From an uncultured Gammaproteobacteria bacterium (GTDB taxonomy: Bacteria > Patescibacteriota > Patescibacteriia > S139-126): DNA of 64,000 nt. The stretch lies in NCBI GenBank assembly GCA_964620905.1, contig CAZUKA010000001.1, positions 90,890-154,889 of the forward strand. The letters run 5' to 3'. A model generated the notes under the pieces. That model saw only the letters and a list, made by a program, of their open reading frames with translations, was not told where the DNA came from and ran no database searches. Positions 1 to 64,000 of this stretch are shown piece after piece. Both the position numbers and the translations under genes were made by a program. The number at the start of each line of letters is the position of its first letter. Within the stretch, counting starts at the first letter, position 1.

Positions 1-13
1 TTTTAATCAATAT

Positions 14-1267
14 TTGAGAATAGTTTTTTTAATCGCTTTAGTATGGTTGGCTGTTTTTGCCTGGCAAGGACTTTATACCATCAGTTTACAAAAAAGATTA
101 ATTGATGAGTTAATTCATATCGTGTTTGCTTGTTCGGCCGGTCTGATGGTGATAATCGCTTATATATTTTGGCAACGGGAATTTTTTGATTCTCGTTTTA
201 TCATCTTAGCCGCTTGGATATTGTCCATTGTCTATATTAGTTTTGCTCGCATGATATTGCGTTTTGTCAGACGATTATTGTTGGCTAGAAATTGGGGAGT
301 AACCAATATTGTTTTAATTGGCAGTGACAGTGCCGCTGATGATTTGGCAGCTGTAATTTATCGTCAGCCAGAGTTGGGTTATAGGTTGTGGGAAAGATTC
401 AATGATTTTGTACCTGAACGTTTGTTGCAGACTATGGCCGAACGAAATATTGATGAAGTAATTTTAGCTGAAACAAATTTGGCCAAAGAAACCAGAGCTG
501 ATATTTTGAATTTTTGTCACAGTCACCATTTAGGTTTTCAGTATGTAGCTGATATTTTTGATGCTCAGTCTCACAACGTGGAAGTTCGTTCCCTAGCAGG
601 TATGCCACTGATTGAAATTAAAAAGACGCCGCTGGATGGTTGGGGTAGAATATATAAAAGAATTTTTGATATTATCGCAAGTTTACTATTGCTTGTTTTA
701 GTTTTACCGCTAGGACTGTTGTTGTCTTTGATTGTTGTGATTGATTCTTCGGGACCGGCAATTGTCAAACTGCGTCGGGTTGGTCGTATCAATAAAGTAT
801 TTTGGTTGTATAAATTTCGTTCCATGATTAAAGATGCTCATCTTCTTAAATATGATCAACAGGGAAATTTACGACCCGAATTTGTCAAACAAAATTTGCG
901 TTCTGATGGGCCGTTGTTTAAAAATGAAAATGATGCTCGGATTACTAGATTTGGAAAATTTCTACGTCGAACTAGCTTGGATGAACTACCACAGCTAATA
1001 AATGTTTTACGCGGAGAAATGAGTTTAGTTGGTCCTAGACCACATGAACCAGAAGAAGTAGAAAAATATAAACACCACCAAAAAAAATTACTTTCCATCA
1101 AACCTGGTTTAACAGGACTGGCTCAAGTATCAGGTAGGTCAAATTTGAGTTTTGCTGAAGAGGTTAAACTGGATCTTTATTATATTGAAAATTGGTCGTT
1201 GAAAAATGATTTACAAATACTTTTTAAAACTTTTTGGGTAGTTTTGAAAAAACAAGGGGCAAAATAA
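14..1267 (+). CDS. Polyprenyl-phosphate sugar phosphotransferase (bacterial sugar transferase, WbaP/CpsE-like priming enzyme); N-terminus may lie at or before the window edge
   Basis: C-terminal motif block 'PRPHEPEEV...[34 protein letters not shown]' is typical of the bacterial sugar transferase family. Several N-terminal TM segments. Confidence 0.8.
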
Positions 1268-1270
1268 TTT

Positions 1271-2395
1271 ATGAAGCTGGCTTTGGTTCACGATCATTTA
1301 AACCAATTTGGAGGCGCTGAACGCGTGCTTTTAAATATGCAGAAAAATTGGCCAGACAGCCCAATTTATACTTTACTGTATGACGAACAAGCTCTAGGTA
1401 AATGGTTTAAGAATAGTAAAATCCATCAATCATTCATCAGTCGATTGCCCGGCAGCCGCAAAAGATTTAAATGGTATTTACCGTTGATGCCCGCAGCGTT
1501 TGAACAATTTAATTTGTCAGCTTATGATGTTGTTTTATCATCAGTTTCAGGTCTTGCAAAAAGTGTGATTTTAAGTCCGGAAGCTTTGCATATTTGTTAT
1601 TGCCATACTCCAACCAGATATTTATGGTCAGATACCCATACTTATACCGAAGAATTGCATCAGCCTTGGCTGGTAAAAAAATTACTACCACCTTTACTTA
1701 CTTATTTACGAATGTGTGATTACAATGCAGCACAACGGGTTGATGTCTGGTTGGCCAATTCTCATTTTGTGGCGCGACGCATAAAAAAATATTATCGTCG
1801 GGAAGCACAGGTATTGTATCCACCAGTAGAAGTTGATCAGTTTAGTATCAGCCCGGAAGTTGATAATTATTATGTGATTGTTTCTCGGTTGCGTCCTTAT
1901 AAGCGAGTGGATTTGGCGGTACGAGCTTTCAATAAGCTCGGTTTACATTTAAAAATTATTGGCGTTGGTGAAGAGACTGAACGTTTGCAAAAAATGGCAC
2001 GGTCAAATATCGAATTCATCGGGGCAGTTTCTGATGAGATGAGAAATAAATATTTAGCTCGAGCTCGGGCTTTTATATTTCCCCAAGAAGAAGATTTTGG
2101 TATCACTGCGGTTGAAGCCAACGCTTGCGGTCGGCCGGTGATTGCTTATCGTTCAGGTGGAGCAGTAGAAAGTATCAGCGAAGGAAAAACCGGAGTATTT
2201 TTTGCTGAACAATCTTGGGAAGCATTAGCCGATGCGGTTATCCGTTTCGATCACAAACAATTTGATCCACAAGTTATTCGTGACCACGCTTTACAATTTT
2301 CTTCAGTAAATTTCCGTCAACGACTCCAAGAAATTGTTAGTCAAGAGTGGGAAAAATTTTATAATTATACTCGCGGCTATGAAAATCGGAGTTGA
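1271..2395 (+). CDS. Glycosyltransferase, GT4 family (GT-B fold)
   Basis: E-x7-E region 'EEDFGITAVEANACGRPVIAYRSGG'. Starts 4 nt after the upstream stop. Confidence 0.75.
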   Translation: MKLALVHDHLNQFGGAERVLLNMQKNWPDSPIYTLLYDEQALGKWFKNSKIHQSFISRLPGSRKRFKWYLPLMPAAFEQFNLSAYDVVLSSVSGLAKSVILSPEALHICYCHTPTRYLWSDTHTYTEELHQPWLVKKLLPPLLTYLRMCDYNAAQRVDVWLANSHFVARRIKKYYRREAQVLYPPVEVDQFSISPEVDNYYVIVSRLRPYKRVDLAVRAFNKLGLHLKIIGVGEETERLQKMARSNIEFIGAVSDEMRNKYLARARAFIFPQEEDFGITAVEANACGRPVIAYRSGGAVESISEGKTGVFFAEQSWEALADAVIRFDHKQFDPQVIRDHALQFSSVNFRQRLQEIVSQEWEKFYNYTRGYENRS

Positions 2396-3503
2396 TGCGA
2401 GATGTTTATTGGCTGAAAATTATTCGGGGGTTAGTATTTATACTTGGCAGCTTATCAGGGCCATGGTTGCTAAACTGCCTACTGATCAATTTATTTTGCA
2501 GGCAAATAGTTTTAAACCAGTAAATGTTTGCTCTAAAATTGACGAGATTAAAGTTAAAAAATCTATCACTAGGTATCCCAATAAACTCTTAAATTTATCT
2601 ATGGTTTTTTGGCAATTTCCGCAACTTGATCGTTGGTTGGATGGGGTTGATGTTTATTGGGTACCGGGGAATAATTTTATTAGTTTATCCGATCAGGTAG
2701 TCAAAGTTTATACCTGTCACGATTTATCTTGGTTAGTTTGGCCAGAATTTTATTCAGTGCGGGGAAAATGCTGGCATCGTGCTTTACAGTTGGAAAAAAA
2801 GTATACTACTGCTCAAAAAATTATTGCTGTCAGCGAATGTACAAAAATTGATATTTTAAATTTTTTTCCCCAAGTCAAACCAGACAATGTTGTTGTGGTA
2901 CCGTCAGGAATTTCTTATCCCCAGTTAACTCGAGAGCAAAAAGTTGAGGTTCAACGTGAGCTTTCTTTACCGGATCGTTTTCTGCTTTATGTCGGTAATA
3001 TTGAACCTCGAAAAAATGTTTTAGGTATAATTGAAGCTTTTAAAAAATTACAAACCAAACATCCTGATCTTTATTTAGTTTTGGCTGGGGGTAGTGGTTG
3101 GCACAAAAGATATAGCCAACAAGTACAAAAAGCCATTAATACCAATAACCGCATAATATATCTTGGCTATGTTAATGAAGAACAGAAATGGGTATTATAT
3201 AGTCTAGCTCAGGTTTTTTTGTGGCCGTCTTTTTATGAAGGATTTGGTTTTCCGCCACTAGAAGCTATGAGTCAGGGTTGCCCGGTAGTTGTCAGTCAGA
3301 GTGCGTCATTGCCAGAAGTGGTTGCGGCTGCTGGGATATTGATCAATCCTTTTGACCTTCAAGATTTAGTTTTGGCAGTTGATTCTTTACTGACCAATGA
3401 ATCCTGGCGACAACAATTAATTGCCCGTGGTTATCAAAGGGTCAAAGAGTTTAGCTGGGAAAAATCAGCTCAACTAACTAGCAAAGTATTTCAATCAATA
3501 TGA
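2379..3503 (+). CDS. Glycosyltransferase, GT4 family
   Basis: Internal start 'MKIGVDARCL' at 2379 matches the N-terminus of the next paralog ('MKIGIDARLY'). 'FYEGFGFPPLEAMSQGCPVVVSQSASLPEV'. Overlaps the upstream gene by 17 nt. Confidence 0.75.
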   Translation: MKIGVDARCLLAENYSGVSIYTWQLIRAMVAKLPTDQFILQANSFKPVNVCSKIDEIKVKKSITRYPNKLLNLSMVFWQFPQLDRWLDGVDVYWVPGNNFISLSDQVVKVYTCHDLSWLVWPEFYSVRGKCWHRALQLEKKYTTAQKIIAVSECTKIDILNFFPQVKPDNVVVVPSGISYPQLTREQKVEVQRELSLPDRFLLYVGNIEPRKNVLGIIEAFKKLQTKHPDLYLVLAGGSGWHKRYSQQVQKAINTNNRIIYLGYVNEEQKWVLYSLAQVFLWPSFYEGFGFPPLEAMSQGCPVVVSQSASLPEVVAAAGILINPFDLQDLVLAVDSLLTNESWRQQLIARGYQRVKEFSWEKSAQLTSKVFQSI

Positions 3504-4615
3504 AAATCGGTATTGACGCGCGTCTTTACGGCGCTCAAAAAAATAGAGGTTTGGGTCGTTACCAAGAGAAATTATTAACTCATTTACAGACTATTGATAC
3601 TGTTAATGACTACGTAATTTTTTTGCAACCGGATAATTTTGCTGATTTAAAAATAACTGCAAATAATTTTCATAAAGTCAAAGTTAACATACCTTGGTAT
3701 ACTTGGCGTGAACAAACTGTTTGGCCCTGGATTTTGCGTAGTTATAAATTCGATTTGTTTCATTTTCCTCATTTTAATGTGCCGTTTTTTTATCGTCGGG
3801 CGTATGTTGTGACTATTCATGATTTAATCATGACGCATTATACAGATGATCGCAGTACGACTAAAAATAAAATAATTTATCAAATTAAAATTAAAATTGC
3901 TCGTCACTTGGTAAGATTCGCTGCCCGTCGGGCTGAAGCAATATTTTGTCCCTCGGAATTTACCAAACAGGATATTGTACAAAAATTAAAAATCGTACCT
4001 GATAAATGCGTTGTCACCTATGAAGCTGTAGATAAAATGAATTTTTCATCGTCAGGTAATAATTTTGTTTCGCGACCTTATTTTTTGTATGTGGGTGCTG
4101 CTTATCCTCACAAAAATTTAGAAACAATGATCAATGGTTTTTTGGAATTCAATCAGACAAAAAAATATGATTTAGTTTTGGTAGGTCGACATGATTATTT
4201 TTATAAAAAATTGAAGGAAAAAAATAAAAATCAGCCGGAAATAATATTTTTGGGAGAAGTGTCTGATAACCGATTGGCAATACTTTATCAACACGCGCAG
4301 GGCTTTATTTTCCCGTCTTTAGTAGAGGGATTTGGATTACCTCCTTTGGAAGCTATGAGTCAGGGTTGTGTGGTGATTGCTTCCCGGGCCAGTTGTTTGC
4401 CGGAAGTTTTAGGGGAGGCAGTTTTATATTTTTCCCCAGATAATTCTAGTCAATTGGCTGATTGTTTAAATCAATTGCAGTCTGACCAAAATCTACGAGC
4501 TAAATTATTATCGCTTGGTTTTCAGCAAACTGCTAAATATAGTTGGTCCCGGATGGCAGAACAAACTAAGTTAGTTTTTGATGAAATTTTATTAAAAGTA
4601 AAAAATGTTGTATAA
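3500..4615 (+). CDS. Glycosyltransferase, GT4 family (tandem paralog of the previous gene)
   Basis: 'FPSLVEGFGLPPLEAMSQGCVVIASRASCLPEV'. ATGA start/stop overlap with the upstream gene. Confidence 0.75.
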   Translation: MKIGIDARLYGAQKNRGLGRYQEKLLTHLQTIDTVNDYVIFLQPDNFADLKITANNFHKVKVNIPWYTWREQTVWPWILRSYKFDLFHFPHFNVPFFYRRAYVVTIHDLIMTHYTDDRSTTKNKIIYQIKIKIARHLVRFAARRAEAIFCPSEFTKQDIVQKLKIVPDKCVVTYEAVDKMNFSSSGNNFVSRPYFLYVGAAYPHKNLETMINGFLEFNQTKKYDLVLVGRHDYFYKKLKEKNKNQPEIIFLGEVSDNRLAILYQHAQGFIFPSLVEGFGLPPLEAMSQGCVVIASRASCLPEVLGEAVLYFSPDNSSQLADCLNQLQSDQNLRAKLLSLGFQQTAKYSWSRMAEQTKLVFDEILLKVKNVV

Positions 4616-4639
4616 TTTGTCTAGTAGTCAAACTGTTTC

Positions 4640-7498
4640 ATGAAAAAAAGCTCGACCAAAAAAATAAAACCAGCGGTTAAATTGGTAGTCAAAAATACAA
4701 AGACAACAAAAAAAGTAAAGGCCAACCAAATACCGTCGAGACGAAAAGCAAAAATTTCCCGCCGTCAGTCAGGCACTAGACGGTTACTTAAAAATACTGG
4801 TTTTTTAGTTAAATCCAAACCAACCAAAGTAAAAAAAGTTTTGTCAAAATTATCTCGTTTAGAAGCTGATAGTTTGGCTTTATTTAATGATGATCATGTA
4901 ACCGTTTTTAAAGATTTACAAAAAAATAATTTTGACCAAAAACTAAAATTAGATTCAGCTGCAGATATTGTTAAATCTACCAGCAGTACAACCGAGATAG
5001 CTGGACAAAATGAGTTGATTGTTGATACACAACCAAATGAAATAGGAGCCAAAATTTTATCTGTGCGTCAGCCAGCTCAAAAAATTTCTTCTCCCCACGT
5101 GGTTGATTTAAAGACCAGAGTAGTTTATGAGGACAATAATTATCAGACCGTTGCTCCTCTGACCGCTGCTACTTGGGAAGAAAGAATTTACGCTTGGGAT
5201 AAGAAAATGCAAAATATCAAAACTAACTTTATTACTTCAGATTTGCGTCAACAACAGATTTATAAATCAAATCAAAATAAAAAAGTTGGTTTCTTTTCTA
5301 GGATGATTCGGCGTTTTAGTGGTTGGTTGAGTGCCGGATATTTTTCAATGGTTAATTCTTTTTCCAACTGGGGGGAGACCCAAACAGAAAAAATTTTACA
5401 AACTGCCGCCACTGCTGATACTGATGATTTTGTTGATCAAGTACGACCAGTAAAAAAACGTTTATCACTTTGGCCGCAGGAGCTAGCCGTATCAATGCGT
5501 CTATTTATCATTTTGGCAGTTATTTTAGTTTTACCTTTTCAAGTTTATAATTTTTATTCTGATGTAAAGACACAACAGGAAATGGTTTTGGGAGCTTCTT
5601 CAACAGTTTATAATGATTTTCAGGCAGGTTTCCAAGCCTTTGAAAATTTAGATTTCAGCCAAGCCAGTGATCGGTTTATATCAGCTCAACTTAACTTGCG
5701 CCAAGTTAACGATTGGGTGCAAAAATATCCTTCGTTTTTGTTTATGCTTGCCAAATTTATACCAGGTGCTGGGGGTGAGGTATCAAGTGGTTTAAATTTG
5801 ATGGCCGCGGGTGACAAGATGGCTCAATTGGGAGTGATGCTATCTGATTTATTTACTGATTTACAAGCCAATAGTGGTGATAATTTAGCTGCGCTACAAT
5901 CATTGGAGTCAGGCTTAAATCAAGCAGCGGTTATAATGCAAGAGATTGAACTGATTTTACAAAAAATTGATTTAACTAAATTGCCAGCCAATTATCAGGA
6001 ACAATTTAGTCAATTGAATGAGATTTTACCTATTGCCCGGCAGGTTTTACAGAATGCTAGCTTAGCCAGTGGTTTTAGTGCTGACTTTTTGGGTCGAGAA
6101 CAACCCATGCGTTATTTGTTGGTTTTTCAGAATAGTAATGAATTGAGACCAACAGGAGGTTTTATAGGTTCAATTGCTGAGGTAGATATTAAAGATGCCC
6201 GAGTGCAAAATTTTTATTTACCTCCCGGAGGTGTTTATGATTTACAAGGTAATCTAGAAGTTTTGTTAGCTGCGCCTGAACCGTTGCGTTTATTGAATGC
6301 CAACTGGCAGTTGCAGGATGCCAATTGGTTTTTTGACTGGCCCACTTCAGCAAAAAAAATTATGTGGTTTTACGAAAAGTCGGGTGGTCCGACAGTAGAT
6401 GGAGTAATAGCAGTCAACTCGCAGCTCTTACCAAAGTTATTGCAACTTACTGGTCCAATATATTTAGCGGAGTTTGATCAAATTTTAACGGCTGAGAACG
6501 TTATAGACCAGTTGCAGTATGAGGTAGAAATAAACTATGACCGGTCATTAAACCAACCCAAAAAAATAATTTCCCAACTCATGCCGATTTTACTTGATCG
6601 TTTACAAAAATTGCCGCCGACTGATTTTTTCAGTTTGTTTTCAGTTGTACATAATTCTTTGCAAGCCAAAGAAATTCAATTGTATCATACCAATAGTATG
6701 TTGCAGAAAAAAATTGATACTTTTGGTTTTGCTGGTCAAATTCAACCCACAAATAGAGACTATCTAGCTGTTGTTGATACCAATATCGGTGGTGGTAAAA
6801 CTGACCAAGTGATCGGCAGTCAAGTCTTACTGACTAGCCAAATCGGTCCGCTAGGGGATGTAGTGAATACTCTAAAAATAATCAAACGTCACGATGGTGA
6901 TCCCACTGATCAATTTACCGGTCAAATGTACCGAGATTATCTTCGGATTTATGTGCCACAAGGTAGTCGTTTGCTTTCGGCTAAAGGTTTTACTCCTCCC
7001 GCTCCAACTGAGTATAATCAACCAGCCTCTGGTTTTCAACGAGATGATTATCTTGCTCAGGTAGAAAATAATGAGCGTTTTGATTTAACAACTGGCACCC
7101 GAATTACCGATGAATATGATAAAACCGTATTCGGCAATTGGCTAACACTTAACCCGGGTGAACTAGTAGAAATTGAAATAGTTTATGCTTTGCCAAAAAA
7201 TATTACTTTTAAAAAACAAAATGATGGTAACTTTATTGTTGGCTTAATTGACCAGTTATTGTCTAAATTGAATTTGTCGTTTAGTGCTGAACGCGAAGTG
7301 GCTATGCATACTTTATTTTTACAAAAACAGTCTGGCCAACCACCTTACAATTTTTCGCAGGAAATTATCTTTCCTAGCTCTTGGGAAGTACAGACCAGTG
7401 AACTACTGAAAAATACTACTGCCCAAAGAGACAATCGAGTGTATTATCAAAACCTGATCAAAGCTGATTCTTTGTGGGGATTAATTTTTATCCGTTGA
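4640..7498 (+). CDS. Large membrane-anchored protein with a lysine-rich N-terminal tail; DUF4012-like (assignment recalled from the 'ELRPTGGFIGS' motif, needs checking)
   Basis: 952 aa. First ~75 aa very K/R-rich. Single TM near aa 285 ('LFIILAVILVLPFQVY'). Conserved block 'LLVFQNSNELRPTGGFIGSIAEVDIKDARVQNFYLPPGGVYDLQGN'. Confidence 0.5.
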   Translation: MKKSSTKKIKPAVKLVVKNTKTTKKVKANQIPSRRKAKISRRQSGTRRLLKNTGFLVKSKPTKVKKVLSKLSRLEADSLALFNDDHVTVFKDLQKNNFDQKLKLDSAADIVKSTSSTTEIAGQNELIVDTQPNEIGAKILSVRQPAQKISSPHVVDLKTRVVYEDNNYQTVAPLTAATWEERIYAWDKKMQNIKTNFITSDLRQQQIYKSNQNKKVGFFSRMIRRFSGWLSAGYFSMVNSFSNWGETQTEKILQTAATADTDDFVDQVRPVKKRLSLWPQELAVSMRLFIILAVILVLPFQVYNFYSDVKTQQEMVLGASSTVYNDFQAGFQAFENLDFSQASDRFISAQLNLRQVNDWVQKYPSFLFMLAKFIPGAGGEVSSGLNLMAAGDKMAQLGVMLSDLFTDLQANSGDNLAALQSLESGLNQAAVIMQEIELILQKIDLTKLPANYQEQFSQLNEILPIARQVLQNASLASGFSADFLGREQPMRYLLVFQNSNELRPTGGFIGSIAEVDIKDARVQNFYLPPGGVYDLQGNLEVLLAAPEPLRLLNANWQLQDANWFFDWPTSAKKIMWFYEKSGGPTVDGVIAVNSQLLPKLLQLTGPIYLAEFDQILTAENVIDQLQYEVEINYDRSLNQPKKIISQLMPILLDRLQKLPPTDFFSLFSVVHNSLQAKEIQLYHTNSMLQKKIDTFGFAGQIQPTNRDYLAVVDTNIGGGKTDQVIGSQVLLTSQIGPLGDVVNTLKIIKRHDGDPTDQFTGQMYRDYLRIYVPQGSRLLSAKGFTPPAPTEYNQPASGFQRDDYLAQVENNERFDLTTGTRITDEYDKTVFGNWLTLNPGELVEIEIVYALPKNITFKKQNDGNFIVGLIDQLLSKLNLSFSAEREVAMHTLFLQKQSGQPPYNFSQEIIFPSSWEVQTSELLKNTTAQRDNRVYYQNLIKADSLWGLIFIR

Positions 7499-7556
7499 TT
7501 GAGATTTATTTTATTTTTTAATTTAGCTAATATTAGCCAAATTTTTTAATTGGGTA

Positions 7557-7585
7557 TTGACAAAAATTTTTTTTGGGTGTATAAT
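7557..7585 (+). promoter_or_regulatory. Consensus sigma70-type promoter (TTGACA-17 nt-TATAAT)
   Basis: ttgaca at 7557-7562, 17-nt spacer, tataat at 7580-7585. Lies in a 1-kb ORF-free region. Confidence 0.55.
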
Positions 7586-7591
7586 GATTTA

Positions 7592-7658
7592 TTAATAAAT
7601 TGGAGAGAGAAAATAAGTGGATTTTATATCTCTCCAAGTTCAAGGGAGAGTTTTTTAA
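7592..7658 (+). ncRNA. Candidate small RNA or transcription-attenuator leader: two mutually exclusive hairpins, the second followed by a U-tract
   Basis: Stem tggagaga (7601-7608) / tctctcca (7629-7636). Alternative stem ctctcc (7631-7636) / ggagag (7646-7651) followed by tttttt (7652-7657). Both use the tctctcc strand. Confidence 0.35.
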
Positions 7659-8116
7659 AAATTAAAGGAAGCATGAATTAGGAGGGAAAATTTGGTACTT
7701 ACCAAGTTTATGAGTAAATTTCGTTAGCCCTTTATCCGGTATTCATACTGGGTACGTGCTAAGGAATTTATTCGTTTGACATCCCGCGAGAGCGGGATCA
7801 CTCAAACATTTCCCTCGGAATTTATGTTTTCTTTGTTGGGAGCGGTTATTTGGGGAGAGAGTGACTTGCTCGGCACAAAATATTTTTTTCTGGCCGTCTG
7901 CAGGCTCGCTCCCAAATAACTTTTCCCAAATATTCTTTTCAGTTCTGGGCGTGAATATGCTTTTGCATAGCTCATGCCTTGAACTGAGGAGAATAGCCAG
8001 GTACAATACAATAAAACCAATAAAATCCTGGCAAAAAATTTAAAATAAAATACTGATGACGAATGCGGCGCCCAAATTTTTAGTCAAATTAAATGACTAC
8101 AAAGCTGACATTCGCC

Positions 8117-8229
8117 CTCAGTAATCTGGGTGCTTGGTTCGAGGCTAGTCGGTTGTCCCGCATTTGCGGGAAAATCTCTCTCCTCACAGCCGACCATGCA
8201 ATTCTAGAACCAAGCCCCAGATTAGTGAG
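8117..8229 (+). repeat. 113-nt imperfect palindrome (about 22-bp closing stem) enclosing nested hairpins and a CU-rich single strand
   Basis: Left arm ctcagtaatctgggtgcttggttc (8117-8140) vs reverse complement of gaaccaagccccagattagtgag (8207-8229): one mismatch and one bulge. Inner hairpin tcccgc-attt-gcggga (8156-8171). 'ctctctcctca' at 8177-8187. Confidence 0.5.
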
Positions 8230-8261
8230 TAATTTATATAACTTAAATTTAAGGAGTAAAG

Positions 8262-8414
8262 TTGGAATCATTAAATAGACCCGGAAGATTTTTTTATATA
8301 CTTTTTATTTCAACTATTGCTGTTATAATTTGGGGTTATCCCATTTTAATTTTGATTTTATTATTACTTACAGATGCTAAAGAAGTAAAAAGAAGTAAAA
8401 AAATTAAAAAATAA
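8262..8414 (+). CDS. Putative 51-aa single-TM membrane peptide (TTG start)
   Basis: RBS aaggag (8251-8256) 5 nt before TTG. Translation 'MESLNRPGRFFYILFISTIAVIIWGYPILILILLLLTDAKEVKRSKKIKK*'. Intrinsic terminator immediately downstream. Absent from the ORF track, which lists ATG starts of 60 aa or more. Confidence 0.3.
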   Translation: MESLNRPGRFFYILFISTIAVIIWGYPILILILLLLTDAKEVKRSKKIKK

Positions 8415-8424
8415 ATGATTTATA

Positions 8425-8451
8425 AAACTACTTGAAAAAGTAGTTTTTTTA
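8425..8451 (+). terminator. Rho-independent terminator
   Basis: aaactactt-gaaa-aagtagttt followed by tttt. Confidence 0.6.
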
Positions 8452-8491
8452 TCTTTAAAACTTTTAATTTTTATGTTAAAATATTTACATA

Positions 8492-10090
8492 ATGCTAGAA
8501 AAAATTTGGTTTAAATTGAATAATACCACAACCGGCGGGGCAATCTTGATTGCCTTTTTTTCTGTATTTGCCAAAATTATTGGATTATTTAGAGATCGAT
8601 TATTGGCCGCAAATTTTTCAGGAAGTAATATTGATATTTTGGATGTGTATTATGCCGCGTTTAAATTGCCGGATTTAGTTTTTAATACTTTGGTATTGGG
8701 AGCACTGGCTTCTGCTTTTATTCCCGTGTTTGTAAAATATTTACAAAAAAATAAGGACGAGGCCAACCAAATTGCCAATTCACTTCTCAATTTATTATTG
8801 CTGGTTGTGGGTGTATTGACAGTGGTATTTATAGTTTTTGCTCCTTGGTTTACTCATCTAGTTGTACCGGGTTTTAGTGGTGATAAATTTGAGCTAACCG
8901 TCAGATTTACTCGAATTATGTTTTTGGCTATTTTATTTTTTACGGTTTCCAATGTTCTCTCGGGAATTTTAAATTCTTATAAAAAGTTTTTATCTTTTTC
9001 TTTAGGGCCAATTTTTTATAATTTTGGAATTATTCTGGGTATTTTATTTTTTACTAAATTTCTGGGCCCAGAGGGTCTGGCGTGGGGTGTGGTTTTTGGT
9101 GCTTTGCTGCATTTATTGATTCAGTTGCCAGAAACATTTACAACGGGTTGGCGTTATCGATTTGATTTTTTCTTTAAACATCAAGCGGTGAGACGCATAA
9201 TCACTCTGATGATACCAAGAACATTTGGTTTGGCGGTGGCACAAGTCAATCAAGTAGTAACGGTGATCATTGCTTCTACTTTAACCGCTGGATCAGTCGC
9301 ATATTTTAATTTGGCCAATAATTTACAGTCTTTCCCGATTTCTGTTTTTGGTGTGTCAATTGCTATCGCCTGTTTTCCTGCCTTTTCCCAAGCTTTTGCT
9401 GAAAAAAATCAAGAAAAATTTATGGTCAGTTTTAGTGTCAATTTCAGGCGTATTTTGTACTTGATTGTGCCTTTTTCAGTTTTTCTACTTTTACTGCGAG
9501 CACAAATTGTGCGGTTGGTTTTGGGAACCGGCAATTTTACCTGGACTGATACTATCCAAACCGCCCAAACTCTGGGTTTTTTTTCCTTGTCTTTATTTGC
9601 CCAAAGTTTAATCCCACTTTTATCCAGATCCTTTTATGCTTTTGAAGATACCAAGACGCCGGTGATAGTTAGTATATTTTCTTTTTTAGTAAATATTATC
9701 GGAGCAATTGTTTTGGGACAAAAGTTTGGTATTTTTGGCGTGGCCGTAGCTTTTTCTCTTGCCTCGATTTTAAATTTTATAGCCTTACTTACTATTTTAA
9801 GGTTTAAAGTAGGTTATTTGGATGATAAAAAACTGGCTTGGTCTGCCTTGCAAATAAGTTTTTTAAGTTTACTTTGCGGTTTATTGGGTTATCTGGTGAT
9901 GCATGTCGTTGCGCCACTGGTAAATATGCGTACTTTTTGGGGAATTTTTATTCAAACTATTAGCACCTTGTTTATTGGTGGCGGGGCTTATATAATACTG
10001 TCAGTTTTATTTAGATTTGAAGAAGTTGAGATTATTGGTAAATTTTTTGGAAGATATTTGAAGATTTTTCAGAAGAATAATGGCAACTAA
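8492..10090 (+). CDS. murJ: Lipid II flippase MurJ (MviN)
   Basis: N-terminus 'GGAILIAFFSVFAKIIGLFRDRLLAANFSGSNIDILDVYYAAFKLPDLVFNTLVLGALASAFIPVF' is characteristic of MviN/MurJ. About 14 TM segments. Confidence 0.85.
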   Translation: MLEKIWFKLNNTTTGGAILIAFFSVFAKIIGLFRDRLLAANFSGSNIDILDVYYAAFKLPDLVFNTLVLGALASAFIPVFVKYLQKNKDEANQIANSLLNLLLLVVGVLTVVFIVFAPWFTHLVVPGFSGDKFELTVRFTRIMFLAILFFTVSNVLSGILNSYKKFLSFSLGPIFYNFGIILGILFFTKFLGPEGLAWGVVFGALLHLLIQLPETFTTGWRYRFDFFFKHQAVRRIITLMIPRTFGLAVAQVNQVVTVIIASTLTAGSVAYFNLANNLQSFPISVFGVSIAIACFPAFSQAFAEKNQEKFMVSFSVNFRRILYLIVPFSVFLLLLRAQIVRLVLGTGNFTWTDTIQTAQTLGFFSLSLFAQSLIPLLSRSFYAFEDTKTPVIVSIFSFLVNIIGAIVLGQKFGIFGVAVAFSLASILNFIALLTILRFKVGYLDDKKLAWSALQISFLSLLCGLLGYLVMHVVAPLVNMRTFWGIFIQTISTLFIGGGAYIILSVLFRFEEVEIIGKFFGRYLKIFQKNNGN

Positions 10091-10094
10091 GAAA

Positions 10095-10160
10095 TTAACT
10101 AATAACTAATAACTAATTACTAATGACTAATGAATTTATTAATTAGTTATTAGTAGATTG
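10095..10160 (+). repeat. Low-complexity tandem and inverted 'ACTAAT' hexamer repeats downstream of murJ
   Basis: taactaataactaataactaattactaatgactaatg, then its inverse attagttattagtag. Confidence 0.4.
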
Positions 10161-10262
10161 TGTCATTGATTAGTAATTAATAATTATAGATTATTATACA
10201 TATTGACCACTTGTTTAAACCCGAGTCAGCAGCGAGGCAAGAGTTAAAAATTATTATTTTTT

Positions 10263-12041
10263 ATGGATAGTAAACAAATTCGCAATTTTTGTATCATCGC
10301 CCATATTGACCATGGTAAATCAACTTTGGCTGATCGGTTGTTGGAAATTACCCACACGGTTGATAAAAGAAAAATGAAAGATCAACTTCTTGATCAAATG
10401 GATTTGGAAAGAGAGCGCGGAATTACTATCAAACTAACACCAGTTAGAATGCAGTGGCAGGGAGTAGAGCTTAATCTGATCGATACGCCGGGGCATGTTG
10501 ATTTTGCGTATGAAGTTTCTCGCAGTTTAGCGGCTGTGGAAGGGGCGTTATTGTTGGTTGATGCTACTCAAGGAATTGAAGCTCAAACTTTAGCAAATTT
10601 ATATTTGGCACAAAAACAAAATTTAGTGGTAATCCCAATAATCAATAAAATTGATTTACCAGCGGCGGATGTAAATACAGTTACGGAAGATTTAGTTAAA
10701 TTGTTAAAATGTTCTACCACCGATATTTTGTTGGCTTCAGGTAAAACTGGACAAGGGGTAGAGGGTATATTGAATACAATTATTGAACGGATCCCGCCGC
10801 CCCAGGGACAGGTTGATCTACCTACTCAAGCTTTAGTGTTTGATTCTTTTTATGATGAATATCGAGGAGTGGTGTCCTATGTCAGGTTGAAAAATGGTCA
10901 AATAAACAACAACGATAAAATAAAATTTCTTTCCAATCGCACTTTAACCGAAGCGCTGGAGGTTGGTTGTTTTTCTCCAACTATGACTAAGTTAGATAAA
11001 CTTTCAGCAGGCGAAATTGGTTATATAGTAACTGGTTTAAAACAAGTGGGTGAAGCTAAAATTGGCGATACCATAACCAACCACCTAAGTAGCCAAATCA
11101 CAGCGCTAGCTGGTTATGAAGAAATGAAACCAATGGTATATGCTGGTATTTATCCCAAAGAAGGTGATGCTTTTGCTGAGTTGCGCGAAGCGATGGAAAA
11201 ATTAAAATTAAACGACGCGGCTTTACTCTATGAACCAGAATCATCTTTAGCTTTGGGTTTTGGTTTTCGGTGTGGTTTTTTGGGGTTGTTGCATTTGGAG
11301 ATATTTAAAGAACGAATTAGACGAGAATATGAACTAGAAATAATAGTTACTACACCATCGGTGGCTTATCAAATAGTAGACAAAAAAGGTCAGAGTAAAA
11401 TTATTCATTCCCCAGAAGAATTTCCTTCGCAAGAAAAGCTGGAAAAAGTTTTTGAACCGATTATGCGGGTAGAAGTTTTAACACCTAAACAGTATGTCGG
11501 CAATGTAATGAAATTGGCCAGTGATAAGCGCGGTCAATATGTTGATACGACTTATTTGGATGAACAGAAGGCCATTTTGCATTATTTTTTACCACTTACC
11601 TCGCTGTTGGTTGATTTTTATGATACACTAAAAAGTATCAGTAGTGGTTATGCTAGTTTAAGCTATGATTTTTTTGATTATCAAGTCTGTGAATTGGTTA
11701 AACTTGATATTTTAGTAGCCGAAGAAAAGGTTGAGGCTTTATCGACCTTAGTCTATGAGGATCAAGCTTATCAGATAGCTAGACAAATTGTTAAGTCATT
11801 GAAAGAAGTTTTGCCTCGGCAGATGTTTGAGGTAAAAATCCAGGCTACGATTGGCGGTAAAGTGATTGCCAGCGAAAGATTGTCAGCACTGAGAAAAGAT
11901 GTCACAGCCAAACTTTATGGTGGTGATGTAACAAGAAAAAGGAAGTTATTGGAAAAACAGAAAAAAGGTAAAAAGAAAATGCAGCGCCGTGGTCGAGTAG
12001 AAATTCCCTCCGAAGCCTTTATTGCTTTATTGAAAAGATGA
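10263..12041 (+). CDS. lepA: Elongation factor 4 (LepA)
   Basis: 'IRNFCIIAHIDHGKSTLADRLLE', 'DTPGHVDF', 'NKIDL' G-motifs, and the LepA-specific C-terminus. Confidence 0.95.
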   Translation: MDSKQIRNFCIIAHIDHGKSTLADRLLEITHTVDKRKMKDQLLDQMDLERERGITIKLTPVRMQWQGVELNLIDTPGHVDFAYEVSRSLAAVEGALLLVDATQGIEAQTLANLYLAQKQNLVVIPIINKIDLPAADVNTVTEDLVKLLKCSTTDILLASGKTGQGVEGILNTIIERIPPPQGQVDLPTQALVFDSFYDEYRGVVSYVRLKNGQINNNDKIKFLSNRTLTEALEVGCFSPTMTKLDKLSAGEIGYIVTGLKQVGEAKIGDTITNHLSSQITALAGYEEMKPMVYAGIYPKEGDAFAELREAMEKLKLNDAALLYEPESSLALGFGFRCGFLGLLHLEIFKERIRREYELEIIVTTPSVAYQIVDKKGQSKIIHSPEEFPSQEKLEKVFEPIMRVEVLTPKQYVGNVMKLASDKRGQYVDTTYLDEQKAILHYFLPLTSLLVDFYDTLKSISSGYASLSYDFFDYQVCELVKLDILVAEEKVEALSTLVYEDQAYQIARQIVKSLKEVLPRQMFEVKIQATIGGKVIASERLSALRKDVTAKLYGGDVTRKRKLLEKQKKGKKKMQRRGRVEIPSEAFIALLKR

Positions 12042-12139
12042 TGAAGAAAAAAAATATTCAAAAATTGGTTTGGGTGGTGATTGCTGTTATGGTGACTTTT
12101 ACCATGGTTTTATGGTCGTTGGGAGCGGCTTATTTTTAA
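12041..12139 (+). CDS. Possible 32-aa hydrophobic peptide overlapping the lepA stop
   Basis: ATG overlaps the lepA TGA ('tgATGa' arrangement). 'MKKKNIQKLVWVVIAVMVTFTMVLWSLGAAYF*'. No independent support. Confidence 0.2.
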   Translation: MKKKNIQKLVWVVIAVMVTFTMVLWSLGAAYF

Positions 12140-12143
12140 TTTT

Positions 12144-12785
12144 ATGGTGGAGGTACCACAATATTTTCAAAAAAAATTACACCCTGATGAAGAGTTGATA
12201 CTTTTTGTCAGACCATTTGGTTTAGTTTATACTGGTTGGTTTTTGATGTCGGCAGTTTTACTTTTGGGCGCCCTGTATTATTTTTTCCATTTACTGCGTT
12301 TTGGATATTTTGGTATGTTTATTTTTGTGTTTGTATTTTTGTTGGGATTTTTTAGTTTGGTTAAAACTTTGGTAGTCTGGCGCTTAACTGCAGTAGTGGT
12401 TACCAATAAGCGTATTATTGATTTTGATCAACACGGTTTGTTCGTTCGTCAGTTGTCAGAAGCGCCACTGATCAACGTGCAAGATATAACTTTATCACAG
12501 AAAGGGGTTTGGGAATTACTATTTAATTTTGGTACCATTAAGATTCAGACCGCTGGCACCAGTGCCGTGTTGGAATTATCACATATTCGTTATCCCCGGC
12601 GGGTGCATGAAATTTTAGTTGAGTTAAAAGAACAGGTGAATAGTCAGTCAAAAACACAAACAAATGATTGGTCAACCGATCCGCAATGGCAAGCTTTTTT
12701 GCAGGTTTTGGAAAAAAAGAAACAGGAGATTGGTGAAAAAAATGTTAAGGAAGCTTTGGCCGAATGGTTAAAAAAAGAAGACTGA
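12144..12785 (+). CDS. Membrane protein with a bacterial PH (YdbS/YdbT-like, DUF304) domain
   Basis: Two TM helices followed by 'VVTNKRIIDFDQHGLFVRQL...GTIKIQTAG'. Confidence 0.55.
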   Translation: MVEVPQYFQKKLHPDEELILFVRPFGLVYTGWFLMSAVLLLGALYYFFHLLRFGYFGMFIFVFVFLLGFFSLVKTLVVWRLTAVVVTNKRIIDFDQHGLFVRQLSEAPLINVQDITLSQKGVWELLFNFGTIKIQTAGTSAVLELSHIRYPRRVHEILVELKEQVNSQSKTQTNDWSTDPQWQAFLQVLEKKKQEIGEKNVKEALAEWLKKED

Positions 12786-12822
12786 TTTGGCATAATTTTA
12801 TTTTCCCATTATAATATAATTT

Positions 12823-13212
12823 ATGACCATGGGAAAAAAGGAATTTTGGCTGAAGCGGTTATTTCGCTCCAATATGTTTTTTGTTTTAGTGTTATTGTTA
12901 TTGTCGTTATTTTCAGTTTCATTATTTCGGGAGATTATGCGGAAACTGGAAATTAAAAATGAAGTAAAAAAGTTGGAGACTGAGGTAGCGGAACTGGAAA
13001 ACCGCAATACCGAATTGCAAACAATGATTCAGTATTTTCAAACGGATGAATTTATTGAAAAAGAGGGTAGGGCTAAGTTGGGTTATAAACGACCTGGTGA
13101 AACAGTTGTTGCCGTGGCTACTGCTAGTCAGATAAATCCCGCTACTTCAACTGCACCTGGTAGCGGTGAACGGACAAATTTACAATTATGGTTTGATTAT
13201 TTTTTTAAATAA
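12823..13212 (+). CDS. Septum formation initiator, FtsB/DivIC family
   Basis: N-terminal TM, coiled coil 'LEIKNEVKKLETEVAELENRNTELQTMIQ', then 'DEFIEKEGRAKLGYKRPGETVV'. Confidence 0.7.
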   Translation: MTMGKKEFWLKRLFRSNMFFVLVLLLLSLFSVSLFREIMRKLEIKNEVKKLETEVAELENRNTELQTMIQYFQTDEFIEKEGRAKLGYKRPGETVVAVATASQINPATSTAPGSGERTNLQLWFDYFFK

Positions 13213-13215
13213 AAT

Positions 13216-14511
13216 ATGACAGAAAAAAAATTGGAAAATATAAATGATTCAATTTCTGACGAACAAAAAGCCAACGAGCTTGATCCAAAGTTGTCAAAAA
13301 TTAGAGACTCGGTTTTACAGGCTATAAGTGAACCTACCGAGAGCGAACCAGCCAAGACCAAAAAAACCACCAAAAAAGTCTTATCGGATAAGGCGGTTAA
13401 AAAGTCAGAAGTTTTAAAACTCACCAAAAAAAGTTTTATCGAAAAGAAAAAAAACACAAAAAATAATAGTGATGACAAAATGACACCCCAGGAAATTATC
13501 AGTCAAGAATCCGAGCAACCAAAAGACAAATCTGTCCTTGGTGAAAAAGAGCAAATAGGGGCTAGCTTAGTTGGAAAACAAGATAGTACCAAACAAAAAA
13601 AACCAGCAATATTTAAGATATTTTTTTTAAGTATTTTAAGCACAGCCGTGCTACTGATTTTGGTTTTGAGTGTTGGGGTTTATATATTTGGTTGGCGTCA
13701 ACCTGTGGTTAAACAGATAAGTAGCTATTTGTATTTTCCCGCTGGATTTTATGGTTATCAGCCAATTAGTTTGAAAGCCTATTGGGCAGATATTGACACT
13801 CTGACCTATTTTTATCAGCACCAAGTAGAACAGGGTGCTTACAAAGAGATGCCACCAACAGAGGAAATTCAAAAAATTGTTTGGGACCGTTTATTGAATA
13901 TGGTGATTATACAACAATTAGCCAAAGATTATCAGGTCAGCGTTAGTCCAAGTGATATTTCGTCTGAAATTGATCAAATAGTCAGAGAAGCCGGTAGCCG
14001 AGAAAAATTGGCAGAAAACCTATACGAATTTTATCATTGGGATATTGAAACGTTTAGCGCCAAAGTGATCGGCCCATTTATTTTGGAACAACGGGTGTGG
14101 GAAAAAATAAATGCTGATCCAATTTATGATCAGGCGGCCCAAGCCGAAGCCCAAGAAATTCTGGCCCAAGTTAAATCCAATCCTGAAATATTTTCTCAAG
14201 CCGCCAGTGACAAAAGTGATGACTTAGCTTCCGCAGCCAGGGGTGGGGATTTGGGTTATTTCAATCAGGGGGTAATGGTACCAGAATTTGAGCAAGCTGT
14301 TTTTAAATTGCAGGTTGGTGAAATTAGCGATTTAGTAAAGACTCAGTTTGGTTATCACATCATTAGATTGGACGATAAAATAGTATCCGAGACTGACCCG
14401 AATGATATACAAGTAAAAGCCAGTCATATTTTGATAGCACCGCAAAATTTAAATGATATTTTAGAAAAAAAGAAAATAGACAAAAAAATTATCCAATTGT
14501 TGGATAATTAA
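13216..14511 (+). CDS. Membrane-anchored PpiC-type peptidyl-prolyl isomerase (PrsA/SurA-like foldase) with a lysine-rich N-terminal tail
   Basis: C-terminal parvulin domain 'GGDLGYFNQGVMVPEFEQAVFKLQVGEISDLVKTQFGYHIIRLDDK'. TM near aa 130. K-rich first 120 aa. Confidence 0.75.
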   Translation: MTEKKLENINDSISDEQKANELDPKLSKIRDSVLQAISEPTESEPAKTKKTTKKVLSDKAVKKSEVLKLTKKSFIEKKKNTKNNSDDKMTPQEIISQESEQPKDKSVLGEKEQIGASLVGKQDSTKQKKPAIFKIFFLSILSTAVLLILVLSVGVYIFGWRQPVVKQISSYLYFPAGFYGYQPISLKAYWADIDTLTYFYQHQVEQGAYKEMPPTEEIQKIVWDRLLNMVIIQQLAKDYQVSVSPSDISSEIDQIVREAGSREKLAENLYEFYHWDIETFSAKVIGPFILEQRVWEKINADPIYDQAAQAEAQEILAQVKSNPEIFSQAASDKSDDLASAARGGDLGYFNQGVMVPEFEQAVFKLQVGEISDLVKTQFGYHIIRLDDKIVSETDPNDIQVKASHILIAPQNLNDILEKKKIDKKIIQLLDN

Positions 14512-14540
14512 AATAAAGTCAAAAGAATCGTATAAATGTT

Positions 14541-14616
<76 letters not shown>

Positions 14617-14657
14617 CAAGCAAAATGCAGAATTTAGGATTAAGAATAAAAATAATT

Positions 14658-14731
14658 TGGAGCGGGATACCGGAATCGAACCGGCGCTCTATCCTTGGGA
14701 AGGACATGTACTACCACTATACTAATCCCGC
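14658..14731 (-). tRNA. tRNA-Gly (anticodon CCC)
   Basis: Reverse complement: acceptor gcgggat/atcccgc, anticodon arm tgtcc-ttCCCaa-ggata, T-arm gccgg-ttcgatt-ccggt, CCA encoded. Confidence 0.8.
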
Positions 14732-14734
14732 CGG

Positions 14735-14860
14735 CAACTGCTATGGTGGATAAAGGAAGCTAAGGTACTACCACTTACTATGCTCGCATATTTACAGAGC
14801 AAACTAACTTTACAGGGAAAGCAAGTACACCACCAAGTACCAATCTCGCTGACAATTAAA
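14735..14860 (-). repeat. Two degenerate copies of the tRNA-Gly 5' half (tRNA-like fragments, not complete tRNAs)
   Basis: Reverse complement contains 'gcgagcatagtaagtggtagtac' and 'gcgagattggtacttggtggtgtac', resembling 'gcgggattagtatagtggtagtac' of tRNA-Gly. Neither has a matching 3' acceptor strand. Confidence 0.35.
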
Positions 14861-14898
14861 ATGATATTACTAACTTAGTATAAAGAAAAAAAAGTTTC

Positions 14899-16017
14899 AT
14901 GCCAAGATTTATAAAAAAGACTATTTTATTTGTGGGTATATTTGGCACAATAATTTTTTATACCTCAACTGTCAGGGCCAATGGGGTTAGTTTTGTTGAT
15001 ACCACCAAGTCCGAGCAAACAATTAGTTTATTATCTGATCAGGTTAGTATAAGATTTTCCGTTAGTTCTTTGACTAAACCTAGCCGGGTTGGTTTTTGGA
15101 TTGATGATTCAGTCGTAAATTCCAACGAACAGTTGAGTCCAGTTTATGCCTGGCAAATATTGGATGCTGAAATTAACAGTAAGGTCTTTTTAGAACTACC
15201 CGTCCCGAGTATTGAGACAAGTTGGCAGGTACATTTTTCACCTGATGGAAAAAGTTTTCTACCGACCGCTTATGAATTAGCAGCAGAAAAAATAATTATA
15301 CCTCTACCGGACGTTTCTGGCCGGATTTATCTTAGTAGTTTGGTTCTTTCTGACTTTAGTATTTATTTAGATGCTGAGACAGTAACGAAAGGTTACCCAG
15401 TAAAAACACCGGATAGTTATTTTAATTTTCATATATTACCTGATGCACTGTTGCAACCTACCAATATTACTATCAAACCTCTAAATCTAGCAGCTTTTAA
15501 CATTCCTGCTGGATTGGAGTTAGTTTCGCCAATTTTTTATTTTTATATAGATGCTGCCAACAATGCATTTCCACAAAAAGATTTACCAATTGATATCAAA
15601 TATTTTGGTGACAATACAAATACCAAGGATATTTATTATTGGGATAATGTAAACAAGATTTGGTTGCCTTCACCTTCGATTACTCGTTATTTGGAGGGGG
15701 TGGTTCGAACACACACCCATCAGCGGGAGATGATTTTGGCAATTTTTAGTAATGGTATAATGGAGAAGGGTGTTGCCAGTTGGTATCGATATAAAAATGG
15801 GGATTTTGCTGCTTCACCTGATTATCCCAAAGGTACAAAGTTGAAAGTGACCAATTTAGCCAACTTAAAATCAGTAGTTGTGACTGTCAATGATTTTGGG
15901 CCTGATCGTAGTATCCATCCGGACAGAGTGATTGATTTGGATCGAGTGGCCTTTGCCAAAATTGCTGATCCTAGCGCTGGGGTAGCAGTCGTGGCGGTGG
16001 AAGAAAATTATTATTAA
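14899..16017 (+). CDS. Secreted RlpA-like protein (C-terminal double-psi beta-barrel domain)
   Basis: Signal/TM at N-terminus. C-terminus 'GVASWYRYKNGDFAASPDYPKGTKLKVTNLANLKSVVVTVNDFGPDRSIHPDRVIDLDRVAFAKIA' matches the RlpA/DPBB_1 pattern. Confidence 0.7.
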   Translation: MPRFIKKTILFVGIFGTIIFYTSTVRANGVSFVDTTKSEQTISLLSDQVSIRFSVSSLTKPSRVGFWIDDSVVNSNEQLSPVYAWQILDAEINSKVFLELPVPSIETSWQVHFSPDGKSFLPTAYELAAEKIIIPLPDVSGRIYLSSLVLSDFSIYLDAETVTKGYPVKTPDSYFNFHILPDALLQPTNITIKPLNLAAFNIPAGLELVSPIFYFYIDAANNAFPQKDLPIDIKYFGDNTNTKDIYYWDNVNKIWLPSPSITRYLEGVVRTHTHQREMILAIFSNGIMEKGVASWYRYKNGDFAASPDYPKGTKLKVTNLANLKSVVVTVNDFGPDRSIHPDRVIDLDRVAFAKIADPSAGVAVVAVEENYY

Positions 16018-16020
16018 CTT

Positions 16021-16701
16021 ATGATTGAGTTTAAAGGTATTACCAAATATTATCCACCAGATGTTTACGCTTTGCGTGATGTTAGTTTTAAAATTGCCCC
16101 CAAAGAATTTGTATCTATTGTTGGTCAGTCTGGTACTGGCAAAACTACCTTGGTAAAATTGATAATTGCCGAAGAAAAACCAACCCGAGGGAAAATTTTG
16201 ATTGGTGATTGGGATATCACTCATGTTCGTCCTTATGAATTGCCAGTTCTTAGACGTCAGATTGGAGTGGTTTGGCAGGACTTTAAACTGTTGCCAAAAA
16301 AAACCGTATTTGAAAATGTAAGTTTTGCTTTGGAAGTTTGTGGGCAGTCACCGGAACATATCAATCGAGTAGTGCCGCAAGTTTTGAAAGTAGTGGGGCT
16401 TTTTGACAAACAGCATCGTTTCCCATACCAACTTTCTGGTGGCGAACAACAACGAGTTGTGATAGCTCGGGCTTTAGTGCATAAACCAAAAATTTTGATT
16501 GCTGACGAACCAACCGGCAATTTGGATGCTATCAACACCCAAGGGATAATAGAAATTTTGAAAAAAATAAATGAACTAGGTACTACGGTGATATTGGTGA
16601 CGCACGATCGGGAAATTGTCAACGGTTTGAAAAAAAGAGTGATTACCTTTGATGCTGGTATGGTGGTTTCTGACCAGTCCGAAGGTAAATATATGTTATA
16701 G
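16021..16701 (+). CDS. ftsE: Cell-division ABC ATPase FtsE
   Basis: Walker A 'GQSGTGKTT', signature '[15 protein letters not shown]', Walker B '[12 protein letters not shown]'. Followed by an FtsX-like gene. Confidence 0.85.
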
Positions 16702-16711
16702 TTAGGGTTTG

Positions 16712-16769
16712 CGACTTAGATTTTAGATTGATTTCTAAATCCTAAATCCTAAATCCTAAACCTAATTAA
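16712..16769 (+). repeat. Tandem heptamer repeat (AATCCTA x4) with an upstream inverted copy, between ftsE and ftsX
   Basis: ttagattttagattgatttctaaatcctaaatcctaaatcctaaacctaa. Confidence 0.6.
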
Positions 16770-17687
16770 ATGTTTTTAGTTTCAGTTTTTCGAGTTTTAA
16801 AATTTGCTGTGGTAAATTTTTGGCGCAACATTTGGTTGGCAATAGTAACTACCACCATTATGTCAATGTCTCTGTTTGTAGTGATGGTGTTATTGGGTTT
16901 GAATTTAGTTATCAGTCAAGCAATAAATTCTTTACATGAGCAGGTGGATGTGTCAGTTTATTTTAAGAGTGATATTACGCCGGAAGTAGTACAAGAATTT
17001 CAGACCAACTTACAACAGATCCCTGGTGTCAAAGAGGTGGTTTATATTTCCAAAAGTGACGCTTTGGATAATTTTCGAAATAAATTTGCCGATAATCCCG
17101 TAATCTTGGAATCGCTCAATGAATTGGAAGAAAATCCTTTGGGGGATACATTGATTATTCAAGCCCAATCAATCAATGATTATGATTTGGTTTTGCAAGT
17201 TTTAAATAGTGAGGAATTGTCAGCTTTTATTCAAGAAAAGAATTTCCAGGATTATGACAGTATTATCAGTAAGATTTCAGAAATAAGTTCTACTATCAAC
17301 CGTATTGGTTTATTTTTGAGTGTTTTGTTTTTATTGATTGCCATTTTAGTCACTTTCAATACTATCAGGATTGCAATTTATACTTATCGCAGTGAACTGG
17401 GTATTATGCGTTTGGTGGGCGCCAGTAAAGCCTTTATTGAATGGCCGTTTTTTGTAGAAGGAGTAATGTATGCGGTGTTGTCGGTAATTATTACCACTGT
17501 GGCAATCTATCCTATGGCTGGTGCCGCCCAACCATTTTTGGATAAGTTTTTTGGTACTAGTACCCTGAATTTAATCAGTTATTTCAATAGTAACTTTTTC
17601 AAAATTATCGGTTTGCAGTTATTGGGGGCAAGTTTTTTGAGTATTTTCAGTTCTTGGTTGGCAGTCAGGCGTTATATCAGAAATTAA
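16770..17687 (+). CDS. ftsX: Cell-division permease-like protein FtsX
   Basis: Four TM segments with a large first extracytoplasmic loop. Immediately downstream of ftsE. Conserved C-terminal region 'LVGASKAFIEWPFFVEG'. Confidence 0.75.
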   Translation: MFLVSVFRVLKFAVVNFWRNIWLAIVTTTIMSMSLFVVMVLLGLNLVISQAINSLHEQVDVSVYFKSDITPEVVQEFQTNLQQIPGVKEVVYISKSDALDNFRNKFADNPVILESLNELEENPLGDTLIIQAQSINDYDLVLQVLNSEELSAFIQEKNFQDYDSIISKISEISSTINRIGLFLSVLFLLIAILVTFNTIRIAIYTYRSELGIMRLVGASKAFIEWPFFVEGVMYAVLSVIITTVAIYPMAGAAQPFLDKFFGTSTLNLISYFNSNFFKIIGLQLLGASFLSIFSSWLAVRRYIRN

Positions 17688-17690
17688 TAT

Positions 17691-18329
17691 ATGATCACGG
17701 TAGTAATTCCGGTTTACAACGAAGCGGCGACGATCAGACAAATTGTGACCACTTTGTTAACTGGTAAAGAAAAATTTTCAATCATTGTGATCGATGACGG
17801 TTCAACAGATAAAACTGCTGAAACTTTGCGCGATTTATCCATTGTCTTACTTAAACATCAATTCAACTTGGGTAAAGATCGAGCAGTTTTGACAGGTGTC
17901 AAAGCAGTACTCACCGACAAGGTGCTTTTGCTTGATGGTGATTTGGTTGGGCTTAATAGTGAACATATTAATAAAATTATTTCGTTTGCTGATAATTTTC
18001 GTATGGTTTTGGGAATTTTAAAACCGCGTCATTGGTGGCACTGGTTATTTTTTTTAAATCGTTATTTTATTTCACGGACCGGTATCAGATTAGTCAATCG
18101 CGATGATATTTTGTCTTTGCCCAGTGAGAAACTCGGTCAGTTTCGTCTGGAATCTGTTTTAGCCAGTCTAAGCTACCAAAATAAATGGCCGGTAAAGAAA
18201 GTTATTTTGTCAAGAATCAGGCATTATAGTAAAGAAAAAAAATACGGTTGGAAGTTCGGATTGATTCGTCGCTATCAGATGCTGCGGGATATTTTCAAAT
18301 TTTATGTCGGCAAATACACAATCAACTAA
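17691..18329 (+). CDS. Glycosyltransferase family 2 (short form)
   Basis: 'VVIPVYNEAATI...IIVIDDGSTDKT' plus a 'DGD' motif. Confidence 0.6.
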   Translation: MITVVIPVYNEAATIRQIVTTLLTGKEKFSIIVIDDGSTDKTAETLRDLSIVLLKHQFNLGKDRAVLTGVKAVLTDKVLLLDGDLVGLNSEHINKIISFADNFRMVLGILKPRHWWHWLFFLNRYFISRTGIRLVNRDDILSLPSEKLGQFRLESVLASLSYQNKWPVKKVILSRIRHYSKEKKYGWKFGLIRRYQMLRDIFKFYVGKYTIN

Positions 18330-19176
18330 AACCGCCTTAGCTTTAAGTGGCGGTTTTATCCGCGTGGCAGCTAGTATCGGCGTTTTGCATGAGTTTAACC
18401 TACATAAAATAAATCTAGCCGCCTTGTCCGGATCTTCTTCTGGGGCTTTGGTGGCGGCGGCTTATGGTGCTGGAAAGTTAAAGGAACTAACGGAAATTAT
18501 TTTAGCTTTAAAAAATTTTAAAGATATTTTTATTATCCACCCGGATAAAGAAGCAATTTTTTCCAATGACAAACTAAAATCTTTACTCCTTGAGTTGTTT
18601 GCTGATTTGACCTTTGCTGATTTGGAACATAAAATTTTTATTCAAGCTAGTGATTTGTCAGCTAAAAAAGAAATTTATTTGCACTCAGGTTTGATTAGAG
18701 AAGCAGTTGAAGCAGCACTAGTTATTCCCGGTGTGTTTATGCCTTTAAAACAAAATAATATGGTTTTGATTGATGGCGCGGCTTATGAGCTATTACCAGT
18801 CAGTATTTTAAGACAGAATGGTTATCAGCCAATTTTTGGGGTATTTACCAATCTCAAACCGAGTCTAGCTACTAGGCTACTGGCTGGTTTAAGAAAAAGA
18901 TCAAGCAATTTTGACAAATTGATAAAGCAAAACGTCAAACTATCAGGAAATATGTTTTCTTATATCATAAACGCTCTTGATCAATCCACTTGGCAGTTGA
19001 CTCAGCGATTGGCTATTAGCCACCAAGTAGCTGATTTAGTCATCAGACCAGATTTATATAAAATTGGCCGTTTTGATTTTGATAAAATACCGTCAATGAT
19101 TGCAGCCGGTCGTCGGGCAGCCAGAGCAGCTTTGCCGTTTATTCAAAAGAAAATAAAAGCAAGTGATCCCAGTTGA
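18304..19176 (+). CDS. Patatin-like phospholipase
   Basis: Oxyanion 'SGGFIRV', nucleophile elbow 'GSSSGALVAAAYG' (G-x-S-x-G), catalytic Asp 'DGAAYELLP'. Overlaps the upstream GT2 by 26 nt. Confidence 0.75.
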   Translation: MSANTQSTKTALALSGGFIRVAASIGVLHEFNLHKINLAALSGSSSGALVAAAYGAGKLKELTEIILALKNFKDIFIIHPDKEAIFSNDKLKSLLLELFADLTFADLEHKIFIQASDLSAKKEIYLHSGLIREAVEAALVIPGVFMPLKQNNMVLIDGAAYELLPVSILRQNGYQPIFGVFTNLKPSLATRLLAGLRKRSSNFDKLIKQNVKLSGNMFSYIINALDQSTWQLTQRLAISHQVADLVIRPDLYKIGRFDFDKIPSMIAAGRRAARAALPFIQKKIKASDPS

Positions 19177-19263
19177 CCAAAATATTAATTTTTATTACAC
19201 TATCCAAAGTAAAGGAAATTGAATATCCTTTATTCTTTATTCTAGATTTCAATTCTAATTTAT

Positions 19264-19337
19264 TGGGGGATCGTCTAATGGTAGGACAGCGGCCTTTGGA
19301 GCCGTCAATCGTGGTTCGAGTCCACGTCCCCCAGCCA
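19264..19337 (+). tRNA. tRNA-Gln (anticodon UUG)
   Basis: Acceptor tggggga/tccccca, D-arm gtct-aatggta-ggac, anticodon arm gcggc-ctTTGga-gccgt, T-arm cgtgg-ttcgagt-ccacg, CCA encoded. Confidence 0.85.
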
Positions 19338-19444
19338 CTTCAAAATGCCAATGTTTATTGGTGTTTTTTTATATACCCCTCGTGGACATTAGAACTTTAT
19401 TAATATTTTTTAATAGTGTATTATTAGATATATAAAATATATTT

Positions 19445-20227
19445 ATGAATAATATTGTATCATTATATAACGAAGTGATTAATTATGTACTTGCAGAGGG
19501 CAAGGTTATTGCGGGGAAATGTGGTGTTATACCTGATATAGGTGTGACTAAAAAATATGTAACAGAAGAAGATATCCGTATTGAACGTGAATTAAAAAGT
19601 ATTATTCAAAGTTTTGATTCAAGTCACGAGATTTATGCAGAAGAAGAAAATAATGATTGGAAAGAAAGTAAAAATGTTTGGGTGATTGATCCAATATCAG
19701 GTACGCGTACATTCGTTAAAGGAATTCCTCACTATGGAATGGTTGTCTCGCATGTATTAAATGGGAAACCTCAGTTTGCAGTCGTGTATGATCCATCAAT
19801 TGATGAGTTGTTTAAAGTAACTCGGGGTGGGGGTGCATTTTTGAATGACAAACAGATTCATATGAATAATGATGATAATGAATTTAAATCGATACGATTG
19901 ATACTCAACATGACTCATAAACAATTAGGAAATAATCTTTCAAAAGAAATGATTATGAAATTAAGTGGATCTAATTTGTTTAGGAATTCAAATTCATTTG
20001 CAGTAAATTATTGTTGGGTTGCATGTGGGAGATATGATGGCGTTATAGCTTTAACAAAGGATAGTTTTCCAGAAGTTGCGGGGAGTCTTTTTATTCAAGA
20101 AGCTGGGGGTATATTTACAAATATTAATGGTAATAAAGAGATTGGTCCGGATGATAATTTTTTTGTTGGTGGTAATCAACAGAGTTATGCTCAATTGTTT
20201 GAATTAGTAAAAGATTTAAATAAGTAA
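19445..20227 (+). CDS. Inositol monophosphatase family protein (IMPase/SuhB/CysQ-like), paralog 1
   Basis: 'EEENNDWK...VWVIDPISGTRTFVKGIPHYG' (metal-binding D-P-(I/L)-D-G-T motif). C-terminal 'WD..AG' region present. Confidence 0.8.
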   Translation: MNNIVSLYNEVINYVLAEGKVIAGKCGVIPDIGVTKKYVTEEDIRIERELKSIIQSFDSSHEIYAEEENNDWKESKNVWVIDPISGTRTFVKGIPHYGMVVSHVLNGKPQFAVVYDPSIDELFKVTRGGGAFLNDKQIHMNNDDNEFKSIRLILNMTHKQLGNNLSKEMIMKLSGSNLFRNSNSFAVNYCWVACGRYDGVIALTKDSFPEVAGSLFIQEAGGIFTNINGNKEIGPDDNFFVGGNQQSYAQLFELVKDLNK

Positions 20228-20265
20228 AATTATAAATTCGTCCACAAGCTTCATCCACGATAAAT

Positions 20266-21069
20266 ATGAAAAATTTAAGTCCCATTACTAACTTTCTAAT
20301 TGAGCTTTCAAAAGAAGCATCTGTAATTTTATTAAAGCATTTTTCACCCCTTGGAGTTTTAACAGAAATGAAGGAAGAAATGTCACCTGTGACTAAGGCA
20401 GATATTGAAGTAAACGAGATGGTAATAAAGAAAGTGTGTGATAATTATCCTGAATACGGGGTATTGGCAGAAGAGATATCAACCGATATAACAAAATCAA
20501 ATAAGCTATTTGTTGTTGACCCGCTTGATGGTACACATATGTTTGCGATTGGTGCGACTATGTTTGGTTTTTCGGCTGCTGTTGTCGAAGATGGTGTTAG
20601 CATTGCAGGAGTATTGATGAACCCTCTTGCTAAGAGAACACTTGTTGCTGAAAAAGGTAAGGGGGCATATTTAGTTGAAACACAAACCAAGATTCACGTG
20701 AGTGATAAAGACACTCTGGATCAAGCACTTATAAATGCAGGATGGAAAGATGATCGGGTAACATCTCTTTTACATGCTCTAGGTGCGCGAACGCCCGAGG
20801 TATATTCTATTTGCGAGTCGGCATCTTTAGTAGCACTTTCAGCTTTTGATGGGGATATATTTACTGGACATTATCCCCACGATGTTGCAGCTTTGAAGAT
20901 TGTGGTTGAGGAAGCGGGCGGTAAGGTAACTGATATAAATGGAATGGAACAAAGATATGATAGGGAAATTAGGGGTGCAATTGTTTCTAATGAGAAACTT
21001 CATACCCGGCTTTTAGAGATTGCAAAAAAATCTGGTATTGCGGATGATTTACCAAGTAATAATAAATAG
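20266..21069 (+). CDS. Inositol monophosphatase family protein, paralog 2
   Basis: 'LFVVDPLDGTHMFAIG', 'GHYPHDVAALKIVVEEAGGKVTDINGM'. Close paralog of 23264..24040. Confidence 0.8.
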   Translation: MKNLSPITNFLIELSKEASVILLKHFSPLGVLTEMKEEMSPVTKADIEVNEMVIKKVCDNYPEYGVLAEEISTDITKSNKLFVVDPLDGTHMFAIGATMFGFSAAVVEDGVSIAGVLMNPLAKRTLVAEKGKGAYLVETQTKIHVSDKDTLDQALINAGWKDDRVTSLLHALGARTPEVYSICESASLVALSAFDGDIFTGHYPHDVAALKIVVEEAGGKVTDINGMEQRYDREIRGAIVSNEKLHTRLLEIAKKSGIADDLPSNNK

Positions 21070-21183
21070 TCTATCTACTTGCTTAGTTCGATTCTAACTT
21101 CGTCTACAAGCTTCAGCCACGACTTTTACTTATGCCATTCCTCTAGGAGTGGTTTTTTGATAAAATTAAATAGAAATATAAAT

Positions 21184-22470
21184 ATGAATAAATTGACAAA
21201 AGAGATTAAAGAATTTAGATGGGAGAATCGTGTGTATAGGACCGGATTTTTACAGTCGAAAGATATTTGTAATGAAGCTGAAATTATACCTATAAAACTA
21301 ACTAAAAATTATTTTGTGAAATATCAAAATATTTTTTGGATACAAGACTACAATTTATATGATGAGAATGCAACCAAAAGTTTTGTAAAAGTATTTAATA
21401 AAGCATTCAAAGAAAATAAAAGTTGGCCTTTAAGTCTTTTTTATGAATTAGAGAGAACTGGAAAGAAAGTAAATAATTTTATTACTAAACTAAAAAAGAA
21501 TAAAAACAAGACAAGTCTAATATTGTTTAGAGAATATGTAGAATTATTACACGCTGTACAAAAGTATTATGTTATTGCTGTACCACTTGTTAGTTATTGT
21601 GAAAAAGCTTTAAAAATATATCCAAAAGTATTAGAAAATTATTCCAAACCTTATAAAGAACTCGAAGTTAGTAAATTTAATTACTCAAAAAATACAAAAT
21701 TAAAATTTGCTTGGTTAAAAACTGCTTACAATATTATTGATGAAGTCTCAGATAAAGATGTATTACAAATGAATACAAAAAAAGATTATAAAGAGAAAAT
21801 TTTATTAATTCCAAAAAGAATTAAATATTTAGTAGTCGCGCTACAAGTAGGTATATACTTACGTAATCGAATAAAAGAATTGTCTCAAAAATTATGGTAT
21901 TATATCGAACCCGTAGCAAAGCAACTCGCAAAGGAAATGAAAATTTCTCGTGACGATTTTTTTCTTTTAACTCACCAAGAAGTTGAACAATGTTTAAAAG
22001 GAAATGGTTATATCAATTCGCCTGAATTTGCTAGACGAAGGAAGTCTTTTGTTGTGGGTTTTTGGAAGGGTAAAAAGCAGCTTATATCAGGTACCGAGGC
22101 AAGTTCGTTAGTAAATGTATTTAGAAATAAATCAAAATCTGGAGATTATGTGAAGGGAACGGTGGCATATAAAGGCAAAGTAAAAGGAATAGTAAAAATT
22201 ATTTTAGATAAAAAAGATTTTAAAAAAATTAAAAAAGGGAACATTCTTGTTACATCAATGACCACTCCAAATTTTATTGTATTGATGAAAAAAGTGGCAG
22301 CAATTGTCACTGATGAAGGTGGTTTGTCATGTCACGCGGCGATCGTGAGTCGAGAATTGAAAATACCTTGTATTATTGGCACCAAAGATGCAACTAAAAT
22401 TTTATCAAACAGGGATTATGTTGAAGTGGATGCAATCGATGGTATAGTAAGGGTTTTAAAGCGAGGGTAG
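21184..22470 (+). CDS. Protein with a C-terminal PEP-utilizing enzyme mobile (swivel phosphohistidine) domain; N-terminal ~330 aa of unknown function
   Basis: 'GGLSCHAAIVSRELKIPCIIGTKDATKIL' matches the G-G-x-(T/S)-x-H-A-A-I-x-(A/S)-R-E-x-x-I-P signature of PEP-utilizers. Start taken at 'MNKLTKEIK' (21184); the ORF-track start at 21079 reads through an upstream repeat motif. Confidence 0.6.
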   Translation: MNKLTKEIKEFRWENRVYRTGFLQSKDICNEAEIIPIKLTKNYFVKYQNIFWIQDYNLYDENATKSFVKVFNKAFKENKSWPLSLFYELERTGKKVNNFITKLKKNKNKTSLILFREYVELLHAVQKYYVIAVPLVSYCEKALKIYPKVLENYSKPYKELEVSKFNYSKNTKLKFAWLKTAYNIIDEVSDKDVLQMNTKKDYKEKILLIPKRIKYLVVALQVGIYLRNRIKELSQKLWYYIEPVAKQLAKEMKISRDDFFLLTHQEVEQCLKGNGYINSPEFARRRKSFVVGFWKGKKQLISGTEASSLVNVFRNKSKSGDYVKGTVAYKGKVKGIVKIILDKKDFKKIKKGNILVTSMTTPNFIVLMKKVAAIVTDEGGLSCHAAIVSRELKIPCIIGTKDATKILSNRDYVEVDAIDGIVRVLKRG

Positions 22471-22588
22471 ATCTAACTGTGTCAATTAAATGCGGTTACA
22501 TTTTTTACTTCATATTTATTGATGTTTTTTGTATTAATTTAATACTTTTAAAACTTTGTTAATTGTCTCATGTGGTGTAATATAATTT

Positions 22589-23230
22589 ATGAATATAGAT
22601 AAACTCGCTAAAATTATTTGGGAATATCATAAGATGCATCAAAAGTTAAAAAAGGTTGATTGTATTTTTGTACTTGGTAGTAATGACGTAAGGGTAGCGG
22701 AATATTCCGCTGATATATTTTTAAAAGGATATGCGTCAAATATAATATTCTCAGGAAATGTAGGAATATTGAGTAAAGATATTTTTGATAAACCAGAAGC
22801 AGAAATTTTTGCTGATATAGCTATTAAACACGGTGTCCCAGAACAGAAAATTATTATTGAAAATAAATCAACGAATACTGGTGAAAATATAATATTTACG
22901 AAAAAAATAATTAGTGAACTGGGTTTTAATTTTGATTCATTTATATTAGTTCAAAAACCGTACATGGAACGACGTGCTTATGCAACATTTAAAAAAATAT
23001 GGCCTGAAAAAGATTGTATAGTTACTTCTCCACCTATTAATTATAAAGATTATCCAAATCAATATATTTCAAAGGAAATGTTAATTAATATTATGGTTGG
23101 TGATTTACAAAGAATAAAAATATATGCATCCAAAGGGTTTCAAATATCTCAGGATATACCAAAGGAAGTTTGGCAAGCCTATGAAAAGCTTGTTCATTTA
23201 GGATATACCAATCATTTAATTAGCAACTAA
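22589..23230 (+). CDS. DUF218 (YdcF/ElyC/SanA-like) family protein
   Basis: 'IIIENKSTNTGENIIFTKKII' fits the conserved E..S.nT.eN block of DUF218. Confidence 0.55.
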   Translation: MNIDKLAKIIWEYHKMHQKLKKVDCIFVLGSNDVRVAEYSADIFLKGYASNIIFSGNVGILSKDIFDKPEAEIFADIAIKHGVPEQKIIIENKSTNTGENIIFTKKIISELGFNFDSFILVQKPYMERRAYATFKKIWPEKDCIVTSPPINYKDYPNQYISKEMLINIMVGDLQRIKIYASKGFQISQDIPKEVWQAYEKLVHLGYTNHLISN

Positions 23231-23263
23231 TTTTAAGATATTTTATTTTAATAATATTTATTT

Positions 23264-24040
23264 ATGTATAACCACAAAAATTTTGCAATCAATTTAGCCC
23301 GCGAAGCTGGAAAAATTATTAAAACCAATTTTACACTGGGGATGAAAAAAGAATGGAAAGATGATAATACCCCGCTCACGGCAACTGATTTAAAGATAAA
23401 TCAAATGGTAATTGATGCTGTAAAAAAAGAATATCCTAGTTTTGGTATTATTGCCGAGGAGGGTAGTGATTATTCTAATCAAGAATATACTTGGGTTTGT
23501 GATCCGGTTGATGGAACCATTGCTTTTTCTCACGGTGTACCGACATGTATGTTTTTATTGGCTCTGGTTAAAGAAGGTAAAAGTATATTGGGCGTTGCTT
23601 ATGATCCGTTTATGGATAATATGTATTTTGCTGAAAAGGGTAAAGGTGCTTTTTGCAATGATAAAAGTATTAGAACATCGGGACATACAAAACTTGATTC
23701 AAAAGCAGTAATAGATACATTACTTTGGAAAGAAGCTAAATATCAGTTCCCAAGATTAGTTGATAATTTAAGAGAAAAAGGGGTATTAGATTTTAGTTTG
23801 CCCTCGATAGGTTATGTTGATATGTTGGTTGCTTGTGGTGAGTTTACTGCAAGTATTTTTCCAGGACATTATGCATGGGATGTAGCTGTAACAAAAATAA
23901 TAATCGAAGAAGCCGGGGGAAAAGTAACTGATCTTTATGGCGAAGAATTTGATTTTAGGAATGAAGTAAAAGGACATATTGCATCTAATGGATTGGTACA
24001 TGCTGAATTATTAGAACTAGTACAGACGTATTTAGAATAA
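23264..24040 (+). CDS. Inositol monophosphatase family protein, paralog 3
   Basis: 'YTWVCDPVDGTIAFSHGVP', 'GHYAWDVAVTKIIIEEAGGKVTDLYGEE'. Confidence 0.8.
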   Translation: MYNHKNFAINLAREAGKIIKTNFTLGMKKEWKDDNTPLTATDLKINQMVIDAVKKEYPSFGIIAEEGSDYSNQEYTWVCDPVDGTIAFSHGVPTCMFLLALVKEGKSILGVAYDPFMDNMYFAEKGKGAFCNDKSIRTSGHTKLDSKAVIDTLLWKEAKYQFPRLVDNLREKGVLDFSLPSIGYVDMLVACGEFTASIFPGHYAWDVAVTKIIIEEAGGKVTDLYGEEFDFRNEVKGHIASNGLVHAELLELVQTYLE

Positions 24041-24071
24041 ATTTGAATTTTTTTAAATATTAAATTTTTAT

Positions 24072-25052
24072 ATGAAAATAATGATTAAAGATTTAGAAAA
24101 TTGTTGTGTTAAGATTTTAATGAAAAAAGGGCTTTCTAAAAAAGAGGCTCTTCTTGTTTATAACGATTTTTTAGACTCTGAGCTAGAAGGAAAACCAGAT
24201 CACGGATTCCAGTCTTTTTTGGAATTTGGGATTAAATTAGTACAACCACAAGAAAGACCTAAAATTATTAAACAAAGTAATTCTTTTTTATTTATTGATG
24301 GTAAAAACAACTACGGACAAATTGTTTGTGATAAATATATACCCATTCTAATTAAAAAAGCTAGGAGAAGCGGCGTAGCTATTATGGGTATAAAAAATAT
24401 GCATTCATATCGTTCTCCTGGCAAATTCGCACAAATAATAGCTAAAAAAAATTTAATTGGAATAATAATGAATTATGGTGGTTGGCCAAGAATAGCACCT
24501 TATGGATCTATTGATCCTATTTTTGGAACCAATCCAATCGCTATAGGTATTCCTTCTAAAAATTTTCCTGTGGTACTTGATATGGCAACTTCAAAAGTAG
24601 CCCTAATGAAGATAAGAATGGCTATGAAATTAAGAAAAAAAATTCCTTATGGTTGGGCAATTGATAAAAACGGAGAACCAACCAATGATCCAAATAAAGT
24701 TTTTGAAGGAGCAGTTTTACCGTTTGGAGAACATAAAGGATCAGGATTAGCTTTGATGGTAGAGTTATTAACCAAAACAATTTATAGTATAAATATCAAT
24801 GATAGAAATAAAGCAAACAGAGGATTTTTATTTATATGTATAGACCCTTCAATTTTTCAAAATATAAATAAATATAAAATTGAAGTAGAAAGAGTAATTA
24901 GAAAAATTAAAAAGTCGAGAAAAGCAAAAGGAAAAAGTGAAATTTTTATTCCTGGTGAATATTCTTATAAAAAATTTTTAAAAAATAAAAAAAGAAAATA
25001 TATTGAGATTGATAAAAAAACACTTTTTGAAATTAGATCTAATTCGCTTTGA
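24072..25052 (+). CDS. Ldh_2-family (malate/L-lactate/L-sulfolactate dehydrogenase-type) oxidoreductase
   Basis: 'NPIAIGIP', 'LPFGEHKGSGLALMVELLT' typical of the Ldh_2 family. Confidence 0.7.
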   Translation: MKIMIKDLENCCVKILMKKGLSKKEALLVYNDFLDSELEGKPDHGFQSFLEFGIKLVQPQERPKIIKQSNSFLFIDGKNNYGQIVCDKYIPILIKKARRSGVAIMGIKNMHSYRSPGKFAQIIAKKNLIGIIMNYGGWPRIAPYGSIDPIFGTNPIAIGIPSKNFPVVLDMATSKVALMKIRMAMKLRKKIPYGWAIDKNGEPTNDPNKVFEGAVLPFGEHKGSGLALMVELLTKTIYSININDRNKANRGFLFICIDPSIFQNINKYKIEVERVIRKIKKSRKAKGKSEIFIPGEYSYKKFLKNKKRKYIEIDKKTLFEIRSNSL

Positions 25053-25069
25053 TGTAAAGTTTATTTAAT

Positions 25070-25717
25070 TTGATTTTTATGGAATATATTTTAGGAGTTC
25101 ATATACCAATACCACCCAAGCTGGCAAAATTAATTGTCTCGGTTAAAAGTAAAAATTATATTAATTATCCGGGAAATTATAAATATCAACCACATATAAC
25201 AATATATCTTTGTAGATTTACAAAAGAAAAATTTAGAAAATTATTGAGAAATCTAAAAACAAATAATATTAAATCATTTGTATTGAAAATAGGTAAACTT
25301 AAACAACAAAGTGATGGCAAAATATTATTTATATATTTGTCGCTAGTTAAAAACGAATATCTAATTTCATTCCATAAATATATTTTAAAAATGGCCAACC
25401 CATTACGTGGTATGTTAATAAGATCAAAAGATAAAATTAAGATAAAGTCAGGAGACTATACAAATATTCAAAAAAGATATTTGCTAAAATATGGGTACCA
25501 TCGAGTTTTAAAATTTTTTATTCCTCATATTACCTTAGGTGAATTAGCTGCAAATGATATTAAAAAATTGAAACATTTAAAAAGTGATTTAAATAAATTA
25601 AAAGGAATTGAGTTTAGAATAAATTATTATATCGTCGGTTTGTATAAATATGACATCAAAAAGAAAGATTATTGTGGTACTGTAATAGAAGAGAAAATTG
25701 ATTTGATATTTAATTGA
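25070..25717 (+). CDS. 2H phosphoesterase superfamily protein (LigT/2'-5' RNA ligase-like or cyclic phosphodiesterase-like)
   Basis: Two H-x-T-x motifs: 'QPHITIYL' and 'IPHITLGE'. Confidence 0.55.
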   Translation: MIFMEYILGVHIPIPPKLAKLIVSVKSKNYINYPGNYKYQPHITIYLCRFTKEKFRKLLRNLKTNNIKSFVLKIGKLKQQSDGKILFIYLSLVKNEYLISFHKYILKMANPLRGMLIRSKDKIKIKSGDYTNIQKRYLLKYGYHRVLKFFIPHITLGELAANDIKKLKHLKSDLNKLKGIEFRINYYIVGLYKYDIKKKDYCGTVIEEKIDLIFN

Positions 25718-25745
25718 TTTAAACTTTTTCAAACGAGTAATGACA

Positions 25746-25775
25746 TAAAAAAATCGCCAAACAAGCGATTTTTTG
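25746..25775. terminator. Bidirectional intrinsic terminator at the end of the low-GC islet
   Basis: aaaaaatcgc-caaacaa-gcgatttttt. Confidence 0.6.
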
Positions 25776-25808
25776 CTATAATTAAACAATATTATTAAAC
25801 ACAAACAG

Positions 25809-27410
25809 ATGGAAGAACAAAATTTTATGAGTCAAATTCCCATGGAAAACCAGGAAGTCCAAGTAAAGCCAAAGAGCCACTGGCCAAAAAGGATTTTAGT
25901 TATTCTAGTATCCTTATTGGTTTTAGGTGGGGTAGCTTATGGCGGTTGGTATGGGTACGAAAATTATTGGCCAGGAAGTCCAGAAAAGGTTTTTTGGCAA
26001 GCTTTGCAAAACTTTCAAGTGAAAGACCAAATGTCAATTGCTGGTGAAGTTAATGTTATTCTTACCAAGCTTAAAACCACTACCAATTCTGGCGCGGCAG
26101 GAGTAATGGTTGATATGTTGACTGGGGAAGATCAAAATAAGTTTAAATTTGTCTATCAAACAAAATATGACAATTCCCAAGTAGACAATTTTTTATCTGA
26201 ATCAAGCTTTGACATCCAAGCTGATAATTTATCTTTGTCAGTATCAGCACGGACAATGGAAAAATTTTTGTATTTTAAAGTTTTACAGGCTGATTTGTTT
26301 TTATCCGAACTGGGTATGATGCTACCTGATCAGTGGGTTCAGGTTGATCTAAAAAAAGAGGCACAAGAATTTTTATCCGGACAAGGAATACTGTCAAATG
26401 ACAAAGAAGAATCACCACTGGAAAATATTTTCCAGGCGGCTTATGAAGCTAAACCGTTTATTTTGCAGACAGTTGATCGATCGGACAATACCTTAGGCAA
26501 GTCAGCTTTTGTATATACTTTACAGTGGCAACGGGAAGGATTTGATTTGATGTTGCTAAAATTTGCTGCTTTAGAAACCAATTCCGATAGGCGAGAATAT
26601 TTATTGGATCGTTTAGAACCTTTGGATGACAAAGAGTGGGAAATTTTGCAAAAAGTAAAAGTAAAAATTTGGGTAACTAAAGACGATAAATTGTTGCGCC
26701 AACTGGAGATAAAATACAATAGTGATGAAAAAAGTCTGGGTGCCAATATTGATCTGACCTTTTTAACCAATATTCAGCCTTTGACTGAACCATTGCAAGT
26801 AGAAAAACCCGTTGATTTTTTGACTTGGGATCAACTTTTGGAGCAACTAATGGGTCCCAGTTTAAGCAAATCCCGTGATGCTAAACGTATAGCAGATATC
26901 AAACAAATTCAGACAGCACTTGAACTCTATTTTGCTGATAATAACACCTATCCAGTGGGTTTAAATTTGGCTTTACATAACGGCTTAATGTTTTGTGGTG
27001 ATAAAAGTATTGCACCCCGCGGTTTTATAGCGGTTGACTCTGGATGCATTTCTGATGCACCTTTTTCACAGCGGCCAGTTTATATGAATATAGTACCGCA
27101 AGATCCTGATTTTAGTGCAAGACAATATATTTATACTTCTATCAAATCAGATCAGTATGGTATAAAGTGGCAAATAGACTCTACTGTGGGTGGTTTGCCG
27201 GCCGGGGTGTTGTATGCGACACCAGAAGGTATTGTGCCAGCAAAATCAGAAATTATTGATAGTGACAATGATAGACTGAGTGATGATGATGAAAAGTATC
27301 TTTATCTAACCAATCCGAACAGTCAGGATTCTGATGGTGATGGTTATTTGGATGGTGAAGAATTAAACAATGGTTATAATCCATTGGGAGCAGGTAAGTT
27401 GAGTTTATAG
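25809..27410 (+). CDS. Membrane-anchored surface protein with an internal pilin-like motif and C-terminal calcium-binding (thrombospondin type-3-like) Asp repeats
   Basis: N-terminal TM 'RILVILVSLLVLGGVAYGGWYGY'. 'SRDAKRIADIKQIQTALELYFADNNTYPVG' resembles the pilin/pseudopilin globular-domain start. 'DSDNDRLSDDDE...DSDGDGYLDGEE'. Confidence 0.5.
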   Translation: MEEQNFMSQIPMENQEVQVKPKSHWPKRILVILVSLLVLGGVAYGGWYGYENYWPGSPEKVFWQALQNFQVKDQMSIAGEVNVILTKLKTTTNSGAAGVMVDMLTGEDQNKFKFVYQTKYDNSQVDNFLSESSFDIQADNLSLSVSARTMEKFLYFKVLQADLFLSELGMMLPDQWVQVDLKKEAQEFLSGQGILSNDKEESPLENIFQAAYEAKPFILQTVDRSDNTLGKSAFVYTLQWQREGFDLMLLKFAALETNSDRREYLLDRLEPLDDKEWEILQKVKVKIWVTKDDKLLRQLEIKYNSDEKSLGANIDLTFLTNIQPLTEPLQVEKPVDFLTWDQLLEQLMGPSLSKSRDAKRIADIKQIQTALELYFADNNTYPVGLNLALHNGLMFCGDKSIAPRGFIAVDSGCISDAPFSQRPVYMNIVPQDPDFSARQYIYTSIKSDQYGIKWQIDSTVGGLPAGVLYATPEGIVPAKSEIIDSDNDRLSDDDEKYLYLTNPNSQDSDGDGYLDGEELNNGYNPLGAGKLSL

Positions 27411-27419
27411 TAAAGTTTT

Positions 27420-28163
27420 ATGGAAACAGGTTCAGTATTGACAGTCAAGAATATTAGCAAAAATTATAAATCAATTCGCGCCGTAACTGACGTTTCTTTT
27501 GGAATTTCTCAAGGAGAGGTTGTTGGCTTGCTTGGACCGAATGGGGCAGGTAAAACTACTATTATCAATATAATTTTAGGAGTATTGGAAGCAAGTATTG
27601 GGGAGGTAGAAATTTTAGGAAAAAATTTAAGAACTGATCGATCAGTGATGTCGCAAATAAATTTCGCCGCGGTTTATGCTCAATTGCCTGGCAATTTAAC
27701 CGTTTGGCAAAATCTCTACATTTTTGGCTTATTGTATGGAGTCGTTAATTTAGCAGGACGGATAAAAGAACTATTGTCAGATTTAGAACTGGAAAATTTT
27801 GCTCAAACCAAAGTAGGACTTTTATCTTCTGGTGAGCAGACTAGGGTATCTTTAGCTAAAGCTTTGCTCAATCAACCAAAATTACTACTACTTGATGAAC
27901 CAACTGCATCGCTTGACCCTAGTAGTGCCCAGGTGATACGGGCGAAGATAAAAGATTATGTGCAACAGACAAATTCGGCTGTGTTGTGGACTTCACACAA
28001 TATGCACGAAGTGGCAGCAGTTTGTGATCGGGTAATGTTTATTTCGCGTGGGCAAATCTGTTTGGCTGGTAATCCTCGTGAACTACCCGTAGCTTATGGG
28101 AAAAGAGATTTAGAAGATCTTTTTATCGCAGTAGCCAGAGAAAATTTAAAAGTCAAAATATGA
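27420..28163 (+). CDS. ABC transporter ATP-binding protein
   Basis: Walker A 'GPNGAGKTT', signature 'LSSGEQTRVSLAKAL', Walker B 'LLLDEPTASLD'. Confidence 0.85.
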   Translation: METGSVLTVKNISKNYKSIRAVTDVSFGISQGEVVGLLGPNGAGKTTIINIILGVLEASIGEVEILGKNLRTDRSVMSQINFAAVYAQLPGNLTVWQNLYIFGLLYGVVNLAGRIKELLSDLELENFAQTKVGLLSSGEQTRVSLAKALLNQPKLLLLDEPTASLDPSSAQVIRAKIKDYVQQTNSAVLWTSHNMHEVAAVCDRVMFISRGQICLAGNPRELPVAYGKRDLEDLFIAVARENLKVKI

Positions 28164-28966
28164 ATTTCCGGCGAGTTTATGCAATATTTATACGCCAACT
28201 TTTTTTGATCAGGCATAACTTTACCAGACTGGTAAATATTTTTGTTTGGATAACTGTAGATATAATTTTGTGGGGTTTTATTACCCGCTACCTTGATTCA
28301 GTTACAGCTGTTGGATTTAGTTTTGTACCGGTTTTATTGGGAGCGGTAGTTTTGTGGGATTTTTTAATTCGTATTCAACAAGGAGTGATGCTGGCTTTTT
28401 TTGAAGATATGTGGCAGCGGAATTTTTTTAATTTTTTTGCCTCACCTTTGACTATTCCTGAATATGTTACCGGGTTGGTTATAACAAGTATTATTACCAG
28501 TTTTGCAGGATTAGTAGTAATGTTGGGGCTGGCACTGCTTTTATTTGGTTTTAATATTTTTGTTCTGGGTGGTAGTTTAATCTTATTTTTACTTATTTTA
28601 TTTTTATTTGGTTTGACTTTGGGTATATTTGCGGCCGGGGTAGTGTTGCGTTTTGGTCCGGCAGCGGAATGGTTTGTCTGGCCAATTCCATTTATCATTT
28701 CACCATTGGCGGGTGTTTTTTATCCCACCACTGCTCTACCAGATTTTTTGCAAAATTTTGCTAGTTTAGTACCGCCAGCCTATGCTTTCAATGGCTTGCG
28801 TCAGATTTTACAAACCGGACAAATTCCTGGTTTTGAACTTTTGGTTGGTATTGGTTTAGGATTGGTTTACTTGTTTTTTGCTTATTTATTTTTTGTTCGA
28901 ATTTATAAGTATGTTATTCGAAGTGGTTTAATTTCTCGTTTTACAGCAGAAAATACTTCCAACTAA
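28160..28966 (+). CDS. ABC-2 type transporter permease
   Basis: Six TM helices. Translationally coupled (ATGA overlap) to the upstream ATPase. Confidence 0.65.
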   Translation: MNFRRVYAIFIRQLFLIRHNFTRLVNIFVWITVDIILWGFITRYLDSVTAVGFSFVPVLLGAVVLWDFLIRIQQGVMLAFFEDMWQRNFFNFFASPLTIPEYVTGLVITSIITSFAGLVVMLGLALLLFGFNIFVLGGSLILFLLILFLFGLTLGIFAAGVVLRFGPAAEWFVWPIPFIISPLAGVFYPTTALPDFLQNFASLVPPAYAFNGLRQILQTGQIPGFELLVGIGLGLVYLFFAYLFFVRIYKYVIRSGLISRFTAENTSN

Positions 28967-29026
28967 TTTTTTTAAAATTTTTTAAAGAAAAAGGCTTTTT
29001 TAGTATAAAGAATTTAAAAATTAAGA

Positions 29027-29055
29027 TTGACAAACTAGAAACAATTTAATATATT
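29027..29055 (+). promoter_or_regulatory. Candidate sigma70 promoter for the 29114 ORF
   Basis: ttgaca (29027-29032), 17-nt spacer, tatatt (29050-29055). RBS aaggag 8 nt before the ATG at 29114. Confidence 0.4.
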
Positions 29056-29113
29056 TTTATAATCGTTTCCTTAATAATTAATCCTAACAATCAAAAATCA
29101 AGGAGTACTCATA

Positions 29114-29584
29114 ATGAAATCAAAACACTCTGTATCAGTGGAACAAGTATTTTCTCTCCTGCAAGAGAAGACACCGTGTTGTGAAATAAAGAACGAACAA
29201 ATAAAATGTTCGGCCGCTTTTCATAGCCATCGGTACTGTTATGATCTTTTTATAAAAAAACAGCAAAATGATTTTTCTTTAGTTTTCATGGATACCGAAG
29301 AGGTAAAAAGTCCAGTTGATATATTAGTTGAAGCCGGTATATTTTTTACCGAATTAAATATTTCTGAAAAAAATATTATCCAAAGGGCTGGTAGTGTACA
29401 AGTAATAGTACCGAGTACAAAAATTGTTCCAGTTTTAAAAAAATTGAATATTTATTGTCCGCAAGACGACGAAACAATTTTATTGCCGGAGGATTTTACC
29501 GGCCTAAGTAAAAAGCAGATTGACAATAAATGTTTAGAAATTGAAGACCTGGATGATTTTGATGAAAATTACAATATAGTATAA
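29114..29584 (+). CDS. Hypothetical protein (156 aa, Cys/His-rich N-terminus)
   Basis: Good RBS, own promoter and terminator. 'CCEIKNEQIKCSAAFHSHRYCYD' could be a metal-binding motif. No family recognised. Confidence 0.5.
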   Translation: MKSKHSVSVEQVFSLLQEKTPCCEIKNEQIKCSAAFHSHRYCYDLFIKKQQNDFSLVFMDTEEVKSPVDILVEAGIFFTELNISEKNIIQRAGSVQVIVPSTKIVPVLKKLNIYCPQDDETILLPEDFTGLSKKQIDNKCLEIEDLDDFDENYNIV

Positions 29585-29588
29585 AAAT

Positions 29589-29613
29589 AATCCCGCAAAT
29601 TTTGCGGGATTTA
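29589..29613 (+). terminator. Hairpin terminator (tcccgc stem)
   Basis: aatcccgcaaa-t-tttgcgggatt, then ttt. Confidence 0.5.
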
Positions 29614-29677
29614 ATATTGACAAAAAATATCAGTGGTTGTAGATTGAGTTGACTTAGCAATTAACAAAAATATAGGA

Positions 29678-29938
29678 GTGAAAATGTTCTTTAAAAAATT
29701 TATTGCCCAAAACGGCGATACCTACATATTTGTGGGTGCAAGTGTAAAAGCTATTATGCGTGATACAAATTTTGGCACCGGTTTTGCTGGTGAAGAATTT
29801 ATAAAAAGTGAAAGTTTGACTTTTCATCAAGTGATGCATCTCAAGAATCTTAAACACTATCAGTCGGGGATAGAAGCCATAAACAAAGGCACCCCAAGTT
29901 ATCTGATTGCTATTTTAGATCCGGGCGACTCAATTTGA
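29678..29938 (+). CDS. Hypothetical small protein (84-86 aa)
   Basis: RBS 'taggagtg' upstream. Flanked by promoter-like ttgaca (29617) and a strong terminator. No family recognised. Confidence 0.4.
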   Translation: MKMFFKKFIAQNGDTYIFVGASVKAIMRDTNFGTGFAGEEFIKSESLTFHQVMHLKNLKHYQSGIEAINKGTPSYLIAILDPGDSI

Positions 29939-29950
29939 GTCGCTTTTTTT
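29925..29950 (+). terminator. Rho-independent terminator
   Basis: gcgactcaa-t-ttgagtcgc followed by ttttttt. Confidence 0.65.
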
Positions 29951-30026
29951 AATTTTAAAAAAATTTATTATGAGGTGTAGTAAAAATTGACTAAAAATAT
30001 TAAAATAAAGAAAACAAGGTAAATCT

Positions 30027-30935
30027 ATGAAAAAAAACAAATACCAGTGTGAAGTGGTTGATATTATCACCCCCAATAAAATTCTTTTAAACGGTTTGTG
30101 GTTTGGTACCCAGGCGGCTAAATTTGGTTTTATTTATGTTCACGGTCTGGCTAGTAGTGTTTTTTCCAAGATCGATTTGTTGACTTCTTTGGCAGGAAAA
30201 AATTTTTCTGTTCTCGCTATAAATACGCGTGGCCATGATAAAGTGACTAGAGTGCCAAAGCTTGATAAACGTACTAATAAAGGTTATCGTAGTCTTCGTG
30301 CCGGGGGAGCACATGAAGTTTTTACTGAATGTAAAGATGACCTAGCTGGAGCAGTTGAGTTTATGTTGGCAAGAAAAATAAGAAACATTTATTTGATCGG
30401 ACATTCGACTGGTTGCCAAAAATCAGTATATTATTTAGCGGTAGGTAAGCATAGAGAAAAAGTAAAAGGAGCAATTTTACTTTGTCCGATGAGTGATTAT
30501 GCAGCGGCGGTTAAATTTTTTGGACAAGAGAAATTGAAAAAAATTGCTAGTCTTGCTAAACAAATGGTCCACCGTGGTCAAAAACATCATCTTATACCGC
30601 TTGATTTGTGGCCAAGCTATGATGATGCCCAACGATTTTTAAGTTTGTATACCGCCCATAGCCATGAGGAAATATTTTCTTATGTAACTGCTCACAAAAA
30701 TCCAAAATTTTTAATTGGCGTCAAAAAGCCATTATTGGTGGTGTTGGCTAGTGAAGATGAATATCAAGATCGACCAACCGAACAAATAGCCGATTGGTTT
30801 AAAAAATATTTGTCTAGCACTAGTAGTCGTGTTGTTATTTTGACCAATGCCAAACATTCGTTGTCTGGTTATGAAGTAACAACCGTGAAACTGATCAGAA
30901 GCTGGCTAAATAATTTTAAAAACAAAAAATATTAG
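30027..30935 (+). CDS. Alpha/beta-fold hydrolase
   Basis: Nucleophile elbow 'LIGHSTGCQ' (G-x-S-x-G). 'FIYVHGLASS' oxyanion region. Confidence 0.65.
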   Translation: MKKNKYQCEVVDIITPNKILLNGLWFGTQAAKFGFIYVHGLASSVFSKIDLLTSLAGKNFSVLAINTRGHDKVTRVPKLDKRTNKGYRSLRAGGAHEVFTECKDDLAGAVEFMLARKIRNIYLIGHSTGCQKSVYYLAVGKHREKVKGAILLCPMSDYAAAVKFFGQEKLKKIASLAKQMVHRGQKHHLIPLDLWPSYDDAQRFLSLYTAHSHEEIFSYVTAHKNPKFLIGVKKPLLVVLASEDEYQDRPTEQIADWFKKYLSSTSSRVVILTNAKHSLSGYEVTTVKLIRSWLNNFKNKKY

Positions 30936-31035
30936 ACCAAGTTTTGACCCTAGCTAAGCATTTGCCAGAAAAAAATGTTTTAGCTAAATTTGTCAATTGA
31001 TCTTTTTTGAAAATTAAGCTAAATTTAGTTTAAAT

Positions 31036-32652
31036 ATGGCCAACGAAACCAATAAAAAAGTTTACACTTTGTTTTTACCACTTTTGGAGTTAATTCGGGT
31101 TTTTGAAAAAACTGCCCAAATTGAATTACCTCCCGAAGATTCGCGTCTTAGACTGAATCGCGTGGTTTCTAAGATCTCATTTTTTTATGAAAAGTTGAGA
31201 AACGCAGTTGATTATGCAGACGATCATTTACTTCGCGAACGGGCAATTTTGCGTAATCTTAAACGCACTCTGACCTTACCCAATCGCAAAGGAAATTTGA
31301 TAGCTAAACCTTTGGTTTATGACTTGATTCGTGCTGGTTATTTGCCCAATGATCAGTTACCCGAAGCAATTGTTGGAGAAACTGAAAAGTTGATTGATCG
31401 TTTTATATTATTGAATGATTATATTGGCAGTTATAAAGAAAAACAGGAAAAGGTAGTTTTATTTGATTTTTTACTGCCACTACTAGCGATTGAAATTGAC
31501 GATTTATTGGTACCCAAAGATCGCGATAATGCCTTGGTTGAATGTATGTATCAAGTGGTAAAAAAAGATGTAGTAGTAACTGATACCCGATTTAGTGAGA
31601 CGGATAAAAAAATTCAATTATACGTATCAATCTTACTTTCTTTAATGAAACATGATGAAGCCAGAGTCAGTTTTTATTTATTGCTTCTGTATATACCACA
31701 CTGGAGTCAAGCCACTGATAAGGAAGTATTGTTGATAGCCCAAAATATTGGTGATATTCATACCAAAATTAAGCGTCAAATAGAAAATCCGTTGCGCAAT
31801 TTGTATATTCGAATTTTACGCAAATACAATGTTTTATTTTTAATTATTCGGGATATAATCCAAGAATATCCATTGCAAGCTTTGGAAATTTGGAAACAGC
31901 CATCGTTACTTGAAGAGCGGATTAGGCAAGCAGCCAAACGAAGATATAAGATTTCTCGAACCAAACTGACTCGTAGTATTATTCGCAGTATTATTTATTT
32001 GTTTATAACCAAAATGATTTTGGCGGTTTTGTTGGAATTTCCGCTTGATTTAATGTTGGAAACAACTATCAATTATACTACGGTAATTATCAATGTTTTA
32101 TTTCCGCCAATGCTGATGTTTATAATTGGTCTTTTCATTCGAGTACCGGGTATAAAAAATACTGATAAAATTGTCCAAGGTATCAAAGAAATATCTTATC
32201 AGTTTGAGGAGCGTAATGTGATTAGGAAAATAAAAAAACCCATTAAACGAAGCGTACTTATGACCAGAGCTTTTCGTTTTGTCTATGCAATAATTTTTAT
32301 TTTTACATTTAGTTTGATTGTCTATGGCTTAGATTATCTAGGATTCAATATCGCCAGTATGGTTATCTTTTTATTTTTCCTTAGCGTAGTATCATTTTTT
32401 TCAATCCGTATTTCACAGTCAGCCCGGGAATTGCATATTGTAGAAAAAAAAGAAAACATTTTTACTTTTATCAAAGATTTTTTATCATTACCAATTTTGG
32501 AATCAGGCCGATGGTTGTCAGCTAAATTAAATAAGATTAATTTTTTTGTAGTATTTTTTGATTTTATTATTGAAGCACCATTTAAAGTAATAGTGGAAGC
32601 AATCGAAGAGTGGACCGGCTATGTCCGAGAGAAAAAAGAGGATATTTATTAA
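31036..32652 (+). CDS. Hypothetical protein: ~310-aa soluble N-terminal domain plus 4-5 C-terminal TM helices
   Basis: Long ORF with coding-like composition. No recognisable motif (no Walker A or HExxH). Confidence 0.5.
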   Translation: MANETNKKVYTLFLPLLELIRVFEKTAQIELPPEDSRLRLNRVVSKISFFYEKLRNAVDYADDHLLRERAILRNLKRTLTLPNRKGNLIAKPLVYDLIRAGYLPNDQLPEAIVGETEKLIDRFILLNDYIGSYKEKQEKVVLFDFLLPLLAIEIDDLLVPKDRDNALVECMYQVVKKDVVVTDTRFSETDKKIQLYVSILLSLMKHDEARVSFYLLLLYIPHWSQATDKEVLLIAQNIGDIHTKIKRQIENPLRNLYIRILRKYNVLFLIIRDIIQEYPLQALEIWKQPSLLEERIRQAAKRRYKISRTKLTRSIIRSIIYLFITKMILAVLLEFPLDLMLETTINYTTVIINVLFPPMLMFIIGLFIRVPGIKNTDKIVQGIKEISYQFEERNVIRKIKKPIKRSVLMTRAFRFVYAIIFIFTFSLIVYGLDYLGFNIASMVIFLFFLSVVSFFSIRISQSARELHIVEKKENIFTFIKDFLSLPILESGRWLSAKLNKINFFVVFFDFIIEAPFKVIVEAIEEWTGYVREKKEDIY

Positions 32653-32686
32653 AAATTGATGTTTTTATAAAATTGTCTAATAACGG

Positions 32687-32715
32687 TTGACAAAATCCGT
32701 TTTTTTTGCTATACT
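32687..32715 (+). promoter_or_regulatory. Candidate sigma70 promoter for the CAP-domain gene
   Basis: ttgaca (32687-32692), 17-nt spacer, tatact (32710-32715). Confidence 0.5.
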
Positions 32716-32755
32716 TATTAGTTAATAAAATATTTGCTATAATATAATTAGCATT

Positions 32756-34123
32756 ATGAACAAACAAACAAAGAAAAAACCGGAGAAAAAGAAAGGTCAA
32801 TGGTGGAAACTTTTGGTGGTTTTATGCGGTTTAGGATTTTTGTTTTTTCCCCGCCGACAGCAAATAAAAAAGAATTTGGTTGAACAAAAAAATAGATTTG
32901 CGTTGATTTTAAATGAAGAGTGTAAATATATACCTGAAAAAATAGAAAATTTTAGAAAACGTTGGTTTATTTTTTGGCGAGATTTTTTTATTCCCAACCA
33001 AAACAATAATCATCAACCTCACGGTTTATCAACCCGCTATTTGAAAGCTTATGCGGTAGTTTTAGTTTTAATAAAAGTGATTACGGTAGGATTTTTATTT
33101 TTTACCTATCCAACACCGGCAATTTTATCGCAAAAGATAGCACAGGAAATTTTTGATTTAACCAACCAGTCCCGACAAGCAGAAAATATAAACATTTTAA
33201 ATTGGAACGAGGAGTTAACTCGTGCTGCCCAAGTTAAAGCAGATGATATGGTAACCAATGGCTATTTTGCCCATATCAGTCCTGATGGCAAGCAACCTTG
33301 GGAATGGATAGATAAAGGTGATTATTATTTTCTTTATATGGGTGAAAATCTAGCTATGGATTTTTCTTCCGCTCGAATTGCCCACAGTGCTTTTCAACAA
33401 TCTCCAACTCATTGGAAAAATATTATGAATGCTAAATATCAAGATATGGGCGTAGGAGTGGCGGTAGGCACAATTAATAATCGGGAAACAATCGTGCTAG
33501 TGGAATTTTTTGGTGCGCAAAAACAAGCTCCGACAGTTGTTCCTGTAGCTCAAGCTGCTGAAACAAAACAAGTAGCAGCGGCATCAACACCGATTGAAGT
33601 AAATATGCCAACGGATGAATCAGCTGTCATTCCCGTTGAACCAACAACTGAGAAGCAAGTAGCAAAACCTATTCCTTCGACCGAGCAAATTACTGATCAG
33701 CCAGCCGCAACGCCACCGACCGTAGTCGAATCAGTGGTAAATGAAGATATTAATATCAAAACTGATGAAAGTTTACCTGATAGTTTACCTGCTGAAGTTA
33801 TTGCGCCTCAACCACAAGAATTAACCCCCGAAATAAATGTGCCCGCAGAAGTAAATATTGCTGATCAACCAATAGTTATCACCAGCACCAGTCAAGAAAT
33901 GTCTAAAAGTTTAGTTGATTATGTAATTATATTTACCCGCTATGCTTTGCTTGCATTTTTACTAGCCTTTATAATTATGTTACTTATCAATGTTTTGGTC
34001 AGACCACATATACAGCATGGTCATATGATTGTTCAAAGTTTGGGTTTAATTGCTTTGACTTCAACTTTACTTCTTACTAAGTTTCATTTTGTGGAAGAAA
34101 TATTGGTAGTAATGATTTTTTGA
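32756..34123 (+). CDS. CAP/SCP (cysteine-rich secretory protein-like, YkwD-type) domain protein with a Pro/Thr/Glu-rich linker and C-terminal TM anchor
   Basis: 'YFAHISPDGKQPWEW...GENLAMDF...HWKNIMNAKYQDMGVGVAVG' matches the CAP domain. Confidence 0.7.
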   Translation: MNKQTKKKPEKKKGQWWKLLVVLCGLGFLFFPRRQQIKKNLVEQKNRFALILNEECKYIPEKIENFRKRWFIFWRDFFIPNQNNNHQPHGLSTRYLKAYAVVLVLIKVITVGFLFFTYPTPAILSQKIAQEIFDLTNQSRQAENINILNWNEELTRAAQVKADDMVTNGYFAHISPDGKQPWEWIDKGDYYFLYMGENLAMDFSSARIAHSAFQQSPTHWKNIMNAKYQDMGVGVAVGTINNRETIVLVEFFGAQKQAPTVVPVAQAAETKQVAAASTPIEVNMPTDESAVIPVEPTTEKQVAKPIPSTEQITDQPAATPPTVVESVVNEDINIKTDESLPDSLPAEVIAPQPQELTPEINVPAEVNIADQPIVITSTSQEMSKSLVDYVIIFTRYALLAFLLAFIIMLLINVLVRPHIQHGHMIVQSLGLIALTSTLLLTKFHFVEEILVVMIF

Positions 34124-34146
34124 GCTCAAAAAGTAATTATTTTTTA

Positions 34147-34179
34147 GTCCGAAGGGCAATCCCTTCGGACTTTGCTTTT
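34147..34179 (+). terminator. Rho-independent terminator
   Basis: gtccgaaggg-caat-cccttcggac, then tttgctttt. Confidence 0.7.
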
Positions 34180-34228
34180 ATGGCTGTTTTGTGTTAAAAT
34201 TTTTATGAATTATTATTTTTAAAATAGT

Positions 34229-35227
34229 ATGGTTGAACAAAAAAACATTATCGTTACCGGTGGTGCCGGGTTTATCGGTTCTCACCTCTGTGATGAATTG
34301 GTAAAAAAAGGACACCAGGTTATTTGTCTAGATAATTTTATTAGTGGTAGTAGAAGTAATATTGAATTTTTATTACAACAACCAAATTTTAGATTTATCA
34401 ATCATGACATTACCACCCCGATTGATTTGGCTAATTTGCCAGAATTGAAAAATTTTTATTTGGAAGCCAAGGGTATTCACGAAATTTATCATTTGGCTTG
34501 TCCGATTTCTTATAAAGACTATCGTGATTTACCTTTGGAAACAATTATTACCAACTCTCACGGCACTAGAAACATGCTAGAAATAGCCGTAAAATTTCAA
34601 GCAAAGTTTTTTTTAGCTTCAACCTCTTCCATCTATGGTGAGCCATTAAAAAATATCAGGTATTTTAAGGAAGATTATTGGGGTTATGTAAATCCCATTG
34701 GTCCAAGAAGCGCTTACAATGAAGGTAAACGTTTTGCTGAAAGTTTGACTTTCAATTATGCCCAACATCATCATATAAAAATAAAAATCGCCAGAATTTT
34801 TCAGACATATGGTCCGCGAATGAGATTCAATGATGCTCGGTTGATTCCTGATATAATTAGATCTGCTTTACAAGATGAGGAATTAGTAATCTTTGGCGAT
34901 GAGGGAGTTAGTACTTCATTTTTATATATTTCCGATTTGATAGATGGAATTTTGAAAACGATGGAGACAGAGGAAAATTTAGTTGTAAATTTTGGTCATC
35001 CTAAAGAAGTCAAAGTTGAAGAGGCTGCCCGAATAATCAAAGAGTTAACTGATTCTAAATCAGAAATTGTTTATCGAGAAGCACCACTTTATATTATGAA
35101 ACACGGGCTACCAGATATTACCAAAGCCAAAGAAACTTTGGGTTGGTTCCCTTTGGTTGATTTGCGTAACGGTCTGACTAAAACGATTGAATATATGAAA
35201 GCCCAAAAAAATTTAGTGGAAATTTAA
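34229..35227 (+). CDS. NAD-dependent sugar-nucleotide epimerase/dehydratase (UDP-glucuronate decarboxylase/UXS-like)
   Basis: 'IIVTGGAGFIGSHLCDELVKKGHQVICLDNFISGS', 'FINHDITTPI', YxxxK present. Confidence 0.75.
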   Translation: MVEQKNIIVTGGAGFIGSHLCDELVKKGHQVICLDNFISGSRSNIEFLLQQPNFRFINHDITTPIDLANLPELKNFYLEAKGIHEIYHLACPISYKDYRDLPLETIITNSHGTRNMLEIAVKFQAKFFLASTSSIYGEPLKNIRYFKEDYWGYVNPIGPRSAYNEGKRFAESLTFNYAQHHHIKIKIARIFQTYGPRMRFNDARLIPDIIRSALQDEELVIFGDEGVSTSFLYISDLIDGILKTMETEENLVVNFGHPKEVKVEEAARIIKELTDSKSEIVYREAPLYIMKHGLPDITKAKETLGWFPLVDLRNGLTKTIEYMKAQKNLVEI

Positions 35228-35245
35228 TTATTTACAAATTTTTTT

Positions 35246-36403
35246 ATGGAAAGAAATATATTTACTTCAGAATCTGTTACGGAAGGTCACCCTGATAAAG
35301 TTTGTGATCAAATTTCTGACGCGATTTTGGATGAGTTATTGCGTCATGATTCTCAGGCTCGGGCCGGAATAGAGTGTTTAGTCACCACTGGTTTAGTGGT
35401 GGTAGCAGGGGAGATTAATACTAAAACTTATGTGGATATAGCTAATATAGCTCGTCGGACAGTAAAAGAAATTGGCTATGAAAATCACAGTATGGGCTTT
35501 CATGGAGATGATTGCGGGGTACTAGTTGCTATTGATGAGCAATCACCTGATATTGCTCAAGGAGTTGATAAAAATCGCGGCAAGTATAAAGTTCAAGGGG
35601 CAGGTGATCAAGGCTTAATGTTTGGTTATGCCTGCCAAGAGACGCCAGAATATATGCCGTTGCCAATTATGTTAGCCCATCGGATGGCTAAAAGACTGGC
35701 TGAAGTTAGAAAGAAGAAAATATTGCCTTATTTGGGGCCAGACGGCAAAGTTGAAGTGGCAGTTGAGTATTTAGATGATCGTCCTTATCGACTTGATACG
35801 GTGGTAATAGCGGCGCAGCATTTGCCCGAGGCAAAGTCCAATGTAATTTATCATGATTTGATTGATAAAGTCGTAAAGTTTGTCGGGAAAAAATATATCG
35901 ATTCTCAAACAAGGTTTTATATAAATGCTACTGGTAAGTTTGTTAAAGGTGGCCCGCCAGCAGATGCTGGACTGACAGGAAGAAAAATAATTGTTGATAC
36001 TTACGGTGGCTATGCACCGCACGGCGGAGGTGCATTTTCTGGCAAAGATCCATCTAAGGTAGATCGTAGTGCGGCTTATATGGCTCGTTATATTGCAAAA
36101 AATATTGTTGCCGCCAATTTAGCTACCAAATGTTTAATTCAATTGGCTTATGTTATTGGTGTGGCTGAACCGGTTTCTATTTTGGTAAATACTGAAGGAA
36201 CTGGAAAAGTTTCTGATCGTAAGTTAGAACAAATGGTGCGGAAGATTTTCCCTTTGACACCGGCTGGTATTATTAAACATTTAAATTTATTACGTCCAAT
36301 TTATAGACAAACTGCAGCTTATGGTCATTTTGGTCGCGAAGAGAAAGACTTTACTTGGGAAAAAACAGATCAGGTGGGAAAAATAAAAAAATATTTTTTT
36401 TAG
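35246..36403 (+). CDS. metK: S-adenosylmethionine synthetase
   Basis: '[25 protein letters not shown]', '[12 protein letters not shown]', '[19 protein letters not shown]'. Confidence 0.95.
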
Positions 36404-36406
36404 TTT

Positions 36407-37333
36407 ATGAAAGTATTGGTCACCGGTGGAGCCGGTTTTATTGGTTCTCATTTGGTTGATAGTTTACTCGCGTCAGGTCATGAGGTGGCAGTAGTTGATG
36501 ATTTATCAAGCGGACACAAAGAATATTTACCAACTGGAATATCTTTTTGGCAGCAAAGTATTGACCAATCTGAGCCGCTGACAAAAATTTTTAGTACTTA
36601 CCAACCCGAGATCATTTTTCATTTAGCTGCTCAGAAAGATGTCAGGTTGTCGATAAAAAATCCCAGTATTGATGCTCGTATCAATATTCTGGGGACTTTA
36701 AATTTACTGGAATTGTCTTTGGTAAATAATGTTAAAAAATTTATTTTTGCTTCTAGTGGGGGAGCAATTTATGATGCAGAAGATAGATTACCACTGACGG
36801 AATTAGCACGAGCTAAACCCCTGTCTCCTTATGGGTTGACTAAATATGTTGTTGATAAATATTTAGAGATTTTTTTTCAACTAAAGAATTTAAATTATAC
36901 CAGTTTGCGTTTAGCTAATGTCTATGGTCCGCGTCAGGATCCTTTTGGTGAGGCGGGGGTAGTGGCAATTTTTTTTAAACAATTAATAAAAGGTGAAAAA
37001 GTTTTTTTGAATGGCGGTGGTTTGCAAACTCGTGATTTTGTCTATGTTAAGGATGTGGCCGAAGCGTTTAATCAAGCAGCACAAGTTGATAAATGTGGTA
37101 TTTTCAATATTGGTACTAGTAAAGAAACTAGTATTGTCGATCTTTTTCAATTGCAAAAAAAAGTTTGTCAAAAAAATATTGAAGCAATAAAAAAGTCGGC
37201 TATTGCTGGCGAAGTTGTTCGTAATGCATTAGATTATACTCAGGCTAAAAAATATTTGAATTGGAAGCCTAAATATGATCTACTAGCTGGACTAGAGGAA
37301 ACTTATACCTGGTTTAGAAATAAAATTTTATGA
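36407..37333 (+). CDS. NAD-dependent epimerase (UDP-glucose 4-epimerase GalE-like)
   Basis: 'VLVTGGAGFIGSHLVD', 'SPYGLTKYVVDKY' (YxxxK). Confidence 0.75.
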   Translation: MKVLVTGGAGFIGSHLVDSLLASGHEVAVVDDLSSGHKEYLPTGISFWQQSIDQSEPLTKIFSTYQPEIIFHLAAQKDVRLSIKNPSIDARINILGTLNLLELSLVNNVKKFIFASSGGAIYDAEDRLPLTELARAKPLSPYGLTKYVVDKYLEIFFQLKNLNYTSLRLANVYGPRQDPFGEAGVVAIFFKQLIKGEKVFLNGGGLQTRDFVYVKDVAEAFNQAAQVDKCGIFNIGTSKETSIVDLFQLQKKVCQKNIEAIKKSAIAGEVVRNALDYTQAKKYLNWKPKYDLLAGLEETYTWFRNKIL

Positions 37334-37995
37334 AAATTTTTATTGTTATTCCGGCTTACAATGAAGTTAATAGCATAAAAAAGGTTTTACTTGATTTAAA
37401 AACTTTCAATTATCATAATATTGTAGTTGTAGATGATGGCTCAGACGATGGTACAGCAGAAATGGCTGAGTCTCAAGGGGTGGTGGTATTGCGTCATATT
37501 ATTAACCGCGGTATGGGTGCGGCTTTACAAACCGGGAATGATTATGCTCTTAGTCAGGCGGCAGATATTATAGTTCATTTTGATGCTGACGGACAGATGC
37601 AAGCCAAAGATATTGAAAAGTTGGTCCAGCCAATTATAACTGGTAAAGCTGATATTACTCTGGGTAGCCGTTTTTTGGTAACGAATTCTGATATGCCCTG
37701 GAGTAAAAAAAGATTGGTTTTACCCTTGTCTAAATTGGTAAATTATTTTTTTACTAAGCTCTGGTTGACCGACGCCCACAATGGCTTTCGTTCCCAGTCA
37801 CGTTTGGCAGCTGAAAAAATAAAAATTAGTCACGATCGTATGGCTCACAATACCGAGATTGTGGAAAAAATAAAAAAATATAAATTGAATTATCTGGAAG
37901 TGCCGGTGGAGATAAAATATTTTGAATACGGTCAAGGGGTGAAAGGTGGATTTAAAATTTTAAAAGATTTATTGTTGGGAAAATTAATTAGATAA
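37330..37995 (+). CDS. Glycosyltransferase family 2 (polyprenol-phosphate sugar synthase-like)
   Basis: 'IVIPAYNEVNSI...VVVDDGSDDGT...FDADGQ'. Confidence 0.7.
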   Translation: MKIFIVIPAYNEVNSIKKVLLDLKTFNYHNIVVVDDGSDDGTAEMAESQGVVVLRHIINRGMGAALQTGNDYALSQAADIIVHFDADGQMQAKDIEKLVQPIITGKADITLGSRFLVTNSDMPWSKKRLVLPLSKLVNYFFTKLWLTDAHNGFRSQSRLAAEKIKISHDRMAHNTEIVEKIKKYKLNYLEVPVEIKYFEYGQGVKGGFKILKDLLLGKLIR

Positions 37996-37997
37996 CT

Positions 37998-38342
37998 ATG
38001 AATAGTATCCAATATCTCTTATTGATTATTATTGTTTTTGTTTTATGGCGCGTATGGGCACGTAAGCGTGCACAAGAAATAGATAATCGAGTTTGGTTGG
38101 GTTGGACTATTTTTTGGTTGCTGGCGGGAGTGGCGACATTTTTGCCGCAAACAGCTGATCTAATTGCTAGTCGTTTGGGATTGACTTCTGGTCGTGGTGT
38201 TGATTTGATAGTTTATATTTCCATCCCTTTATTGTTTTATGTTTTATTCCGTTTATTGGTTAAAATTGATAGGTTAGAACAGAATCTGACCAAAATTATT
38301 AGACATTTAGCCATCAAAGAAAAAACTGAAAAAAAAGATTAA
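37998..38342 (+). CDS. Small membrane protein (DUF2304-like, often paired with GT2)
   Basis: Three TM helices, 114 aa, immediately downstream of the GT2. Family assignment from memory of context. Confidence 0.35.
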   Translation: MNSIQYLLLIIIVFVLWRVWARKRAQEIDNRVWLGWTIFWLLAGVATFLPQTADLIASRLGLTSGRGVDLIVYISIPLLFYVLFRLLVKIDRLEQNLTKIIRHLAIKEKTEKKD

Positions 38343-38343
38343 T

Positions 38344-39378
38344 ATGTCGCCAGTCGTAGTTATTATTGTTACATACAATAACCGACAACAAATTGGTGAT
38401 TGTTTGCAATCGGTACAAAACCAAACTTTCAAAGGTGGTTACCAGGTGGTAGTAGTTGATAATAGTTCAACCGACAATACAGCCCAGTTTGTACAAAAAA
38501 ATTTTCCCGCAGTAATATTGCTTCAAAATAAAAATAATGGTTATGCGGGGGGAAATAATTTAGGTATAATTTGGGCAAAAAATCAAGGATTTAGTCGGGT
38601 GGTGTTATTGAACCCAGATATGACAGTGGCGGCTGATTGGTTGGAAGAATTGATCAAAGTAGCTGAGTCCTCACCACGAATAGGTATGGTTCAAGCCAAA
38701 GTTCTTTTTTTTGAAGAAAAATATCGAATCAATACTATTGGCAATCCTTTGCATTTTGTTGGTTTTTCTTGGTCAGGAGGATTCAAACAGTTGAGTAGTA
38801 AATATTTAAATTCTGGTCCGATTTCAGTAGCTTCTGGCAGCAGTGTACTTATTAAGACTGAGTTGTTGGATAAAATCGGTTTATTCAATGAGAAGTATTT
38901 TATGTATCACGAAGATGTGGATCTTAGTTGGCGAACTTGGTTAGCAGGTTATCAAGTATATTTATCAGCTAACGCCAAAGCTTATCATAAATACAGTTTT
39001 TCTTTTGGAACTAAAAAATTTTATTATGTTGAACGTAATCGATTAGCACTGATTTTTACTAATTATCGTTTACTGACTATTTTATTTTTACTTCCGTTTA
39101 TATTGTTTACAGAAGCTGCTATGCTGGTCTATGCTTTTTTTACCGGTTGGACAAAATACAAATTGAAGTCTTGGTTGGGCTTTGTGTGGCTGCTGCCAAA
39201 TATTATCAGCCGACGTTGGTCACTGAGAAAGATAAGAAAAGTAAAAGATCGGGATATTTTTTCACTGCAAATTGCGAAATTAGAATTTGAAGCAATAAGC
39301 AGTCCTTTTCTTAAATATGCCTATAATCCTTTAGCAGTTGTTTATTTTAATTTTATTAGATTATTAGTTCGTTGGTAG
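38344..39378 (+). CDS. Glycosyltransferase family 2
   Basis: 'VVVIIVTYNNRQQIGDCLQSVQNQTF...VVVVDNSSTD'. Confidence 0.75.
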   Translation: MSPVVVIIVTYNNRQQIGDCLQSVQNQTFKGGYQVVVVDNSSTDNTAQFVQKNFPAVILLQNKNNGYAGGNNLGIIWAKNQGFSRVVLLNPDMTVAADWLEELIKVAESSPRIGMVQAKVLFFEEKYRINTIGNPLHFVGFSWSGGFKQLSSKYLNSGPISVASGSSVLIKTELLDKIGLFNEKYFMYHEDVDLSWRTWLAGYQVYLSANAKAYHKYSFSFGTKKFYYVERNRLALIFTNYRLLTILFLLPFILFTEAAMLVYAFFTGWTKYKLKSWLGFVWLLPNIISRRWSLRKIRKVKDRDIFSLQIAKLEFEAISSPFLKYAYNPLAVVYFNFIRLLVRW

Positions 39379-39382
39379 AATT

Positions 39383-40489
39383 ATGAAAATTGCTCAAATA
39401 TCAGCAGTTTTTCCCCCCTATCGGGGAGGGATTGGACAAGTGGCTTATAATTATACCCAAGGTTTATATGATTTGGGTGAAAAAGTAGAGGCTTTGACGA
39501 TTAACTATGGTCTTAAGCAAACCTACAAATTTCCTGTTCACTATCTTCGCGCTTGGATACGTTGGGGAAAAGCAGGTTTTTGTCCTCAATTATTATGGCG
39601 ACTGAATAAATATGATATTGTACAATTGCACTATCCGGCTTTTGGCCTGGCAGAAACTGTTTGGTTGTGGCGTCGTTTAAATAAGAATAAAAAATTATTT
39701 TTATTTTATCATCACGATTTAATTGGACAAGGTATTTTAGGTAATATATTTTCTTTCTATCAAACATTTTTTTTGCCACTATTACTGCGACAAGCCGACG
39801 TAATCATGGTGTCTTCATTTGATTATGCAGCAAGTAGTCAAATAAAAAAATATTATCAACAACGACCAGAAAAATTTGTCGCTCTTCCTTTTGGTGCTAA
39901 AGAAATTTATCAACCAGCCCAAGACAGAATTGCCCAACAACCTATTGAGAAAAATATTTTGTTTGTAGGTGGACTGGATCGTAATCACTATTTTAAAGGT
40001 GTAGATAAATTAATATCTGCCTGTGGTTTATTGCACTTTAGTAATTGGCGTCTACTGATTGTGGGCAGTGGAGAGTTAGTTGATCATTACCAGTCCTTAG
40101 CTGAAGAGTTAGGTATTGCAGATAAAGTTGTTTTTAGGGGAGGAATAGTCGATGAAGAGTTGGTACGTTTGTATCAACAAGCAACGGTTTTTTGTTTACC
40201 CAGCATTGATCAGACTGAAGCTTTTGGTATTGTTTTAGTGGAAGCGATGGCCTGCGGACTTCCGGTGATTGCCTCTGATTTGCCCGGCGTGAGATCAGTA
40301 GTTGAAAATGGTCAATCTGGTTATTTAGTTAAACCTAAAGATGTTAAGGACTTAGCAAGTAAAATTGAAAAAATTTTAACTGATGACAATTTGGGAAAAT
40401 TTTTCAGTCAGCAGTCTAGCCTGCGGGTGGAAAAATTTTATCGTTGGCCGGAAATTATCAAAAAATTAAAAACCATCTATCAAGTTTGA
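39383..40489 (+). CDS. Glycosyltransferase family 4
   Basis: 'EAFGIVLVEAMACGLPVIASDLPGVRSVVENGQSGYLV'. Confidence 0.8.
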   Translation: MKIAQISAVFPPYRGGIGQVAYNYTQGLYDLGEKVEALTINYGLKQTYKFPVHYLRAWIRWGKAGFCPQLLWRLNKYDIVQLHYPAFGLAETVWLWRRLNKNKKLFLFYHHDLIGQGILGNIFSFYQTFFLPLLLRQADVIMVSSFDYAASSQIKKYYQQRPEKFVALPFGAKEIYQPAQDRIAQQPIEKNILFVGGLDRNHYFKGVDKLISACGLLHFSNWRLLIVGSGELVDHYQSLAEELGIADKVVFRGGIVDEELVRLYQQATVFCLPSIDQTEAFGIVLVEAMACGLPVIASDLPGVRSVVENGQSGYLVKPKDVKDLASKIEKILTDDNLGKFFSQQSSLRVEKFYRWPEIIKKLKTIYQV

Positions 40490-40491
40490 AT

Positions 40492-42717
40492 ATGTTTGGG
40501 GTAGAAACTGTCAATCAATATAAAAAAATTATTAACTTGGTTTTTGTAGTTAACTTGGTTTTTTTAATTATTAATTTTTTATTTTACAAAATTTCCTTTT
40601 TGGTTTTTTTTGGTTTTTTACTTTGCCTTATTTTAGCTGGAATTTATTGGGGGACGCTGTATCAACGCTTATTATCCTTACGAATTTTTACTTCTTTGGT
40701 TTTTGGTTATTTGACTTTGTTTTATTTATTAAGTTTTACTATTTCTATTTTTGTTAATTTTTACAAATATGATGAACTATTTTCTTTGCTGTCAGTTGTG
40801 GTACTGGGTGTAATTTCTTATTTAATTGGTTTTAAATATAATTGGCTTGATGATTTACCTGAATCAAAAACAGCGGAGTTGGTTATCAGACCTCCCTTTT
40901 ACTTGGTGGTAGCTTTACCATTATTGTTGTTTGTGAGCTTAGTGCTTTTATTTTTGTCACGGAGCGAAGAATATTTGATTACTCCCTGGCAGGTGATTCC
41001 TAAAATTTACATTTATTTATTTTTATTAATCACTTTTACGGTTAGTTCCTTGTTGTTCAGCCGATTGAAAACTGGCGTAGTAATATTTTTAATTATTATT
41101 CACTCTTATTTTTTACATGCTTATTTACCCTTAGTATATGAGACCGGTTTTGGTGGTGATAAATGGCGTCATTTAGCCTCAGAAAAATTTTTGGCTGCTG
41201 GTGAAATCTATAGCCCAAGTTTAATTGGCGAGCCGATTAAAATGGTGACTTTGGGTCCAATTAGTTTACCCGAAGTATTGGTAGCTGGCAATAAAACTTC
41301 ATATGGAAATCAATGGGGCTTAACTTTACTACTGAGTGAATTTTTATCAATAGATATTTTTTGGATTGATTATTGGTTAATTTTTGGGTTGTGGTCGTTT
41401 TTTGTGCCCTTACTTTTATATCATTTGTCGGGGTTGATATATAATAAAAAACAGTTTAGGTTGTTAGTATCGTTTTTGCCCACATTGTTTTACACCTTAC
41501 AAGTATTTGGTGCTATCACCATCCCAGTATCTTTGGGGGCAATTTATTTTCTGCTGATTTTATACTTGTGGTTTTATTATTTGCGTTACCAGGAAAGGCG
41601 AGTAAGAAATTTGGCAATAATTTTAACTTTATTTTCTTATTTGGGTTATGTTCTTTATTTTATTTTATTATTAGTAATTGGTTTGGGATGCTTACTTATT
41701 GGGGAAATAAAAAAAATAAAAATACAACGATTTTTATTAATTTTATTTATCGCTGGATCCTGTTTGGTTATTCCGGCATTGGAATCATTGATGGGCTATG
41801 GCAGTTTAAAGGCAGAAGTTTTTTCTTCGCCTCAAGGAATAATTTATCAAACGGCTGAAGCTTTTGGAACTTTAACTGGGGTGGTAGCTTTTATTCCTAG
41901 ACCCACTCATATTGATCAAGGCAACTGGCTTTATAATCAAACTCGACAAACCCAGAGTCAGGCTTCTTTGTTTGGTCTGCGCATTCTTCCCTTTTTTTTC
42001 ACCGGCTTGGTTTGGTTATTGGCTTTATTGGGTATACAAAAAATTAGAAAGCTTGATAATAAAAAAATTGCTTGGTTTATCTTGGTAGCTTTAGGAATTA
42101 TGATTTTTAGTTATGTTTTTTCCTGGTATTTTATGACGGGCAATCATATTTTAGCTAGACGTTTGGATGTAACAATAACTTTTTTTTGGTTGATTCTTGT
42201 GGCTTTGGGAATTTTTTATTTACTGGAAAATGTTTTTACCAAGGTTGATGAGTTTACAAAAGTTTATGCTATTGCTGTTATGTTGGCGGTAGTGGCAGCG
42301 TCGACTTATAGTTCTGGGCCGGTTTTAGAAGTAGTAACTAAAGACGAAGTTTCGGCGGCTGAATATGTTTGGGAAAAAATTGATAAAAACTCACCTTATT
42401 GTGTAGTAGCCAATACTTGGCCATTATTGGGGCTTGAATATGTTTCCGGTAGGAAAATAATTGCTGGCGGGTTTCCGGTTTATTTGGAGTATGCTCAGCC
42501 AGAAAGAGTAAAAATTTTTGAAGGTTTGATAAGAAAACCAAAGACTGACGATTGGTTAAAAAAAGCTTTTGAGGTAACTAAAAGTAGTGAATGTTGGTAT
42601 CTAACAGAAAAGAGATGGATGTCTGATAAAGTGTGGGAAGAAAATCTAGAAATTTTTGGGCCACCGCAAGCGCAGGTTGGGAAAGTCTTTATTTGGCAAA
42701 TAAAAGCAGGGGAATAG
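40492..42717 (+). CDS. Large polytopic membrane protein, putative GT-C-type glycosyltransferase or glycan polymerase/ligase
   Basis: About 15 TM helices followed by a ~150-aa soluble C-terminal domain. Sits in the glycan cluster. No sequence-specific motif recognised. Confidence 0.45.
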   Translation: MFGVETVNQYKKIINLVFVVNLVFLIINFLFYKISFLVFFGFLLCLILAGIYWGTLYQRLLSLRIFTSLVFGYLTLFYLLSFTISIFVNFYKYDELFSLLSVVVLGVISYLIGFKYNWLDDLPESKTAELVIRPPFYLVVALPLLLFVSLVLLFLSRSEEYLITPWQVIPKIYIYLFLLITFTVSSLLFSRLKTGVVIFLIIIHSYFLHAYLPLVYETGFGGDKWRHLASEKFLAAGEIYSPSLIGEPIKMVTLGPISLPEVLVAGNKTSYGNQWGLTLLLSEFLSIDIFWIDYWLIFGLWSFFVPLLLYHLSGLIYNKKQFRLLVSFLPTLFYTLQVFGAITIPVSLGAIYFLLILYLWFYYLRYQERRVRNLAIILTLFSYLGYVLYFILLLVIGLGCLLIGEIKKIKIQRFLLILFIAGSCLVIPALESLMGYGSLKAEVFSSPQGIIYQTAEAFGTLTGVVAFIPRPTHIDQGNWLYNQTRQTQSQASLFGLRILPFFFTGLVWLLALLGIQKIRKLDNKKIAWFILVALGIMIFSYVFSWYFMTGNHILARRLDVTITFFWLILVALGIFYLLENVFTKVDEFTKVYAIAVMLAVVAASTYSSGPVLEVVTKDEVSAAEYVWEKIDKNSPYCVVANTWPLLGLEYVSGRKIIAGGFPVYLEYAQPERVKIFEGLIRKPKTDDWLKKAFEVTKSSECWYLTEKRWMSDKVWEENLEIFGPPQAQVGKVFIWQIKAGE

Positions 42718-42742
42718 ACCAGGTTAATATTAGAAATATTAA

Positions 42743-43762
42743 CTAATTAATATTTATAAATTTTTTTGTTGGTAAGTAATCACTGTCAACAATTTTTTTG
42801 GTGATGAAAGGTTTGATGTCGGTTGTAATTTTGGCTTGGATAACCGAACGTTTATATTTGAATTTATTTAAGTTTTTTAGAGCAGAGTAAAAGGCCGCTA
42901 CATAAGTTTTTAGTTGTTTTCTTTTTAAACAGTTTAGCTTAATAATAATTTGTCCCATTAGTAAAAATGGTCCGTATTGCCACCAAACTTTAGTAGGAAA
43001 ATTTTTGTAAAGAGCAAAAATTAAATTGCGATAAGTATGATATATTGCAAAGTCAGACATTACAGCGGTAGTAGCGGAACCTTTGTGATAGCAAATAGCA
43101 TCAGCTGCTAGAATAGCTTGGAAACCAAAAAGCCTGGCTCTGAATCCTAAATCAAAATCTTCCGCATAGGCAAAAAAACTGGAATCAAAATAATCATAAA
43201 CAATTCTTGATTCAAAACCAGTTGAAACTTGCTTTTCTTCGCGACATTTTTCTAGTAATTTGCGGCTGTAAAGGGCAGCGCCAGCTGACGGGCAAAACAA
43301 AATTTTTCCTGAAGATTTGATATTGAAAGTAAGTCCAGACATCATTAGTTCAATTCCCAAACAATCAGTTTCGCTAGGTTTGTCCATTTTCATCATTTTC
43401 GCCTGTACCATATCAATTTGACTAGTGGTGGTAGCGTTGACTAATTCTTGTAAAAAATTAACTTCTACTACAATGTCATTGTTTAAGGTGATAACGTATT
43501 CAATGTTATTGTCAGCTAGAGCTTGCCTGATATTGATATTGTTGCCTTCGGCAAAGCCTTTATTTTCTGGCAAAATATTTATTGTAATGTTTTTTTCTTG
43601 AGCGTATAGGTTTTGCAAAGTGATTTCGTCCGAGTGGACTGCTCCTTGAATCAGCAAATGAATATGAAAAAATTTATAACTTTGTTTTTTTAAAGATTCT
43701 AAACAGTTGATGGTCAATTGGGTGTTTTTATGATGGAGAATAGAGATAGCAACTTTATTCAT
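42743..43762 (-). CDS. Glycosyltransferase family 2
   Basis: 'AISILHHKNTQLTINCLESLKKQSY', 'AYAEDFDLGFR'. Confidence 0.7.
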   Translation of the reverse strand: MNKVAISILHHKNTQLTINCLESLKKQSYKFFHIHLLIQGAVHSDEITLQNLYAQEKNITINILPENKGFAEGNNINIRQALADNNIEYVITLNNDIVVEVNFLQELVNATTTSQIDMVQAKMMKMDKPSETDCLGIELMMSGLTFNIKSSGKILFCPSAGAALYSRKLLEKCREEKQVSTGFESRIVYDYFDSSFFAYAEDFDLGFRARLFGFQAILAADAICYHKGSATTAVMSDFAIYHTYRNLIFALYKNFPTKVWWQYGPFLLMGQIIIKLNCLKRKQLKTYVAAFYSALKNLNKFKYKRSVIQAKITTDIKPFITKKIVDSDYLPTKKFININ

Positions 43763-43765
43763 ATA

Positions 43766-45049
43766 TTAAATTGGTTTGTTTAATTTGGGCATAGGAATCT
43801 CTTTTATTTGAATAAATTTTTTGTTCAAATAGTATTCCACAGCCAAAAATATCAAAAGACCGGTAATAATTTCTGTTAGTACTGTTGACCAGGCTGCACC
43901 CAGATAAGAAAATTTTGGTATCCAAAAAAAATTAAGAATAACATTTATCACTAAACCTAAAAAAGTTGCCAAGGTATAGGCAATTTGTTTACCCAAGGCG
44001 TTCAAAGTATAGAGCCAGACATGAGCGAGAAAGGAAAAAAATACGGCTAAAGACAAAATATAAAATATTTTGACCGCTGGAAGAAAGTCAGGTCCATAAA
44101 GATAAACAATCAACCATTTAGCAATCAAAGTAGATAGTCCAAGTATTATTAGTCCTGCGCCAGTCATTAAATATAAAGTTTGGCGATATAATAGGCGAAA
44201 TTTAGTGATAGATTCTTTGGCTAAGAGCGATAGTTTGGGAAAAACTGACATAATCAAAATGTAAGCTACAAAAGTCAAGGAAAAGATCAGCAAATAGGCA
44301 GCGTTGTATAAACCAGTATCTAGGTCGCCTTTCAGTAAGGAAAGCATTACGGTATCAATACGAAAATAAATAATCACAAACATATTAGCCAACGCTAGTG
44401 GCCAAGCTTGACGAATAATTTGTTTGATAAAATGATTATCCCAATGCCAAGCTAAAACGTTGTATTTCTTTTTAATCAGCCAGCTACTGATTAGCAAAGA
44501 ATAACAACCAGCTATAAAGTATGCCCAAACGACCGAAGATAGAGATTTTTGCCAGACAGCAAAAATAATAATAAGAAACAGTAATAGGTGCTGACTGATT
44601 TTTATTAAAGTTTCATATTTGAAATGTTCATAAGCACGAAAAACAGCGCGCATAAGTTCGGCTGCGGTGTAAACTAGTAAATAAGCCCCGGCAATTAATA
44701 TTAATTGTTTAATGTTTATTGGTTTGTTTATCAGCCAGGTAACAGTTACAATTAAAATATAGACTAAAACACTCCAAATAAGTTTAAATGATAAGTAGTT
44801 TCCTAAGATTTTTTTGGCATTGTCTTTGTCAACACTGATATCACGTACAGCTAATAGAGTTAAACCAAAATCAGCCACTACTTGCCAAATTTGGGCGTAA
44901 GCTAAAATAAAAGCAAATTGGCCATAAACCGTACTACCCAAATTTCTAGCTATCAGTACGCTGATAAAAAAAAGTATCAGCATAGATATACCTTCGGACA
45001 GAGCTAAAAAAGAAGTATTTTTTTTCAGGATTTTCTGTAAAGAGACCAT
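43766..45049 (-). CDS. Polysaccharide biosynthesis flippase (Wzx-like, MOP superfamily)
   Basis: 12 TM helices. N-terminal 'LSEGISMLILFFISVLIARNLGSTVYGQFAF'. Confidence 0.75.
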   Translation of the reverse strand: MVSLQKILKKNTSFLALSEGISMLILFFISVLIARNLGSTVYGQFAFILAYAQIWQVVADFGLTLLAVRDISVDKDNAKKILGNYLSFKLIWSVLVYILIVTVTWLINKPINIKQLILIAGAYLLVYTAAELMRAVFRAYEHFKYETLIKISQHLLLFLIIIFAVWQKSLSSVVWAYFIAGCYSLLISSWLIKKKYNVLAWHWDNHFIKQIIRQAWPLALANMFVIIYFRIDTVMLSLLKGDLDTGLYNAAYLLIFSLTFVAYILIMSVFPKLSLLAKESITKFRLLYRQTLYLMTGAGLIILGLSTLIAKWLIVYLYGPDFLPAVKIFYILSLAVFFSFLAHVWLYTLNALGKQIAYTLATFLGLVINVILNFFWIPKFSYLGAAWSTVLTEIITGLLIFLAVEYYLNKKFIQIKEIPMPKLNKPI

Positions 45050-45119
45050 ACATATATTGTAGCAGGAAAATATTTTTGTAGGAATGAAAAATCTGTTTAA
45101 TTTGTTATAATAGTATCAA

Positions 45120-45953
45120 ATGACTAAAACTGACAAAATAACTCGTTTTTTGAATTTAGCTATTGCCTTGGCTTCAGTTTTCTTTTTAGTTTACTTAATT
45201 TGGTATGATATTAATCCAAAAGGTATTCGAGATATTAGTCATGCCATTGATAAACATCATACTCTGGTAAATGGACCAGTTCCAGTTGATCGTTTACAGA
45301 CATCTGAGGACTATTGGGAAATATTTATTGATCCGGTGTATTTTGATTTATATATTCCCAGACTTTATCAAAGAATTAATTTTTCTTTGTTGATGAAAAA
45401 TCCAGGTCAACCAGTAGTAGAGCTTGGAGGGCTAGGGAGTGATCAGGGTTGGCAGATAACACTCAAACCAGGGATCAATGACTTTATTGATAATCTAAAT
45501 CTGGACTGCCAAGATTTTTCCGAAGTGCAAATTTGTGCTGGAAAAAAAGTATTACCTGCTGACTTAACTGCCTGGGATGAAATTTTATTACTTTACCCCG
45601 ATGCTGTGTATTCTACTTATTTTTTTGCTGATCAGAAACTTGCTAATCATCAAGTAATAAATTGGGACAATAAATTTACCAATTCAGATTTTGATTTTTT
45701 ACTTACCACCTATCGAAAGCCAGTTGTTTTGAGTGAAGGTTGGCGGTTGGTACAAGCAACTTTTTATCCCAATGAATTGTGGCTGGCAGGGCATATTTAT
45801 AAATTTGTCATTTCCGCGCCCAATCTAGCTGAATCTGGTGGTCGAGTGCTGATACGTCGAGTTGATTTTTCTTTGGTTAAGGAACCAATTACCCTAAATA
45901 ATCTGGGAATAAAATTAACCCGTTTTTGGCAGCGCTTTAAAAACAAATGGTGA
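45120..45953 (+). CDS. Hypothetical membrane-anchored protein
   Basis: N-terminal TM 'LAIALASVFFLVYLIW'. No family recognised. Confidence 0.4.
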   Translation: MTKTDKITRFLNLAIALASVFFLVYLIWYDINPKGIRDISHAIDKHHTLVNGPVPVDRLQTSEDYWEIFIDPVYFDLYIPRLYQRINFSLLMKNPGQPVVELGGLGSDQGWQITLKPGINDFIDNLNLDCQDFSEVQICAGKKVLPADLTAWDEILLLYPDAVYSTYFFADQKLANHQVINWDNKFTNSDFDFLLTTYRKPVVLSEGWRLVQATFYPNELWLAGHIYKFVISAPNLAESGGRVLIRRVDFSLVKEPITLNNLGIKLTRFWQRFKNKW

Positions 45954-45957
45954 AAAT

Positions 45958-46323
45958 ATGTCAAAATATTATTTGACTAGAACAATTAAGGTACTTTTAT
46001 TTTGGAGTTTGGCTTTATTTATCGGTCTTTTGTTATTGGAAGATTTAAAACCTTTTTTAGTAAGGATTCATTTTTCACCACATTGGTTGGTTGTGGTCAT
46101 AGTTTTGCTCTTTTTACTTCAACTTTTTACCAATGACAGTTGGCAACCAAAAATACCCAGTAAAAAAAGATTAATTCTTTTTTCTTGGTTAGTAGCAATA
46201 GCTTGTTGTCTGATTGTTTATTTTCTAGCAACAAATAAAGTGTTTGGCATTTTGTCTGGAATCTTGTTATTTTTTTTAGTCTTATTTATTAATCGTTTTT
46301 GGTTGAAAAACTTATTGTTCTGA
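45958..46323 (+). CDS. Hypothetical small membrane protein (4 TM)
   Basis: Hydrophobic ORF following the previous gene. Confidence 0.35.
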   Translation: MSKYYLTRTIKVLLFWSLALFIGLLLLEDLKPFLVRIHFSPHWLVVVIVLLFLLQLFTNDSWQPKIPSKKRLILFSWLVAIACCLIVYFLATNKVFGILSGILLFFLVLFINRFWLKNLLF

Positions 46324-46853
46324 TTTGCCACTCTAAAGATTATCATTTAATATATAGACACATGATTGACGGAGTAATAATAAAAAAATTAAAAGTTCAT
46401 GCTGACATACCAGATACCGACGAAATTTTGTCGCAACCTGGGTTTTTGATGGAAGTATTACGAGCTGATGACAAATTACTCAAAAAATTTGGACAAACAA
46501 CTTTTACTGTCGCTTATAAAGGTACCATCAAAGCTTTTCATTTCCATGCGAAACAGGATGATTTATGGTTTGTAGCCACGGGGAAAGCTATGGTTGTATT
46601 ATATGATTTAAGAGAAGGTTCACCCACCCAAGGTCAAACCCAAGTTATTTGCGCAGGTGAGGGTGATTATAAGTTGATAGTTATTCCGGTTGGCGTGGCT
46701 CATGGTTATAAAGTTTTATCCACTGAGCCAGTATTGCTTTTTTATCATACAACTGAAAGTTATAACTCTTCTAATCCAGATGAAAAAAGAATCGCTTTTG
46801 ATGATGATAAAATTGGTTTTGATTGGAATAGTAAACCAATAGTTAAGGATTAA
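46299..46853 (+). CDS. rfbC: dTDP-4-dehydrorhamnose 3,5-epimerase (true start probably the ATG at 46362)
   Basis: 'FHFHAKQDDLWFVATGKAMVVLYDLREGSPTQGQ...IPVGVAHGYKVLS' is the RmlC cupin signature. Confidence 0.75.
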   Translation: MVEKLIVLICHSKDYHLIYRHMIDGVIIKKLKVHADIPDTDEILSQPGFLMEVLRADDKLLKKFGQTTFTVAYKGTIKAFHFHAKQDDLWFVATGKAMVVLYDLREGSPTQGQTQVICAGEGDYKLIVIPVGVAHGYKVLSTEPVLLFYHTTESYNSSNPDEKRIAFDDDKIGFDWNSKPIVKD

Positions 46854-46854
46854 T

Positions 46855-46910
46855 ACTACTTCGTAATTCTTAATTTGTAATTCTTAATACTAAATTCTTA
46901 ATTCTAAATT
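46855..46910 (+). repeat. Three spaced copies of 'AATTCTTAAT' in the rfbC-HIT intergenic region
   Basis: cgtaattcttaatttgtaattcttaatactaaattcttaattctaaatt. Confidence 0.4.
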
Positions 46911-47327
46911 ATGCATGACTGTATTTTTTGTAAAATTGTAGTCGGTGAAATACCTAGCGAAAAAGTTTATGAAGATGAAAACACGGTAGCTTTTTTGGAT
47001 ATTTCACCGGTTACCAAAGGGCACGTTTTAGTTATTCCTAAAAAACATTATAAAGATTTATTGGAAACACCACTACTTGAACTTGAAGGTTGTTTGAAAA
47101 CAATAAAAAAAATAGCCCCTAAACTTATGGTGGCATTAGAAGCCGATGGATTTAATATTGGTTTAAATAATGGTCAAGCTTCGGGACAGGTAGTGAAACA
47201 TCTTCATTTTCATATTATTCCTCGTTTTGATAGTGACAATTTAAGAATGTGGGAAGGACAGGCTTATCAAGCAGGAGAGATGAATGATTATGGTAATAAA
47301 ATAAGAAAATTTACAATTGAATTATGA
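46911..47327 (+). CDS. HIT-family (histidine triad) hydrolase
   Basis: 'CIFCKIV', 'GHVLVIPKKH', 'HLHFHIIPR'. Confidence 0.85.
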   Translation: MHDCIFCKIVVGEIPSEKVYEDENTVAFLDISPVTKGHVLVIPKKHYKDLLETPLLELEGCLKTIKKIAPKLMVALEADGFNIGLNNGQASGQVVKHLHFHIIPRFDSDNLRMWEGQAYQAGEMNDYGNKIRKFTIEL

Positions 47328-48580
47328 TTAAAAGTAAAATAAAAAATATTCATCTAGCCGAAGCAGGTAGAAAAAAAATTATTTGGGCAAAAAAAGCCAT
47401 GCCCGTGCTTGATTATTTACAAAGAAAATATAAACAAACTAAACCGTTGCACGGTTTAAATATTGCTGCTTGTATGCATGTTACCAGTGAAACGGCCAAT
47501 CTGATGATTTTATTGAAAAGTTCTGGAGCTAAGGTAAAACTTTCAGCTTCCAATCCTTTGTCCACTCAGGACGAAATCGCTGCCAGCTTGGTAAAGGACT
47601 ATGGAATCAGTGTGTTTGCTGTTAGAGGTGCTAAAAGACAAGAATATTTTCAACAATTGCATGCTACCTTAGATAAAGACACTAATTTTACCATGGATGA
47701 TGGGGCAGATTTGGTAAAAACTTTACATAGCGAAAAAAAGTTTTTTTTAAAAAATATTTGGGGTGGTACTGAAGAAACCACTACTGGTGTTATTAGATTG
47801 AAAGCATTGGCTAAGCAAAAAAAACTGGCTTATCCGATCGTCGCTGTTAATGATGCACAGACCAAGCATTTATTTGATAATCGTTATGGTACAGGTCAAT
47901 CAACAGTGGACGGTCTAATTCGTGCCACCAATGTGTTGTTGGCCGGAAAAACTTTGGTGGTAGCAGGATATGGTTGGTGCGGACGCGGAGTAGCTATGCG
48001 AGCTAAAGGTCACGGGGCAGATGTAGTGATAACTGAAATAAATCCGGTGCGAGCTTTGGAAGCAAAAATGGACGGATTTCGCGTGTTACCGATGAGTCAG
48101 GCGGTTAAACTAGGTGATATTTTTATCACCGCAACTGGGGATATAAATGTTTTGGATGCAAAACATTTTCGCCAAATGAAAGCTGGTGCAATAATGGCTA
48201 ATACCGGTCATTTTGATGTAGAGATAAATATCAAGGCTTTGCGTAATTTAGCGCGGACTAGTAAAGAGGTTAGACCTGAAGTCACTGCTTATGAATTGCC
48301 AAATAAAGTTTTATATTTATTGTCTGAGGGCAGGCTGGTAAATCTATCAGCGGCTGAAGGTCATCCAGCGCAAGTGATGGATATGAGCTTTGCGGGTCAG
48401 TTTTTAGCAGCTAAATTTGTCAAAGACAATAAAAATAAATTAGTACCTGATGTTTATAATTTGCCAGAAAAGTTAGATTTGGAAATTGCCAAATTGAAAT
48501 TGAAAACTATGGGTGTAGCAATTGACTATTTAACTAGTGAACAGAAAAATTATTTAGCCAGTTGGGAAGTAGGTACTTAG
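47324..48580 (+). CDS. ahcY: Adenosylhomocysteinase
   Basis: 'GKTLVVAGYGWCGRGVAMRAKGHGADVVITEINPVRALEAKMDGF', 'HFDVEI'. Confidence 0.9.
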   Translation: MIKSKIKNIHLAEAGRKKIIWAKKAMPVLDYLQRKYKQTKPLHGLNIAACMHVTSETANLMILLKSSGAKVKLSASNPLSTQDEIAASLVKDYGISVFAVRGAKRQEYFQQLHATLDKDTNFTMDDGADLVKTLHSEKKFFLKNIWGGTEETTTGVIRLKALAKQKKLAYPIVAVNDAQTKHLFDNRYGTGQSTVDGLIRATNVLLAGKTLVVAGYGWCGRGVAMRAKGHGADVVITEINPVRALEAKMDGFRVLPMSQAVKLGDIFITATGDINVLDAKHFRQMKAGAIMANTGHFDVEINIKALRNLARTSKEVRPEVTAYELPNKVLYLLSEGRLVNLSAAEGHPAQVMDMSFAGQFLAAKFVKDNKNKLVPDVYNLPEKLDLEIAKLKLKTMGVAIDYLTSEQKNYLASWEVGT

Positions 48581-48616
48581 CTCAATTTTAAATTATAAAT
48601 TATTAATTATAAATAA

Positions 48617-48672
48617 TGTCATCCCGAACTAGTTTCAGGATCTAGAGATTCCGATATAAATTCGGAATGACA
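48617..48672 (+). promoter_or_regulatory. 56-nt hairpin (12-bp stem, 1 mismatch) spanning the ahcY-rfbB junction and overlapping the first rfbB ATG
   Basis: tgtcatcccgaa...ttcggaatgaca. Inner ctag...ctag. Confidence 0.4.
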
Positions 48673-49653
48673 AATAACTTTATGAAACTTTTAGTCACAG
48701 GCGGAGCTGGGTTTATTGGCAGTAATTTTATTCATTATTGGTTAGCCATCCACCCTCAAGATAAAATTGTAAATTTGGATAAGCTTACTTATGCCGGGAA
48801 TTTGGATAATTTAGTAAATGTTGTTGATAATCCAAATTATACTTTTATCAAAGGTGATATTGGTGATGGTAAATTATTAGATGAAATACTACCCAATATT
48901 GATTTGGTTGTTCATTTTGCAGCTGAATCACATGTAGACAGGTCTATTACTGGTCCGGCTGTTTTTATTGAAACAAATGTTTTAGGTACTCAGGTACTTT
49001 TGGATGCTTGTTTAAAGCATAAAATTGCCCATTTTCACCATGTATCTACTGATGAGGTATTTGGTGCCTTAGAGCTTGATAGTAAGGCCAAATTTAGCGA
49101 AATAACGCCTTATAACCCCCATTCACCTTATAGCGCCTCAAAAGCTGCTTCTGACCATCTAGTGAGATCATATGGCACTACTTTTGGCCTTAAATATACT
49201 ATTACCAACTGTTCAAACAATTTTGGCCCTTATCAGTATCCAGAAAAGTTTTTGCCAGTGATGATAATTAACTTACTTCAAGACAAAAAAGTCCCAGTAT
49301 ATGGTGATGGTTTATATGTTAGGGATTGGTTGTATGTGGAAGATCACTGTCGGGCAATTGATTTAGTTATCAATTCCGGCAAGACTAGTGAAACATATTG
49401 CATTGGTGGACAAACCGAAGATGTGAATAATATTGATATTACGAAAAAAGTTTTAGCTCTTATGGATAAAGATGAATCATATATTGAATATGTTAAAGAC
49501 CGTCCTGGTCATGATCGTCGGTATGCAGTTGATTGGAGTAAGGCTAAAACTGAACTCGGCTACAAACCTGCTCATGATTTTGATACCTATTTACAAAAAA
49601 CTGTTGAGTGGTATCAACAAAATCAAGAATGGTGGAAGAAACTTATAAAATAA
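48667..49653 (+). CDS. rfbB: dTDP-glucose 4,6-dehydratase (start probably the second ATG at 48682, 'MKLLVTGGAGFIGS')
   Basis: 'LLVTGGAGFIGSNFIHYW', 'HVSTDEVFG', 'YSASKAASDHLVRSY'. Confidence 0.9.
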   Translation: MTNNFMKLLVTGGAGFIGSNFIHYWLAIHPQDKIVNLDKLTYAGNLDNLVNVVDNPNYTFIKGDIGDGKLLDEILPNIDLVVHFAAESHVDRSITGPAVFIETNVLGTQVLLDACLKHKIAHFHHVSTDEVFGALELDSKAKFSEITPYNPHSPYSASKAASDHLVRSYGTTFGLKYTITNCSNNFGPYQYPEKFLPVMIINLLQDKKVPVYGDGLYVRDWLYVEDHCRAIDLVINSGKTSETYCIGGQTEDVNNIDITKKVLALMDKDESYIEYVKDRPGHDRRYAVDWSKAKTELGYKPAHDFDTYLQKTVEWYQQNQEWWKKLIK

Positions 49654-49720
49654 ATTAATGGATACTTTAAATAAAAAAGTTAAAAAGCAGACTTGTTTAT
49701 AATAATTCATAATAAAAAAT

Positions 49721-50293
49721 ATGAAATATAAGATTTTTTCTTTAATTACTTTAAGTTTATTGTTAAGTGGTTGTAGTTTATTAAATCAATCTCAACAAAC
49801 AAAAGTGAGTTTTGAACAACCAATAAATAATAATTTACCTGTTGACACAGAAACAAAAAATTCAGAGCCTACTTCACCGGTTAATAATACGGAAGCACCT
49901 AAAGTTGAGGTTGCCAACAAAAATACTTTAAATTTAAGTAAGCAAAATTTGAGTAAGATTCCAGACAATGTATTTAAGCAAACAAATTTACAAGAATTAA
50001 ATGTATCCAATAATCAATTGACAGGGGCAATTCAAGGGGAGATAAGATTTTTACAAAATTTAATAATCCTAAATGCCAGTAACAATCAGATGACTGGAGT
50101 ACCAGCTGAAGTTGGTCAACTTAAAAATTTATAAGTTCTTAATTTATCAAACAACCAACTAACAGGACTTCCTTATGAGTTGGGTAATTTGCAAAACCTT
50201 AAAACTTTAAATATTTCTGGAAATAATTATTCAGAATTGGATCTAAGTATAATTGTCGAGAAATTACCTGCCAGTGTAAAAATAATAAAATAA
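49721..50293 (+). pseudogene. Leucine-rich-repeat lipoprotein-like gene interrupted by an in-frame TAA (50132-50134)
   Basis: Signal/lipobox-like 'LLLSGCSL'. LRR units 'LQELNVSNNQLTG...', '...LKNL*VLNLSNNQLTGLPYELGNLQNLKTLNISGNN' continue in the same frame after the stop, which replaces a repeat position. Confidence 0.55.
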
Positions 50294-50321
50294 ATTATTT
50301 AACTAGTTAGATAATTTATAG

Positions 50322-50795
50322 ATGAAAGAAAAAAATCACAATATATTAGTTGATGGAATAGAACGTAACACTCACGTGCCAGCAGTATATGCGTTATTTA
50401 TACGTGACAATAAAATATTTTTAACCAGGCGTTTCAATACTGGATATAAAGATGGAAAATACATGGTGCCTTCTGGCCACGTAGAGGCAGGTGAGACATA
50501 TACCCAGGCACTTTTACGCGAGGTTAAGGAGGAAGCCGGAATAGAGTTGAAAGACCATTCGTTTAGCTTTGTTCATATTATGAACCGGTTATCAGGTACG
50601 AAATATCAACGAGTAGATGTATTTTTTAAAATAACAAATTGGGATAATGAGCCTTTCAATAATGAACCTGAAAAGTGTGATGAAGTTGGCTGGTATAATC
50701 TGAACAATTTGCCAAATAACACAGTTGAGTATTTGGCTTATGCGTTAGATCAAATTAAAAATAATATATCATACAGCGAATACGGGTGGGAATAA
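50322..50795 (+). CDS. NUDIX hydrolase
   Basis: Canonical Nudix box 'GHVEAGETYTQALLREVKEEAGIEL'. Confidence 0.8.
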   Translation: MKEKNHNILVDGIERNTHVPAVYALFIRDNKIFLTRRFNTGYKDGKYMVPSGHVEAGETYTQALLREVKEEAGIELKDHSFSFVHIMNRLSGTKYQRVDVFFKITNWDNEPFNNEPEKCDEVGWYNLNNLPNNTVEYLAYALDQIKNNISYSEYGWE

Positions 50796-50811
50796 ATTAT
50801 TAAATTATATA

Positions 50812-51660
50812 ATGAAAAAAATATTGATTTTGGGTGCACAAGGAATGCTCGGCCATGATCTGGCTGAAGCTTTCAAAGACTATCATCCGATTTTGTGGGA
50901 CCGGGATGAATTGGATATAACAAATCAAGCAAAGGTGTCAGAAAAATTTAAAGAAGTCTTACCTGAAATAGTTATCAATGCAGCTGCTTATACTAATGTT
51001 GATGGAGCGGAAAAAGAAATAGAATTAGCTTATGCTATCAATGCTGATGCGGTTGGTTATGTTGCTTTGGCAGCTAAAGAAATTGGTAGTAAAGTTGTGC
51101 AGCTTAGTACGGAATATGTTTTCAATGGAGAAAATATGTCTGGTTATAATGAAGAGGCAACAACCAATCCAATCAATGTTTATGGCCAATCAAAAGCTAA
51201 GGGTGAAAAAATTTTGATTGATTCGGGAGTTGATTATTTTTTAGTTAGAACATCTTGGTTGTATGGACAGGCGCCGCAAAAAGGTAAACCCAGGGGTAAA
51301 AATTTTATTGATACAATTTTAGAAAAGGCAAGATTGGGAGAAAAATTTCAAGTGGTAGATGATCAGTGGGGCAGACCAACTTATACTAAAGATTTAGCCC
51401 AGGGAATAAAAAAACTAGTAGCTAATAACTACCAAAAAGGTATTTATCATTTGGTGAACGAGGGACAGATTAGTTGGTATGGGTTAGCTTGTGAAGCGTT
51501 GCGGCAGATGAATATAAATGCTAAAATTAATCCGTGTCAGAGCATTGATTTTCCCAGTGTTGCTAAACGACCACGCTATTCACTGCTCAACAATAATAAA
51601 TTTCCCAAATTTAGAAATTGGTCACAAGCACTGGCAGAATATATTCAAACTAAATTTTAA
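50812..51660 (+). CDS. rfbD: dTDP-4-dehydrorhamnose reductase
   Basis: 'KILILGAQGMLGHDL', 'ELDITNQAKV', 'YGQSKAKGEK' (YxxxK). Confidence 0.8.
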   Translation: MKKILILGAQGMLGHDLAEAFKDYHPILWDRDELDITNQAKVSEKFKEVLPEIVINAAAYTNVDGAEKEIELAYAINADAVGYVALAAKEIGSKVVQLSTEYVFNGENMSGYNEEATTNPINVYGQSKAKGEKILIDSGVDYFLVRTSWLYGQAPQKGKPRGKNFIDTILEKARLGEKFQVVDDQWGRPTYTKDLAQGIKKLVANNYQKGIYHLVNEGQISWYGLACEALRQMNINAKINPCQSIDFPSVAKRPRYSLLNNNKFPKFRNWSQALAEYIQTKF

Positions 51661-51685
51661 TTTCTTTTATACTTAATACAATTTT

Positions 51686-52135
51686 ATGGGCCATGACTTT
51701 TTAATATCAGTCAATGCCATTATTGAAAAAGACGGAGAAATTTTATTGGTTAAACGATCTGACCGTGATATGTGGAGACTTCCGGGTGCGGAGATGAGTT
51801 TAGGTGAAACCATAGATGAGTCAATTATCAAGGCAATTCATCAAAAATTAGGACTGACAATTAGCATTGATAGAGTGATTGGTCTTTATTCAAAACCAAT
51901 ACAGAATGAACTGGTGGTTTTATTTTCTGTCAGATTGATGAATAAAAAACAGACTCCTAAACCAAGCAGCAATTATGTGGCAGCTGATTATTTTTCAACA
52001 GATAAATTGCCAGAGAATTTTCCTGACAAAAATTGGGAACGGGTAAAAGACTATTTGGAAAAATCAAATGAAGTATTTATTAAGACCCAGATGTCACCGC
52101 CCTCCAGTTTAAAATACCCACCACTTCATAAATAG
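51686..52135 (+). CDS. Nudix-fold protein with a degenerate Nudix box (likely non-catalytic or altered chemistry)
   Basis: 'GAEMSLGETIDESIIKAIHQKLGL' aligns to G-x5-E-x7-REUxEExGU with REx..EE replaced by KAx..QK. Confidence 0.5.
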   Translation: MGHDFLISVNAIIEKDGEILLVKRSDRDMWRLPGAEMSLGETIDESIIKAIHQKLGLTISIDRVIGLYSKPIQNELVVLFSVRLMNKKQTPKPSSNYVAADYFSTDKLPENFPDKNWERVKDYLEKSNEVFIKTQMSPPSSLKYPPLHK

Positions 52136-52142
52136 ATAAACC

Positions 52143-52871
52143 ATGAAAGGAATTATTTTAGCGGGCGGCAAAGCTACTAGATTGCGGCCGTTGACATTGG
52201 TGACAAGCAAACAATTATTACCGGTATACAATCGGCCTATGATTTTTTATCCCTTGTTTACTTTATTGACCGCAGGGATTAAAGAAATACTCATTATCAT
52301 TGCTCCAGATTATGCTGGACATTTTTTGCATCTACTTGGTACTGGCAGACAGTTTGGCGCTAAGTTTACTTATGAAATTCAGGAAAGCCCCAGGGGACTA
52401 GCTGATGCTTTTATTATTGGTGAGGATTTTATTGACAATGGCGATGTAGCTATGATTTTGGGTGATAATATTTTTGGTGATGATCTAAGTCAAGATATTA
52501 AATCATTTGCTGGTGGAGGTCGTGTTTTTGCTAAACAAGTTCCCGATCCGGAAAGATATGGTGTTGTTTCTTTCAATAAACAAGGACACGCTTTGTCTAT
52601 TGAAGAAAAACCAAAACAACCCCAAAGCAATTATTGTGTAACAGGTCTTTATGTTTATGATCAACAGGTAGTTGAAATAGCTAAAAATTTACAACCTTCA
52701 AATCGTGGTGAAATAGAGATTACTGATATCAATAATGTTTATTTAAAAAAACAAGAATTAGATGTGCGGATAATCAAGGGCGATTGGTTTGATACAGGTA
52801 CATTTGATTCTTTGCTTATGGCCTCAAATTGGGCGGCAAAAAACCAGCATCGGTGGGCAGAATTTCCCTAG
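52143..52871 (+). CDS. rfbA: Glucose-1-phosphate thymidylyltransferase (short, C-terminally truncated relative to typical RmlA)
   Basis: 'MKGIILAGGKATRLRPLTLVTSKQLLPVYNRPMIFYPL', 'GLADAFIIGEDFI', 'DTGTFDSLL'. Confidence 0.8.
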   Translation: MKGIILAGGKATRLRPLTLVTSKQLLPVYNRPMIFYPLFTLLTAGIKEILIIIAPDYAGHFLHLLGTGRQFGAKFTYEIQESPRGLADAFIIGEDFIDNGDVAMILGDNIFGDDLSQDIKSFAGGGRVFAKQVPDPERYGVVSFNKQGHALSIEEKPKQPQSNYCVTGLYVYDQQVVEIAKNLQPSNRGEIEITDINNVYLKKQELDVRIIKGDWFDTGTFDSLLMASNWAAKNQHRWAEFP

Positions 52872-54204
52872 TGAACAAATCTTGTGAGTCATTGTCATTG
52901 CTTTGACTATAAAAAATCTGAGTACCGGTTTTATTGAACCGGGCTTTTTGAATCTTATTATTATTTAGCAATTGGGCACGATTTCTTTTGTCACGATTAT
53001 CAAGTTCTATCATTTCCAAACCATTTTGATTTGCAATTAATAAATGGTTATTGGAATTATACCATAATACTTCTTTGATAGGAGTTGATTCGCGAGTAAT
53101 CAAAGAAATATTGTCACCTTGTTTGTGCCATATTTCCCAATTATCATAAAAAATCAAGGTTTGTTGGGGTGAAAAAAAAGCTTTTTTCACATCGTTAAAA
53201 ATACGAGAATAATTGTTGAAACCATCTTCGTCTTTATTTAAACTCAGGGTATAAAGTTTTAAATTTTTTTGATCTAAAATTACTGCTTGTCGATCAAGCA
53301 CACGAATAAATCGGTAACCATCTGAGAAGGGTAGTAGATAATTTGGCCAAACTTGATTGTCAAGGCCAGTTTGCTTGGTGCGTAGGTAAATGTTGTTGTC
53401 AGATAATTTATTTTCTAAATAATAGATAAGATTATTTTCCGTAAAAAAATCAATTAGCAAAGAATTGGTGCTACTGACAACAGTTTCTAGGCGAGTAAGG
53501 GTAAAAGGATCAAAAAAATATATTTGGTTTGCTTGGGCACAAATCACTGAATTGTTTAGTTCTCCCCATAAACGACAGTTTAATATTTGATTGTTTGTGT
53601 TTTTTGGCCAACTGGACAATTTATTTGGATCAGATAAGCGCCAAAAATAGTAAGACTCAGCTGTTACTAACAGTAAAGCTTGATTATTTTCTGACCAAGT
53701 GTAATCTATGATTGAATTTGCTAAATCTCCAATCAATTGTTGTTGGTTATTTTGATAATTTAAAAGCCACAATTTTCCGGCTTTTTGAAAAATTATAATT
53801 TGTTGCTGGTCATGACTAGTCCAAAAATTTATATTGGAGAGCAAAATTGAGCTGGTAGCATTTTCTTGGAAAAGGTAAACATGTTCGGCAAAGGTTGTTT
53901 CACCGGAGTTAACAGAAAGATTTTTTTCCCAAGTTGAAAAACCCTCACGGTAAATTTTAACTCGATAAGTATTGGCAAGTAAATTGTTGAAACGCCAAGG
54001 AGTATTTTTTTCATAAAGATCATCATTAAGACTGATCAACACTTTTTTAGGTGTGGTCTTAATAACTAAATTGCCAATTTTTTCCACTCGATTTTTATAA
54101 TGATTCCAACGATATCCGGTTGTATAAAGTACTACTAGTGGAGCAGTAATAAGAAAAAGCAAAACAAATATAAGATATATAAGTCGCCTAGTTTTTAGTT
54201 GCAT
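52816..54204 (-). CDS. Membrane-anchored protein with an N-terminal PEGA-like domain and a beta-rich C-terminal region
   Basis: TM 'LIYLIFVLLFLITAPLVVLY', then 'NLVIKTTPKKVLISLNDDLYEKNTPWRFNNLLANTYRVKIYREGFSTWEKNLSV' (PEGA-like). 3' end overlaps rfbA by 56 nt. Confidence 0.5.
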   Translation of the reverse strand: MQLKTRRLIYLIFVLLFLITAPLVVLYTTGYRWNHYKNRVEKIGNLVIKTTPKKVLISLNDDLYEKNTPWRFNNLLANTYRVKIYREGFSTWEKNLSVNSGETTFAEHVYLFQENATSSILLSNINFWTSHDQQQIIIFQKAGKLWLLNYQNNQQQLIGDLANSIIDYTWSENNQALLLVTAESYYFWRLSDPNKLSSWPKNTNNQILNCRLWGELNNSVICAQANQIYFFDPFTLTRLETVVSSTNSLLIDFFTENNLIYYLENKLSDNNIYLRTKQTGLDNQVWPNYLLPFSDGYRFIRVLDRQAVILDQKNLKLYTLSLNKDEDGFNNYSRIFNDVKKAFFSPQQTLIFYDNWEIWHKQGDNISLITRESTPIKEVLWYNSNNHLLIANQNGLEMIELDNRDKRNRAQLLNNNKIQKARFNKTGTQIFYSQSNDNDSQDLFTREILPTDAGFLPPNLRP

Positions 54205-54303
54205 AATATAAGGATTATAGTCTGTTATATATTATACCATTTTATATTTCTTGAATAAAATTAATTTATCAATTACAATAAATAATGTAATTTTAGTTTT
54301 TAA

Positions 54304-55563
54304 ATGTCCAAATACATTATCGAAGGTCAAAACAAGCTAGCCGGCGAAGTGTCTATATCTGGGGCAAAAAATATGGCGACCAAAGTCTTGGTGGCTTCTT
54401 TACTATCCGAACAAGTTATGAAAGTGGGAAATGTGCCTGAAATTGAGGATGTAAAAAGATTATTAGAGATTTTAGCTTCACTGGGTGTTGAGGTAAAAGA
54501 TTTAGGCAAGGGTTCTTATCAACTAAATCCTGGGAAAGTCGACCCTAAGAATTTAAACATTGATTTAGTAAGTAAATTTAGGGCATCAATTTTATTACTC
54601 GGGCCACTTTTAACTCAGTTTAATGAAATTAAATTTCCTCATCCAGGAGGTTGCACTATTGGCAAAAGACCAATTGATATGTTTTTAAATGGTTTTGAAA
54701 AAATGGGGGTAGATGTAAAAATGGATGAAAAATTTTATACTTTTCGCTCGCACGGTTTACAGGGTGCAGATATTGTATTCCCTCAAATTAGTGTTACTGG
54801 TACGGAAACTTTGTTATTAGCAGCAGTAAGAGCTAAGGGCAAAACTAGATTGTTAAATGTTGCTCAAGAACCGGAAGTTGTTTCCTTGGGTGAATATCTC
54901 ATTCAACAAGGAGCTAAAATATCCGGTTTAGGTAGTAGTTTATTAGAGATTGAGGGTGTTTCAACGATAGGTAATGGAGCTGTGGAAATAATTCCTGATC
55001 GCATTGAGACTGGATCATTTTTAGCCTTAGCTTGTGCTAGTAATAGTCATTTGAAAATTATTGATTGTCAACCCGAAGATTTACGTATCCCCATAGCTTT
55101 ATTGGAACAAATGGGTGCCAATATTAAAGTTGGTGCTAATTATTTAGAAGTATTGCCAGGAGAAAATTTACACTCAGTGAATATAAAAACCCACGAATAT
55201 CCGGGGATGCCCACTGATTTACAAGCCCCCTTTACAGTTTTAATGACCCAAAGTCATGGTCAATCCTTGATTCATGAAACTATTTTTGAAGGGCGATTAT
55301 TTTATACTGATTTTTTGAATCGGATGGGTGCCAATATCATTATGTGTGATCCACAACGAGTTATAGTTAGTGGTCCAACAGAGTTGCGAGGTAAAAAACT
55401 TGAATCACCTGATTTGCGGGCCGGTATTGCTATGGTAATAGCAGGTTTGATTGCTCGGGGAGTAACAGAAATTGAAAATATTTATCAAATTGAAAGGGGA
55501 TATGAAGGATTAATTGATAAGCTGCTAAAAATCGGCGCTAAAATTCAAAAATTTGAAGATTAA
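54304..55563 (+). CDS. murA: UDP-N-acetylglucosamine 1-carboxyvinyltransferase
   Basis: 'KLAGEVSISGAKNMATKVLVASLL', 'KFPHPGGCTIGKRPIDMFLNGF' (active-site Cys), 'DLRAGIAMVIAGL'. Confidence 0.9.
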   Translation: MSKYIIEGQNKLAGEVSISGAKNMATKVLVASLLSEQVMKVGNVPEIEDVKRLLEILASLGVEVKDLGKGSYQLNPGKVDPKNLNIDLVSKFRASILLLGPLLTQFNEIKFPHPGGCTIGKRPIDMFLNGFEKMGVDVKMDEKFYTFRSHGLQGADIVFPQISVTGTETLLLAAVRAKGKTRLLNVAQEPEVVSLGEYLIQQGAKISGLGSSLLEIEGVSTIGNGAVEIIPDRIETGSFLALACASNSHLKIIDCQPEDLRIPIALLEQMGANIKVGANYLEVLPGENLHSVNIKTHEYPGMPTDLQAPFTVLMTQSHGQSLIHETIFEGRLFYTDFLNRMGANIIMCDPQRVIVSGPTELRGKKLESPDLRAGIAMVIAGLIARGVTEIENIYQIERGYEGLIDKLLKIGAKIQKFED

Positions 55564-55591
55564 ATAAAGTTTAATTTTTATTACAAGATAT

Positions 55592-56824
55592 ATGGGTTTA
55601 TTTAAAAAATTAATTCTAGCCATTTTTATTGGTTTTTTTATTTTGGGTTTATTTTTTTCAGGTATATTTATTGGTGTACAAAATCGCAATTTTATAGTAG
55701 GTGCTCTGGTTAAAACCGGAACAGGTAAGGTATTTAATAAAAATTTTTTACCAGATTATCTGAGCCAAGATGTTGACTTTAATCTTTATTGGCAGGTTTG
55801 GGAAACTATAAAAAATAGGTATTATGATCGGGAAGAAATAAAAGAAACAGAAATGCTTTACGGTTCATTAGCAGGATTAGTAGGTTCTTTGAATGATCCT
55901 TATTCAATTTTTCTTAATCCCCAAGTCAATCAAGAGTTTGTTCAAGAATTAAGTGGTAAATTTGAAGGCATAGGAGCTGAAATTGGTATACGCAAAGATC
56001 AATTAACCGTAATTGCGCCTTTACCAGATACCCCAGCGGCCAGAGCTGGTTTAAAAAGTGGTGACAAAATTTTAGCCATTGATGGTGTTGATACCCAAGG
56101 TATGGCTTTGGATAAAGCGGTTAGTTTGATTAGAGGTGAAAAGGGAAGTAAAGTGAAATTACTTATTGGTTTTTTGCAAAATGGTGAAGCAAAGGAGTTG
56201 GAAATAGTACGTGATACTATCAAAATAGTTAGTGTTGTTTGGGAACAAAAAACTAATAAAGTCGCATATATAAAGCTATCATATTTTAATGAAGATACGA
56301 CTGATAATTTTCGTCAGGTCATAAATGAAGTGTTAGCTGCTAATCCCGAAGTAATAATATTGGATTTACGCAACAACCCCGGCGGTTTTTTAGATGTAGC
56401 TGTAAAAATCGCAAGCTATTGGGTTGAAAACGAACCTGTAGTTTTGGAAAAGACTTATGACCAAACTGTGAAACCATTTCCAGCAGTTGGTAAACCGATT
56501 TTGAAAAACAAAAAGACCTATGTTTTATTAAATGAAGGATCAGCTTCTGCCTCTGAAATTGTCGCCGGCGCTTTGCAAGATTATGGTTTGGCAACAATAA
56601 TTGGTGAACAATCTTTTGGTAAGGGTAGTGTACAAGATCTAATTGAATTTACTGATGGTTCCTCAGTAAAATTGACCGTAGCTAAATGGTTGACTCCTAA
56701 AGGTAAAGAGATTGATGAAGTGGGAATTACTCCCGATTTAGTGGTAGAAATGACCAATGAAGATTATGATGAAAATAAAGACCCACAAATTGATAAAGTG
56801 ATGGAAATTATTTCTCAAAATTAA
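55592..56824 (+). CDS. ctpA: Carboxyl-terminal processing protease (S41 family) with PDZ domain
   Basis: PDZ 'AARAGLKSGDKILAIDGVDTQGM'. Catalytic 'LDLRNNPGGFLDVAV', 'GSASASEIVAGALQD', 'GKGSVQ'. Confidence 0.85.
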   Translation: MGLFKKLILAIFIGFFILGLFFSGIFIGVQNRNFIVGALVKTGTGKVFNKNFLPDYLSQDVDFNLYWQVWETIKNRYYDREEIKETEMLYGSLAGLVGSLNDPYSIFLNPQVNQEFVQELSGKFEGIGAEIGIRKDQLTVIAPLPDTPAARAGLKSGDKILAIDGVDTQGMALDKAVSLIRGEKGSKVKLLIGFLQNGEAKELEIVRDTIKIVSVVWEQKTNKVAYIKLSYFNEDTTDNFRQVINEVLAANPEVIILDLRNNPGGFLDVAVKIASYWVENEPVVLEKTYDQTVKPFPAVGKPILKNKKTYVLLNEGSASASEIVAGALQDYGLATIIGEQSFGKGSVQDLIEFTDGSSVKLTVAKWLTPKGKEIDEVGITPDLVVEMTNEDYDENKDPQIDKVMEIISQN

Positions 56825-56833
56825 TTTATTAAC

Positions 56834-57274
56834 ATGAAAGTAATTTTTATTAAACAAGTTTCCAATGTTGGTCGGGTCGGGGAAATGAAAGAAGTAAGCG
56901 ATGGTTATGCCAGAAATTATTTGATACCTCAAGGATTTGCTAAAATCGCCGATGAGAAAAATTTAAAAGATTGGCAGTTGAATATGCTTAAGCAGCAGCA
57001 AGTAAAAAATAAACAATCTGATCGTTGGTTAAGTTATGTTCGCAAACTGTCTAAACTTAATTTAACAATACATCGTAAAGCCAATGATCAAAATCATCTT
57101 TTTGCTCAAGTAAAAAGTGAAGATATTATTCAAGAATTGAGTAGAATCAACTTATATTTACCGGAAGTAAAAATAGTTGCTCAATCTTTTAAAACCCTTG
57201 GCGAACATCAGGTAGAGATAGCTTTTCCAGGGCAGAAAAACATTTATTTTAAATTAACAATTTTACCCGAATAA
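56834..57274 (+). CDS. rplI: 50S ribosomal protein L9
   Basis: 'MKVIFIKQVSNVGRVGEMKEVSDGYARNYLIPQGFA'. Confidence 0.9.
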   Translation: MKVIFIKQVSNVGRVGEMKEVSDGYARNYLIPQGFAKIADEKNLKDWQLNMLKQQQVKNKQSDRWLSYVRKLSKLNLTIHRKANDQNHLFAQVKSEDIIQELSRINLYLPEVKIVAQSFKTLGEHQVEIAFPGQKNIYFKLTILPE

Positions 57275-57275
57275 A

Positions 57276-58928
57276 ATGAGAAATACCAAGACAAAATTTA
57301 TTTTTGTTATGGGTGGTGTATTATCTGGTTTAGGTAAAGGTATTGCCACCTCATCAATAGCTAAATTGTTACAAAGTAGGGGGTTTAAAGTGACAGCAAT
57401 GAAAATTGATCCCTATATCAATGTAGATGCTGGTACTATGAATCCTACTGAGCACGGTGAGGTTTTTGTTACCAAAGACGGGTTGGAAACTGATCAAGAT
57501 ATTGGAAATTATGAGCGATTTTTAGATTTAGAGTTAGATGCAGACAATTATATGACGCAAGGTTCGGTTTGGCAAACAGTGATAAATAAAGAACGTAATT
57601 TAGAGTATGGAGGAAAATGTGTTGAACCGGTGCCTCATATACCTGATGAAGTTATCCGACGAATAAAAAAATTAGCCAATAAAAGTAAAGCTGATTTTGT
57701 GATGATTGAAATTGGCGGTACAGTTGGGGAATACCAAAATTTTATTTTTTTAGAGGCGGCTCGCATGATGAAATTAAAAATGCCCAATAAAGTTATGTTT
57801 ATCATGGTATCTTATTTACCCATACCATCAAAAATTGGTGAAATGAAAACTAAGCCCACTCAGACAGCAGTTAAAACATTGAATTCTGCTGGAATTCAAC
57901 CGGATTTTATTTTAGCTCGTAGTGAACGCCCGCTTGACAATAAGCGCAAAGAAAAAATTTCTATTTTTTGTAATGTAGCTGTCGAGGATGTTATTTCTTC
58001 TCCTGATGTTGATAGTATTTATCAAGTACCAATAGTTTATCAACAGCAAAACTTGGATAAGAGGATATTGTATAAGTTTGGTGGTCAGACTAGTCAGCGA
58101 GATTTGCGAGAGTGGAAAAAAAAGTTATTAGAAATACCTAGAAAATCTAAGAAAAAAGTAAATATTGCCCTAGTGGGGAAATATTTTTCTACTGGTTCGT
58201 TTACATTGTCCGATTCATATATTTCAGTTATCGAATCATTGAAATTTGCTGCCTGGTATAACCGGGTAGGAGTGGAATTTGTTTGGCTGGATAGTGAAAA
58301 TTTTGAGAAGAAGAAAGTTGATTTATTGGTTTTAAAAAAATTTGATGGTGTTGTAGTACCTGGCGGTTTTGGCAGTCGGGGGGTAGAAGGGATTGTAAAA
58401 GCAATTGAATATGTAAGAAAAAATAATATTCCTTATTTTGGTTTATGTTATGGTATGCAGTTAGCTTGTATAGAATTTGCTCGCAATGTTTTGAAGTTGA
58501 AAGATGCCAACACTACTGAAATTGACCCGCAAACCAAAGAGCCAATAATAGATTTAATGATTGAACAAAAACAGAATTTAAAAGATTTTCGTTATGGTGG
58601 TTCAATGCGTTTGGGTAATTTTCAATGTCATCTCATTCCGACAACAAAAGTCGCACAATTTTATAACCAAACTTCTACTGTCGAAAGACATCGTCATCGC
58701 TATGAATTCAATAATAAATATCGAAATAAACTTGAACGCAAAGGTCTTATTATTTCCGGAATTAATAAGCAACGAGATTTAGTAGAAATAGTTGAACTAA
58801 AACAGCACCCCTTTTTTGTGGGGACACAATTCCATCCTGAATTTAAGTCTCGACCCCTAAGACCCCATCCTTTGTTTGCTGCCTTTGTAAAAGTTGCCAT
58901 CAAAGAAAAAAACAAAAAATCATCTTAA
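57276..58928 (+). CDS. pyrG: CTP synthase
   Basis: 'KFIFVMGGVLSGLGKGIATSSIAKLL', 'DPYINVDAGTMNP', GATase 'GLCYGMQLA', 'HRHRYE'. Confidence 0.95.
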   Translation: MRNTKTKFIFVMGGVLSGLGKGIATSSIAKLLQSRGFKVTAMKIDPYINVDAGTMNPTEHGEVFVTKDGLETDQDIGNYERFLDLELDADNYMTQGSVWQTVINKERNLEYGGKCVEPVPHIPDEVIRRIKKLANKSKADFVMIEIGGTVGEYQNFIFLEAARMMKLKMPNKVMFIMVSYLPIPSKIGEMKTKPTQTAVKTLNSAGIQPDFILARSERPLDNKRKEKISIFCNVAVEDVISSPDVDSIYQVPIVYQQQNLDKRILYKFGGQTSQRDLREWKKKLLEIPRKSKKKVNIALVGKYFSTGSFTLSDSYISVIESLKFAAWYNRVGVEFVWLDSENFEKKKVDLLVLKKFDGVVVPGGFGSRGVEGIVKAIEYVRKNNIPYFGLCYGMQLACIEFARNVLKLKDANTTEIDPQTKEPIIDLMIEQKQNLKDFRYGGSMRLGNFQCHLIPTTKVAQFYNQTSTVERHRHRYEFNNKYRNKLERKGLIISGINKQRDLVEIVELKQHPFFVGTQFHPEFKSRPLRPHPLFAAFVKVAIKEKNKKSS

Positions 58929-58946
58929 AATTAAGATGATTTTTTG
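58913..58946. terminator. Bidirectional intrinsic terminator between pyrG (+) and rpmA (-)
   Basis: aaaaaatcatcttaa-aa-ttaagatgatttttt. Overlaps the pyrG stop. Confidence 0.6.
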
Positions 58947-58953
58947 TTAAGAC

Positions 58954-59232
58954 TTATTTTTTTATAATATGGACGAATTTGGTAAGTTTTTTTTGTCCGT
59001 TGAAACGGGTAACTTTTTTTGTCTGAAATGAAACCACACCTGCCGCTATAGCAACTAAAGTATCATCACCACTACGAATAACATTTTTTCCCGGCCTAAT
59101 TTTTGTACCTCGTTGTCGGACAATAATATTTCCTGGTTTTGCTAATTGTCCAGCAAACATCTTTACCCCCAGTCTTTTACTGACTGAATCTCGCCCTAGA
59201 CTTGTTGAGCCGCCAGCTTTTTTATGGGCCAT
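58954..59232 (-). CDS. rpmA: 50S ribosomal protein L27
   Basis: '[29 protein letters not shown]...[15 protein letters not shown]'. No rplU adjacent. Confidence 0.9.
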
Positions 59233-59360
59233 AAATTGATTTCAAGAATTAATTTATTTAATTGGTATAAATACCGCAGTAGTATTTATTTTATATTGAC
59301 TTCACGTTTTTGTCAAATATCCGGACTTTATTTATTATTAGTTTTTGTTAAAATATAAAT

Positions 59361-59630
59361 ATGACAAAAAAAACAAGTAAAAATAAATCACCTAGTGTGA
59401 CTTTTAAAAAAATTGAAAAATATATTGAAAAAAATATAAAACCTTACATTCAACTTGATGGAGGGGACATTGAGTTTATTGCCTATGATAAAATTTCCAA
59501 GCAGGTGAAAATAAGACTGATGGGTGCGTGTGTCGGTTGCCCACTTTCCTCGGTTACTTTAAAGATAGGCGTGGAGAAACAGTTACAAAAAGCTTTTTCA
59601 GCTATAAACGAAGTAATAATGATTGACTAA
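59361..59630 (+). CDS. NifU-like (Nfu-type) Fe-S cluster assembly domain protein
   Basis: 'IKPYIQLDGGDIEFIAYDKISKQVKIRLMGACVGCPLSSVTLKIGVEKQL' (CxxC motif). Confidence 0.7.
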   Translation: MTKKTSKNKSPSVTFKKIEKYIEKNIKPYIQLDGGDIEFIAYDKISKQVKIRLMGACVGCPLSSVTLKIGVEKQLQKAFSAINEVIMID

Positions 59631-59632
59631 GC

Positions 59633-59983
59633 TTAAAAACTTATTTTTGGGCTAATATCGCTGTCGATAGAGTCTTGATTATTTGTAACTGTTAGATTTC
59701 CAGAAAAAATATTCTTAAAGTTGTCCCAGTTAATATTTTTAGTCTGGGTTTTTATTTTAAATTTATTTTCAACTTGTTCGAGTAAACGTATATCAACAGT
59801 AGATGGGGCAATATCAGATTGCAGGATAATTATTTGTTTAGCAGAGATTATAGTTTGATAGAAATTATAGTATAAAAATAAACCAACACCAGTTACAATT
59901 AAGATTGAAAAAAGTATAGTTAACGTTTTGATATGATTTAATAATGTATTTTTTAATTTTTTGAAAGTAGTGATGATTTTCAT
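59633..59983 (-). CDS. Hypothetical single-TM protein, last gene of the pilM-N-O cluster
   Basis: TM 'LTILFSILIVTGVGLFLYY'. Operonic position after the pilO-like gene. Confidence 0.35.
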   Translation of the reverse strand: MKIITTFKKLKNTLLNHIKTLTILFSILIVTGVGLFLYYNFYQTIISAKQIIILQSDIAPSTVDIRLLEQVENKFKIKTQTKNINWDNFKNIFSGNLTVTNNQDSIDSDISPKISF

Positions 59984-59987
59984 ATAG

Positions 59988-60521
59988 TTATTGCCAATAC
60001 ATTTTAGCTTCTAGATTGGCTGTAATTTCTGATGTTTGTTTATCAAAAGATATATTGTAAATATTAAAATAATACGGTTTGGTGTCTAGGGCAGAAATAA
60101 ATTTTAAAACATTAACATAAGAGCCATTCAAAGTAATTTGTATTGAGACTGGGGAGGGAAATTTTGGTTTTTCAAAATTAGGTAATAATATTATATGTTT
60201 TACATTATGTATTTCTGCGGTTTTTTCTATATCATTGATAAAATTCAAAGTATTATCAGTATTTAAAATTATTTGATTTATATTTTCTAAACGTTCTCTT
60301 GATTGTTCTATTTCCAAATTTGTTTTTTTCAAAGATAAACCTTGTAAATATTTAGTCTCCAATTCGACCCTTTTTTCATAAATTTGTTTATTTAAGTTTA
60401 AAATATCAAGAATAGTCAAAATAGTAAAAAAAGTACTTCCTACCAATAAAAACATTAGAAGTATAATAGTAATGTTCAGAGTTAAAGACGATTCTTTATC
60501 TTGCGTTTTTAAGTTAATCAT
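59988..60521 (-). CDS. pilO: Type IV pilus inner-membrane assembly protein PilO-like
   Basis: Single N-terminal TM plus coiled coil. Follows the pilN-like gene with a 4-codon overlap. Confidence 0.5.
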   Translation of the reverse strand: MINLKTQDKESSLTLNITIILLMFLLVGSTFFTILTILDILNLNKQIYEKRVELETKYLQGLSLKKTNLEIEQSRERLENINQIILNTDNTLNFINDIEKTAEIHNVKHIILLPNFEKPKFPSPVSIQITLNGSYVNVLKFISALDTKPYYFNIYNISFDKQTSEITANLEAKMYWQ

Positions 60522-61053
60522 GGCAGTTTGGTTCGTTTATAATTCCGTTAATATTGAAGTCAATATTTTGTTTTTTTAAAAGGGTGTTTAAAGGAATATT
60601 GATTTCACTAACCAAGTTACATTTTTCTAAACTAGTTTTAAAATTTAATAAATCTTCTCTAGTATTGGCTATACCTTCAAAGGTTAAACTTTTTTCCGAA
60701 AGATTAATTGTTAAACGTTGTAAGTGAATACCTTGACTAATTGCTTGATTAACATTAAAAAGTGTTTCTGGCCAAATATAGTATTCATTTTGGATGTCAT
60801 TTAGTAATCTGATTTGTCGGTTGTAGGCATTGACCCGCTCATTAATTTTTTGGTGAGTGATGTTTACAACTTTTGATTGTTCCTGAACTACCGCAAATTG
60901 TTTCAATAAAATCAATTTTGCTCCAAATAAAACCGCGCTAATGACAAAAGACAAAGTCAAAATAATGACTATAATGGTTTTAGCCATGACATATTTCCAC
61001 AATAAAGAAGAATTAATTTTTTCTTTGTAGGGTAGTAGGTTTAGCTCAATCAT
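60514..61053 (-). CDS. pilN: Type IV pilus assembly protein PilN-like
   Basis: N-terminal 'IELNLLPYKEK' (PilN 'NLLP' signature) followed by a TM. Located between the pilM-like and pilO-like genes. Confidence 0.65.
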   Translation of the reverse strand: MIELNLLPYKEKINSSLLWKYVMAKTIIVIILTLSFVISAVLFGAKLILLKQFAVVQEQSKVVNITHQKINERVNAYNRQIRLLNDIQNEYYIWPETLFNVNQAISQGIHLQRLTINLSEKSLTFEGIANTREDLLNFKTSLEKCNLVSEINIPLNTLLKKQNIDFNINGIINEPNCHD

Positions 61054-61057
61054 AAAG

Positions 61058-62104
61058 TTATTTCATAGTTAAACCAATAGCGGTAGTAAAGGACAGCCAG
61101 TCGGTATTAGGCAATTTTATTTTTGGCCCCAAAGTAATATGTTTTTCTAGTGGAGCGGTCTCTGATTTTAAACCAGTTTTTTCCGTTAATACATCGTTTA
61201 AACGTTTTAGGTTTCCACCGCCACCGCATAAGTAAATTTTATCGATTGGTTGGGTGTCTGTAAAATTATTTTGGTAATATTTGATGCCATTTACAATTTT
61301 ATCAGCTAAAAGATTTAATTCTTTTTCTAAAATTATTTTAATACCACCAGCACATTTTTCCGGGTCCAAACCACATACAACTTTTGCTTTTTCTGCTTGG
61401 GTAGGGGATATCTTTAATGTTTGACTAATAATCTGAGTAATTTGATTTCCACTTTCTGGTAAACTAAGACTAAAGAGTACAGCATGTGAGTTGGCAATTA
61501 TTAAACTACTCCGACTCGCACCTAAATCTACAATGGCTGTCGTAGTAGCTGAGTTATTTTTTTCAGGGAAAATTGCCCGTGCAATAGCAATCGCTTCAAT
61601 TTTAAAAGATAAAGGTATTAAATTTGCTAATTTTACCAATTTCGTGTAGTCATCAACAATTTCTTTGGGGGCAGCGCCAATAATAATAGAAATTTCATCT
61701 TGAGAATTTTGTGTTGGAATAATTTGGTAATCAAAATAAATTTCATTGAGTGTAAAAGGAAGATGGTGTTCTGCAGCCCATTCTACTGCTGTTGGTATTT
61801 CTTGCTCTGACATGATTGGCAATTTGATTAATTTAATAAAAGTGTGTTTTTCTGGGAGACAAACGTGGGCAAATTTTGTTTTAATTTTTGGCCCTTGGGC
61901 AGAATTTATTAATTCCCTAATTAACAAGGCACTATCTTGCATTTTAACAATTTTGCCGTTATCAAAATAGCCTGGTGGTACAGTTGCTCGGTTAAGATTT
62001 GTTAGTTCAAACTTATTTTTTCTTTTTTGTAATCCGGCTAATTTAAAAGATAAATCGCTTAAATCTAGTCCAAAGTAAGTAATTTTTTTATTATGGAAAA
62101 TCAT
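61058..62104 (-). CDS. pilM: Type IV pilus assembly protein PilM (actin-like ATPase fold)
   Basis: 'YFGLDLSDLSFKLAGL', 'AIVDLGASRSSLII', 'IYLCGGGGNLKRLNDVL'. Start taken at 'MIFHNKK' (62104) to avoid overlap with the upstream gene. Confidence 0.75.
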   Translation of the reverse strand: MIFHNKKITYFGLDLSDLSFKLAGLQKRKNKFELTNLNRATVPPGYFDNGKIVKMQDSALLIRELINSAQGPKIKTKFAHVCLPEKHTFIKLIKLPIMSEQEIPTAVEWAAEHHLPFTLNEIYFDYQIIPTQNSQDEISIIIGAAPKEIVDDYTKLVKLANLIPLSFKIEAIAIARAIFPEKNNSATTTAIVDLGASRSSLIIANSHAVLFSLSLPESGNQITQIISQTLKISPTQAEKAKVVCGLDPEKCAGGIKIILEKELNLLADKIVNGIKYYQNNFTDTQPIDKIYLCGGGGNLKRLNDVLTEKTGLKSETAPLEKHITLGPKIKLPNTDWLSFTTAIGLTMK

Positions 62105-62117
62105 ATCTATATTATAA

Positions 62118-63506
62118 CTAATTTGGTAATTCTTCCCAAGTGATAAATGAATAATCACCACTGGTAGGAAAGTATGGTGGTGGTGAAAATATCAATTTAC
62201 TGTCAAAAATACTTTTTGTATTGGTATAACCATCAATAACATTTATACCCGATACCCAAGTCCAGGTCCAAATTTTATTGGTAATAATTCCTCCGTAAAC
62301 TTCAATATAATTTTTAATTGAGCGACTATAATAAAGTCCCCGATAAACTCTTCCTTTTTGAGCTAGTAATATGGCATCAATAGATAAATTTGTCGGTGCA
62401 TGACGAGGTACTTGTACATTTTTTTGGGCAATCAGTCCTAAACTATGATTTCCGTCCCTGGCTAAGTAACGAAGATTATTATTGATAAAAATGCTAGTGT
62501 TAGTGAGTGGCGAGTCAGGAAAGCGCGCTGAAACTAAAGTAACCTTACCATTGATTGTGCCTTGAACCCAAACGTTGTCTTCAATAAAAATTAGTCCATT
62601 ACTAGGTAAAGGGTAGTTACCAACAAAACTTGTACTGTCAATTCGCTCGGATTTATATTCATAATCTGTGAAGTTATCATTAATTTGTAAAATGGCAGGG
62701 TATAATTGAGTAACACGGTAGATATCATAAGTGCTATTATCACGGAAAGAAACTAAATAACCATAATTTTTTGGTTGATAATAATGCCCATTGTTTTGGG
62801 CGGCTGTTTTCATGTTTGCTAGATCCAATGTCAAAGTATTGAAATCAATTTCTGGTACAGGGAAATCCCAGAGATCATTGTTTGGGCCAATACCCCAAAT
62901 ACCTGATTTTTCTTCATCACTACAGCCATGAGCCGTTGTGCAGATGTAGGTTTCTTTGGCAGAAGTTACCAGTGAATCATTTTCTCCATCCATTCTAATA
63001 CCGCCGTTTGAGTGCATTTCTCCTGAAACTGATTCATTTGATCCTAACCAGATATCTGAATTTGTTAAAAAAGAATAGCGTGCAAGTGAAGGTTTACCAT
63101 ATTTAACCTCAATAGTTCTTTTTAGTTGAGGATATTTGTTGGTCCAACCAGTAGAACGAATCGTAACTACAGTCGAACCAACTGGTGGCGGATCAATTTC
63201 CAGACTGTATTTACCCACGCTATTGCTAGTTGGATCAGAGTAGTCAAAAAGATAAGGACCAGGTTGGCCGGTGTTATTGGTAAAATCATTTGGTGCGTGA
63301 GCTAAATGCCAGCGATAATAGTTTATTCCGGCTTCGGCTATATGTAAGGCTTGGATTTTTGCTAGGTATTGATCATTTAATTTTCTTTGATAAAAAACAA
63401 CTCCCATTAATCCAGTTATAACAACCAAAAAAATTCCTGTAAAAACTACAATTAAAATCAATACGCCACCTTTTTTATTTGATATAATATTTGTATTTAA
63501 GTTCAT
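62118..63506 (-). CDS. PilX-N-like large minor-pilin/pilus-associated protein
   Basis: N-terminal hydrophobic segment 'KKGGVLILIVVFTGIFLVVITGL', then 'YLAKIQALHIAEAGINYY' (A-x-A-E-A-G block seen in PilX_N-type proteins). 462 aa. Confidence 0.45.
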   Translation of the reverse strand: MNLNTNIISNKKGGVLILIVVFTGIFLVVITGLMGVVFYQRKLNDQYLAKIQALHIAEAGINYYRWHLAHAPNDFTNNTGQPGPYLFDYSDPTSNSVGKYSLEIDPPPVGSTVVTIRSTGWTNKYPQLKRTIEVKYGKPSLARYSFLTNSDIWLGSNESVSGEMHSNGGIRMDGENDSLVTSAKETYICTTAHGCSDEEKSGIWGIGPNNDLWDFPVPEIDFNTLTLDLANMKTAAQNNGHYYQPKNYGYLVSFRDNSTYDIYRVTQLYPAILQINDNFTDYEYKSERIDSTSFVGNYPLPSNGLIFIEDNVWVQGTINGKVTLVSARFPDSPLTNTSIFINNNLRYLARDGNHSLGLIAQKNVQVPRHAPTNLSIDAILLAQKGRVYRGLYYSRSIKNYIEVYGGIITNKIWTWTWVSGINVIDGYTNTKSIFDSKLIFSPPPYFPTSGDYSFITWEELPN

Positions 63507-63509
63507 AAA

Positions 63510-64000
63510 TCAAAGGTTGTTTTTCAAATTTCTAAGTTGAATATCAGTATATAAATCAAAATCATCTGGCGCACGTAAGGGATCAATATTAACTCGTAAG
63601 AAAACATTAATCAATTTTGTTTCAATCAATCTAGCAGGTGCTGGTAGAGGATTATTAGTAATGTCATAGGGATAATCACTATTGTAATAAATAAAAATTG
63701 GTTCGGTGTTATTTCGAACGTATTCAGAAACAACAGAGATTTCTTCATTGTTAAAATCATAAGTTAGAGGATTGCCAGTAGGTTCGACTATACCTTTTTT
63801 TAAATTTTCATTTTCCAAAAAATATCGTACGCGTTCAGTATAGACATCTTGATCAATATCAGAGTAAAAAATAATTTCCTGATCTCCTGCTAATTCTAAG
63901 CCATAAGAACCGTTTTCAGCAGTTGATAATTCACGTAATTCTTTAGCCATTAAGTCAATACCTTTTTGTGCTTGTCTAATTGCTTCCAATTGTTCTTGAC
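63510..64000 (-). CDS. Hypothetical pilus-cluster protein; N-terminus probably beyond the window edge
   Basis: The minus-strand ORF runs to the window end (the codon upstream of the listed Met is sense). First gene upstream of the PilX-like and pilMNO genes. Confidence 0.35.
   Translation of the reverse strand, partial: QEQLEAIRQAQKGIDLMAKELRELSTAENGSYGLELAGDQEIIFYSDIDQDVYTERVRYFLENENLKKGIVEPTGNPLTYDFNNEEISVVSEYVRNNTEPIFIYYNSDYPYDITNNPLPAPARLIETKLINVFLRVNIDPLRAPDDFDLYTDIQLRNLKNNL

Follow-up and report, generated by a model that had tools for sequence, protein, structure and literature searches.

A predicted membrane miniprotein gene in a variable slot behind a structured RNA upstream of murJ in Patescibacteriota

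Introduction

The 64,000-nt stretch of DNA analyzed here, which we refer to as the window, derives from an uncultured member of the Patescibacteriota and contains, shortly before murJ, a small TTG-initiated open reading frame (ORF). A major question raised by this locus is [quoted passage not shown] Is it a chance feature of an A+T-rich spacer or a gene and, if it is a gene, is it an obligatory partner of the RNA or a more loosely attached passenger? Genome annotation routinely overlooks small membrane proteins, and to our knowledge almost nothing is known about those of the Candidate Phyla Radiation (CPR). The locus is of interest as a case in which the coding of a CPR small membrane protein could be demonstrated from sequence alone, although much of its interest lies beyond the single peptide, in the RNA and in the variable slot that follows it.

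Organization of the locus

The gene order in the window is glycosyltransferase genes, a DUF4012 gene (4640-7498), a gap of 990 nt, murJ (8492-10090) and lepA. The gap holds a promoter, a structured RNA of ~640 nt, the small ORF and a terminator, all on the plus strand. The promoter of the RNA-plus-ORF unit is of the sigma-70 type (TTGACA-17-TATAAT, 7557-7585) and agrees with the consensus at 12 of 12 positions. It is kept in the four closest lineages, TTGACA is found together with TATACT or TATAAT at the equivalent place in L060, L062 and L068, and a promoter of the TTGACA type was found in every RNA-bearing lineage whose upstream sequence was read. The RNA itself occupies 7592-8229 and is joined to the Shine-Dalgarno (SD) sequence of the ORF by an A/U-rich linker (8230-8250, delimited by direct reading) that forms the 5' edge of the variable cassette described below; promoter and terminator scans detected nothing between the RNA end at 8229 and the ORF start at 8262, and hence nothing in the linker.

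Direct reading and the ORF listing both confirmed the AAGGAG-N5-TTG arrangement, the ORF at 8262-8414 and the peptide given for it in a preliminary description of this DNA. The SD sequence AAGGAG (8251-8256) is followed by a 5-nt spacer, TAAAG, and then by the TTG start codon (8262-8264), 50 sense codons and TAA (8412-8414), which together make up the gene that we term type A (MESLNRPGRFFYILFISTIAVIIWGYPILILILLLLTDAKEVKRSKKIKK). The TTG is the earliest start possible past an in-frame TAA at 8250-8252. The same description had called the ORF unannotated, which holds for L001 and L002, whose DNA is identical to the window and whose gene callers skipped it, but not for the 98%-identical JGI strain L059, in which it was called as a 50-aa gene (P0001).

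Nine nucleotides past the stop codon begins a predicted intrinsic terminator (8424-8450, identified by folding), composed of AAAACUACUU / GAAA / AAGUAGUUUU (8424-8447) and a U-tract to 8450. Its 10-bp stem has a free energy of -11.7 kcal/mol (z=-4.6 vs dinucleotide shuffles), comparable hairpins after the L004 and L063 ORFs giving z=-4.7 and -5.6. The stem is A/U-rich and has only two G-C pairs, so its efficiency is uncertain, and the consensus terminator scanner, which needs at least three G-C pairs, therefore missed it. The hairpin and T-tract had been regarded as the ORF's own terminator. Judging from the relatives, however, they more probably terminate the RNA transcription unit, because a terminator directly follows the RNA in relatives that lack the ORF and because one and the same hairpin (GCACAT...ATGTGC) stands behind the ORF in L004 and directly behind the RNA in L005, which has no ORF. 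With nothing resembling a promoter or a terminator between the RNA and the ORF, and with the terminator shifted to a place past the ORF, the simplest reading is that both lie on one transcript and would be co-transcribed.

Predicted peptide and family searches

The type A product is predicted to be a single-pass miniprotein of the cytoplasmic membrane. The window peptide has a hydrophobic core (F10-L36) and a charged tail; its maximum hydropathy over 19 residues, 2.68, exceeds the composition null of 1.29±0.53 (p=0.01), as the counterpart from L073, introduced below, likewise exceeds its own null, and AlphaFold2, run on the single sequence, places one helix at residues 6-49 (pLDDT 82). The single hydrophobic helix of the preliminary description is therefore retained, but the Lys-rich tail attributed to the peptide there is not a conserved property, since the net charge of the tail in the L073 protein is about -1, and a topology does not follow clearly from the positive-inside rule.

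Searches with five peptides from this and related loci gave no hit past the curated thresholds of Pfam, NCBIfam, PHROGs or PADLOC, the best sub-threshold hits being DUF6773 (E=0.04), PgaC (E=0.056) and a holin PHROG (E=0.033). We considered and rejected a phage holin, as this best PHROG hit covers 21 residues of the L073 peptide only and the neighboring genes are DUF4012, murJ and lepA; in addition, the RNA-plus-ORF region had no blastn match in phage and plasmid records and the conserved RNA motif had none among IMG/VR viral contigs. An exact-product look-up of the window peptide returned no record. Among 5.8 billion proteins, a word-indexed search that used the peptide and the type A profile as queries returned the strain variant P0001 only, and phmmer, run without an index on 1.84 billion representatives, detected L073. 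A 995-aa repeat protein that phmmer also returned was dismissed as a compositional match over 22 residues.

Evidence that the ORF is a gene

Could the ORF be a chance or decaying frame in an A+T-rich spacer, with no consequential product? Several observations would be in keeping with such an origin: most close relatives lack the ORF or have another in its place, it went uncalled in two assemblies, it has no homologs beyond three contigs, and hydrophobic frames are the default of T-rich DNA, the G+C content here being 20%. The tblastn search with the peptide that had been proposed as a check also found no counterpart in the sister species L003, L004 and L005, although their murJ proteins are 86-88% identical to that of the window and their RNAs 80-82% identical at the nucleotide level; the spacers of these species are unalignable. 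Against chance stands, to begin with, the length of the frame. An ORF of at least 50 codons arose on the plus strand in 65 of 5000 dinucleotide shuffles of the 275-nt tail, and 0.6% of shuffles of the window coding part were free of stops, the corresponding values ranging from 0.1 to 1% across the shuffle tests.

The L059 copy differs from that of the window by one synonymous change and one I-to-V change with no indel, and indels are present in the nearby spacer and T-tract, but this comparison alone has little power. The decisive comparison is with L073, a member of a different clade whose murJ and RNA have 74% and 70% nucleotide identity, respectively, to those of the window. The phmmer hit in L073 (P0123) is a mis-started call of 100 aa, with a start placed within the RNA, that continues into an SD-led ORF, AAGGAG-N7-TTG, with the product MKTTFRPGRLLYVCFISVLAVANYGFPILILIFLLISDIKEKDKKENE. 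This ortholog and the window peptide align without gaps with 23 of 41 residues identical (~56%; z=23 vs shuffles), even though their ORFs differ at 44 of 120 nt (36% nucleotide divergence). Conserved positions are the N-terminal RPGR, F-I-S, A-V, G-[YF]-P-I-L-I-L-I and D-x-K-E. Both Arg codons have changed at two or three positions between the window and L073 and still encode Arg (AGA to CGT and AGA to CGG), and codons for Leu (TTG to CTT), Pro, Gly, Ala and Val have likewise been exchanged synonymously. A synonymous-dominated conservation of the frame, which the preliminary description had suggested looking for, is what we found across these 41 gapless codons (pS 0.57 vs pN 0.30, dN/dS ~0.36). 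The BLOSUM score of the pair is 118 in frame and 18 in each other frame, and when the same 44 mismatches were placed at random, none of 20000 trials reached 118 and only 6-15% were stop-free.

It is this codon-aware conservation at 36% divergence, together with a frame that is intact in both L059 and L073 and an SD and TTG that are conserved, that makes a chance or decaying ORF highly improbable in our judgment. The 44 differences in 120 nt also argue against the L073 gene being a recent horizontal copy. Loss of the frame in close relatives had been named beforehand as an observation that would speak against a gene, and the ORF is indeed absent or replaced in most of them, but we attribute its absence to turnover of a cassette and not to lack of coding. 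Only three type A sequences exist in the collections searched and the evidence for selection comes from one informative pair; within each of the other ORF types described below (B, C and D) the copies are identical, so that dN/dS is not computable for them. With its support coming from codon-level comparison, we conclude that 8262-8414 is a real coding gene under protein-level selection.

The structured RNA

That the ORF lies directly downstream of a large structured RNA was fully borne out. The RNA at 7592-8229 folds with z=-19 relative to shuffles and is present in eight distinct lineages, for which RNAalifold predicted 183 pairs, 71 of them with compensatory changes. It has a 3' domain (8110-8229) and the invariant elements GGGGAGAGAGU and CUCUCUCCUC, and its final conserved helix, which ends ...GAUUAGUGAG, closes at ...CCCAGAUUAGUGAG, corresponding to position 8229 of the window. 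The RNA had no match in Rfam 15, whether the whole window was searched at the gathering threshold, positions 7450-8520 at E<=10 or four homologous loci at E<=0.5. This applies in particular to the large RNAs OLE (RF01071), ROOL, GOLLD and raiA, which gave no match when 7450-8520 was scanned with cmscan at E<=10, and to OLE in the four homologous loci at E<=0.5. What the Rfam searches did return for the RNA/ORF region was noise, e.g., miRNA and XIST. In the literature we found no relevant large RNA described for Patescibacteria, CPR or Parcubacteria. From its covariation and its lack of relatives in these sources we conclude that the ~640-nt RNA is an undescribed class and is under selection as an RNA structure.

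Does the RNA regulate the ORF? The preliminary description had suggested that the two form a regulated unit, for which we found no support. The SD/start regions of both type A genes, those of the window and L073, are less folded than shuffles (z=+1.1 and +1.5) and the region lies outside the conserved RNA fold; as it is unstructured, we rejected sequestration of the SD by the RNA. Lineages without the ORF still keep the RNA, complete with a promoter and a terminator of its own. Judged by this distribution, the RNA is an independent conserved gene and not simply the leader of a toxin.

A variable slot between the RNA and murJ

Relatives of the locus were collected via murJ, DNA motif and peptide searches, and in every lineage the state of the slot was read from the DNA between the RNA end and murJ. 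Four types of ORF and an empty state were found. Type A occurs in the window, L059 and L073 and has an SD and a TTG start, its product being 50 aa in the window. In L004 and L074/75 the slot holds type B (UAGGAG-N7-AUG, 55 aa), in L063-65 type C (AAAGGAG-N6-GUG, 68 aa), both followed by a terminator, and in L060/61 type D (AAAGGAG-N6-UUG, 56 aa), for which a terminator is not clear. The slot is empty in L003/L058, L005/L071/L072, L062 and L068-70, with a terminator immediately 3' of the RNA; these four ORF-less lineages are half of those that bear the RNA. In each of the five lineages that bear an ORF, AGGAG or AAGGAG stands 5-7 nt before the start codon. All five ORFs are enriched in T at codon position 2, and in each of the four tails the ORF is improbably long for the composition (p=0.002-0.013).

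The four types have no detectable similarity to one another by BLASTP or by shuffle-calibrated Smith-Waterman alignment (p=0.07-0.95), and an apparent shared motif, '...ILLLL.D', was dropped as there is no homology among the types. No homologs of types B, C and D were found, and there were no paralogs of any ORF type in the window or in the 74 loci. Two pairs of lineages illustrate how abruptly the slot changes. Between L004 (type B) and L005 (empty), the difference is an indel of exactly the SD plus the ORF, because the GCACAT...ATGTGC terminator is common to both. L073 (type A) and L060 (type D) are ~95-98% identical in DUF4012, the promoter, the whole RNA and murJ, and yet they are unalignable from just past the SD to the murJ promoter. 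As type A is present in both clades with a divergence matching that of its flanks, its nucleotide identity between the clades being 64% vs 70-74% for the flanks, it is probably ancestral and was replaced or lost later, although type A may also have been exchanged horizontally. Read from these slot states, the ORF is accessory to the RNA, a cassette open to exchange and not a partner that must be present. The slot is a hot spot: it is either empty or occupied by one of four mini-ORFs that are unrelated to each other, and one of the swaps separates strains with 95-98% identity.

What were the forces that led to such turnover? One candidate is a selfish or defensive locus, that is, a module like those of the type I toxins, in which a membrane-damaging peptide is curbed by the upstream RNA or by an unseen antisense RNA. 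Type I toxins such as Hok, Fst/Ldr, TisB and BsrG are peptides of <60 aa in which a single hydrophobic helix carries charge at one end, they evolve fast and have patchy distributions, and a structured RNA lies upstream of them. The likeness to our ORF, which has the same size, one transmembrane (TM) helix and a charged tail, evolves fast, belongs to no family and is preceded by a structured RNA, is one of form only; its presence, absence and replacement between near-identical strains and the keeping of a weak TTG start in both types A and D would also suit a toxin. However, no antisense partner was detected: the minus strand of L073 shows no promoter-like site, and the best candidate in the window is a 9/12 match, not above shuffles, with the reservation that such scans are weak in A+T-rich DNA. 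In addition, the SD is open and not sequestered, the upstream RNA is conserved and structured by itself in lineages without the ORF, no extra copies exist in the window or the loci, and no toxin model in Pfam, NCBIfam or PADLOC was hit. We therefore regard a toxin-like module as rather unlikely, and prefer an accessory membrane miniprotein carried by an independent RNA gene.

The surroundings of the RNA raise a second possibility. The RNA has murJ and DUF4012, both envelope genes, as neighbors, and it does so in more than one arrangement, two in all, for in L068-70 it lies on the opposite strand, between murJ and lepA; in more distant Komeilibacteria DUF4012 abuts murJ and the RNA is absent. 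Might any hydrophobic nascent chain translated from the RNA 3' end serve as a cis-acting tether that, on being inserted co-translationally, brings the RNA to the membrane, as a minimal counterpart of OLE and OapA? The OLE RNA is localized to the membrane via an adjacent membrane-protein gene (PMC11332333), and the four ORF types, unrelated as they are, agree only in being SD-led, 48-68 codons long and hydrophobic in places, which a tether would explain. Yet a tether should not be missing from half of the RNA-bearing lineages, and the constraint on type A is sequence-specific (RPGR, G-[YF]-P-ILILI), more than would be required of a generic tether. Also, types B, C and D owe most of their hydrophobicity to composition, which is largely as expected from T-rich DNA (p=0.02-0.4). 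Tethering is thus, in our opinion, quite unlikely, and we retain the exchangeable miniprotein as the better account of the slot.

Relationship to murJ and translation initiation

murJ begins 41 nt past the T-tract and shares its strand with the ORF, whose stop codon is 9 nt from the terminator stem. Could the ORF therefore be a leader peptide, with ribosomes at its end modulating termination and so the read-through into murJ from the strong RNA promoter? We consider attenuation of this kind very unlikely because murJ has its own conserved promoter. Promoter scans identified TTTAAA-17-TAAAAT with a TG extension on the plus strand at 8454-8482, stopping 9 nt short of the murJ ATG at 8492; the four closest lineages all keep this TG-extended promoter, whether or not they carry the ORF, and L073 has an equivalent. 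Likewise, the distance from stop to hairpin varies from ~4 to 20 nt among lineages, L060 is without a terminator, and type A is under selection at the amino acid level along its whole helix, which is rare for attenuator peptides. The murJ promoter forms the 3' boundary of the variable cassette and, given its distance from the ATG, murJ is probably leaderless.

The SD is hardly used in this genome. An SD-like motif precedes the first start in only 1 of 53 long ORFs, and accepting other in-frame starts close by would add a few more at the most. The only other clear SD-led starts, at 29114 and 29684, have their own TTGACA promoters and leaders of ~50 nt. Initiation is, on these counts, probably mostly leaderless or with short leaders, and the SD appears to be reserved for initiation away from the 5' end, whether leadered or internal. 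Such a use of the SD fits the position of our ORF, which would lie 650 nt into a folded RNA, where an exposed AAGGAG is needed. It is of some general interest that a nearly SD-free genome appears to keep the SD for leadered or internal initiation.

Comparison with known systems

The anatomy of the locus, the selection on its coding sequence and on the structure of its RNA, and the turnover of the cassette are observations, to which we add co-transcription, translation, membrane insertion and any activity of the peptide as inferences. The promoter at 7557-7585 would drive a transcript of ~860 nt, the first ~640 nt of which would fold into the non-coding RNA. Close to the 3' end of this transcript, the exposed AAGGAG/UUG would recruit ribosomes, the ORF, as a 3' cistron, would yield a single-pass membrane miniprotein of 50 residues, and the hairpin/U-tract at 8424-8450 would end the unit. 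The peptide could then act as a small membrane modulator or effector whose output is tied to the RNA promoter, much as in a dual-function RNA, of which the ORF would be the coding half. Our preferred interpretation, which we think reasonably likely, is hence that the ORF encodes an exchangeable membrane miniprotein, an accessory cargo of a non-coding RNA gene, and that it most likely serves as a membrane modulator or effector.

How does such an arrangement compare with systems that are already known? In its form the peptide resembles the small inner-membrane regulators MgrB, AcrZ, KdpF and MgtS, which are SD-led, single-TM proteins of 30-50 aa, often unannotated, that are encoded beside envelope or transport genes and are usually conserved with their partner gene. 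The likeness in single-TM size, SD and envelope-gene neighbor extends to form only, as here murJ is constant and the peptide is swapped or absent.

By its working, the closest known kind would be the dual-function RNA. In some SgrS and RNAIII homologs the coding part is dispensable; we know of no cassette-like ORF turnover in the classical dual-function RNAs. Examples with a small, often membrane-active peptide are S. aureus RNAIII/hld, Psm-mec, E. coli SgrS/SgrT and B. subtilis SR1/SR1P (PMC12612679). RNAIII, the best parallel, is of comparable size, 514 nt long with 14 stem-loops, and encodes the 26-aa, membrane-targeting delta-hemolysin, and Psm-mec encodes a hydrophobic helix of 22 aa (PMC12612679). 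As in those RNAs, a structured RNA and a short SD-led ORF would here share one transcript. Unlike in those RNAs, the ORF is appended past the 3' end of the fold and is located neither inside it nor at its 5' end, the RNA is larger, belongs to an undescribed class of Patescibacteria and has no known base-pairing targets, and the slot holds unrelated alternative ORFs in sister strains.

Among large RNAs, the closest parallel would be OLE with oapA. OLE is an ornate RNA of ~600 nt from Bacillota whose gene lies immediately beside that of the membrane protein OapA, which has four TM helices and a CNNM-like fold (PMC11332333). Here too, a large RNA gene adjoins the gene of a predicted membrane protein. 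However, OapA is the constant partner of OLE and our ORF is optional and variable, its product having 50 aa, a single predicted helix and no family in Pfam or NCBIfam. A bolder scenario would make the RNA a new class of 'ornate' RNA working at the envelope, beside murJ, with a 3' slot for interchangeable single-helix peptides, forming a membrane RNP that is a minimal, modular analogue of OLE-OapA and whose peptides are swapped under diversifying selection, e.g., by interactions between host and episymbiont or with phages; we offer this as a speculation that we ourselves find doubtful.

What is new here is the combination of an undescribed RNA class, an ORF appended to its 3' end and a cassette-like turnover of unrelated ORFs between close strains. 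A miniprotein gene that is physically tied to a strongly covarying, undescribed 640-nt RNA is of interest under either of two outcomes. If the RNA and the peptide act together, the locus would be a compact model for the coupling of large bacterial RNAs to membranes and, if they act separately, it would be an instance of a non-coding RNA transcript serving as an expression platform for exchangeable miniproteins. A metagenome scan with a 22-nt motif of the RNA yielded one further locus, which is similar to that of L003.

The structured RNA and its neighborhood

Together with its promoter, which matches the consensus at 12/12 positions, the structured RNA of ~640 nt occupies window positions 7557-8229 on the forward strand, and it matched no family in Rfam 15. 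We predicted 183 base pairs in this RNA, 71 of which covary across eight lineages. Two of its elements are invariant, GGGGAGAGAGU at about 7853-7863 and AAAAUCUCUCUCCUC at about 8171-8185, and these could pair with each other in a long-range helix. murJ adjoins the RNA in two distinct arrangements, and the RNA is missing in more distant Komeilibacteria.

Does the RNA tolerate changes in length? The near-identical strains L060 and L073, the former with an unrelated type-D ORF and the latter with a miniprotein ortholog, differ by a 19-nt indel in an apical hairpin (CATGTAACATAACACATG...; L060 4520-4545 versus about 1725 in L073), which suggests that this stem is tolerant to such changes. In the lineage of L068, where the miniprotein slot is empty, the structured RNA is placed between murJ and lepA. 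The L068 sequence immediately 5' of this RNA's promoter (4690-5090) contains a G+C-rich repeat of three to four copies with a period of ~135-160 nt; these repeats could represent a MITE-like element linked to the rearrangement.

Spurious ORFs have been called inside the structured RNA in the window (8093-8278), in L073 (1823-2125) and in L062, another locus with an empty slot (4333-4738). The L073 call is a 100-aa ORF in which the 3' domain of the RNA is joined to the real miniprotein, and in L062 an odd "30-aa" gene was called within the RNA. In databases, such mis-calls can conceal the structured RNA as well as the true small ORF.

Translation starts and a second small ORF

Shine-Dalgarno (SD) motifs are nearly absent from the genome: of the 53 long ORFs in the whole window, only 1 has such a motif at its first start. 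Besides the miniprotein, the only clear SD-led starts are those of two neighboring forward-strand genes, 29114-29584 and 29684-29938, each with a separate TTGACA promoter and a ~50-nt leader, and neither with a match in Pfam. murJ, in contrast to these two, seems to lack a leader: in window 8454-8494 its ATG has no SD motif and lies 9 nt downstream of the end of a TG-extended -10 element (TGTTAAAAT). This arrangement of promoter and start is kept in the closest relatives, and an equivalent TG-extended promoter is present in L073.

Another small membrane ORF, the second in this stretch, encodes 33 aa (MMKKKNIQKLVWVVIAVMVTFTMVLWSLGAAYF) at window 12038-12139 (+), with a 4-nt overlap with the lepA stop. 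This ORF is called as a gene in the Logan assemblies and is conserved (MKKKNIQKLIWVVISLMVTFTMVLWSIGAAYF) in L071, a related locus whose miniprotein slot is empty.

Follow-up and report, generated by a model that had tools for sequence, protein, structure and literature searches.

A strain-variable, probably composite accessory islet 3' of tRNA-Gln in a Paceibacter-like bacterium

The seven enzyme genes that follow tRNA-Gln in the window (the whole 64-kb stretch of DNA analysed here) are best read as an accessory islet that is composite and varies between strains, located at a tRNA-Gln recombination hotspot, and as neither one island nor one pathway, a reading to which we assign a probability of about 0.62. 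The seven genes are not a new pathway; they form an ordinary genomic islet. The host is Paceibacter-like (Minisyncoccota/CPR) with a tiny genome, and the contig has a length of about 0.7 Mb.

The block and its setting

The islet is anchored at tRNA-Gln (anticodon UUG; 19264..19337, + strand), which was found by both ARAGORN and Rfam (tRNA, 61.6 bits) next to the block, where the first-pass annotation had placed it. Its 74-nt sequence is identical in the relatives L007, L014, L026 and L036. The family list drawn up from the open reading frames was also borne out by Pfam: seven ORFs on the + strand affiliate with Inositol_P (three proteins, here IMPase1 to IMPase3), the PEP-utilizers mobile domain, DUF218, Ldh_2 and LigT/2H. 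All seven are separated by short gaps and lie between the tRNA and a bidirectional terminator-like hairpin at the block end (25748..25774), which had been proposed at 25746-25775. Its fold energies are -9.4 (+) and -11.4 (-) kcal/mol (z = -4.9 and -3.8), and A and T runs occur on both sides. The flanking genes are of cell division and envelope functions as described before, with PPIase, DPBB, FtsE, FtsX, GT2 and patatin upstream and a TSP3-repeat protein and an ABC-2 transporter downstream. A scan of approximately 55 of the 61 ORFs in the 64-kb window yielded no integrase, transposase or other recombinase, in line with the earlier remark that no integrase remains.

A segment missing in close relatives

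The 5' part of the block is strain-variable. In blastn comparisons, L007 (JGI 3300009868) and L008 (SRR34646264) aligned with 96-97% identity over 19006-19383 and 23241-35057, skipping a segment of 3857 bp (19384..23240, +) that encodes IMPase1, IMPase2, the PEP-swivel protein and the DUF218 protein. At this empty site, the gene immediately after tRNA-Gln and its terminator is that for IMPase3 and not the one at 25809, only the four-gene segment being missing; the remaining 2.5 kb (23241-25780), with the genes for IMPase3, Ldh_2 and the 2H phosphoesterase, occupy the same place as in the window. In a collection of about 15 billion proteins clustered at 90% identity, all four proteins of the segment were singletons, whereas one to three other members each were found in the clusters of IMPase3, Ldh_2 and the 533-aa protein encoded downstream, from four relatives' contigs in all.

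It is very improbable that the segment is an assembly chimera in which sequence from a different organism of the same sample became part of the contig. Such an origin would agree with its deviant composition and its absence in relatives, and the sole other, independent assembly of the insert (contig L001) covers 20003-22916 and crosses neither junction. However, the segment is internal to a contig of 716,806 bp and contains a lineage-specific trailer and terminator with homology to L026 as well as an IMPase2 of the Parcubacteria type. The flanking repeat, present in a single copy at the empty site of the relatives, also has the appearance of a real insertion or deletion.

The GC content was reported to drop from the tRNA onwards. 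In 1-kb windows the drop does not start there (0.334 for 19-20 kb and 0.370 for 20-21 kb), although a low-GC stretch of 0.26-0.32 exists between 21.0 and 26.0 kb. The variable segment has a GC content of 0.307, and the gene for IMPase2 (0.382) exceeds the window mean of 0.347. Low GC by itself is not diagnostic since native genes of the pilM/pilO region (59.6-61 kb) are equally AT-rich. A better signal comes from the tetranucleotide profile after GC normalisation: the region 19501-22500 was the top outlier of the 64 kb (r = 0.465, z = -9.2), the pil genes scored -2.2 and the three 3' genes only about -2 to -3. The composition is not uniform, and its strongest deviation falls in the 5' segment. 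The distinct codon usage noted by eye was confirmed, with AGA and AGG accounting for 66% of the Arg codons (32% elsewhere) and ATA for 37% of the Ile codons (24% elsewhere). GC3 was lower in the seven block genes than in the remaining 54 ORFs (p = 5e-5, Mann-Whitney test).

The proposal of a horizontally acquired island at the tRNA 3' end consequently stands in part. The DNA is flexible and at least partly non-vertical, as seen from the absence of the 5' 3.86 kb in L007 and L008, the compositional outlier and the repeat scars described below, but it is not one unit spanning 19338-25780. The three 3' genes are common to close relatives at the same place; IMPase2 has a host-like GC content, its orthologues in Parcubacteria form a graded series, and the homologs of Ldh_2 are likewise graded, the named members all being Patescibacteria.

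These observations make it improbable that the whole 6.4 kb (19338-25780) were acquired as one island whose seven enzymes act in a single phospho-sugar, cyclitol or metabolite-inactivation pathway. In favour of this reading, the genes are co-directional with short gaps from tRNA to terminator, GC3 is lowered across the block as a whole, and every product handles phosphate esters or a 2-hydroxyacid. Since 2',3'-cyclic phosphates are opened by 2H enzymes and 2'-NMPs are substrates of IMPases, a short salvage route via the 2H enzyme and IMPase3 is conceivable. Against a single island and pathway stand the division of the block into strain-specific and shared parts, a swivel protein devoid of its ATP-grasp half, and the genomic contexts of the orthologues. 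In 12 independent neighbourhoods of orthologues of the swivel protein, Ldh_2 (homologs of 67-75% identity) and IMPase2, which are unrelated to one another, the other block families were never adjacent, with L039 as the sole partial exception; a tblastn search for co-occurring block genes likewise retrieved none except in L039. Furthermore, an intrinsic terminator between the genes for IMPase2 and the swivel protein (21134-21153, -11 kcal/mol; 'type B') splits the block. Its genes probably encode accessory enzymes that act independently, and their transcription units would number at least two or three.

tRNA-Gln as a probable insertion site

In the relatives L014, L026, L036 and L035, the order tRNA-Thr/tRNA-Gly/DPBB/FtsE/FtsX/tRNA-Gln is kept and the genes 3' of it differ. 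L014, L026 and L036, related roughly at the genus level, contained none of the block genes in the 2-6.6 kb readable after tRNA-Gln. In L039, a perfect 19-nt duplication of the tRNA-Gln 3' end surrounds a GC-rich insert of 207 bp, with a terminator at each copy.

Repeat scars are present in the window, contrary to the initial statement that no direct repeat remains. An imperfect 26-nt direct repeat marks the edges of the variable segment: the left copy (19371..19396, +) reads ATATACCCCTCGTGGACATTAGAACT and the right copy (23203..23229, +), overlapping the 3' end of the DUF218 gene, reads ATATACCAATCATTTAATTAGCAACT. The repeat is degenerate (19 matching positions, two gaps); with the left copy as probe over the 64 kb, the right copy was the joint-best match, a fraction of 0.00125 of the windows reaching the same score or a higher one (p about 0.001). 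A second direct repeat of 32 nt, identical at 28 of 32 positions, is located immediately 5' (20229..20260, +) and immediately 3' (21091..21122, +) of the IMPase2 gene; its 24-nt core occurs at these two sites only in the window, and shuffled sequences gave an expectation of 0. Lastly, local alignment to L026 revealed a putative displaced tRNA-Gln 3' end with trailer and 'type B' terminator at 21114..21166 (+), with a score of 58 compared to 26 +/- 2.8 (maximum 36) for shuffles, the tRNA-derived part being short (CAGCCAC only). A probe from the window's own tRNA-Gln end yielded no significant match to a second copy in the window. The tRNA-Gln of the window is itself followed by another, 'type A' terminator hairpin with a T-run (19342..19367, +; -8.5 kcal/mol, z = -3.5), which is also present 3' of tRNA-Gln in L007, L008 and L014.

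Within the composite reading, DNA would have been inserted repeatedly just 3' of the tRNA-Gln end. One insertion may have displaced the 3' end of an older tRNA, together with its trailer and terminator, by 1.78 kb in the downstream direction (now 21114-21166), and another may have placed IMPase2 between the two 32-nt sequence copies. The whole 3.86-kb block would then have been gained in this lineage, either by site-specific recombination at the 26-nt repeat with a recombinase acting in trans or by homologous replacement after DNA uptake.

A gain in this strain is favoured over a loss in the sister lineage, for which a deletion is the less likely event. The corresponding alternative, to which we give a minor though real chance, holds that the four-gene segment is ancestral, that L007 and L008 lost it by deletion between the copies of the 26-nt repeat, and that its low GC and odd codon usage stem from relaxed selection on accessory genes of low expression, in a small genome with AT bias, and not from a foreign origin. 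The single, hybrid-looking repeat copy at the empty site of both relatives is consistent with such a deletion, and so are the host-like GC content of IMPase2, its graded Parcubacteria orthologues and the AT-richness of the native pil-region genes. The more distant L039 encodes an IMPase2 orthologue downstream of FtsEX and tRNA-Gln, with a PEP-utilizers gene two genes away, and L041 has the IMPase2 orthologue partly in a like position. Moreover, non-synonymous differences to L007 are about as many as or more than synonymous ones for IMPase3 (94.6% amino-acid identity) and for the 2H phosphoesterase (84% identity; 34 non-synonymous, 21 synonymous), the fastest-evolving gene of the block. In contrast, a tetranucleotide z of -9 is far beyond that of any other region, pil genes included, the four proteins are singletons while shared genes have further cluster members, and the genus-level relatives are devoid of block genes after tRNA-Gln. 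The PEP-utilizers protein of L039 is no orthologue because its match is confined to the swivel domain, and the identity of IMPase2 to its L039 counterpart (71%) compared to FtsE (59%) and FtsX (39%) suggests exchange rather than co-inheritance.

Enzymes of the block

The three IMPase-family proteins had been described as paralogs. All three affiliate with the family in Pfam, but pairwise identities are only 23%, 26% and 38%, and judged from their sequences they represent different IMPase subfamilies and no recent duplicates. IMPase1 (19445..20227, +; Inositol_P, 123 bits) is divergent: DPISGT replaces the motif DPxDGT, with the serine kept in about 90% of its own subfamily, and KDxFP replaces the WD motif. 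IMPase2 (20266..21069, +; 128 bits) is a phosphatase typical of Parcubacteria, with orthologues of 73%, 71%, 68% and 67% identity of which the named ones belong to the Parcubacteria group. IMPase3 (23264..24040, +; 167 bits) is a canonical IMPase/FBPase-like phosphatase whose best solved relative is the Thermotoga IMPase (PDB: 2P3N).

The PEP-swivel protein (21184..22470, +; 428 aa) combines a RIF-binding-like and a phosphohistidine swivel domain according to Pfam, AlphaFold2 (pLDDT 89) and Foldseek. The top Foldseek matches were structures of RPH-Lm (PDB: 5FBS, 5FBT and 5FBU), covering both domains with E about 1e-10 and query-normalised TM-scores of 0.50-0.53, and His384 of GGLSCHAAIVSRE is invariant. 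Pfam and NCBIfam detected no ATP-grasp domain. The protein resembles the HpeH half of a rifampin-phosphotransferase-type dikinase (RPH domain layout in PMC4844700), the split HpeH/HpeI dikinase being a published precedent (PMC12167813). It is likely an orphan half that supplies substrate binding and the phosphohistidine to a split RPH/HpeHI-type dikinase, whose ATP-grasp partner would have to be encoded at another locus. A start at TTG 21079 (463-aa ORF, with the PEP-utilizers match at residues 384-455) is disfavoured; ATG 21184 is the most likely start since the longer ORF crosses the terminator hairpin and the protein has 428 aa in public gene calls.

The DUF218 protein (22589..23230, +; 73.9 bits) is YdcF-like, with E. 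coli YdcF (PDB: 3CA8, E = 3.7e-9) as its sole solved relative. The Ldh_2 protein (24072..25052, +; 280 bits) is affiliated to the NAD(P)-dependent 2-hydroxyacid dehydrogenases; its best solved relative is ComC (PDB: 2X06), and its score of 234 bits against the NCBIfam sulfolactate dehydrogenase is under the cut-off of 500. Its codons differ from those of L007 by 32 synonymous and 12 non-synonymous changes. The 2H (LigT-like) phosphoesterase (25070..25717, +; LigT_PEase, 32.4 bits, cut-off 23.3) is probably an enzyme of the cyclic-phosphodiesterase type, with two HxT motifs at residues 42 and 153, and its gene has the lowest GC content of the block (0.228).

Gene layout and predicted transcription units

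The tRNA-Gln(UUG) gene (19264-19337, + strand), located with ARAGORN and Rfam, is followed by seven genes on the + strand. They encode the inositol monophosphatase-family proteins IMPase1 (19445-20227) and IMPase2 (20266-21069), a PEP-utilizers swivel protein of 428 amino acid residues (21184-22470), a DUF218 protein (22589-23230), a third phosphatase, IMPase3 (23264-24040), an Ldh_2 dehydrogenase (24072-25052) and a LigT/2H phosphoesterase (25070-25717). A hairpin between A and T runs (25748-25774) closes the block. The gene families assigned to these ORFs in the first-pass annotation were all correct. For the swivel gene the family stood and the start was corrected to the ATG at 21184, which is used in public gene calls; the TTG-started ORF from 21079 crosses a terminator hairpin. 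The upstream flank encodes a PPIase, a DPBB protein, FtsE, FtsX, a GT2 glycosyltransferase and a patatin, for which a scan of the genome collection gave no relative. The downstream flank encodes a TSP3-repeat protein and an ABC-2 transporter, and the remainder of the 64 kb consists mostly of envelope, polysaccharide and cell-division genes.

A predicted terminator hairpin with a T-run (21134-21153) lies between IMPase2 and the swivel gene, which is flanked by gaps of 114 and 118 nt. Judged from this terminator and these gaps, the block would not be a single transcription unit. The likely units are IMPase1-IMPase2, the swivel gene, and DUF218-IMPase3-Ldh_2-2H. A promoter scan was uninformative because the DNA is AT-rich and fewer sites were found than in shuffled sequences (35 vs 40).

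Variation after tRNA-Gln among close and distant relatives

The block falls into two parts of different distribution. In a cluster look-up at >90% identity, IMPase3, Ldh_2 and a 533-residue protein of the downstream flank had relatives on other contigs, with one to three other cluster members each and four relatives' contigs in total. IMPase1, IMPase2, the swivel protein and the DUF218 protein were singletons at 90% identity among about 15 billion proteins. Two of the relatives, L007 (JGI 3300009868, 57 kb) and L008 (SRR34646264), align to the window with 96-97% nucleotide identity over 19006-19383 and 23241-35057, and both alignments skip 19384-23240. In these relatives tRNA-Gln is followed by the same terminator hairpin and, after about 45 nt, by IMPase3. 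The skipped 3857 bp, which carry IMPase1, IMPase2, the swivel protein and the DUF218 protein, are therefore a presence/absence polymorphism between near-identical genomes. The adjoining stretch (23241-25780) is common to L007 and L008, and its genes for IMPase3, Ldh_2 and the 2H protein are intact in the window and in the relatives. The single island proposed for 19338-25780 thus holds as a strain-variable element for 19384-23240, and its 3' part belongs to the DNA shared by the close relatives.

The three shared genes differ in their codon changes between the window and L007. With 32 synonymous vs 12 non-synonymous differences, Ldh_2 is under purifying selection. IMPase3 (18 vs 20) and the 2H gene (21 vs 34) look relaxed, and the counts for the 2H gene suggest either relaxed or diversifying selection. 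The 2H gene (25070-25717 vs 2244-2882 in L007) is also the most diverged one, with 90% nucleotide and 84% amino-acid identity. The nearby ABC-2 permease gene shows 30 synonymous and 0 non-synonymous differences in the same comparison.

The composition of the block is anomalous, and unevenly so. Its overall GC content (19338-25780) is 0.295 vs 0.347 in the rest of the window, in line with the drop seen in the first-pass annotation. That drop is not continuous: the 1-kb windows across 19-21 kb have values of 0.334 and 0.370, and IMPase2 reaches 0.382, the highest value among the block genes. The distinct codon usage noted by eye was borne out by counting, since AGA and AGG make up 66% of the arginine codons in the seven genes vs 32% elsewhere, and ATA makes up 37% vs 24% of the isoleucine codons. 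GC3 is lower in the seven genes than in the 54 other ORFs (Mann-Whitney p = 5e-5). Low GC alone is nevertheless weak evidence, because native genes of the pilM/pilO region (59.6-61 kb) are equally AT-rich. This AT-rich stretch on the - strand (59633-62161, GC 0.24-0.29) comprises pilM, a pilO-like gene and small unannotated ORFs. The GC-normalised tetranucleotide profile discriminates better than GC: the 3 kb at 19501-22500 are the strongest outlier of the 64 kb (r = 0.465 vs the rest of the window, z = -9.2), and z is about -2 to -3 for the three genes at the 3' end of the block and -2.2 for the pil region.

With the 3' end of the tRNA as query, a scan of the species representatives in GTDB for more distant relatives yielded four related loci. 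One of them, L035 from a member of the Veblenbacteria, retains the gene order, with proteins of lower identity and a tRNA-Gln that differs in sequence. The other three, related to the window at roughly genus level, are L014 from a Candidatus Paceibacter sp., L026 and L036. As far as these loci extend, they keep tRNA-Thr, tRNA-Gly, DPBB, FtsE (92-96% identical), FtsX (85-89% identical) and an identical tRNA-Gln; L036 starts inside FtsE. Downstream of tRNA-Gln the gene content changes from locus to locus. An alpha/beta hydrolase and a VTT protein follow in L014, an ORF of 114 amino acids, a NUDIX gene, TyrRS and others in L036, and an extra ORF of 270 amino acids ahead of the same 114-aa ORF and NUDIX gene in L026. 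Within the 2-6.6 kb available downstream of tRNA-Gln, neither the block genes nor the 533-residue flank protein occur in L014, L026 or L036. The block is thus not syntenic across the more distant relatives, the outcome expected from the acquisition proposed in the first-pass annotation, which had called for this comparison.

In L026 the 270-aa ORF (1885-2697), for which no Pfam match was obtained, is placed between tRNA-Gln and the 114-aa/NUDIX pair, and in L036 this pair directly follows the tRNA (1350-1400). Between these two loci, DNA would have been inserted or deleted at the tRNA-Gln site a second time, independently. The records of L026 (CAZBLW010000001.1) and L036 (CAZINS010000004.1) are both titled 'uncultured Gammaproteobacteria bacterium'. 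FtsE and FtsX encoded there are 85-96% identical to those of the window, the tRNA-Gln is identical and the gene order is the same. The 'Gammaproteobacteria' labels hence look wrong, and both loci clearly appear to belong to relatives of the Paceibacter-like host. A metagenome scan with the full tRNA-Gln 74-mer retrieved one short contig, L038, which extends 241 nt downstream of the tRNA and resembles L036. Its positions 1-90 form a GC-rich end unlike the remaining contig, which may be a chimeric contig end.

Repeats, a probable tRNA-end relic and the origin of the variable segment

The earlier statement that no direct repeat remains has to be withdrawn, as two direct repeats and a probable displaced tRNA end were found. 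The first repeat, of 32 nt with 28 matching positions, brackets IMPase2 tightly (20229-20260 and 21091-21122). Allowing up to five mismatches, it occurred among all fetched loci only in the window and in L001, another assembly of the insert; the repeat core had no further site in the window or in any fetched locus. It is so neither a dispersed repeat nor a conserved leader. A tandem duplication of IMPase1/IMPase2 together with the 3' flank was considered as its source and rejected, because the two genes are 23% identical and the repeat copies 88%, and a non-coding repeat would not stay better conserved than the coding sequence duplicated with it.

The second copy of this repeat ends in CAGCCAC and runs into a CGA-T-rich trailer and the terminator hairpin at 21134-21153. 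Together these elements (21114-21166) align to the 3' end, trailer and terminator of tRNA-Gln in L026 with a score of 58, compared with 26 +/- 2.8 and a maximum of 36 for shuffled sequences. By this homology the stretch is therefore probably an old tRNA end with its terminator, displaced by 1.78 kb, and IMPase1 and IMPase2 lie between the functional tRNA-Gln end and this relic. Only about 7 bases of the relic are clearly tRNA-derived, the rest of the match being made up of the L026 trailer and terminator. It is recognisable only through these parts of L026: the window's own tRNA 3' end and trailer, used as a probe, gave no significant second copy downstream, and an Rfam search of 18800-26300 (E <= 1) returned the tRNA alone; riboswitches, other RNA families and partial tRNAs at the repeats were absent from the hits. 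In the window, tRNA-Gln and its terminator are separated by 10 nt (19338-19347) reading CTTCAAAATG; the counterpart in L007, L008 and L014 reads CGATTTTACA or CGATTTTTCA. The CGA-T-rich type of trailer reappears at the relic (21120-21130).

An imperfect direct repeat of 26 nt with 19 matching positions marks the edges of the variable segment (19371-19396 and 23203-23229). Nowhere in the window does the left copy have a better match than the right one, which is joint best (fraction of sites at least as good, 0.00125), and L007 and L008 possess a single copy at the empty site. A related architecture is present in L039 (CAYYDR010000002.1, 6435-6760), a locus of a more distant Parcubacteria relative that also has an IMPase2 orthologue. 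There, the last 19 nt of tRNA-Gln are perfectly duplicated (6490-6508 and 6697-6715), the copies enclose a GC-rich insert of 207 bp, and each is followed by its own terminator hairpin. The duplication has the appearance of a textbook att-type scar with almost no cargo and would represent the architecture of the window in a cleaner state.

The variable segment was probably gained in this strain. The tetranucleotide anomaly coincides with it, its four proteins are singletons while the shared genes have cluster members, and the best homologues of the swivel protein are 49-52% identical and fall in a group that contains archaea. Moreover, IMPase2 is 71% identical to the copy in L039, compared with 59% for FtsE and 39% for FtsX. 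Loss of the segment in the lineage of L007 and L008 is rather unlikely, even though a single deletion between the 26-nt repeats would yield the L007 arrangement, the GC content of IMPase2 is host-like and its orthologues form a graded Parcubacteria series. The IMPase2 orthologue and a PEP-utilizers gene of L039 also follow FtsEX and tRNA-Gln, as loss would have it; the PEP-utilizers protein of L039, however, has the swivel domain alone in common with that of the window. With regard to the vehicle of the probable gain, no integrase or transposase family was detected in the seven genes and about 48 other ORFs (about 55 of the 61 in the 64 kb), as had been stated before. A search of viral contigs with the swivel-family profile gave swivel-domain matches only and no full-length relatives, so there was no sign of phage origin.

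tRNA-associated genomic islands are integrative elements for which the 3' end of a tRNA gene serves as insertion site. The islet resembles them in its position directly after a tRNA 3' end (tRNA 19264-19337, variable DNA from 19384, past the terminator), its atypical composition and its strain variability; the putative displaced partial tRNA end and the imperfect edge repeats may be further points of likeness, and the relative L039 shows the perfect 19-nt duplication. It departs from them in its lack of an integrase or mobility gene, its size (3.9 kb, or 6.4 kb in all), the short and degenerate repeats, the host-typical IMPase2 and the 3' part that is fixed in close relatives. The earlier proposal of an island at the tRNA 3' end therefore holds with respect to location, composition and the polymorphism of 19384-23240; no integrase was detected, and 23241-25780 is shared by L007 and L008. 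Streamlined bacteria also possess flexible or hypervariable islands, which are exchanged by homologous recombination in conserved flanks. Metapangenome work on Prochlorococcus offers an example of such islands (PMC5804319). The conserved FtsEX/tRNA-Gln anchor, a cargo of accessory enzymes that differs per lineage and the absence of mobility genes agree with this type, whereas the islet is only a few kb long and carries scars of the site-specific-insertion type. Integron cassettes, finally, are single promoterless genes bounded by recombination sites. IMPase2 resembles them as a single gene tightly bracketed by the 32-nt repeat, but the likeness is superficial, as there is no integron integrase and no attC-like imperfect inverted repeat, and one unit only is present.

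Taken together, the islet is best described as small, composite and flexible, without an integrase and located at a recombination hotspot formed by tRNA-Gln in a Paceibacter-like CPR genome, a reading to which we assign a probability of roughly 0.6. It is a known type of element and opens no new biological question. Its value is that of a clean, small example of gene-content turnover in an ultra-small CPR genome without obvious mobile elements, in which a tRNA gene forms the synteny breakpoint and a few accessory enzyme genes vary between strains of about 96% identity. It may serve as a marker in strain-resolved studies of Paceibacter-like CPR organisms.

It is improbable that the extreme 3' end of tRNA-Gln(UUG) acts in Paceibacter-like CPR bacteria as a dedicated insertion site for very small cargo units that lack an integrase. 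Each unit would comprise one gene, or only a few hundred bases, between short repeats that share a core of about 7 nt (CAGCCAC), and its mobility would depend on a recombinase gene located elsewhere or on an unknown mechanism. The relic at 21114-21166, the 32-nt and 26-nt repeats and the 19-nt duplication around 207 bp in L039 would fit such a site. No description of tRNA-linked islets in CPR bacteria was found in the literature.

Protein families and the pathway question

The first-pass annotation had assigned the seven enzymes to small-molecule phosphate chemistry and guessed at a phospho-sugar or cyclitol modification route or a metabolite-inactivation route, a guess that the comparison of gene neighbourhoods did not support. 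The surroundings of homologues were read in L002-L006, L009-L013 and L039-L044; all block proteins were compared by tblastn with L002-L006, L009-L013 and L039-L042, and L043 and L044 were judged from Pfam gene tables. The block families did not co-occur in any of these loci except L039, where the IMPase2 orthologue lies within two genes of a non-orthologous PEP-utilizers protein, with a NUDIX gene nearby. Swivel homologues occur as three tandem paralogues in L002 and with thymidylate and folate genes in an archaeal context in L004-L006. Ldh_2 homologues (67-75% identical, L009-L013) are accompanied by methyltransferase, CBASS and toxin-antitoxin genes, and IMPase2 orthologues by NUDIX (L041), by MarR, PurD and AspRS (L043) and by DHH/DHHA2, hemerythrin and NUDIX genes (L044). 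Apart from the pair in L039, the families are thus not neighbours in the loci read, and the predicted terminator would split the block. We conclude that independent accessory enzymes have accumulated here by accretion. The 'phosphate chemistry' theme is without backing from gene linkage, and the islet cautions against taking gene adjacency in CPR genomes for a pathway. A small protein shared beside IMPase2 orthologues was also considered and dismissed, the 177-aa ORFs of L039 and L041 being not homologous.

The three phosphatases are 23-38% identical pairwise and score 123, 128 and 167 bits (IMPase1, 2 and 3) against PF00459 (cut-off 27); none of them reaches an NCBIfam equivalog cut-off. As in the IMPase/FBPase/SuhB/HisN/CysQ superfamily, the metal motifs are kept in IMPase2 (DPLDGT and HD) and IMPase3 (DPVDGT and WD), and the nearest solved relative of the latter is the Thermotoga IMPase 2P3N. 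IMPase1 differs in having DPISGT and FPE at these positions and no WD motif. A search of 1.84 billion cluster representatives placed 42 in its small subfamily (E <= 1e-30). About 90% of the members carry Ser instead of the second Asp of DPxDGT (DPISGT), and WDxAAG is changed to KDxFP, which suggests that the metal site is altered or that the function is not the canonical one. For IMPase2, there are hints of a nucleotide-related role, e.g. hydrolysis of pAp or 2'/3'-NMPs. A NUDIX gene is located within a few genes of the IMPase2 orthologue in three of the four loci examined, and in L044 (7052-8804) the gene immediately before the orthologue, which is 68% identical, encodes a DHH/DHHA2 (NrnA-like) phosphoesterase.

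The Ldh_2 protein matches its Pfam family over the full length (279.7 bits, cut-off 38.8), and its nearest solved relative is ComC (2X06, E = 4e-53). ComC and the type-2 malate/lactate dehydrogenases belong to the same family, and the window's protein, which was not on record in an exact look-up, affiliates with a clade whose named members are exclusively from Patescibacteria. All named homologues of both Ldh_2 and IMPase2 are from Patescibacteria or Parcubacteria. A role in coenzyme M biosynthesis was rejected, as Ldh_2 scores 233.8 bits against the sulfolactate dehydrogenase equivalog NF040650 (cut-off 500) and the bacterial CPR context does not fit; no coenzyme M genes were detected by Pfam or NCBIfam among the other six block genes. 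Other CPR genomes, too, seem to harbour Ldh_2 genes of this clade in variable regions. In L011 (3653-6183) a 67%-identical Ldh_2 gene has a CBASS-like pair (SAVED, SMODS/AGS_C) within a few kb and the RelB/YafQ toxin-antitoxin genes close by.

The DUF218 protein matches YdcF only. The 2H protein has HIT motifs at residues 42 and 153 and scores 32.4 bits against LigT_PEase (cut-off 23.3); it remained below the cut-off of the 2_5_RNA_ligase2 model, and the search gave no solved sequence relative. Opening of 2',3'-cyclic phosphates by 2H enzymes yields 2'-phosphates, and 2'-NMPs are among the substrates of IMPases. The 2H protein and IMPase3 could therefore conceivably carry out a salvage step; this is speculative and without support from gene linkage.

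The component of wider interest is the swivel protein, a member of an orphan family of HpeH-like half-dikinases in CPR bacteria and DPANN archaea. It matches PF00391 with 86 bits, the catalytic H384 in GGLSCHAAIVSRE is invariant across 33 homologues, and its profile matches the archaeal PEP synthase 8A8E at 1e-40. The structural model of the 428 residues (pLDDT 89) consists of a helical RIF-binding-like domain and a C-terminal His-swivel domain. The best Foldseek hits over both domains were the Listeria RPH structures 5FBS, 5FBT and 5FBU (E 1.2e-10 to 2.0e-10), with query-normalised TM-scores of 0.50-0.53 over more than 500 aligned columns. As modelled, the protein would possess a RIF-binding-like substrate-binding fold. 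The NCBIfam RPH matches cover RPH residues 691-864 only. In comparison with the RPH domain layout (PMC4844700), the window's protein lacks the ATP-grasp domain, and sequence identity is about 14-18%. Pfam gives the mobile domain only and no ATP-grasp (PPDK_N) domain. A parallel in layout is HpeH, which combines substrate-binding and swivel domains without ATP-grasp; in the two-component dikinase HpeHI, this subunit needs the ATP-grasp subunit HpeI (PMC12167813). In contrast to HpeHI, no HpeI-like ATP-grasp/PPDK_N partner was found adjacent to the swivel gene or among the ORFs scanned in the 64-kb window, and none is evident beside the swivel-family genes of the window, L002 and L004.

Named CPR homologues of the swivel protein are 39-43% identical, and the best ones (49-52%) group with Nanoarchaeota, Woesearchaeota and a contig of archaeal context. 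The family, proteins of 420-460 residues with a RIF-binding-like and a His-swivel domain, is patchily distributed over DPANN (Nanoarchaeota, Woesearchaeota, Micrarchaeota) and CPR, which are interleaved in a neighbour-joining tree. A weaker proposal is that such orphan HpeH-like proteins of CPR and DPANN might operate with IMPase-type phosphatases in an undescribed phosphoryl-transfer cycle. The three tandem paralogues of L002 occupy 6367-11284 on one contig, and the homologue in L004 lies at 10001-11353.

Follow-up and report, generated by a model that had tools for sequence, protein, structure and literature searches.

The gene of interest lies on the forward strand of the window, by which we mean the whole 64-kb stretch of DNA that was analysed, and runs from an ATG at 21184 to a stop codon ending at 22470 (21184..22470). 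These boundaries agree with the original prediction; the product is 428 amino acids long, which makes 429 codons when the stop is counted. A TTG at 21079 would provide an alternative upstream start and lengthen the reading frame, but the ATG is preferred because the N-termini of 58 homologues line up with it. A chance reading frame is excluded by the existence of approximately 80 full-length homologues and of 12 invariant residues in the N-terminal domain, and on such conservation we judge the gene to be genuine. The reading frame, the homologue N-termini and an AF2 model of the 428-amino acid protein (pLDDT 91.6, pTM 0.89) together delineate a two-part product: a mostly helical N-terminal domain (residues 1-318; 21184..22137, + strand), predicted to bind substrate, followed by a C-terminal phosphohistidine swivel domain (residues 322-428; 22147..22467, + strand).

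The swivel gene belongs to a co-directional run that begins just past a tRNA-Gln gene (19264-19337). Directly upstream are two IMPase-family phosphatase genes, IMPase-1 (19445-20227; PF00459, E 1.6e-35) and IMPase-2 (20266-21069; PF00459, E 7.1e-37). Downstream, by their Pfam matches, are genes for a DUF218 protein (22589-23230), a third PF00459 phosphatase (IMPase-3, 23264-24040), an Ldh_2 oxidoreductase (24072-25052) and a LigT-like 2H phosphoesterase (25070-25717), all likewise on the forward strand. The three phosphatases that had been said to surround the gene are present as these IMPase genes, two upstream and one two genes downstream, and we infer that both the upstream pair and the downstream genes (22589..25717) are functionally linked to it. 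That such a neighbourhood is meaningful finds some support in related swivel modules elsewhere: among 149 immediate module neighbours (61 loci), ten are phosphatases (four His_Phos_1, three metallophosphoesterases and three HAD) and eight are TrmB-type regulators, against fewer than two members of each of these families in a matched set of 149 control genes, taken from the same loci at distances above 4 kb (Fisher one-sided p 0.0008-0.043 for phosphatases and 0.0035-0.018 for TrmB, each range being set by unseen singletons). There is also precedent in the Hpe pathway, the cluster of which similarly holds a phosphatase gene: here the dikinase HpeHI is followed by a carboxylase acting solely on the phosphorylated intermediate, and then by the HAD phosphatase HpeD. 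The PADLOC defence-system and PHROGs phage libraries gave no informative matches. More broadly, the window has the look of a CPR (Patescibacteria) genome, with 34% GC and an abundance of envelope glycosyltransferase genes, and this envelope-biogenesis region contains large ORFs at 40444-42717 (+ strand, 757 aa) and 62118-63506 (- strand, 462 aa), each with zero Pfam matches, and at 4640-7498 (+ strand, 952 aa), for which DUF4012 is the sole Pfam match.

Two copies of a 32-nt element, 88% identical and together constituting direct repeat D3, occur on the forward strand of the cluster. Copy 1 (20229..20260) fills the gap between IMPase-1 and IMPase-2, and copy 2 (21091..21122) lies in the leader of the swivel gene; the 24-nt core, TTCGTCYACAAGCTTCAKCCACGA, is present exactly twice in 64 kb, against zero copies expected. 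We considered and rejected the element as a duplication remnant, given that the flanking IMPase-1 and IMPase-2 are 23% identical as proteins and have zero nucleotide similarity, and for the same reason regard it as independently conserved. It may act as a shared operator or leader, co-regulating IMPase-2 and the swivel gene. Between copy 2 and the start codon, a consensus scan found a possible terminator-like hairpin (21134-21153) with a T-run (21134..21159 in all, + strand); the region has five sites of this kind where 2.4 would be expected. A search of the leader and cluster against Rfam matched the tRNA only, leaving the 32-nt element unmatched. Base composition further distinguishes the segment from 21.2 to 25.8 kb, which holds the swivel, DUF218, IMPase-3, Ldh_2 and LigT-like genes at a GC content of 21-32%, versus 35-39% in the flanks (as fractions, 0.285 for the swivel gene, 0.23-0.34 for the downstream genes and 0.342 for the window). 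As some of the nearest homologues of the swivel protein are from DPANN archaea (Nanoarchaeota, Woesearchaeota), cross-domain acquisition of this low-GC segment is possible; att-like tRNA-Gln repeats bounding an island are absent among the direct repeats of the window.

The sole Pfam match in the protein is to the PEP-utilizers mobile domain (PF00391; residues 349-420, E 1.1e-24), and the sequence GGLSCHAAIVSRELKIPCIIG at residues 379-399 includes His384, bearing out the earlier claim of a catalytic-histidine swivel signature near the C-terminus. The accompanying claim, that the protein lacks both an ATP-grasp and a PEP/pyruvate TIM domain, was confirmed by the absence of Pfam matches to PPDK_N (PF01326) and PEP-utilizers_C (PF02896); residues 1-340 have zero Pfam coverage. 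Matches to Rph- and PRK06241-type proteins among NCBIfam models and PDB sequences start only at approximately residue 245, and those to PEP synthase, PPDK, Enzyme I and pyruvate kinase are confined to the swivel region. Scores against family models fall far below their cut-offs: 67.4 bits versus 999 for the Rph model NF041857 (residues 249-425 only), 120.6 versus 598 for the PEP synthase/PPDK model NF005057 (swivel residues 311-422 only), and 42.9 versus 341.7 for the PTS Enzyme I model TIGR01417 (swivel region only). Relative to PEP synthase and PPDK, in which the swivel is central, the swivel here is C-terminal and the ATP-grasp and TIM barrel are missing, although the ATP-grasp proteins that partner the wider superfamily belong, as theirs do, to PF01326.

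The N-terminal domain had been described as unrecognised, which holds at the level of sequence but not of fold. In a fold search with the AF2 model, rifampin phosphotransferase (Rph) of Listeria monocytogenes (PDB 5FBS/5FBT/5FBU/5HV1) was the sole solved structure to match both domains, and was also the top match for the N-terminal domain alone, at 7% identity over that domain. Judged by the modelled fold, together with domain order and probable catalytic motif, the N-terminal domain is a diverged and compact homologue of the RIF-binding domain of Rph, and it is this homology, with a C-terminal swivel bearing the T/S-x-x-G-G-x-x-x-H signature, that places the protein in the Rph-type class. The differences are nevertheless substantial: Rph is a single chain of 867 amino acids with a fused ATP-grasp, and its RIF-binding domain comprises approximately 428 residues around a hydrophobic pocket.

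A search of 5.8 billion proteins recovered the full-length homologues mentioned above (420-470 aa, 35-52% identity), all from Patescibacteria and DPANN archaea, and annotated merely as 'PEP-utilizing enzyme' or 'phosphohistidine swiveling domain-containing protein'. Conservation was scored on 59 sequences, namely the window protein and 58 homologues, and the invariant residues of the N-terminal domain are R19, G21, W52, Y118, Y129, E140, W177, Y182, R227, K231, E232 and W238; possession of 12 such residues of its own argues that this domain is functional. It also defines a small subfamily, since residues 1-318 used as query in an exhaustive HMMER search of 1.84 billion cluster representatives retrieved only 34 matches, 20 of them at E<=1e-30. 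We found nothing in the literature specific to this family of CPR/DPANN modules.

Conservation extends to the residues expected to carry out phosphotransfer. The motif T376-D-E-G-G-L-S-C-H384, which fits the T/S-x-x-G-G-x-x-x-H signature of HpeH, Rph and PEP synthases, is invariant in the 59 sequences (codon of the putative catalytic His384 at 22333..22335, + strand). A candidate motif for transfer from histidine to substrate, R227-N228-R229-I230-K231-E232, is encoded at 21862..21879 (+ strand); R227, K231 and E232 are invariant, and N228 and R229 at least 90% conserved. In Rph of L. monocytogenes, the second phosphotransfer (from His825 to rifampin) depends on Arg666 and Glu667, which are essential by mutagenesis, while Lys670 and Gln337 likewise touch the phosphate, and this Arg-Glu...Lys 'block 9' is kept even in far clades that have lost rifampin binding. 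When 100 superfamily members were aligned with MAFFT, the columns of R227, N228 and K231 coincided with R669, E670 and K673 of Streptomyces Rph (numbered R666, E667 and K670 in the Listeria enzyme, so that Glu667 there corresponds to Asn228 here), the lysine column being the best conserved of that region. Similarly, R227 and K231 paired with an arginine and a lysine when the protein was compared by hhalign with a 412-amino acid Rhodococcus homologue. Direct comparison with Rph by hhalign ended at residue 255 in the default run, and gave a low-confidence alignment in a different register in the permissive run; the equivalence to Rph residues rests instead on the 100-sequence alignment and on spacing, and, given that other register, R227 and K231 are probable but not proven counterparts of the block 9 Arg and Lys. 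Spacing also nominates G21-F-L-Q24 (21244..21255, + strand; G21 invariant, Q24 at least 90% conserved) as the possible counterpart of the 'block 1' Gln of Rph that contacts the transferred phosphate, as G-x-x-Q occurs at a similar distance past the end of the ATP-grasp in both Streptomyces Rph and the fusion protein described below.

Three independent observations tie the subfamily of the window protein to ATP-grasp proteins. A 788-amino acid protein (P0125) is a Rosetta-stone fusion of PPDK_N (residues 22-319, E 2.7e-99), this N-terminal domain and a swivel, in the same order as Rph; it shares 36% identity with the window protein (E 7e-88), whose residues 6-423 align with 329-776 of the fusion. 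In a locus from Saccharibacteria (L006), an orthologue with 40% identity is the last gene of a tightly packed co-directional cluster, preceded in order by a PPDK_N gene (331 aa), two modules (469 and 515 aa) and an uncharacterised gene. In a Parcubacteria locus (L007), the gene order is orthologue (43% identity), MNT/HEPN pair, PPDK_N gene (342 aa); the pair resembles a toxin-antitoxin system (the MNT being a nucleotidyltransferase with HTH) and sits exactly between the orthologue and the ATP-grasp gene (L007:11414-12437). The window itself yielded no PPDK_N by Pfam in 39 of its ORFs (all those of at least 247 aa, and some neighbours), and when all six frames of the 64 kb were scanned with a profile built from ten CPR ATP-grasp proteins, the best match was a 55-amino acid fragment (E 0.028); likewise, no ATP-grasp lies within 8-10 kb in six of the nine contexts of the subfamily. 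This absence says little, since modules can lie approximately 15 kb from the nearest ATP-grasp: on contig CAYYDR010000001.1 the ATP-grasp gene is beside three modules, and two further modules lie at that distance, past T4SS-like genes. Moreover, standalone PPDK_N-only proteins of approximately 312 amino acids abound in Patescibacteria, with at least 8000 matches at E<=1e-20 among the 5.8 billion proteins. On the same contig, which is of CPR origin and 677 kb long, genes for PrgI, a TraC-like protein and a TraG-type ATPase are directly downstream of the ATP-grasp gene (L091, 190712-203650).

As its N-terminal domain appears to be a diverged Rph-type domain, we regard the protein as a subunit of the known kind of two-component Rph-type dikinase, exemplified by the phenolic dikinases HpeHI, CreHI and PpsAB (phenylphosphate synthase). 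We consider it likely that the gene product corresponds to HpeH, PpsA or CreH: the subunit of a split small-molecule dikinase, of Rph type, that binds the substrate and carries the phosphohistidine. The suggestion that it could be a phosphotransfer partner for a small molecule is upheld insofar as a phosphotransfer component is the best reading; it would, though, represent a described class and not a novel type of kinase or phosphocarrier. Like HpeH, CreH and PpsA, the protein consists of a substrate-binding domain and then a C-terminal swivel with the T/S-x-x-G-G-x-x-x-H motif, and the ATP-grasp would reside on a separate subunit. In contrast to those proteins (approximately 600-640 aa), it has 428 residues; its substrate-binding domain, at approximately 320 residues, has a relationship to theirs that is undetectable by sequence, PRK08296-type NCBIfam models match residues 316-426 only, and Ser-Cys precedes the histidine, with Ser382 at position -2 where HpeH, CreH, PpsA and Rph have Met. 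Its hosts are CPR bacteria and DPANN archaea rather than aromatic degraders, it lacks a carboxylase or aromatic-catabolism context, and its partner gene is not adjacent. An uncharacterised protein of similar size and two-part architecture is encoded on plasmid pLW3 of Rhodococcus sp. LW-XY12 (WP_257606259.1, 412 aa), and aligns by hhalign with 99.2% probability over residues 215-428, the first ~215 residues having no detectable similarity. This 'PEP-utilizing enzyme' is accompanied on the plasmid (L087, 84727-93227) by three acyl-CoA dehydrogenases, an AMP-binding enzyme and a gene annotated as 'pyruvate, phosphate dikinase', and the cluster is probably another two-component dikinase pathway.

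In the mechanism we propose, ATP would be bound by a separate ATP-grasp protein of approximately 312-340 amino acids, composed of PPDK_N only and presumably encoded in the organism's own genome. The swivel would dock on this partner, where His384 would accept the beta-phosphate with release of AMP and Pi, and would then swing back to the N-terminal domain of the same protein. There R227 and K231, probably together with Q24, may orient the phosphate for transfer to a hydroxyl of a small molecule held in an aromatic and polar pocket. The phosphorylated product would probably be processed further, and later dephosphorylated by the neighbouring phosphatases. The mixture of aromatic and polar side chains among the invariant residues, together with the sugar-type regulators near related modules, points, albeit weakly, to a polar metabolite with a hydroxyl group as the probable substrate. 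On this account, the label 'PEP-utilizing enzyme' can be replaced by a testable predicted function, that of the subunit which sets the specificity of an ATP-dependent dikinase, for which H384, R227, K231 and Q24 are the residues singled out, and a PPDK_N-only protein of ~312 aa the predicted partner.

Other explanations were weighed against a two-component dikinase. A split PEP synthase, with the N-terminal half as its ATP-grasp portion and the remainder nearby, had been raised alongside the original prediction, and is rejected because the N-terminal domain is not an ATP-grasp, the TIM barrel is missing, and 64 kb contain no partner. The module might instead operate as an orphan, either as a ping-pong transphosphorylase, passing phosphate from a phosphorylated donor metabolite to an acceptor that occupies the same site of the N-terminal domain, or with its histidine charged in trans by some other PEP-utilising enzyme. 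The lack of an ATP-grasp in the window and in most subfamily contexts would suit such an orphan, as would the capacity of HpeH by itself to transfer phosphate from 4-phosphoacetophenone to acetovanillone, and the greater similarity of the swivel to those of PEP synthases, particularly archaeal ones (~60% identity), than to that of Rph. We think this unlikely, however, in view of the fusion and operon linkage to ATP-grasp in other organisms, of modules found ~15 kb from the sole nearby ATP-grasp, and of how common standalone ATP-grasp proteins are in the phylum. Least plausible, to the extent that we give it very little credence, is a non-catalytic remnant of a decaying PEP synthase or Rph, or a purely regulatory phosphocarrier: the protein is short, is devoid of nucleotide-binding and PEP/pyruvate-binding domains, and is encoded in a low-GC and possibly acquired segment, yet its ORF is intact, its fold is confidently predicted, and its many full-length homologues preserve the invariant N-terminal residues, the complete His motif and the candidate catalytic R-x-x-x-K.

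A further rival shares the mechanism of the favoured dikinase and differs in its purpose, in that an Rph-like kinase would inactivate antibiotics or xenobiotics, and protect the episymbiont instead of serving metabolism or scavenging. Rph is the closest solved structure, and hypervariable substrate-binding domains alongside conserved swivels and ATP-grasps, in arrays of up to 11, would be expected of a system that recognizes many ligands. Set against this are the shortfall against the NCBIfam Rph model, the contrast between the hydrophobic Rph pocket and the blend of aromatic and polar side chains among the invariant residues here, zero matches to defence-system models, and recurring phosphatase and TrmB-type regulator neighbours, which suit metabolism better; we accordingly rate a protective role as doubtful, and somewhat below an orphan module.

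Returning to the two-component dikinase, the window protein is one of a much larger set of modules in CPR and DPANN genomes. In 82 loci of approximately 20 kb, non-PEPS swivel modules outnumbered ATP-grasp domains by 197 to 32; two ATP-grasps occurred together in one locus only, and as many as 11 modules accompanied a single ATP-grasp. Between paralogues of the same locus, median identity is 22.8% for substrate-binding domains and 55.3% for swivels, while ATP-grasps of different genomes are 57.1% identical, a pattern consistent with many specificity modules sharing a single conserved ATP-binding component. In Candidatus Doudnabacteria (L003/L004 1-9380, MFEY01000007.1), for example, six modules of 456-495 amino acids with highly divergent N-terminal domains are arranged in tandem, with no ATP-grasp within 8 kb, and arrays of 5-11 modules are also found in L009, L021, L024, L028, L029, L039, L041 and L048. 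Uninterrupted ORFs combine one ATP-grasp with 2-10 modules, each pairing a substrate-binding domain of variable sequence with a swivel that keeps an intact GGxxxHAA; the giant ones of DPANN archaea have 3-10 modules. The largest encodes 4768 amino acids (L015:5483-19789), and others are located at L058:4154-12289, L049:247-6228, L038:8318-14032 and L041:2109-7112; the ATP-grasp is mostly N-terminal, and internal in L049 (residues 522-831). The 343-, 363- and 375-amino acid genes beside modules in L006 and L090 were examined as possible relatives, and have no detectable kinship to either module or ATP-grasp.

These arrangements lead us to suggest, tentatively and at somewhat short of even chances, that the window gene is a dispersed module of an undescribed combinatorial phosphorylation platform in the ultra-small CPR/DPANN symbionts. 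One ATP-grasp may, with a similar degree of caution, charge interchangeable modules that are encoded as single genes, as tandem arrays, or as single polypeptides with up to ten of them, and we would no more firmly propose that phosphatases and TrmB-type regulators often adjoin the modules of such a platform. We found no account in the literature of an organization with many modules per ATP-grasp, and this is the more novel, and less certain, aspect of our interpretation than the identity of the gene itself. If true, genome-reduced organisms might trap, activate or neutralize many host-derived small molecules with a single ATP-binding component. Rph-type dikinases are known for few substrates (rifamycins, phenol, cresol and hydroxyphenylethanones), and CPR/DPANN genomes constitute a large and highly diverse reservoir of such modules; because these organisms rely on hosts for metabolites, the identities of the substrates could reveal routes of uptake, activation or detoxification. 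Relatives of approximately 680 amino acids (P0084-P0120) were considered as ATP-grasp fusions and rejected, as they contain two swivel domains and zero PPDK_N. Similar double-swivel proteins lacking an ATP-grasp are encoded at L012:9290-11899 and L031:2-2584, and some members of this group have weak HTH or Epimerase_2-like matches.
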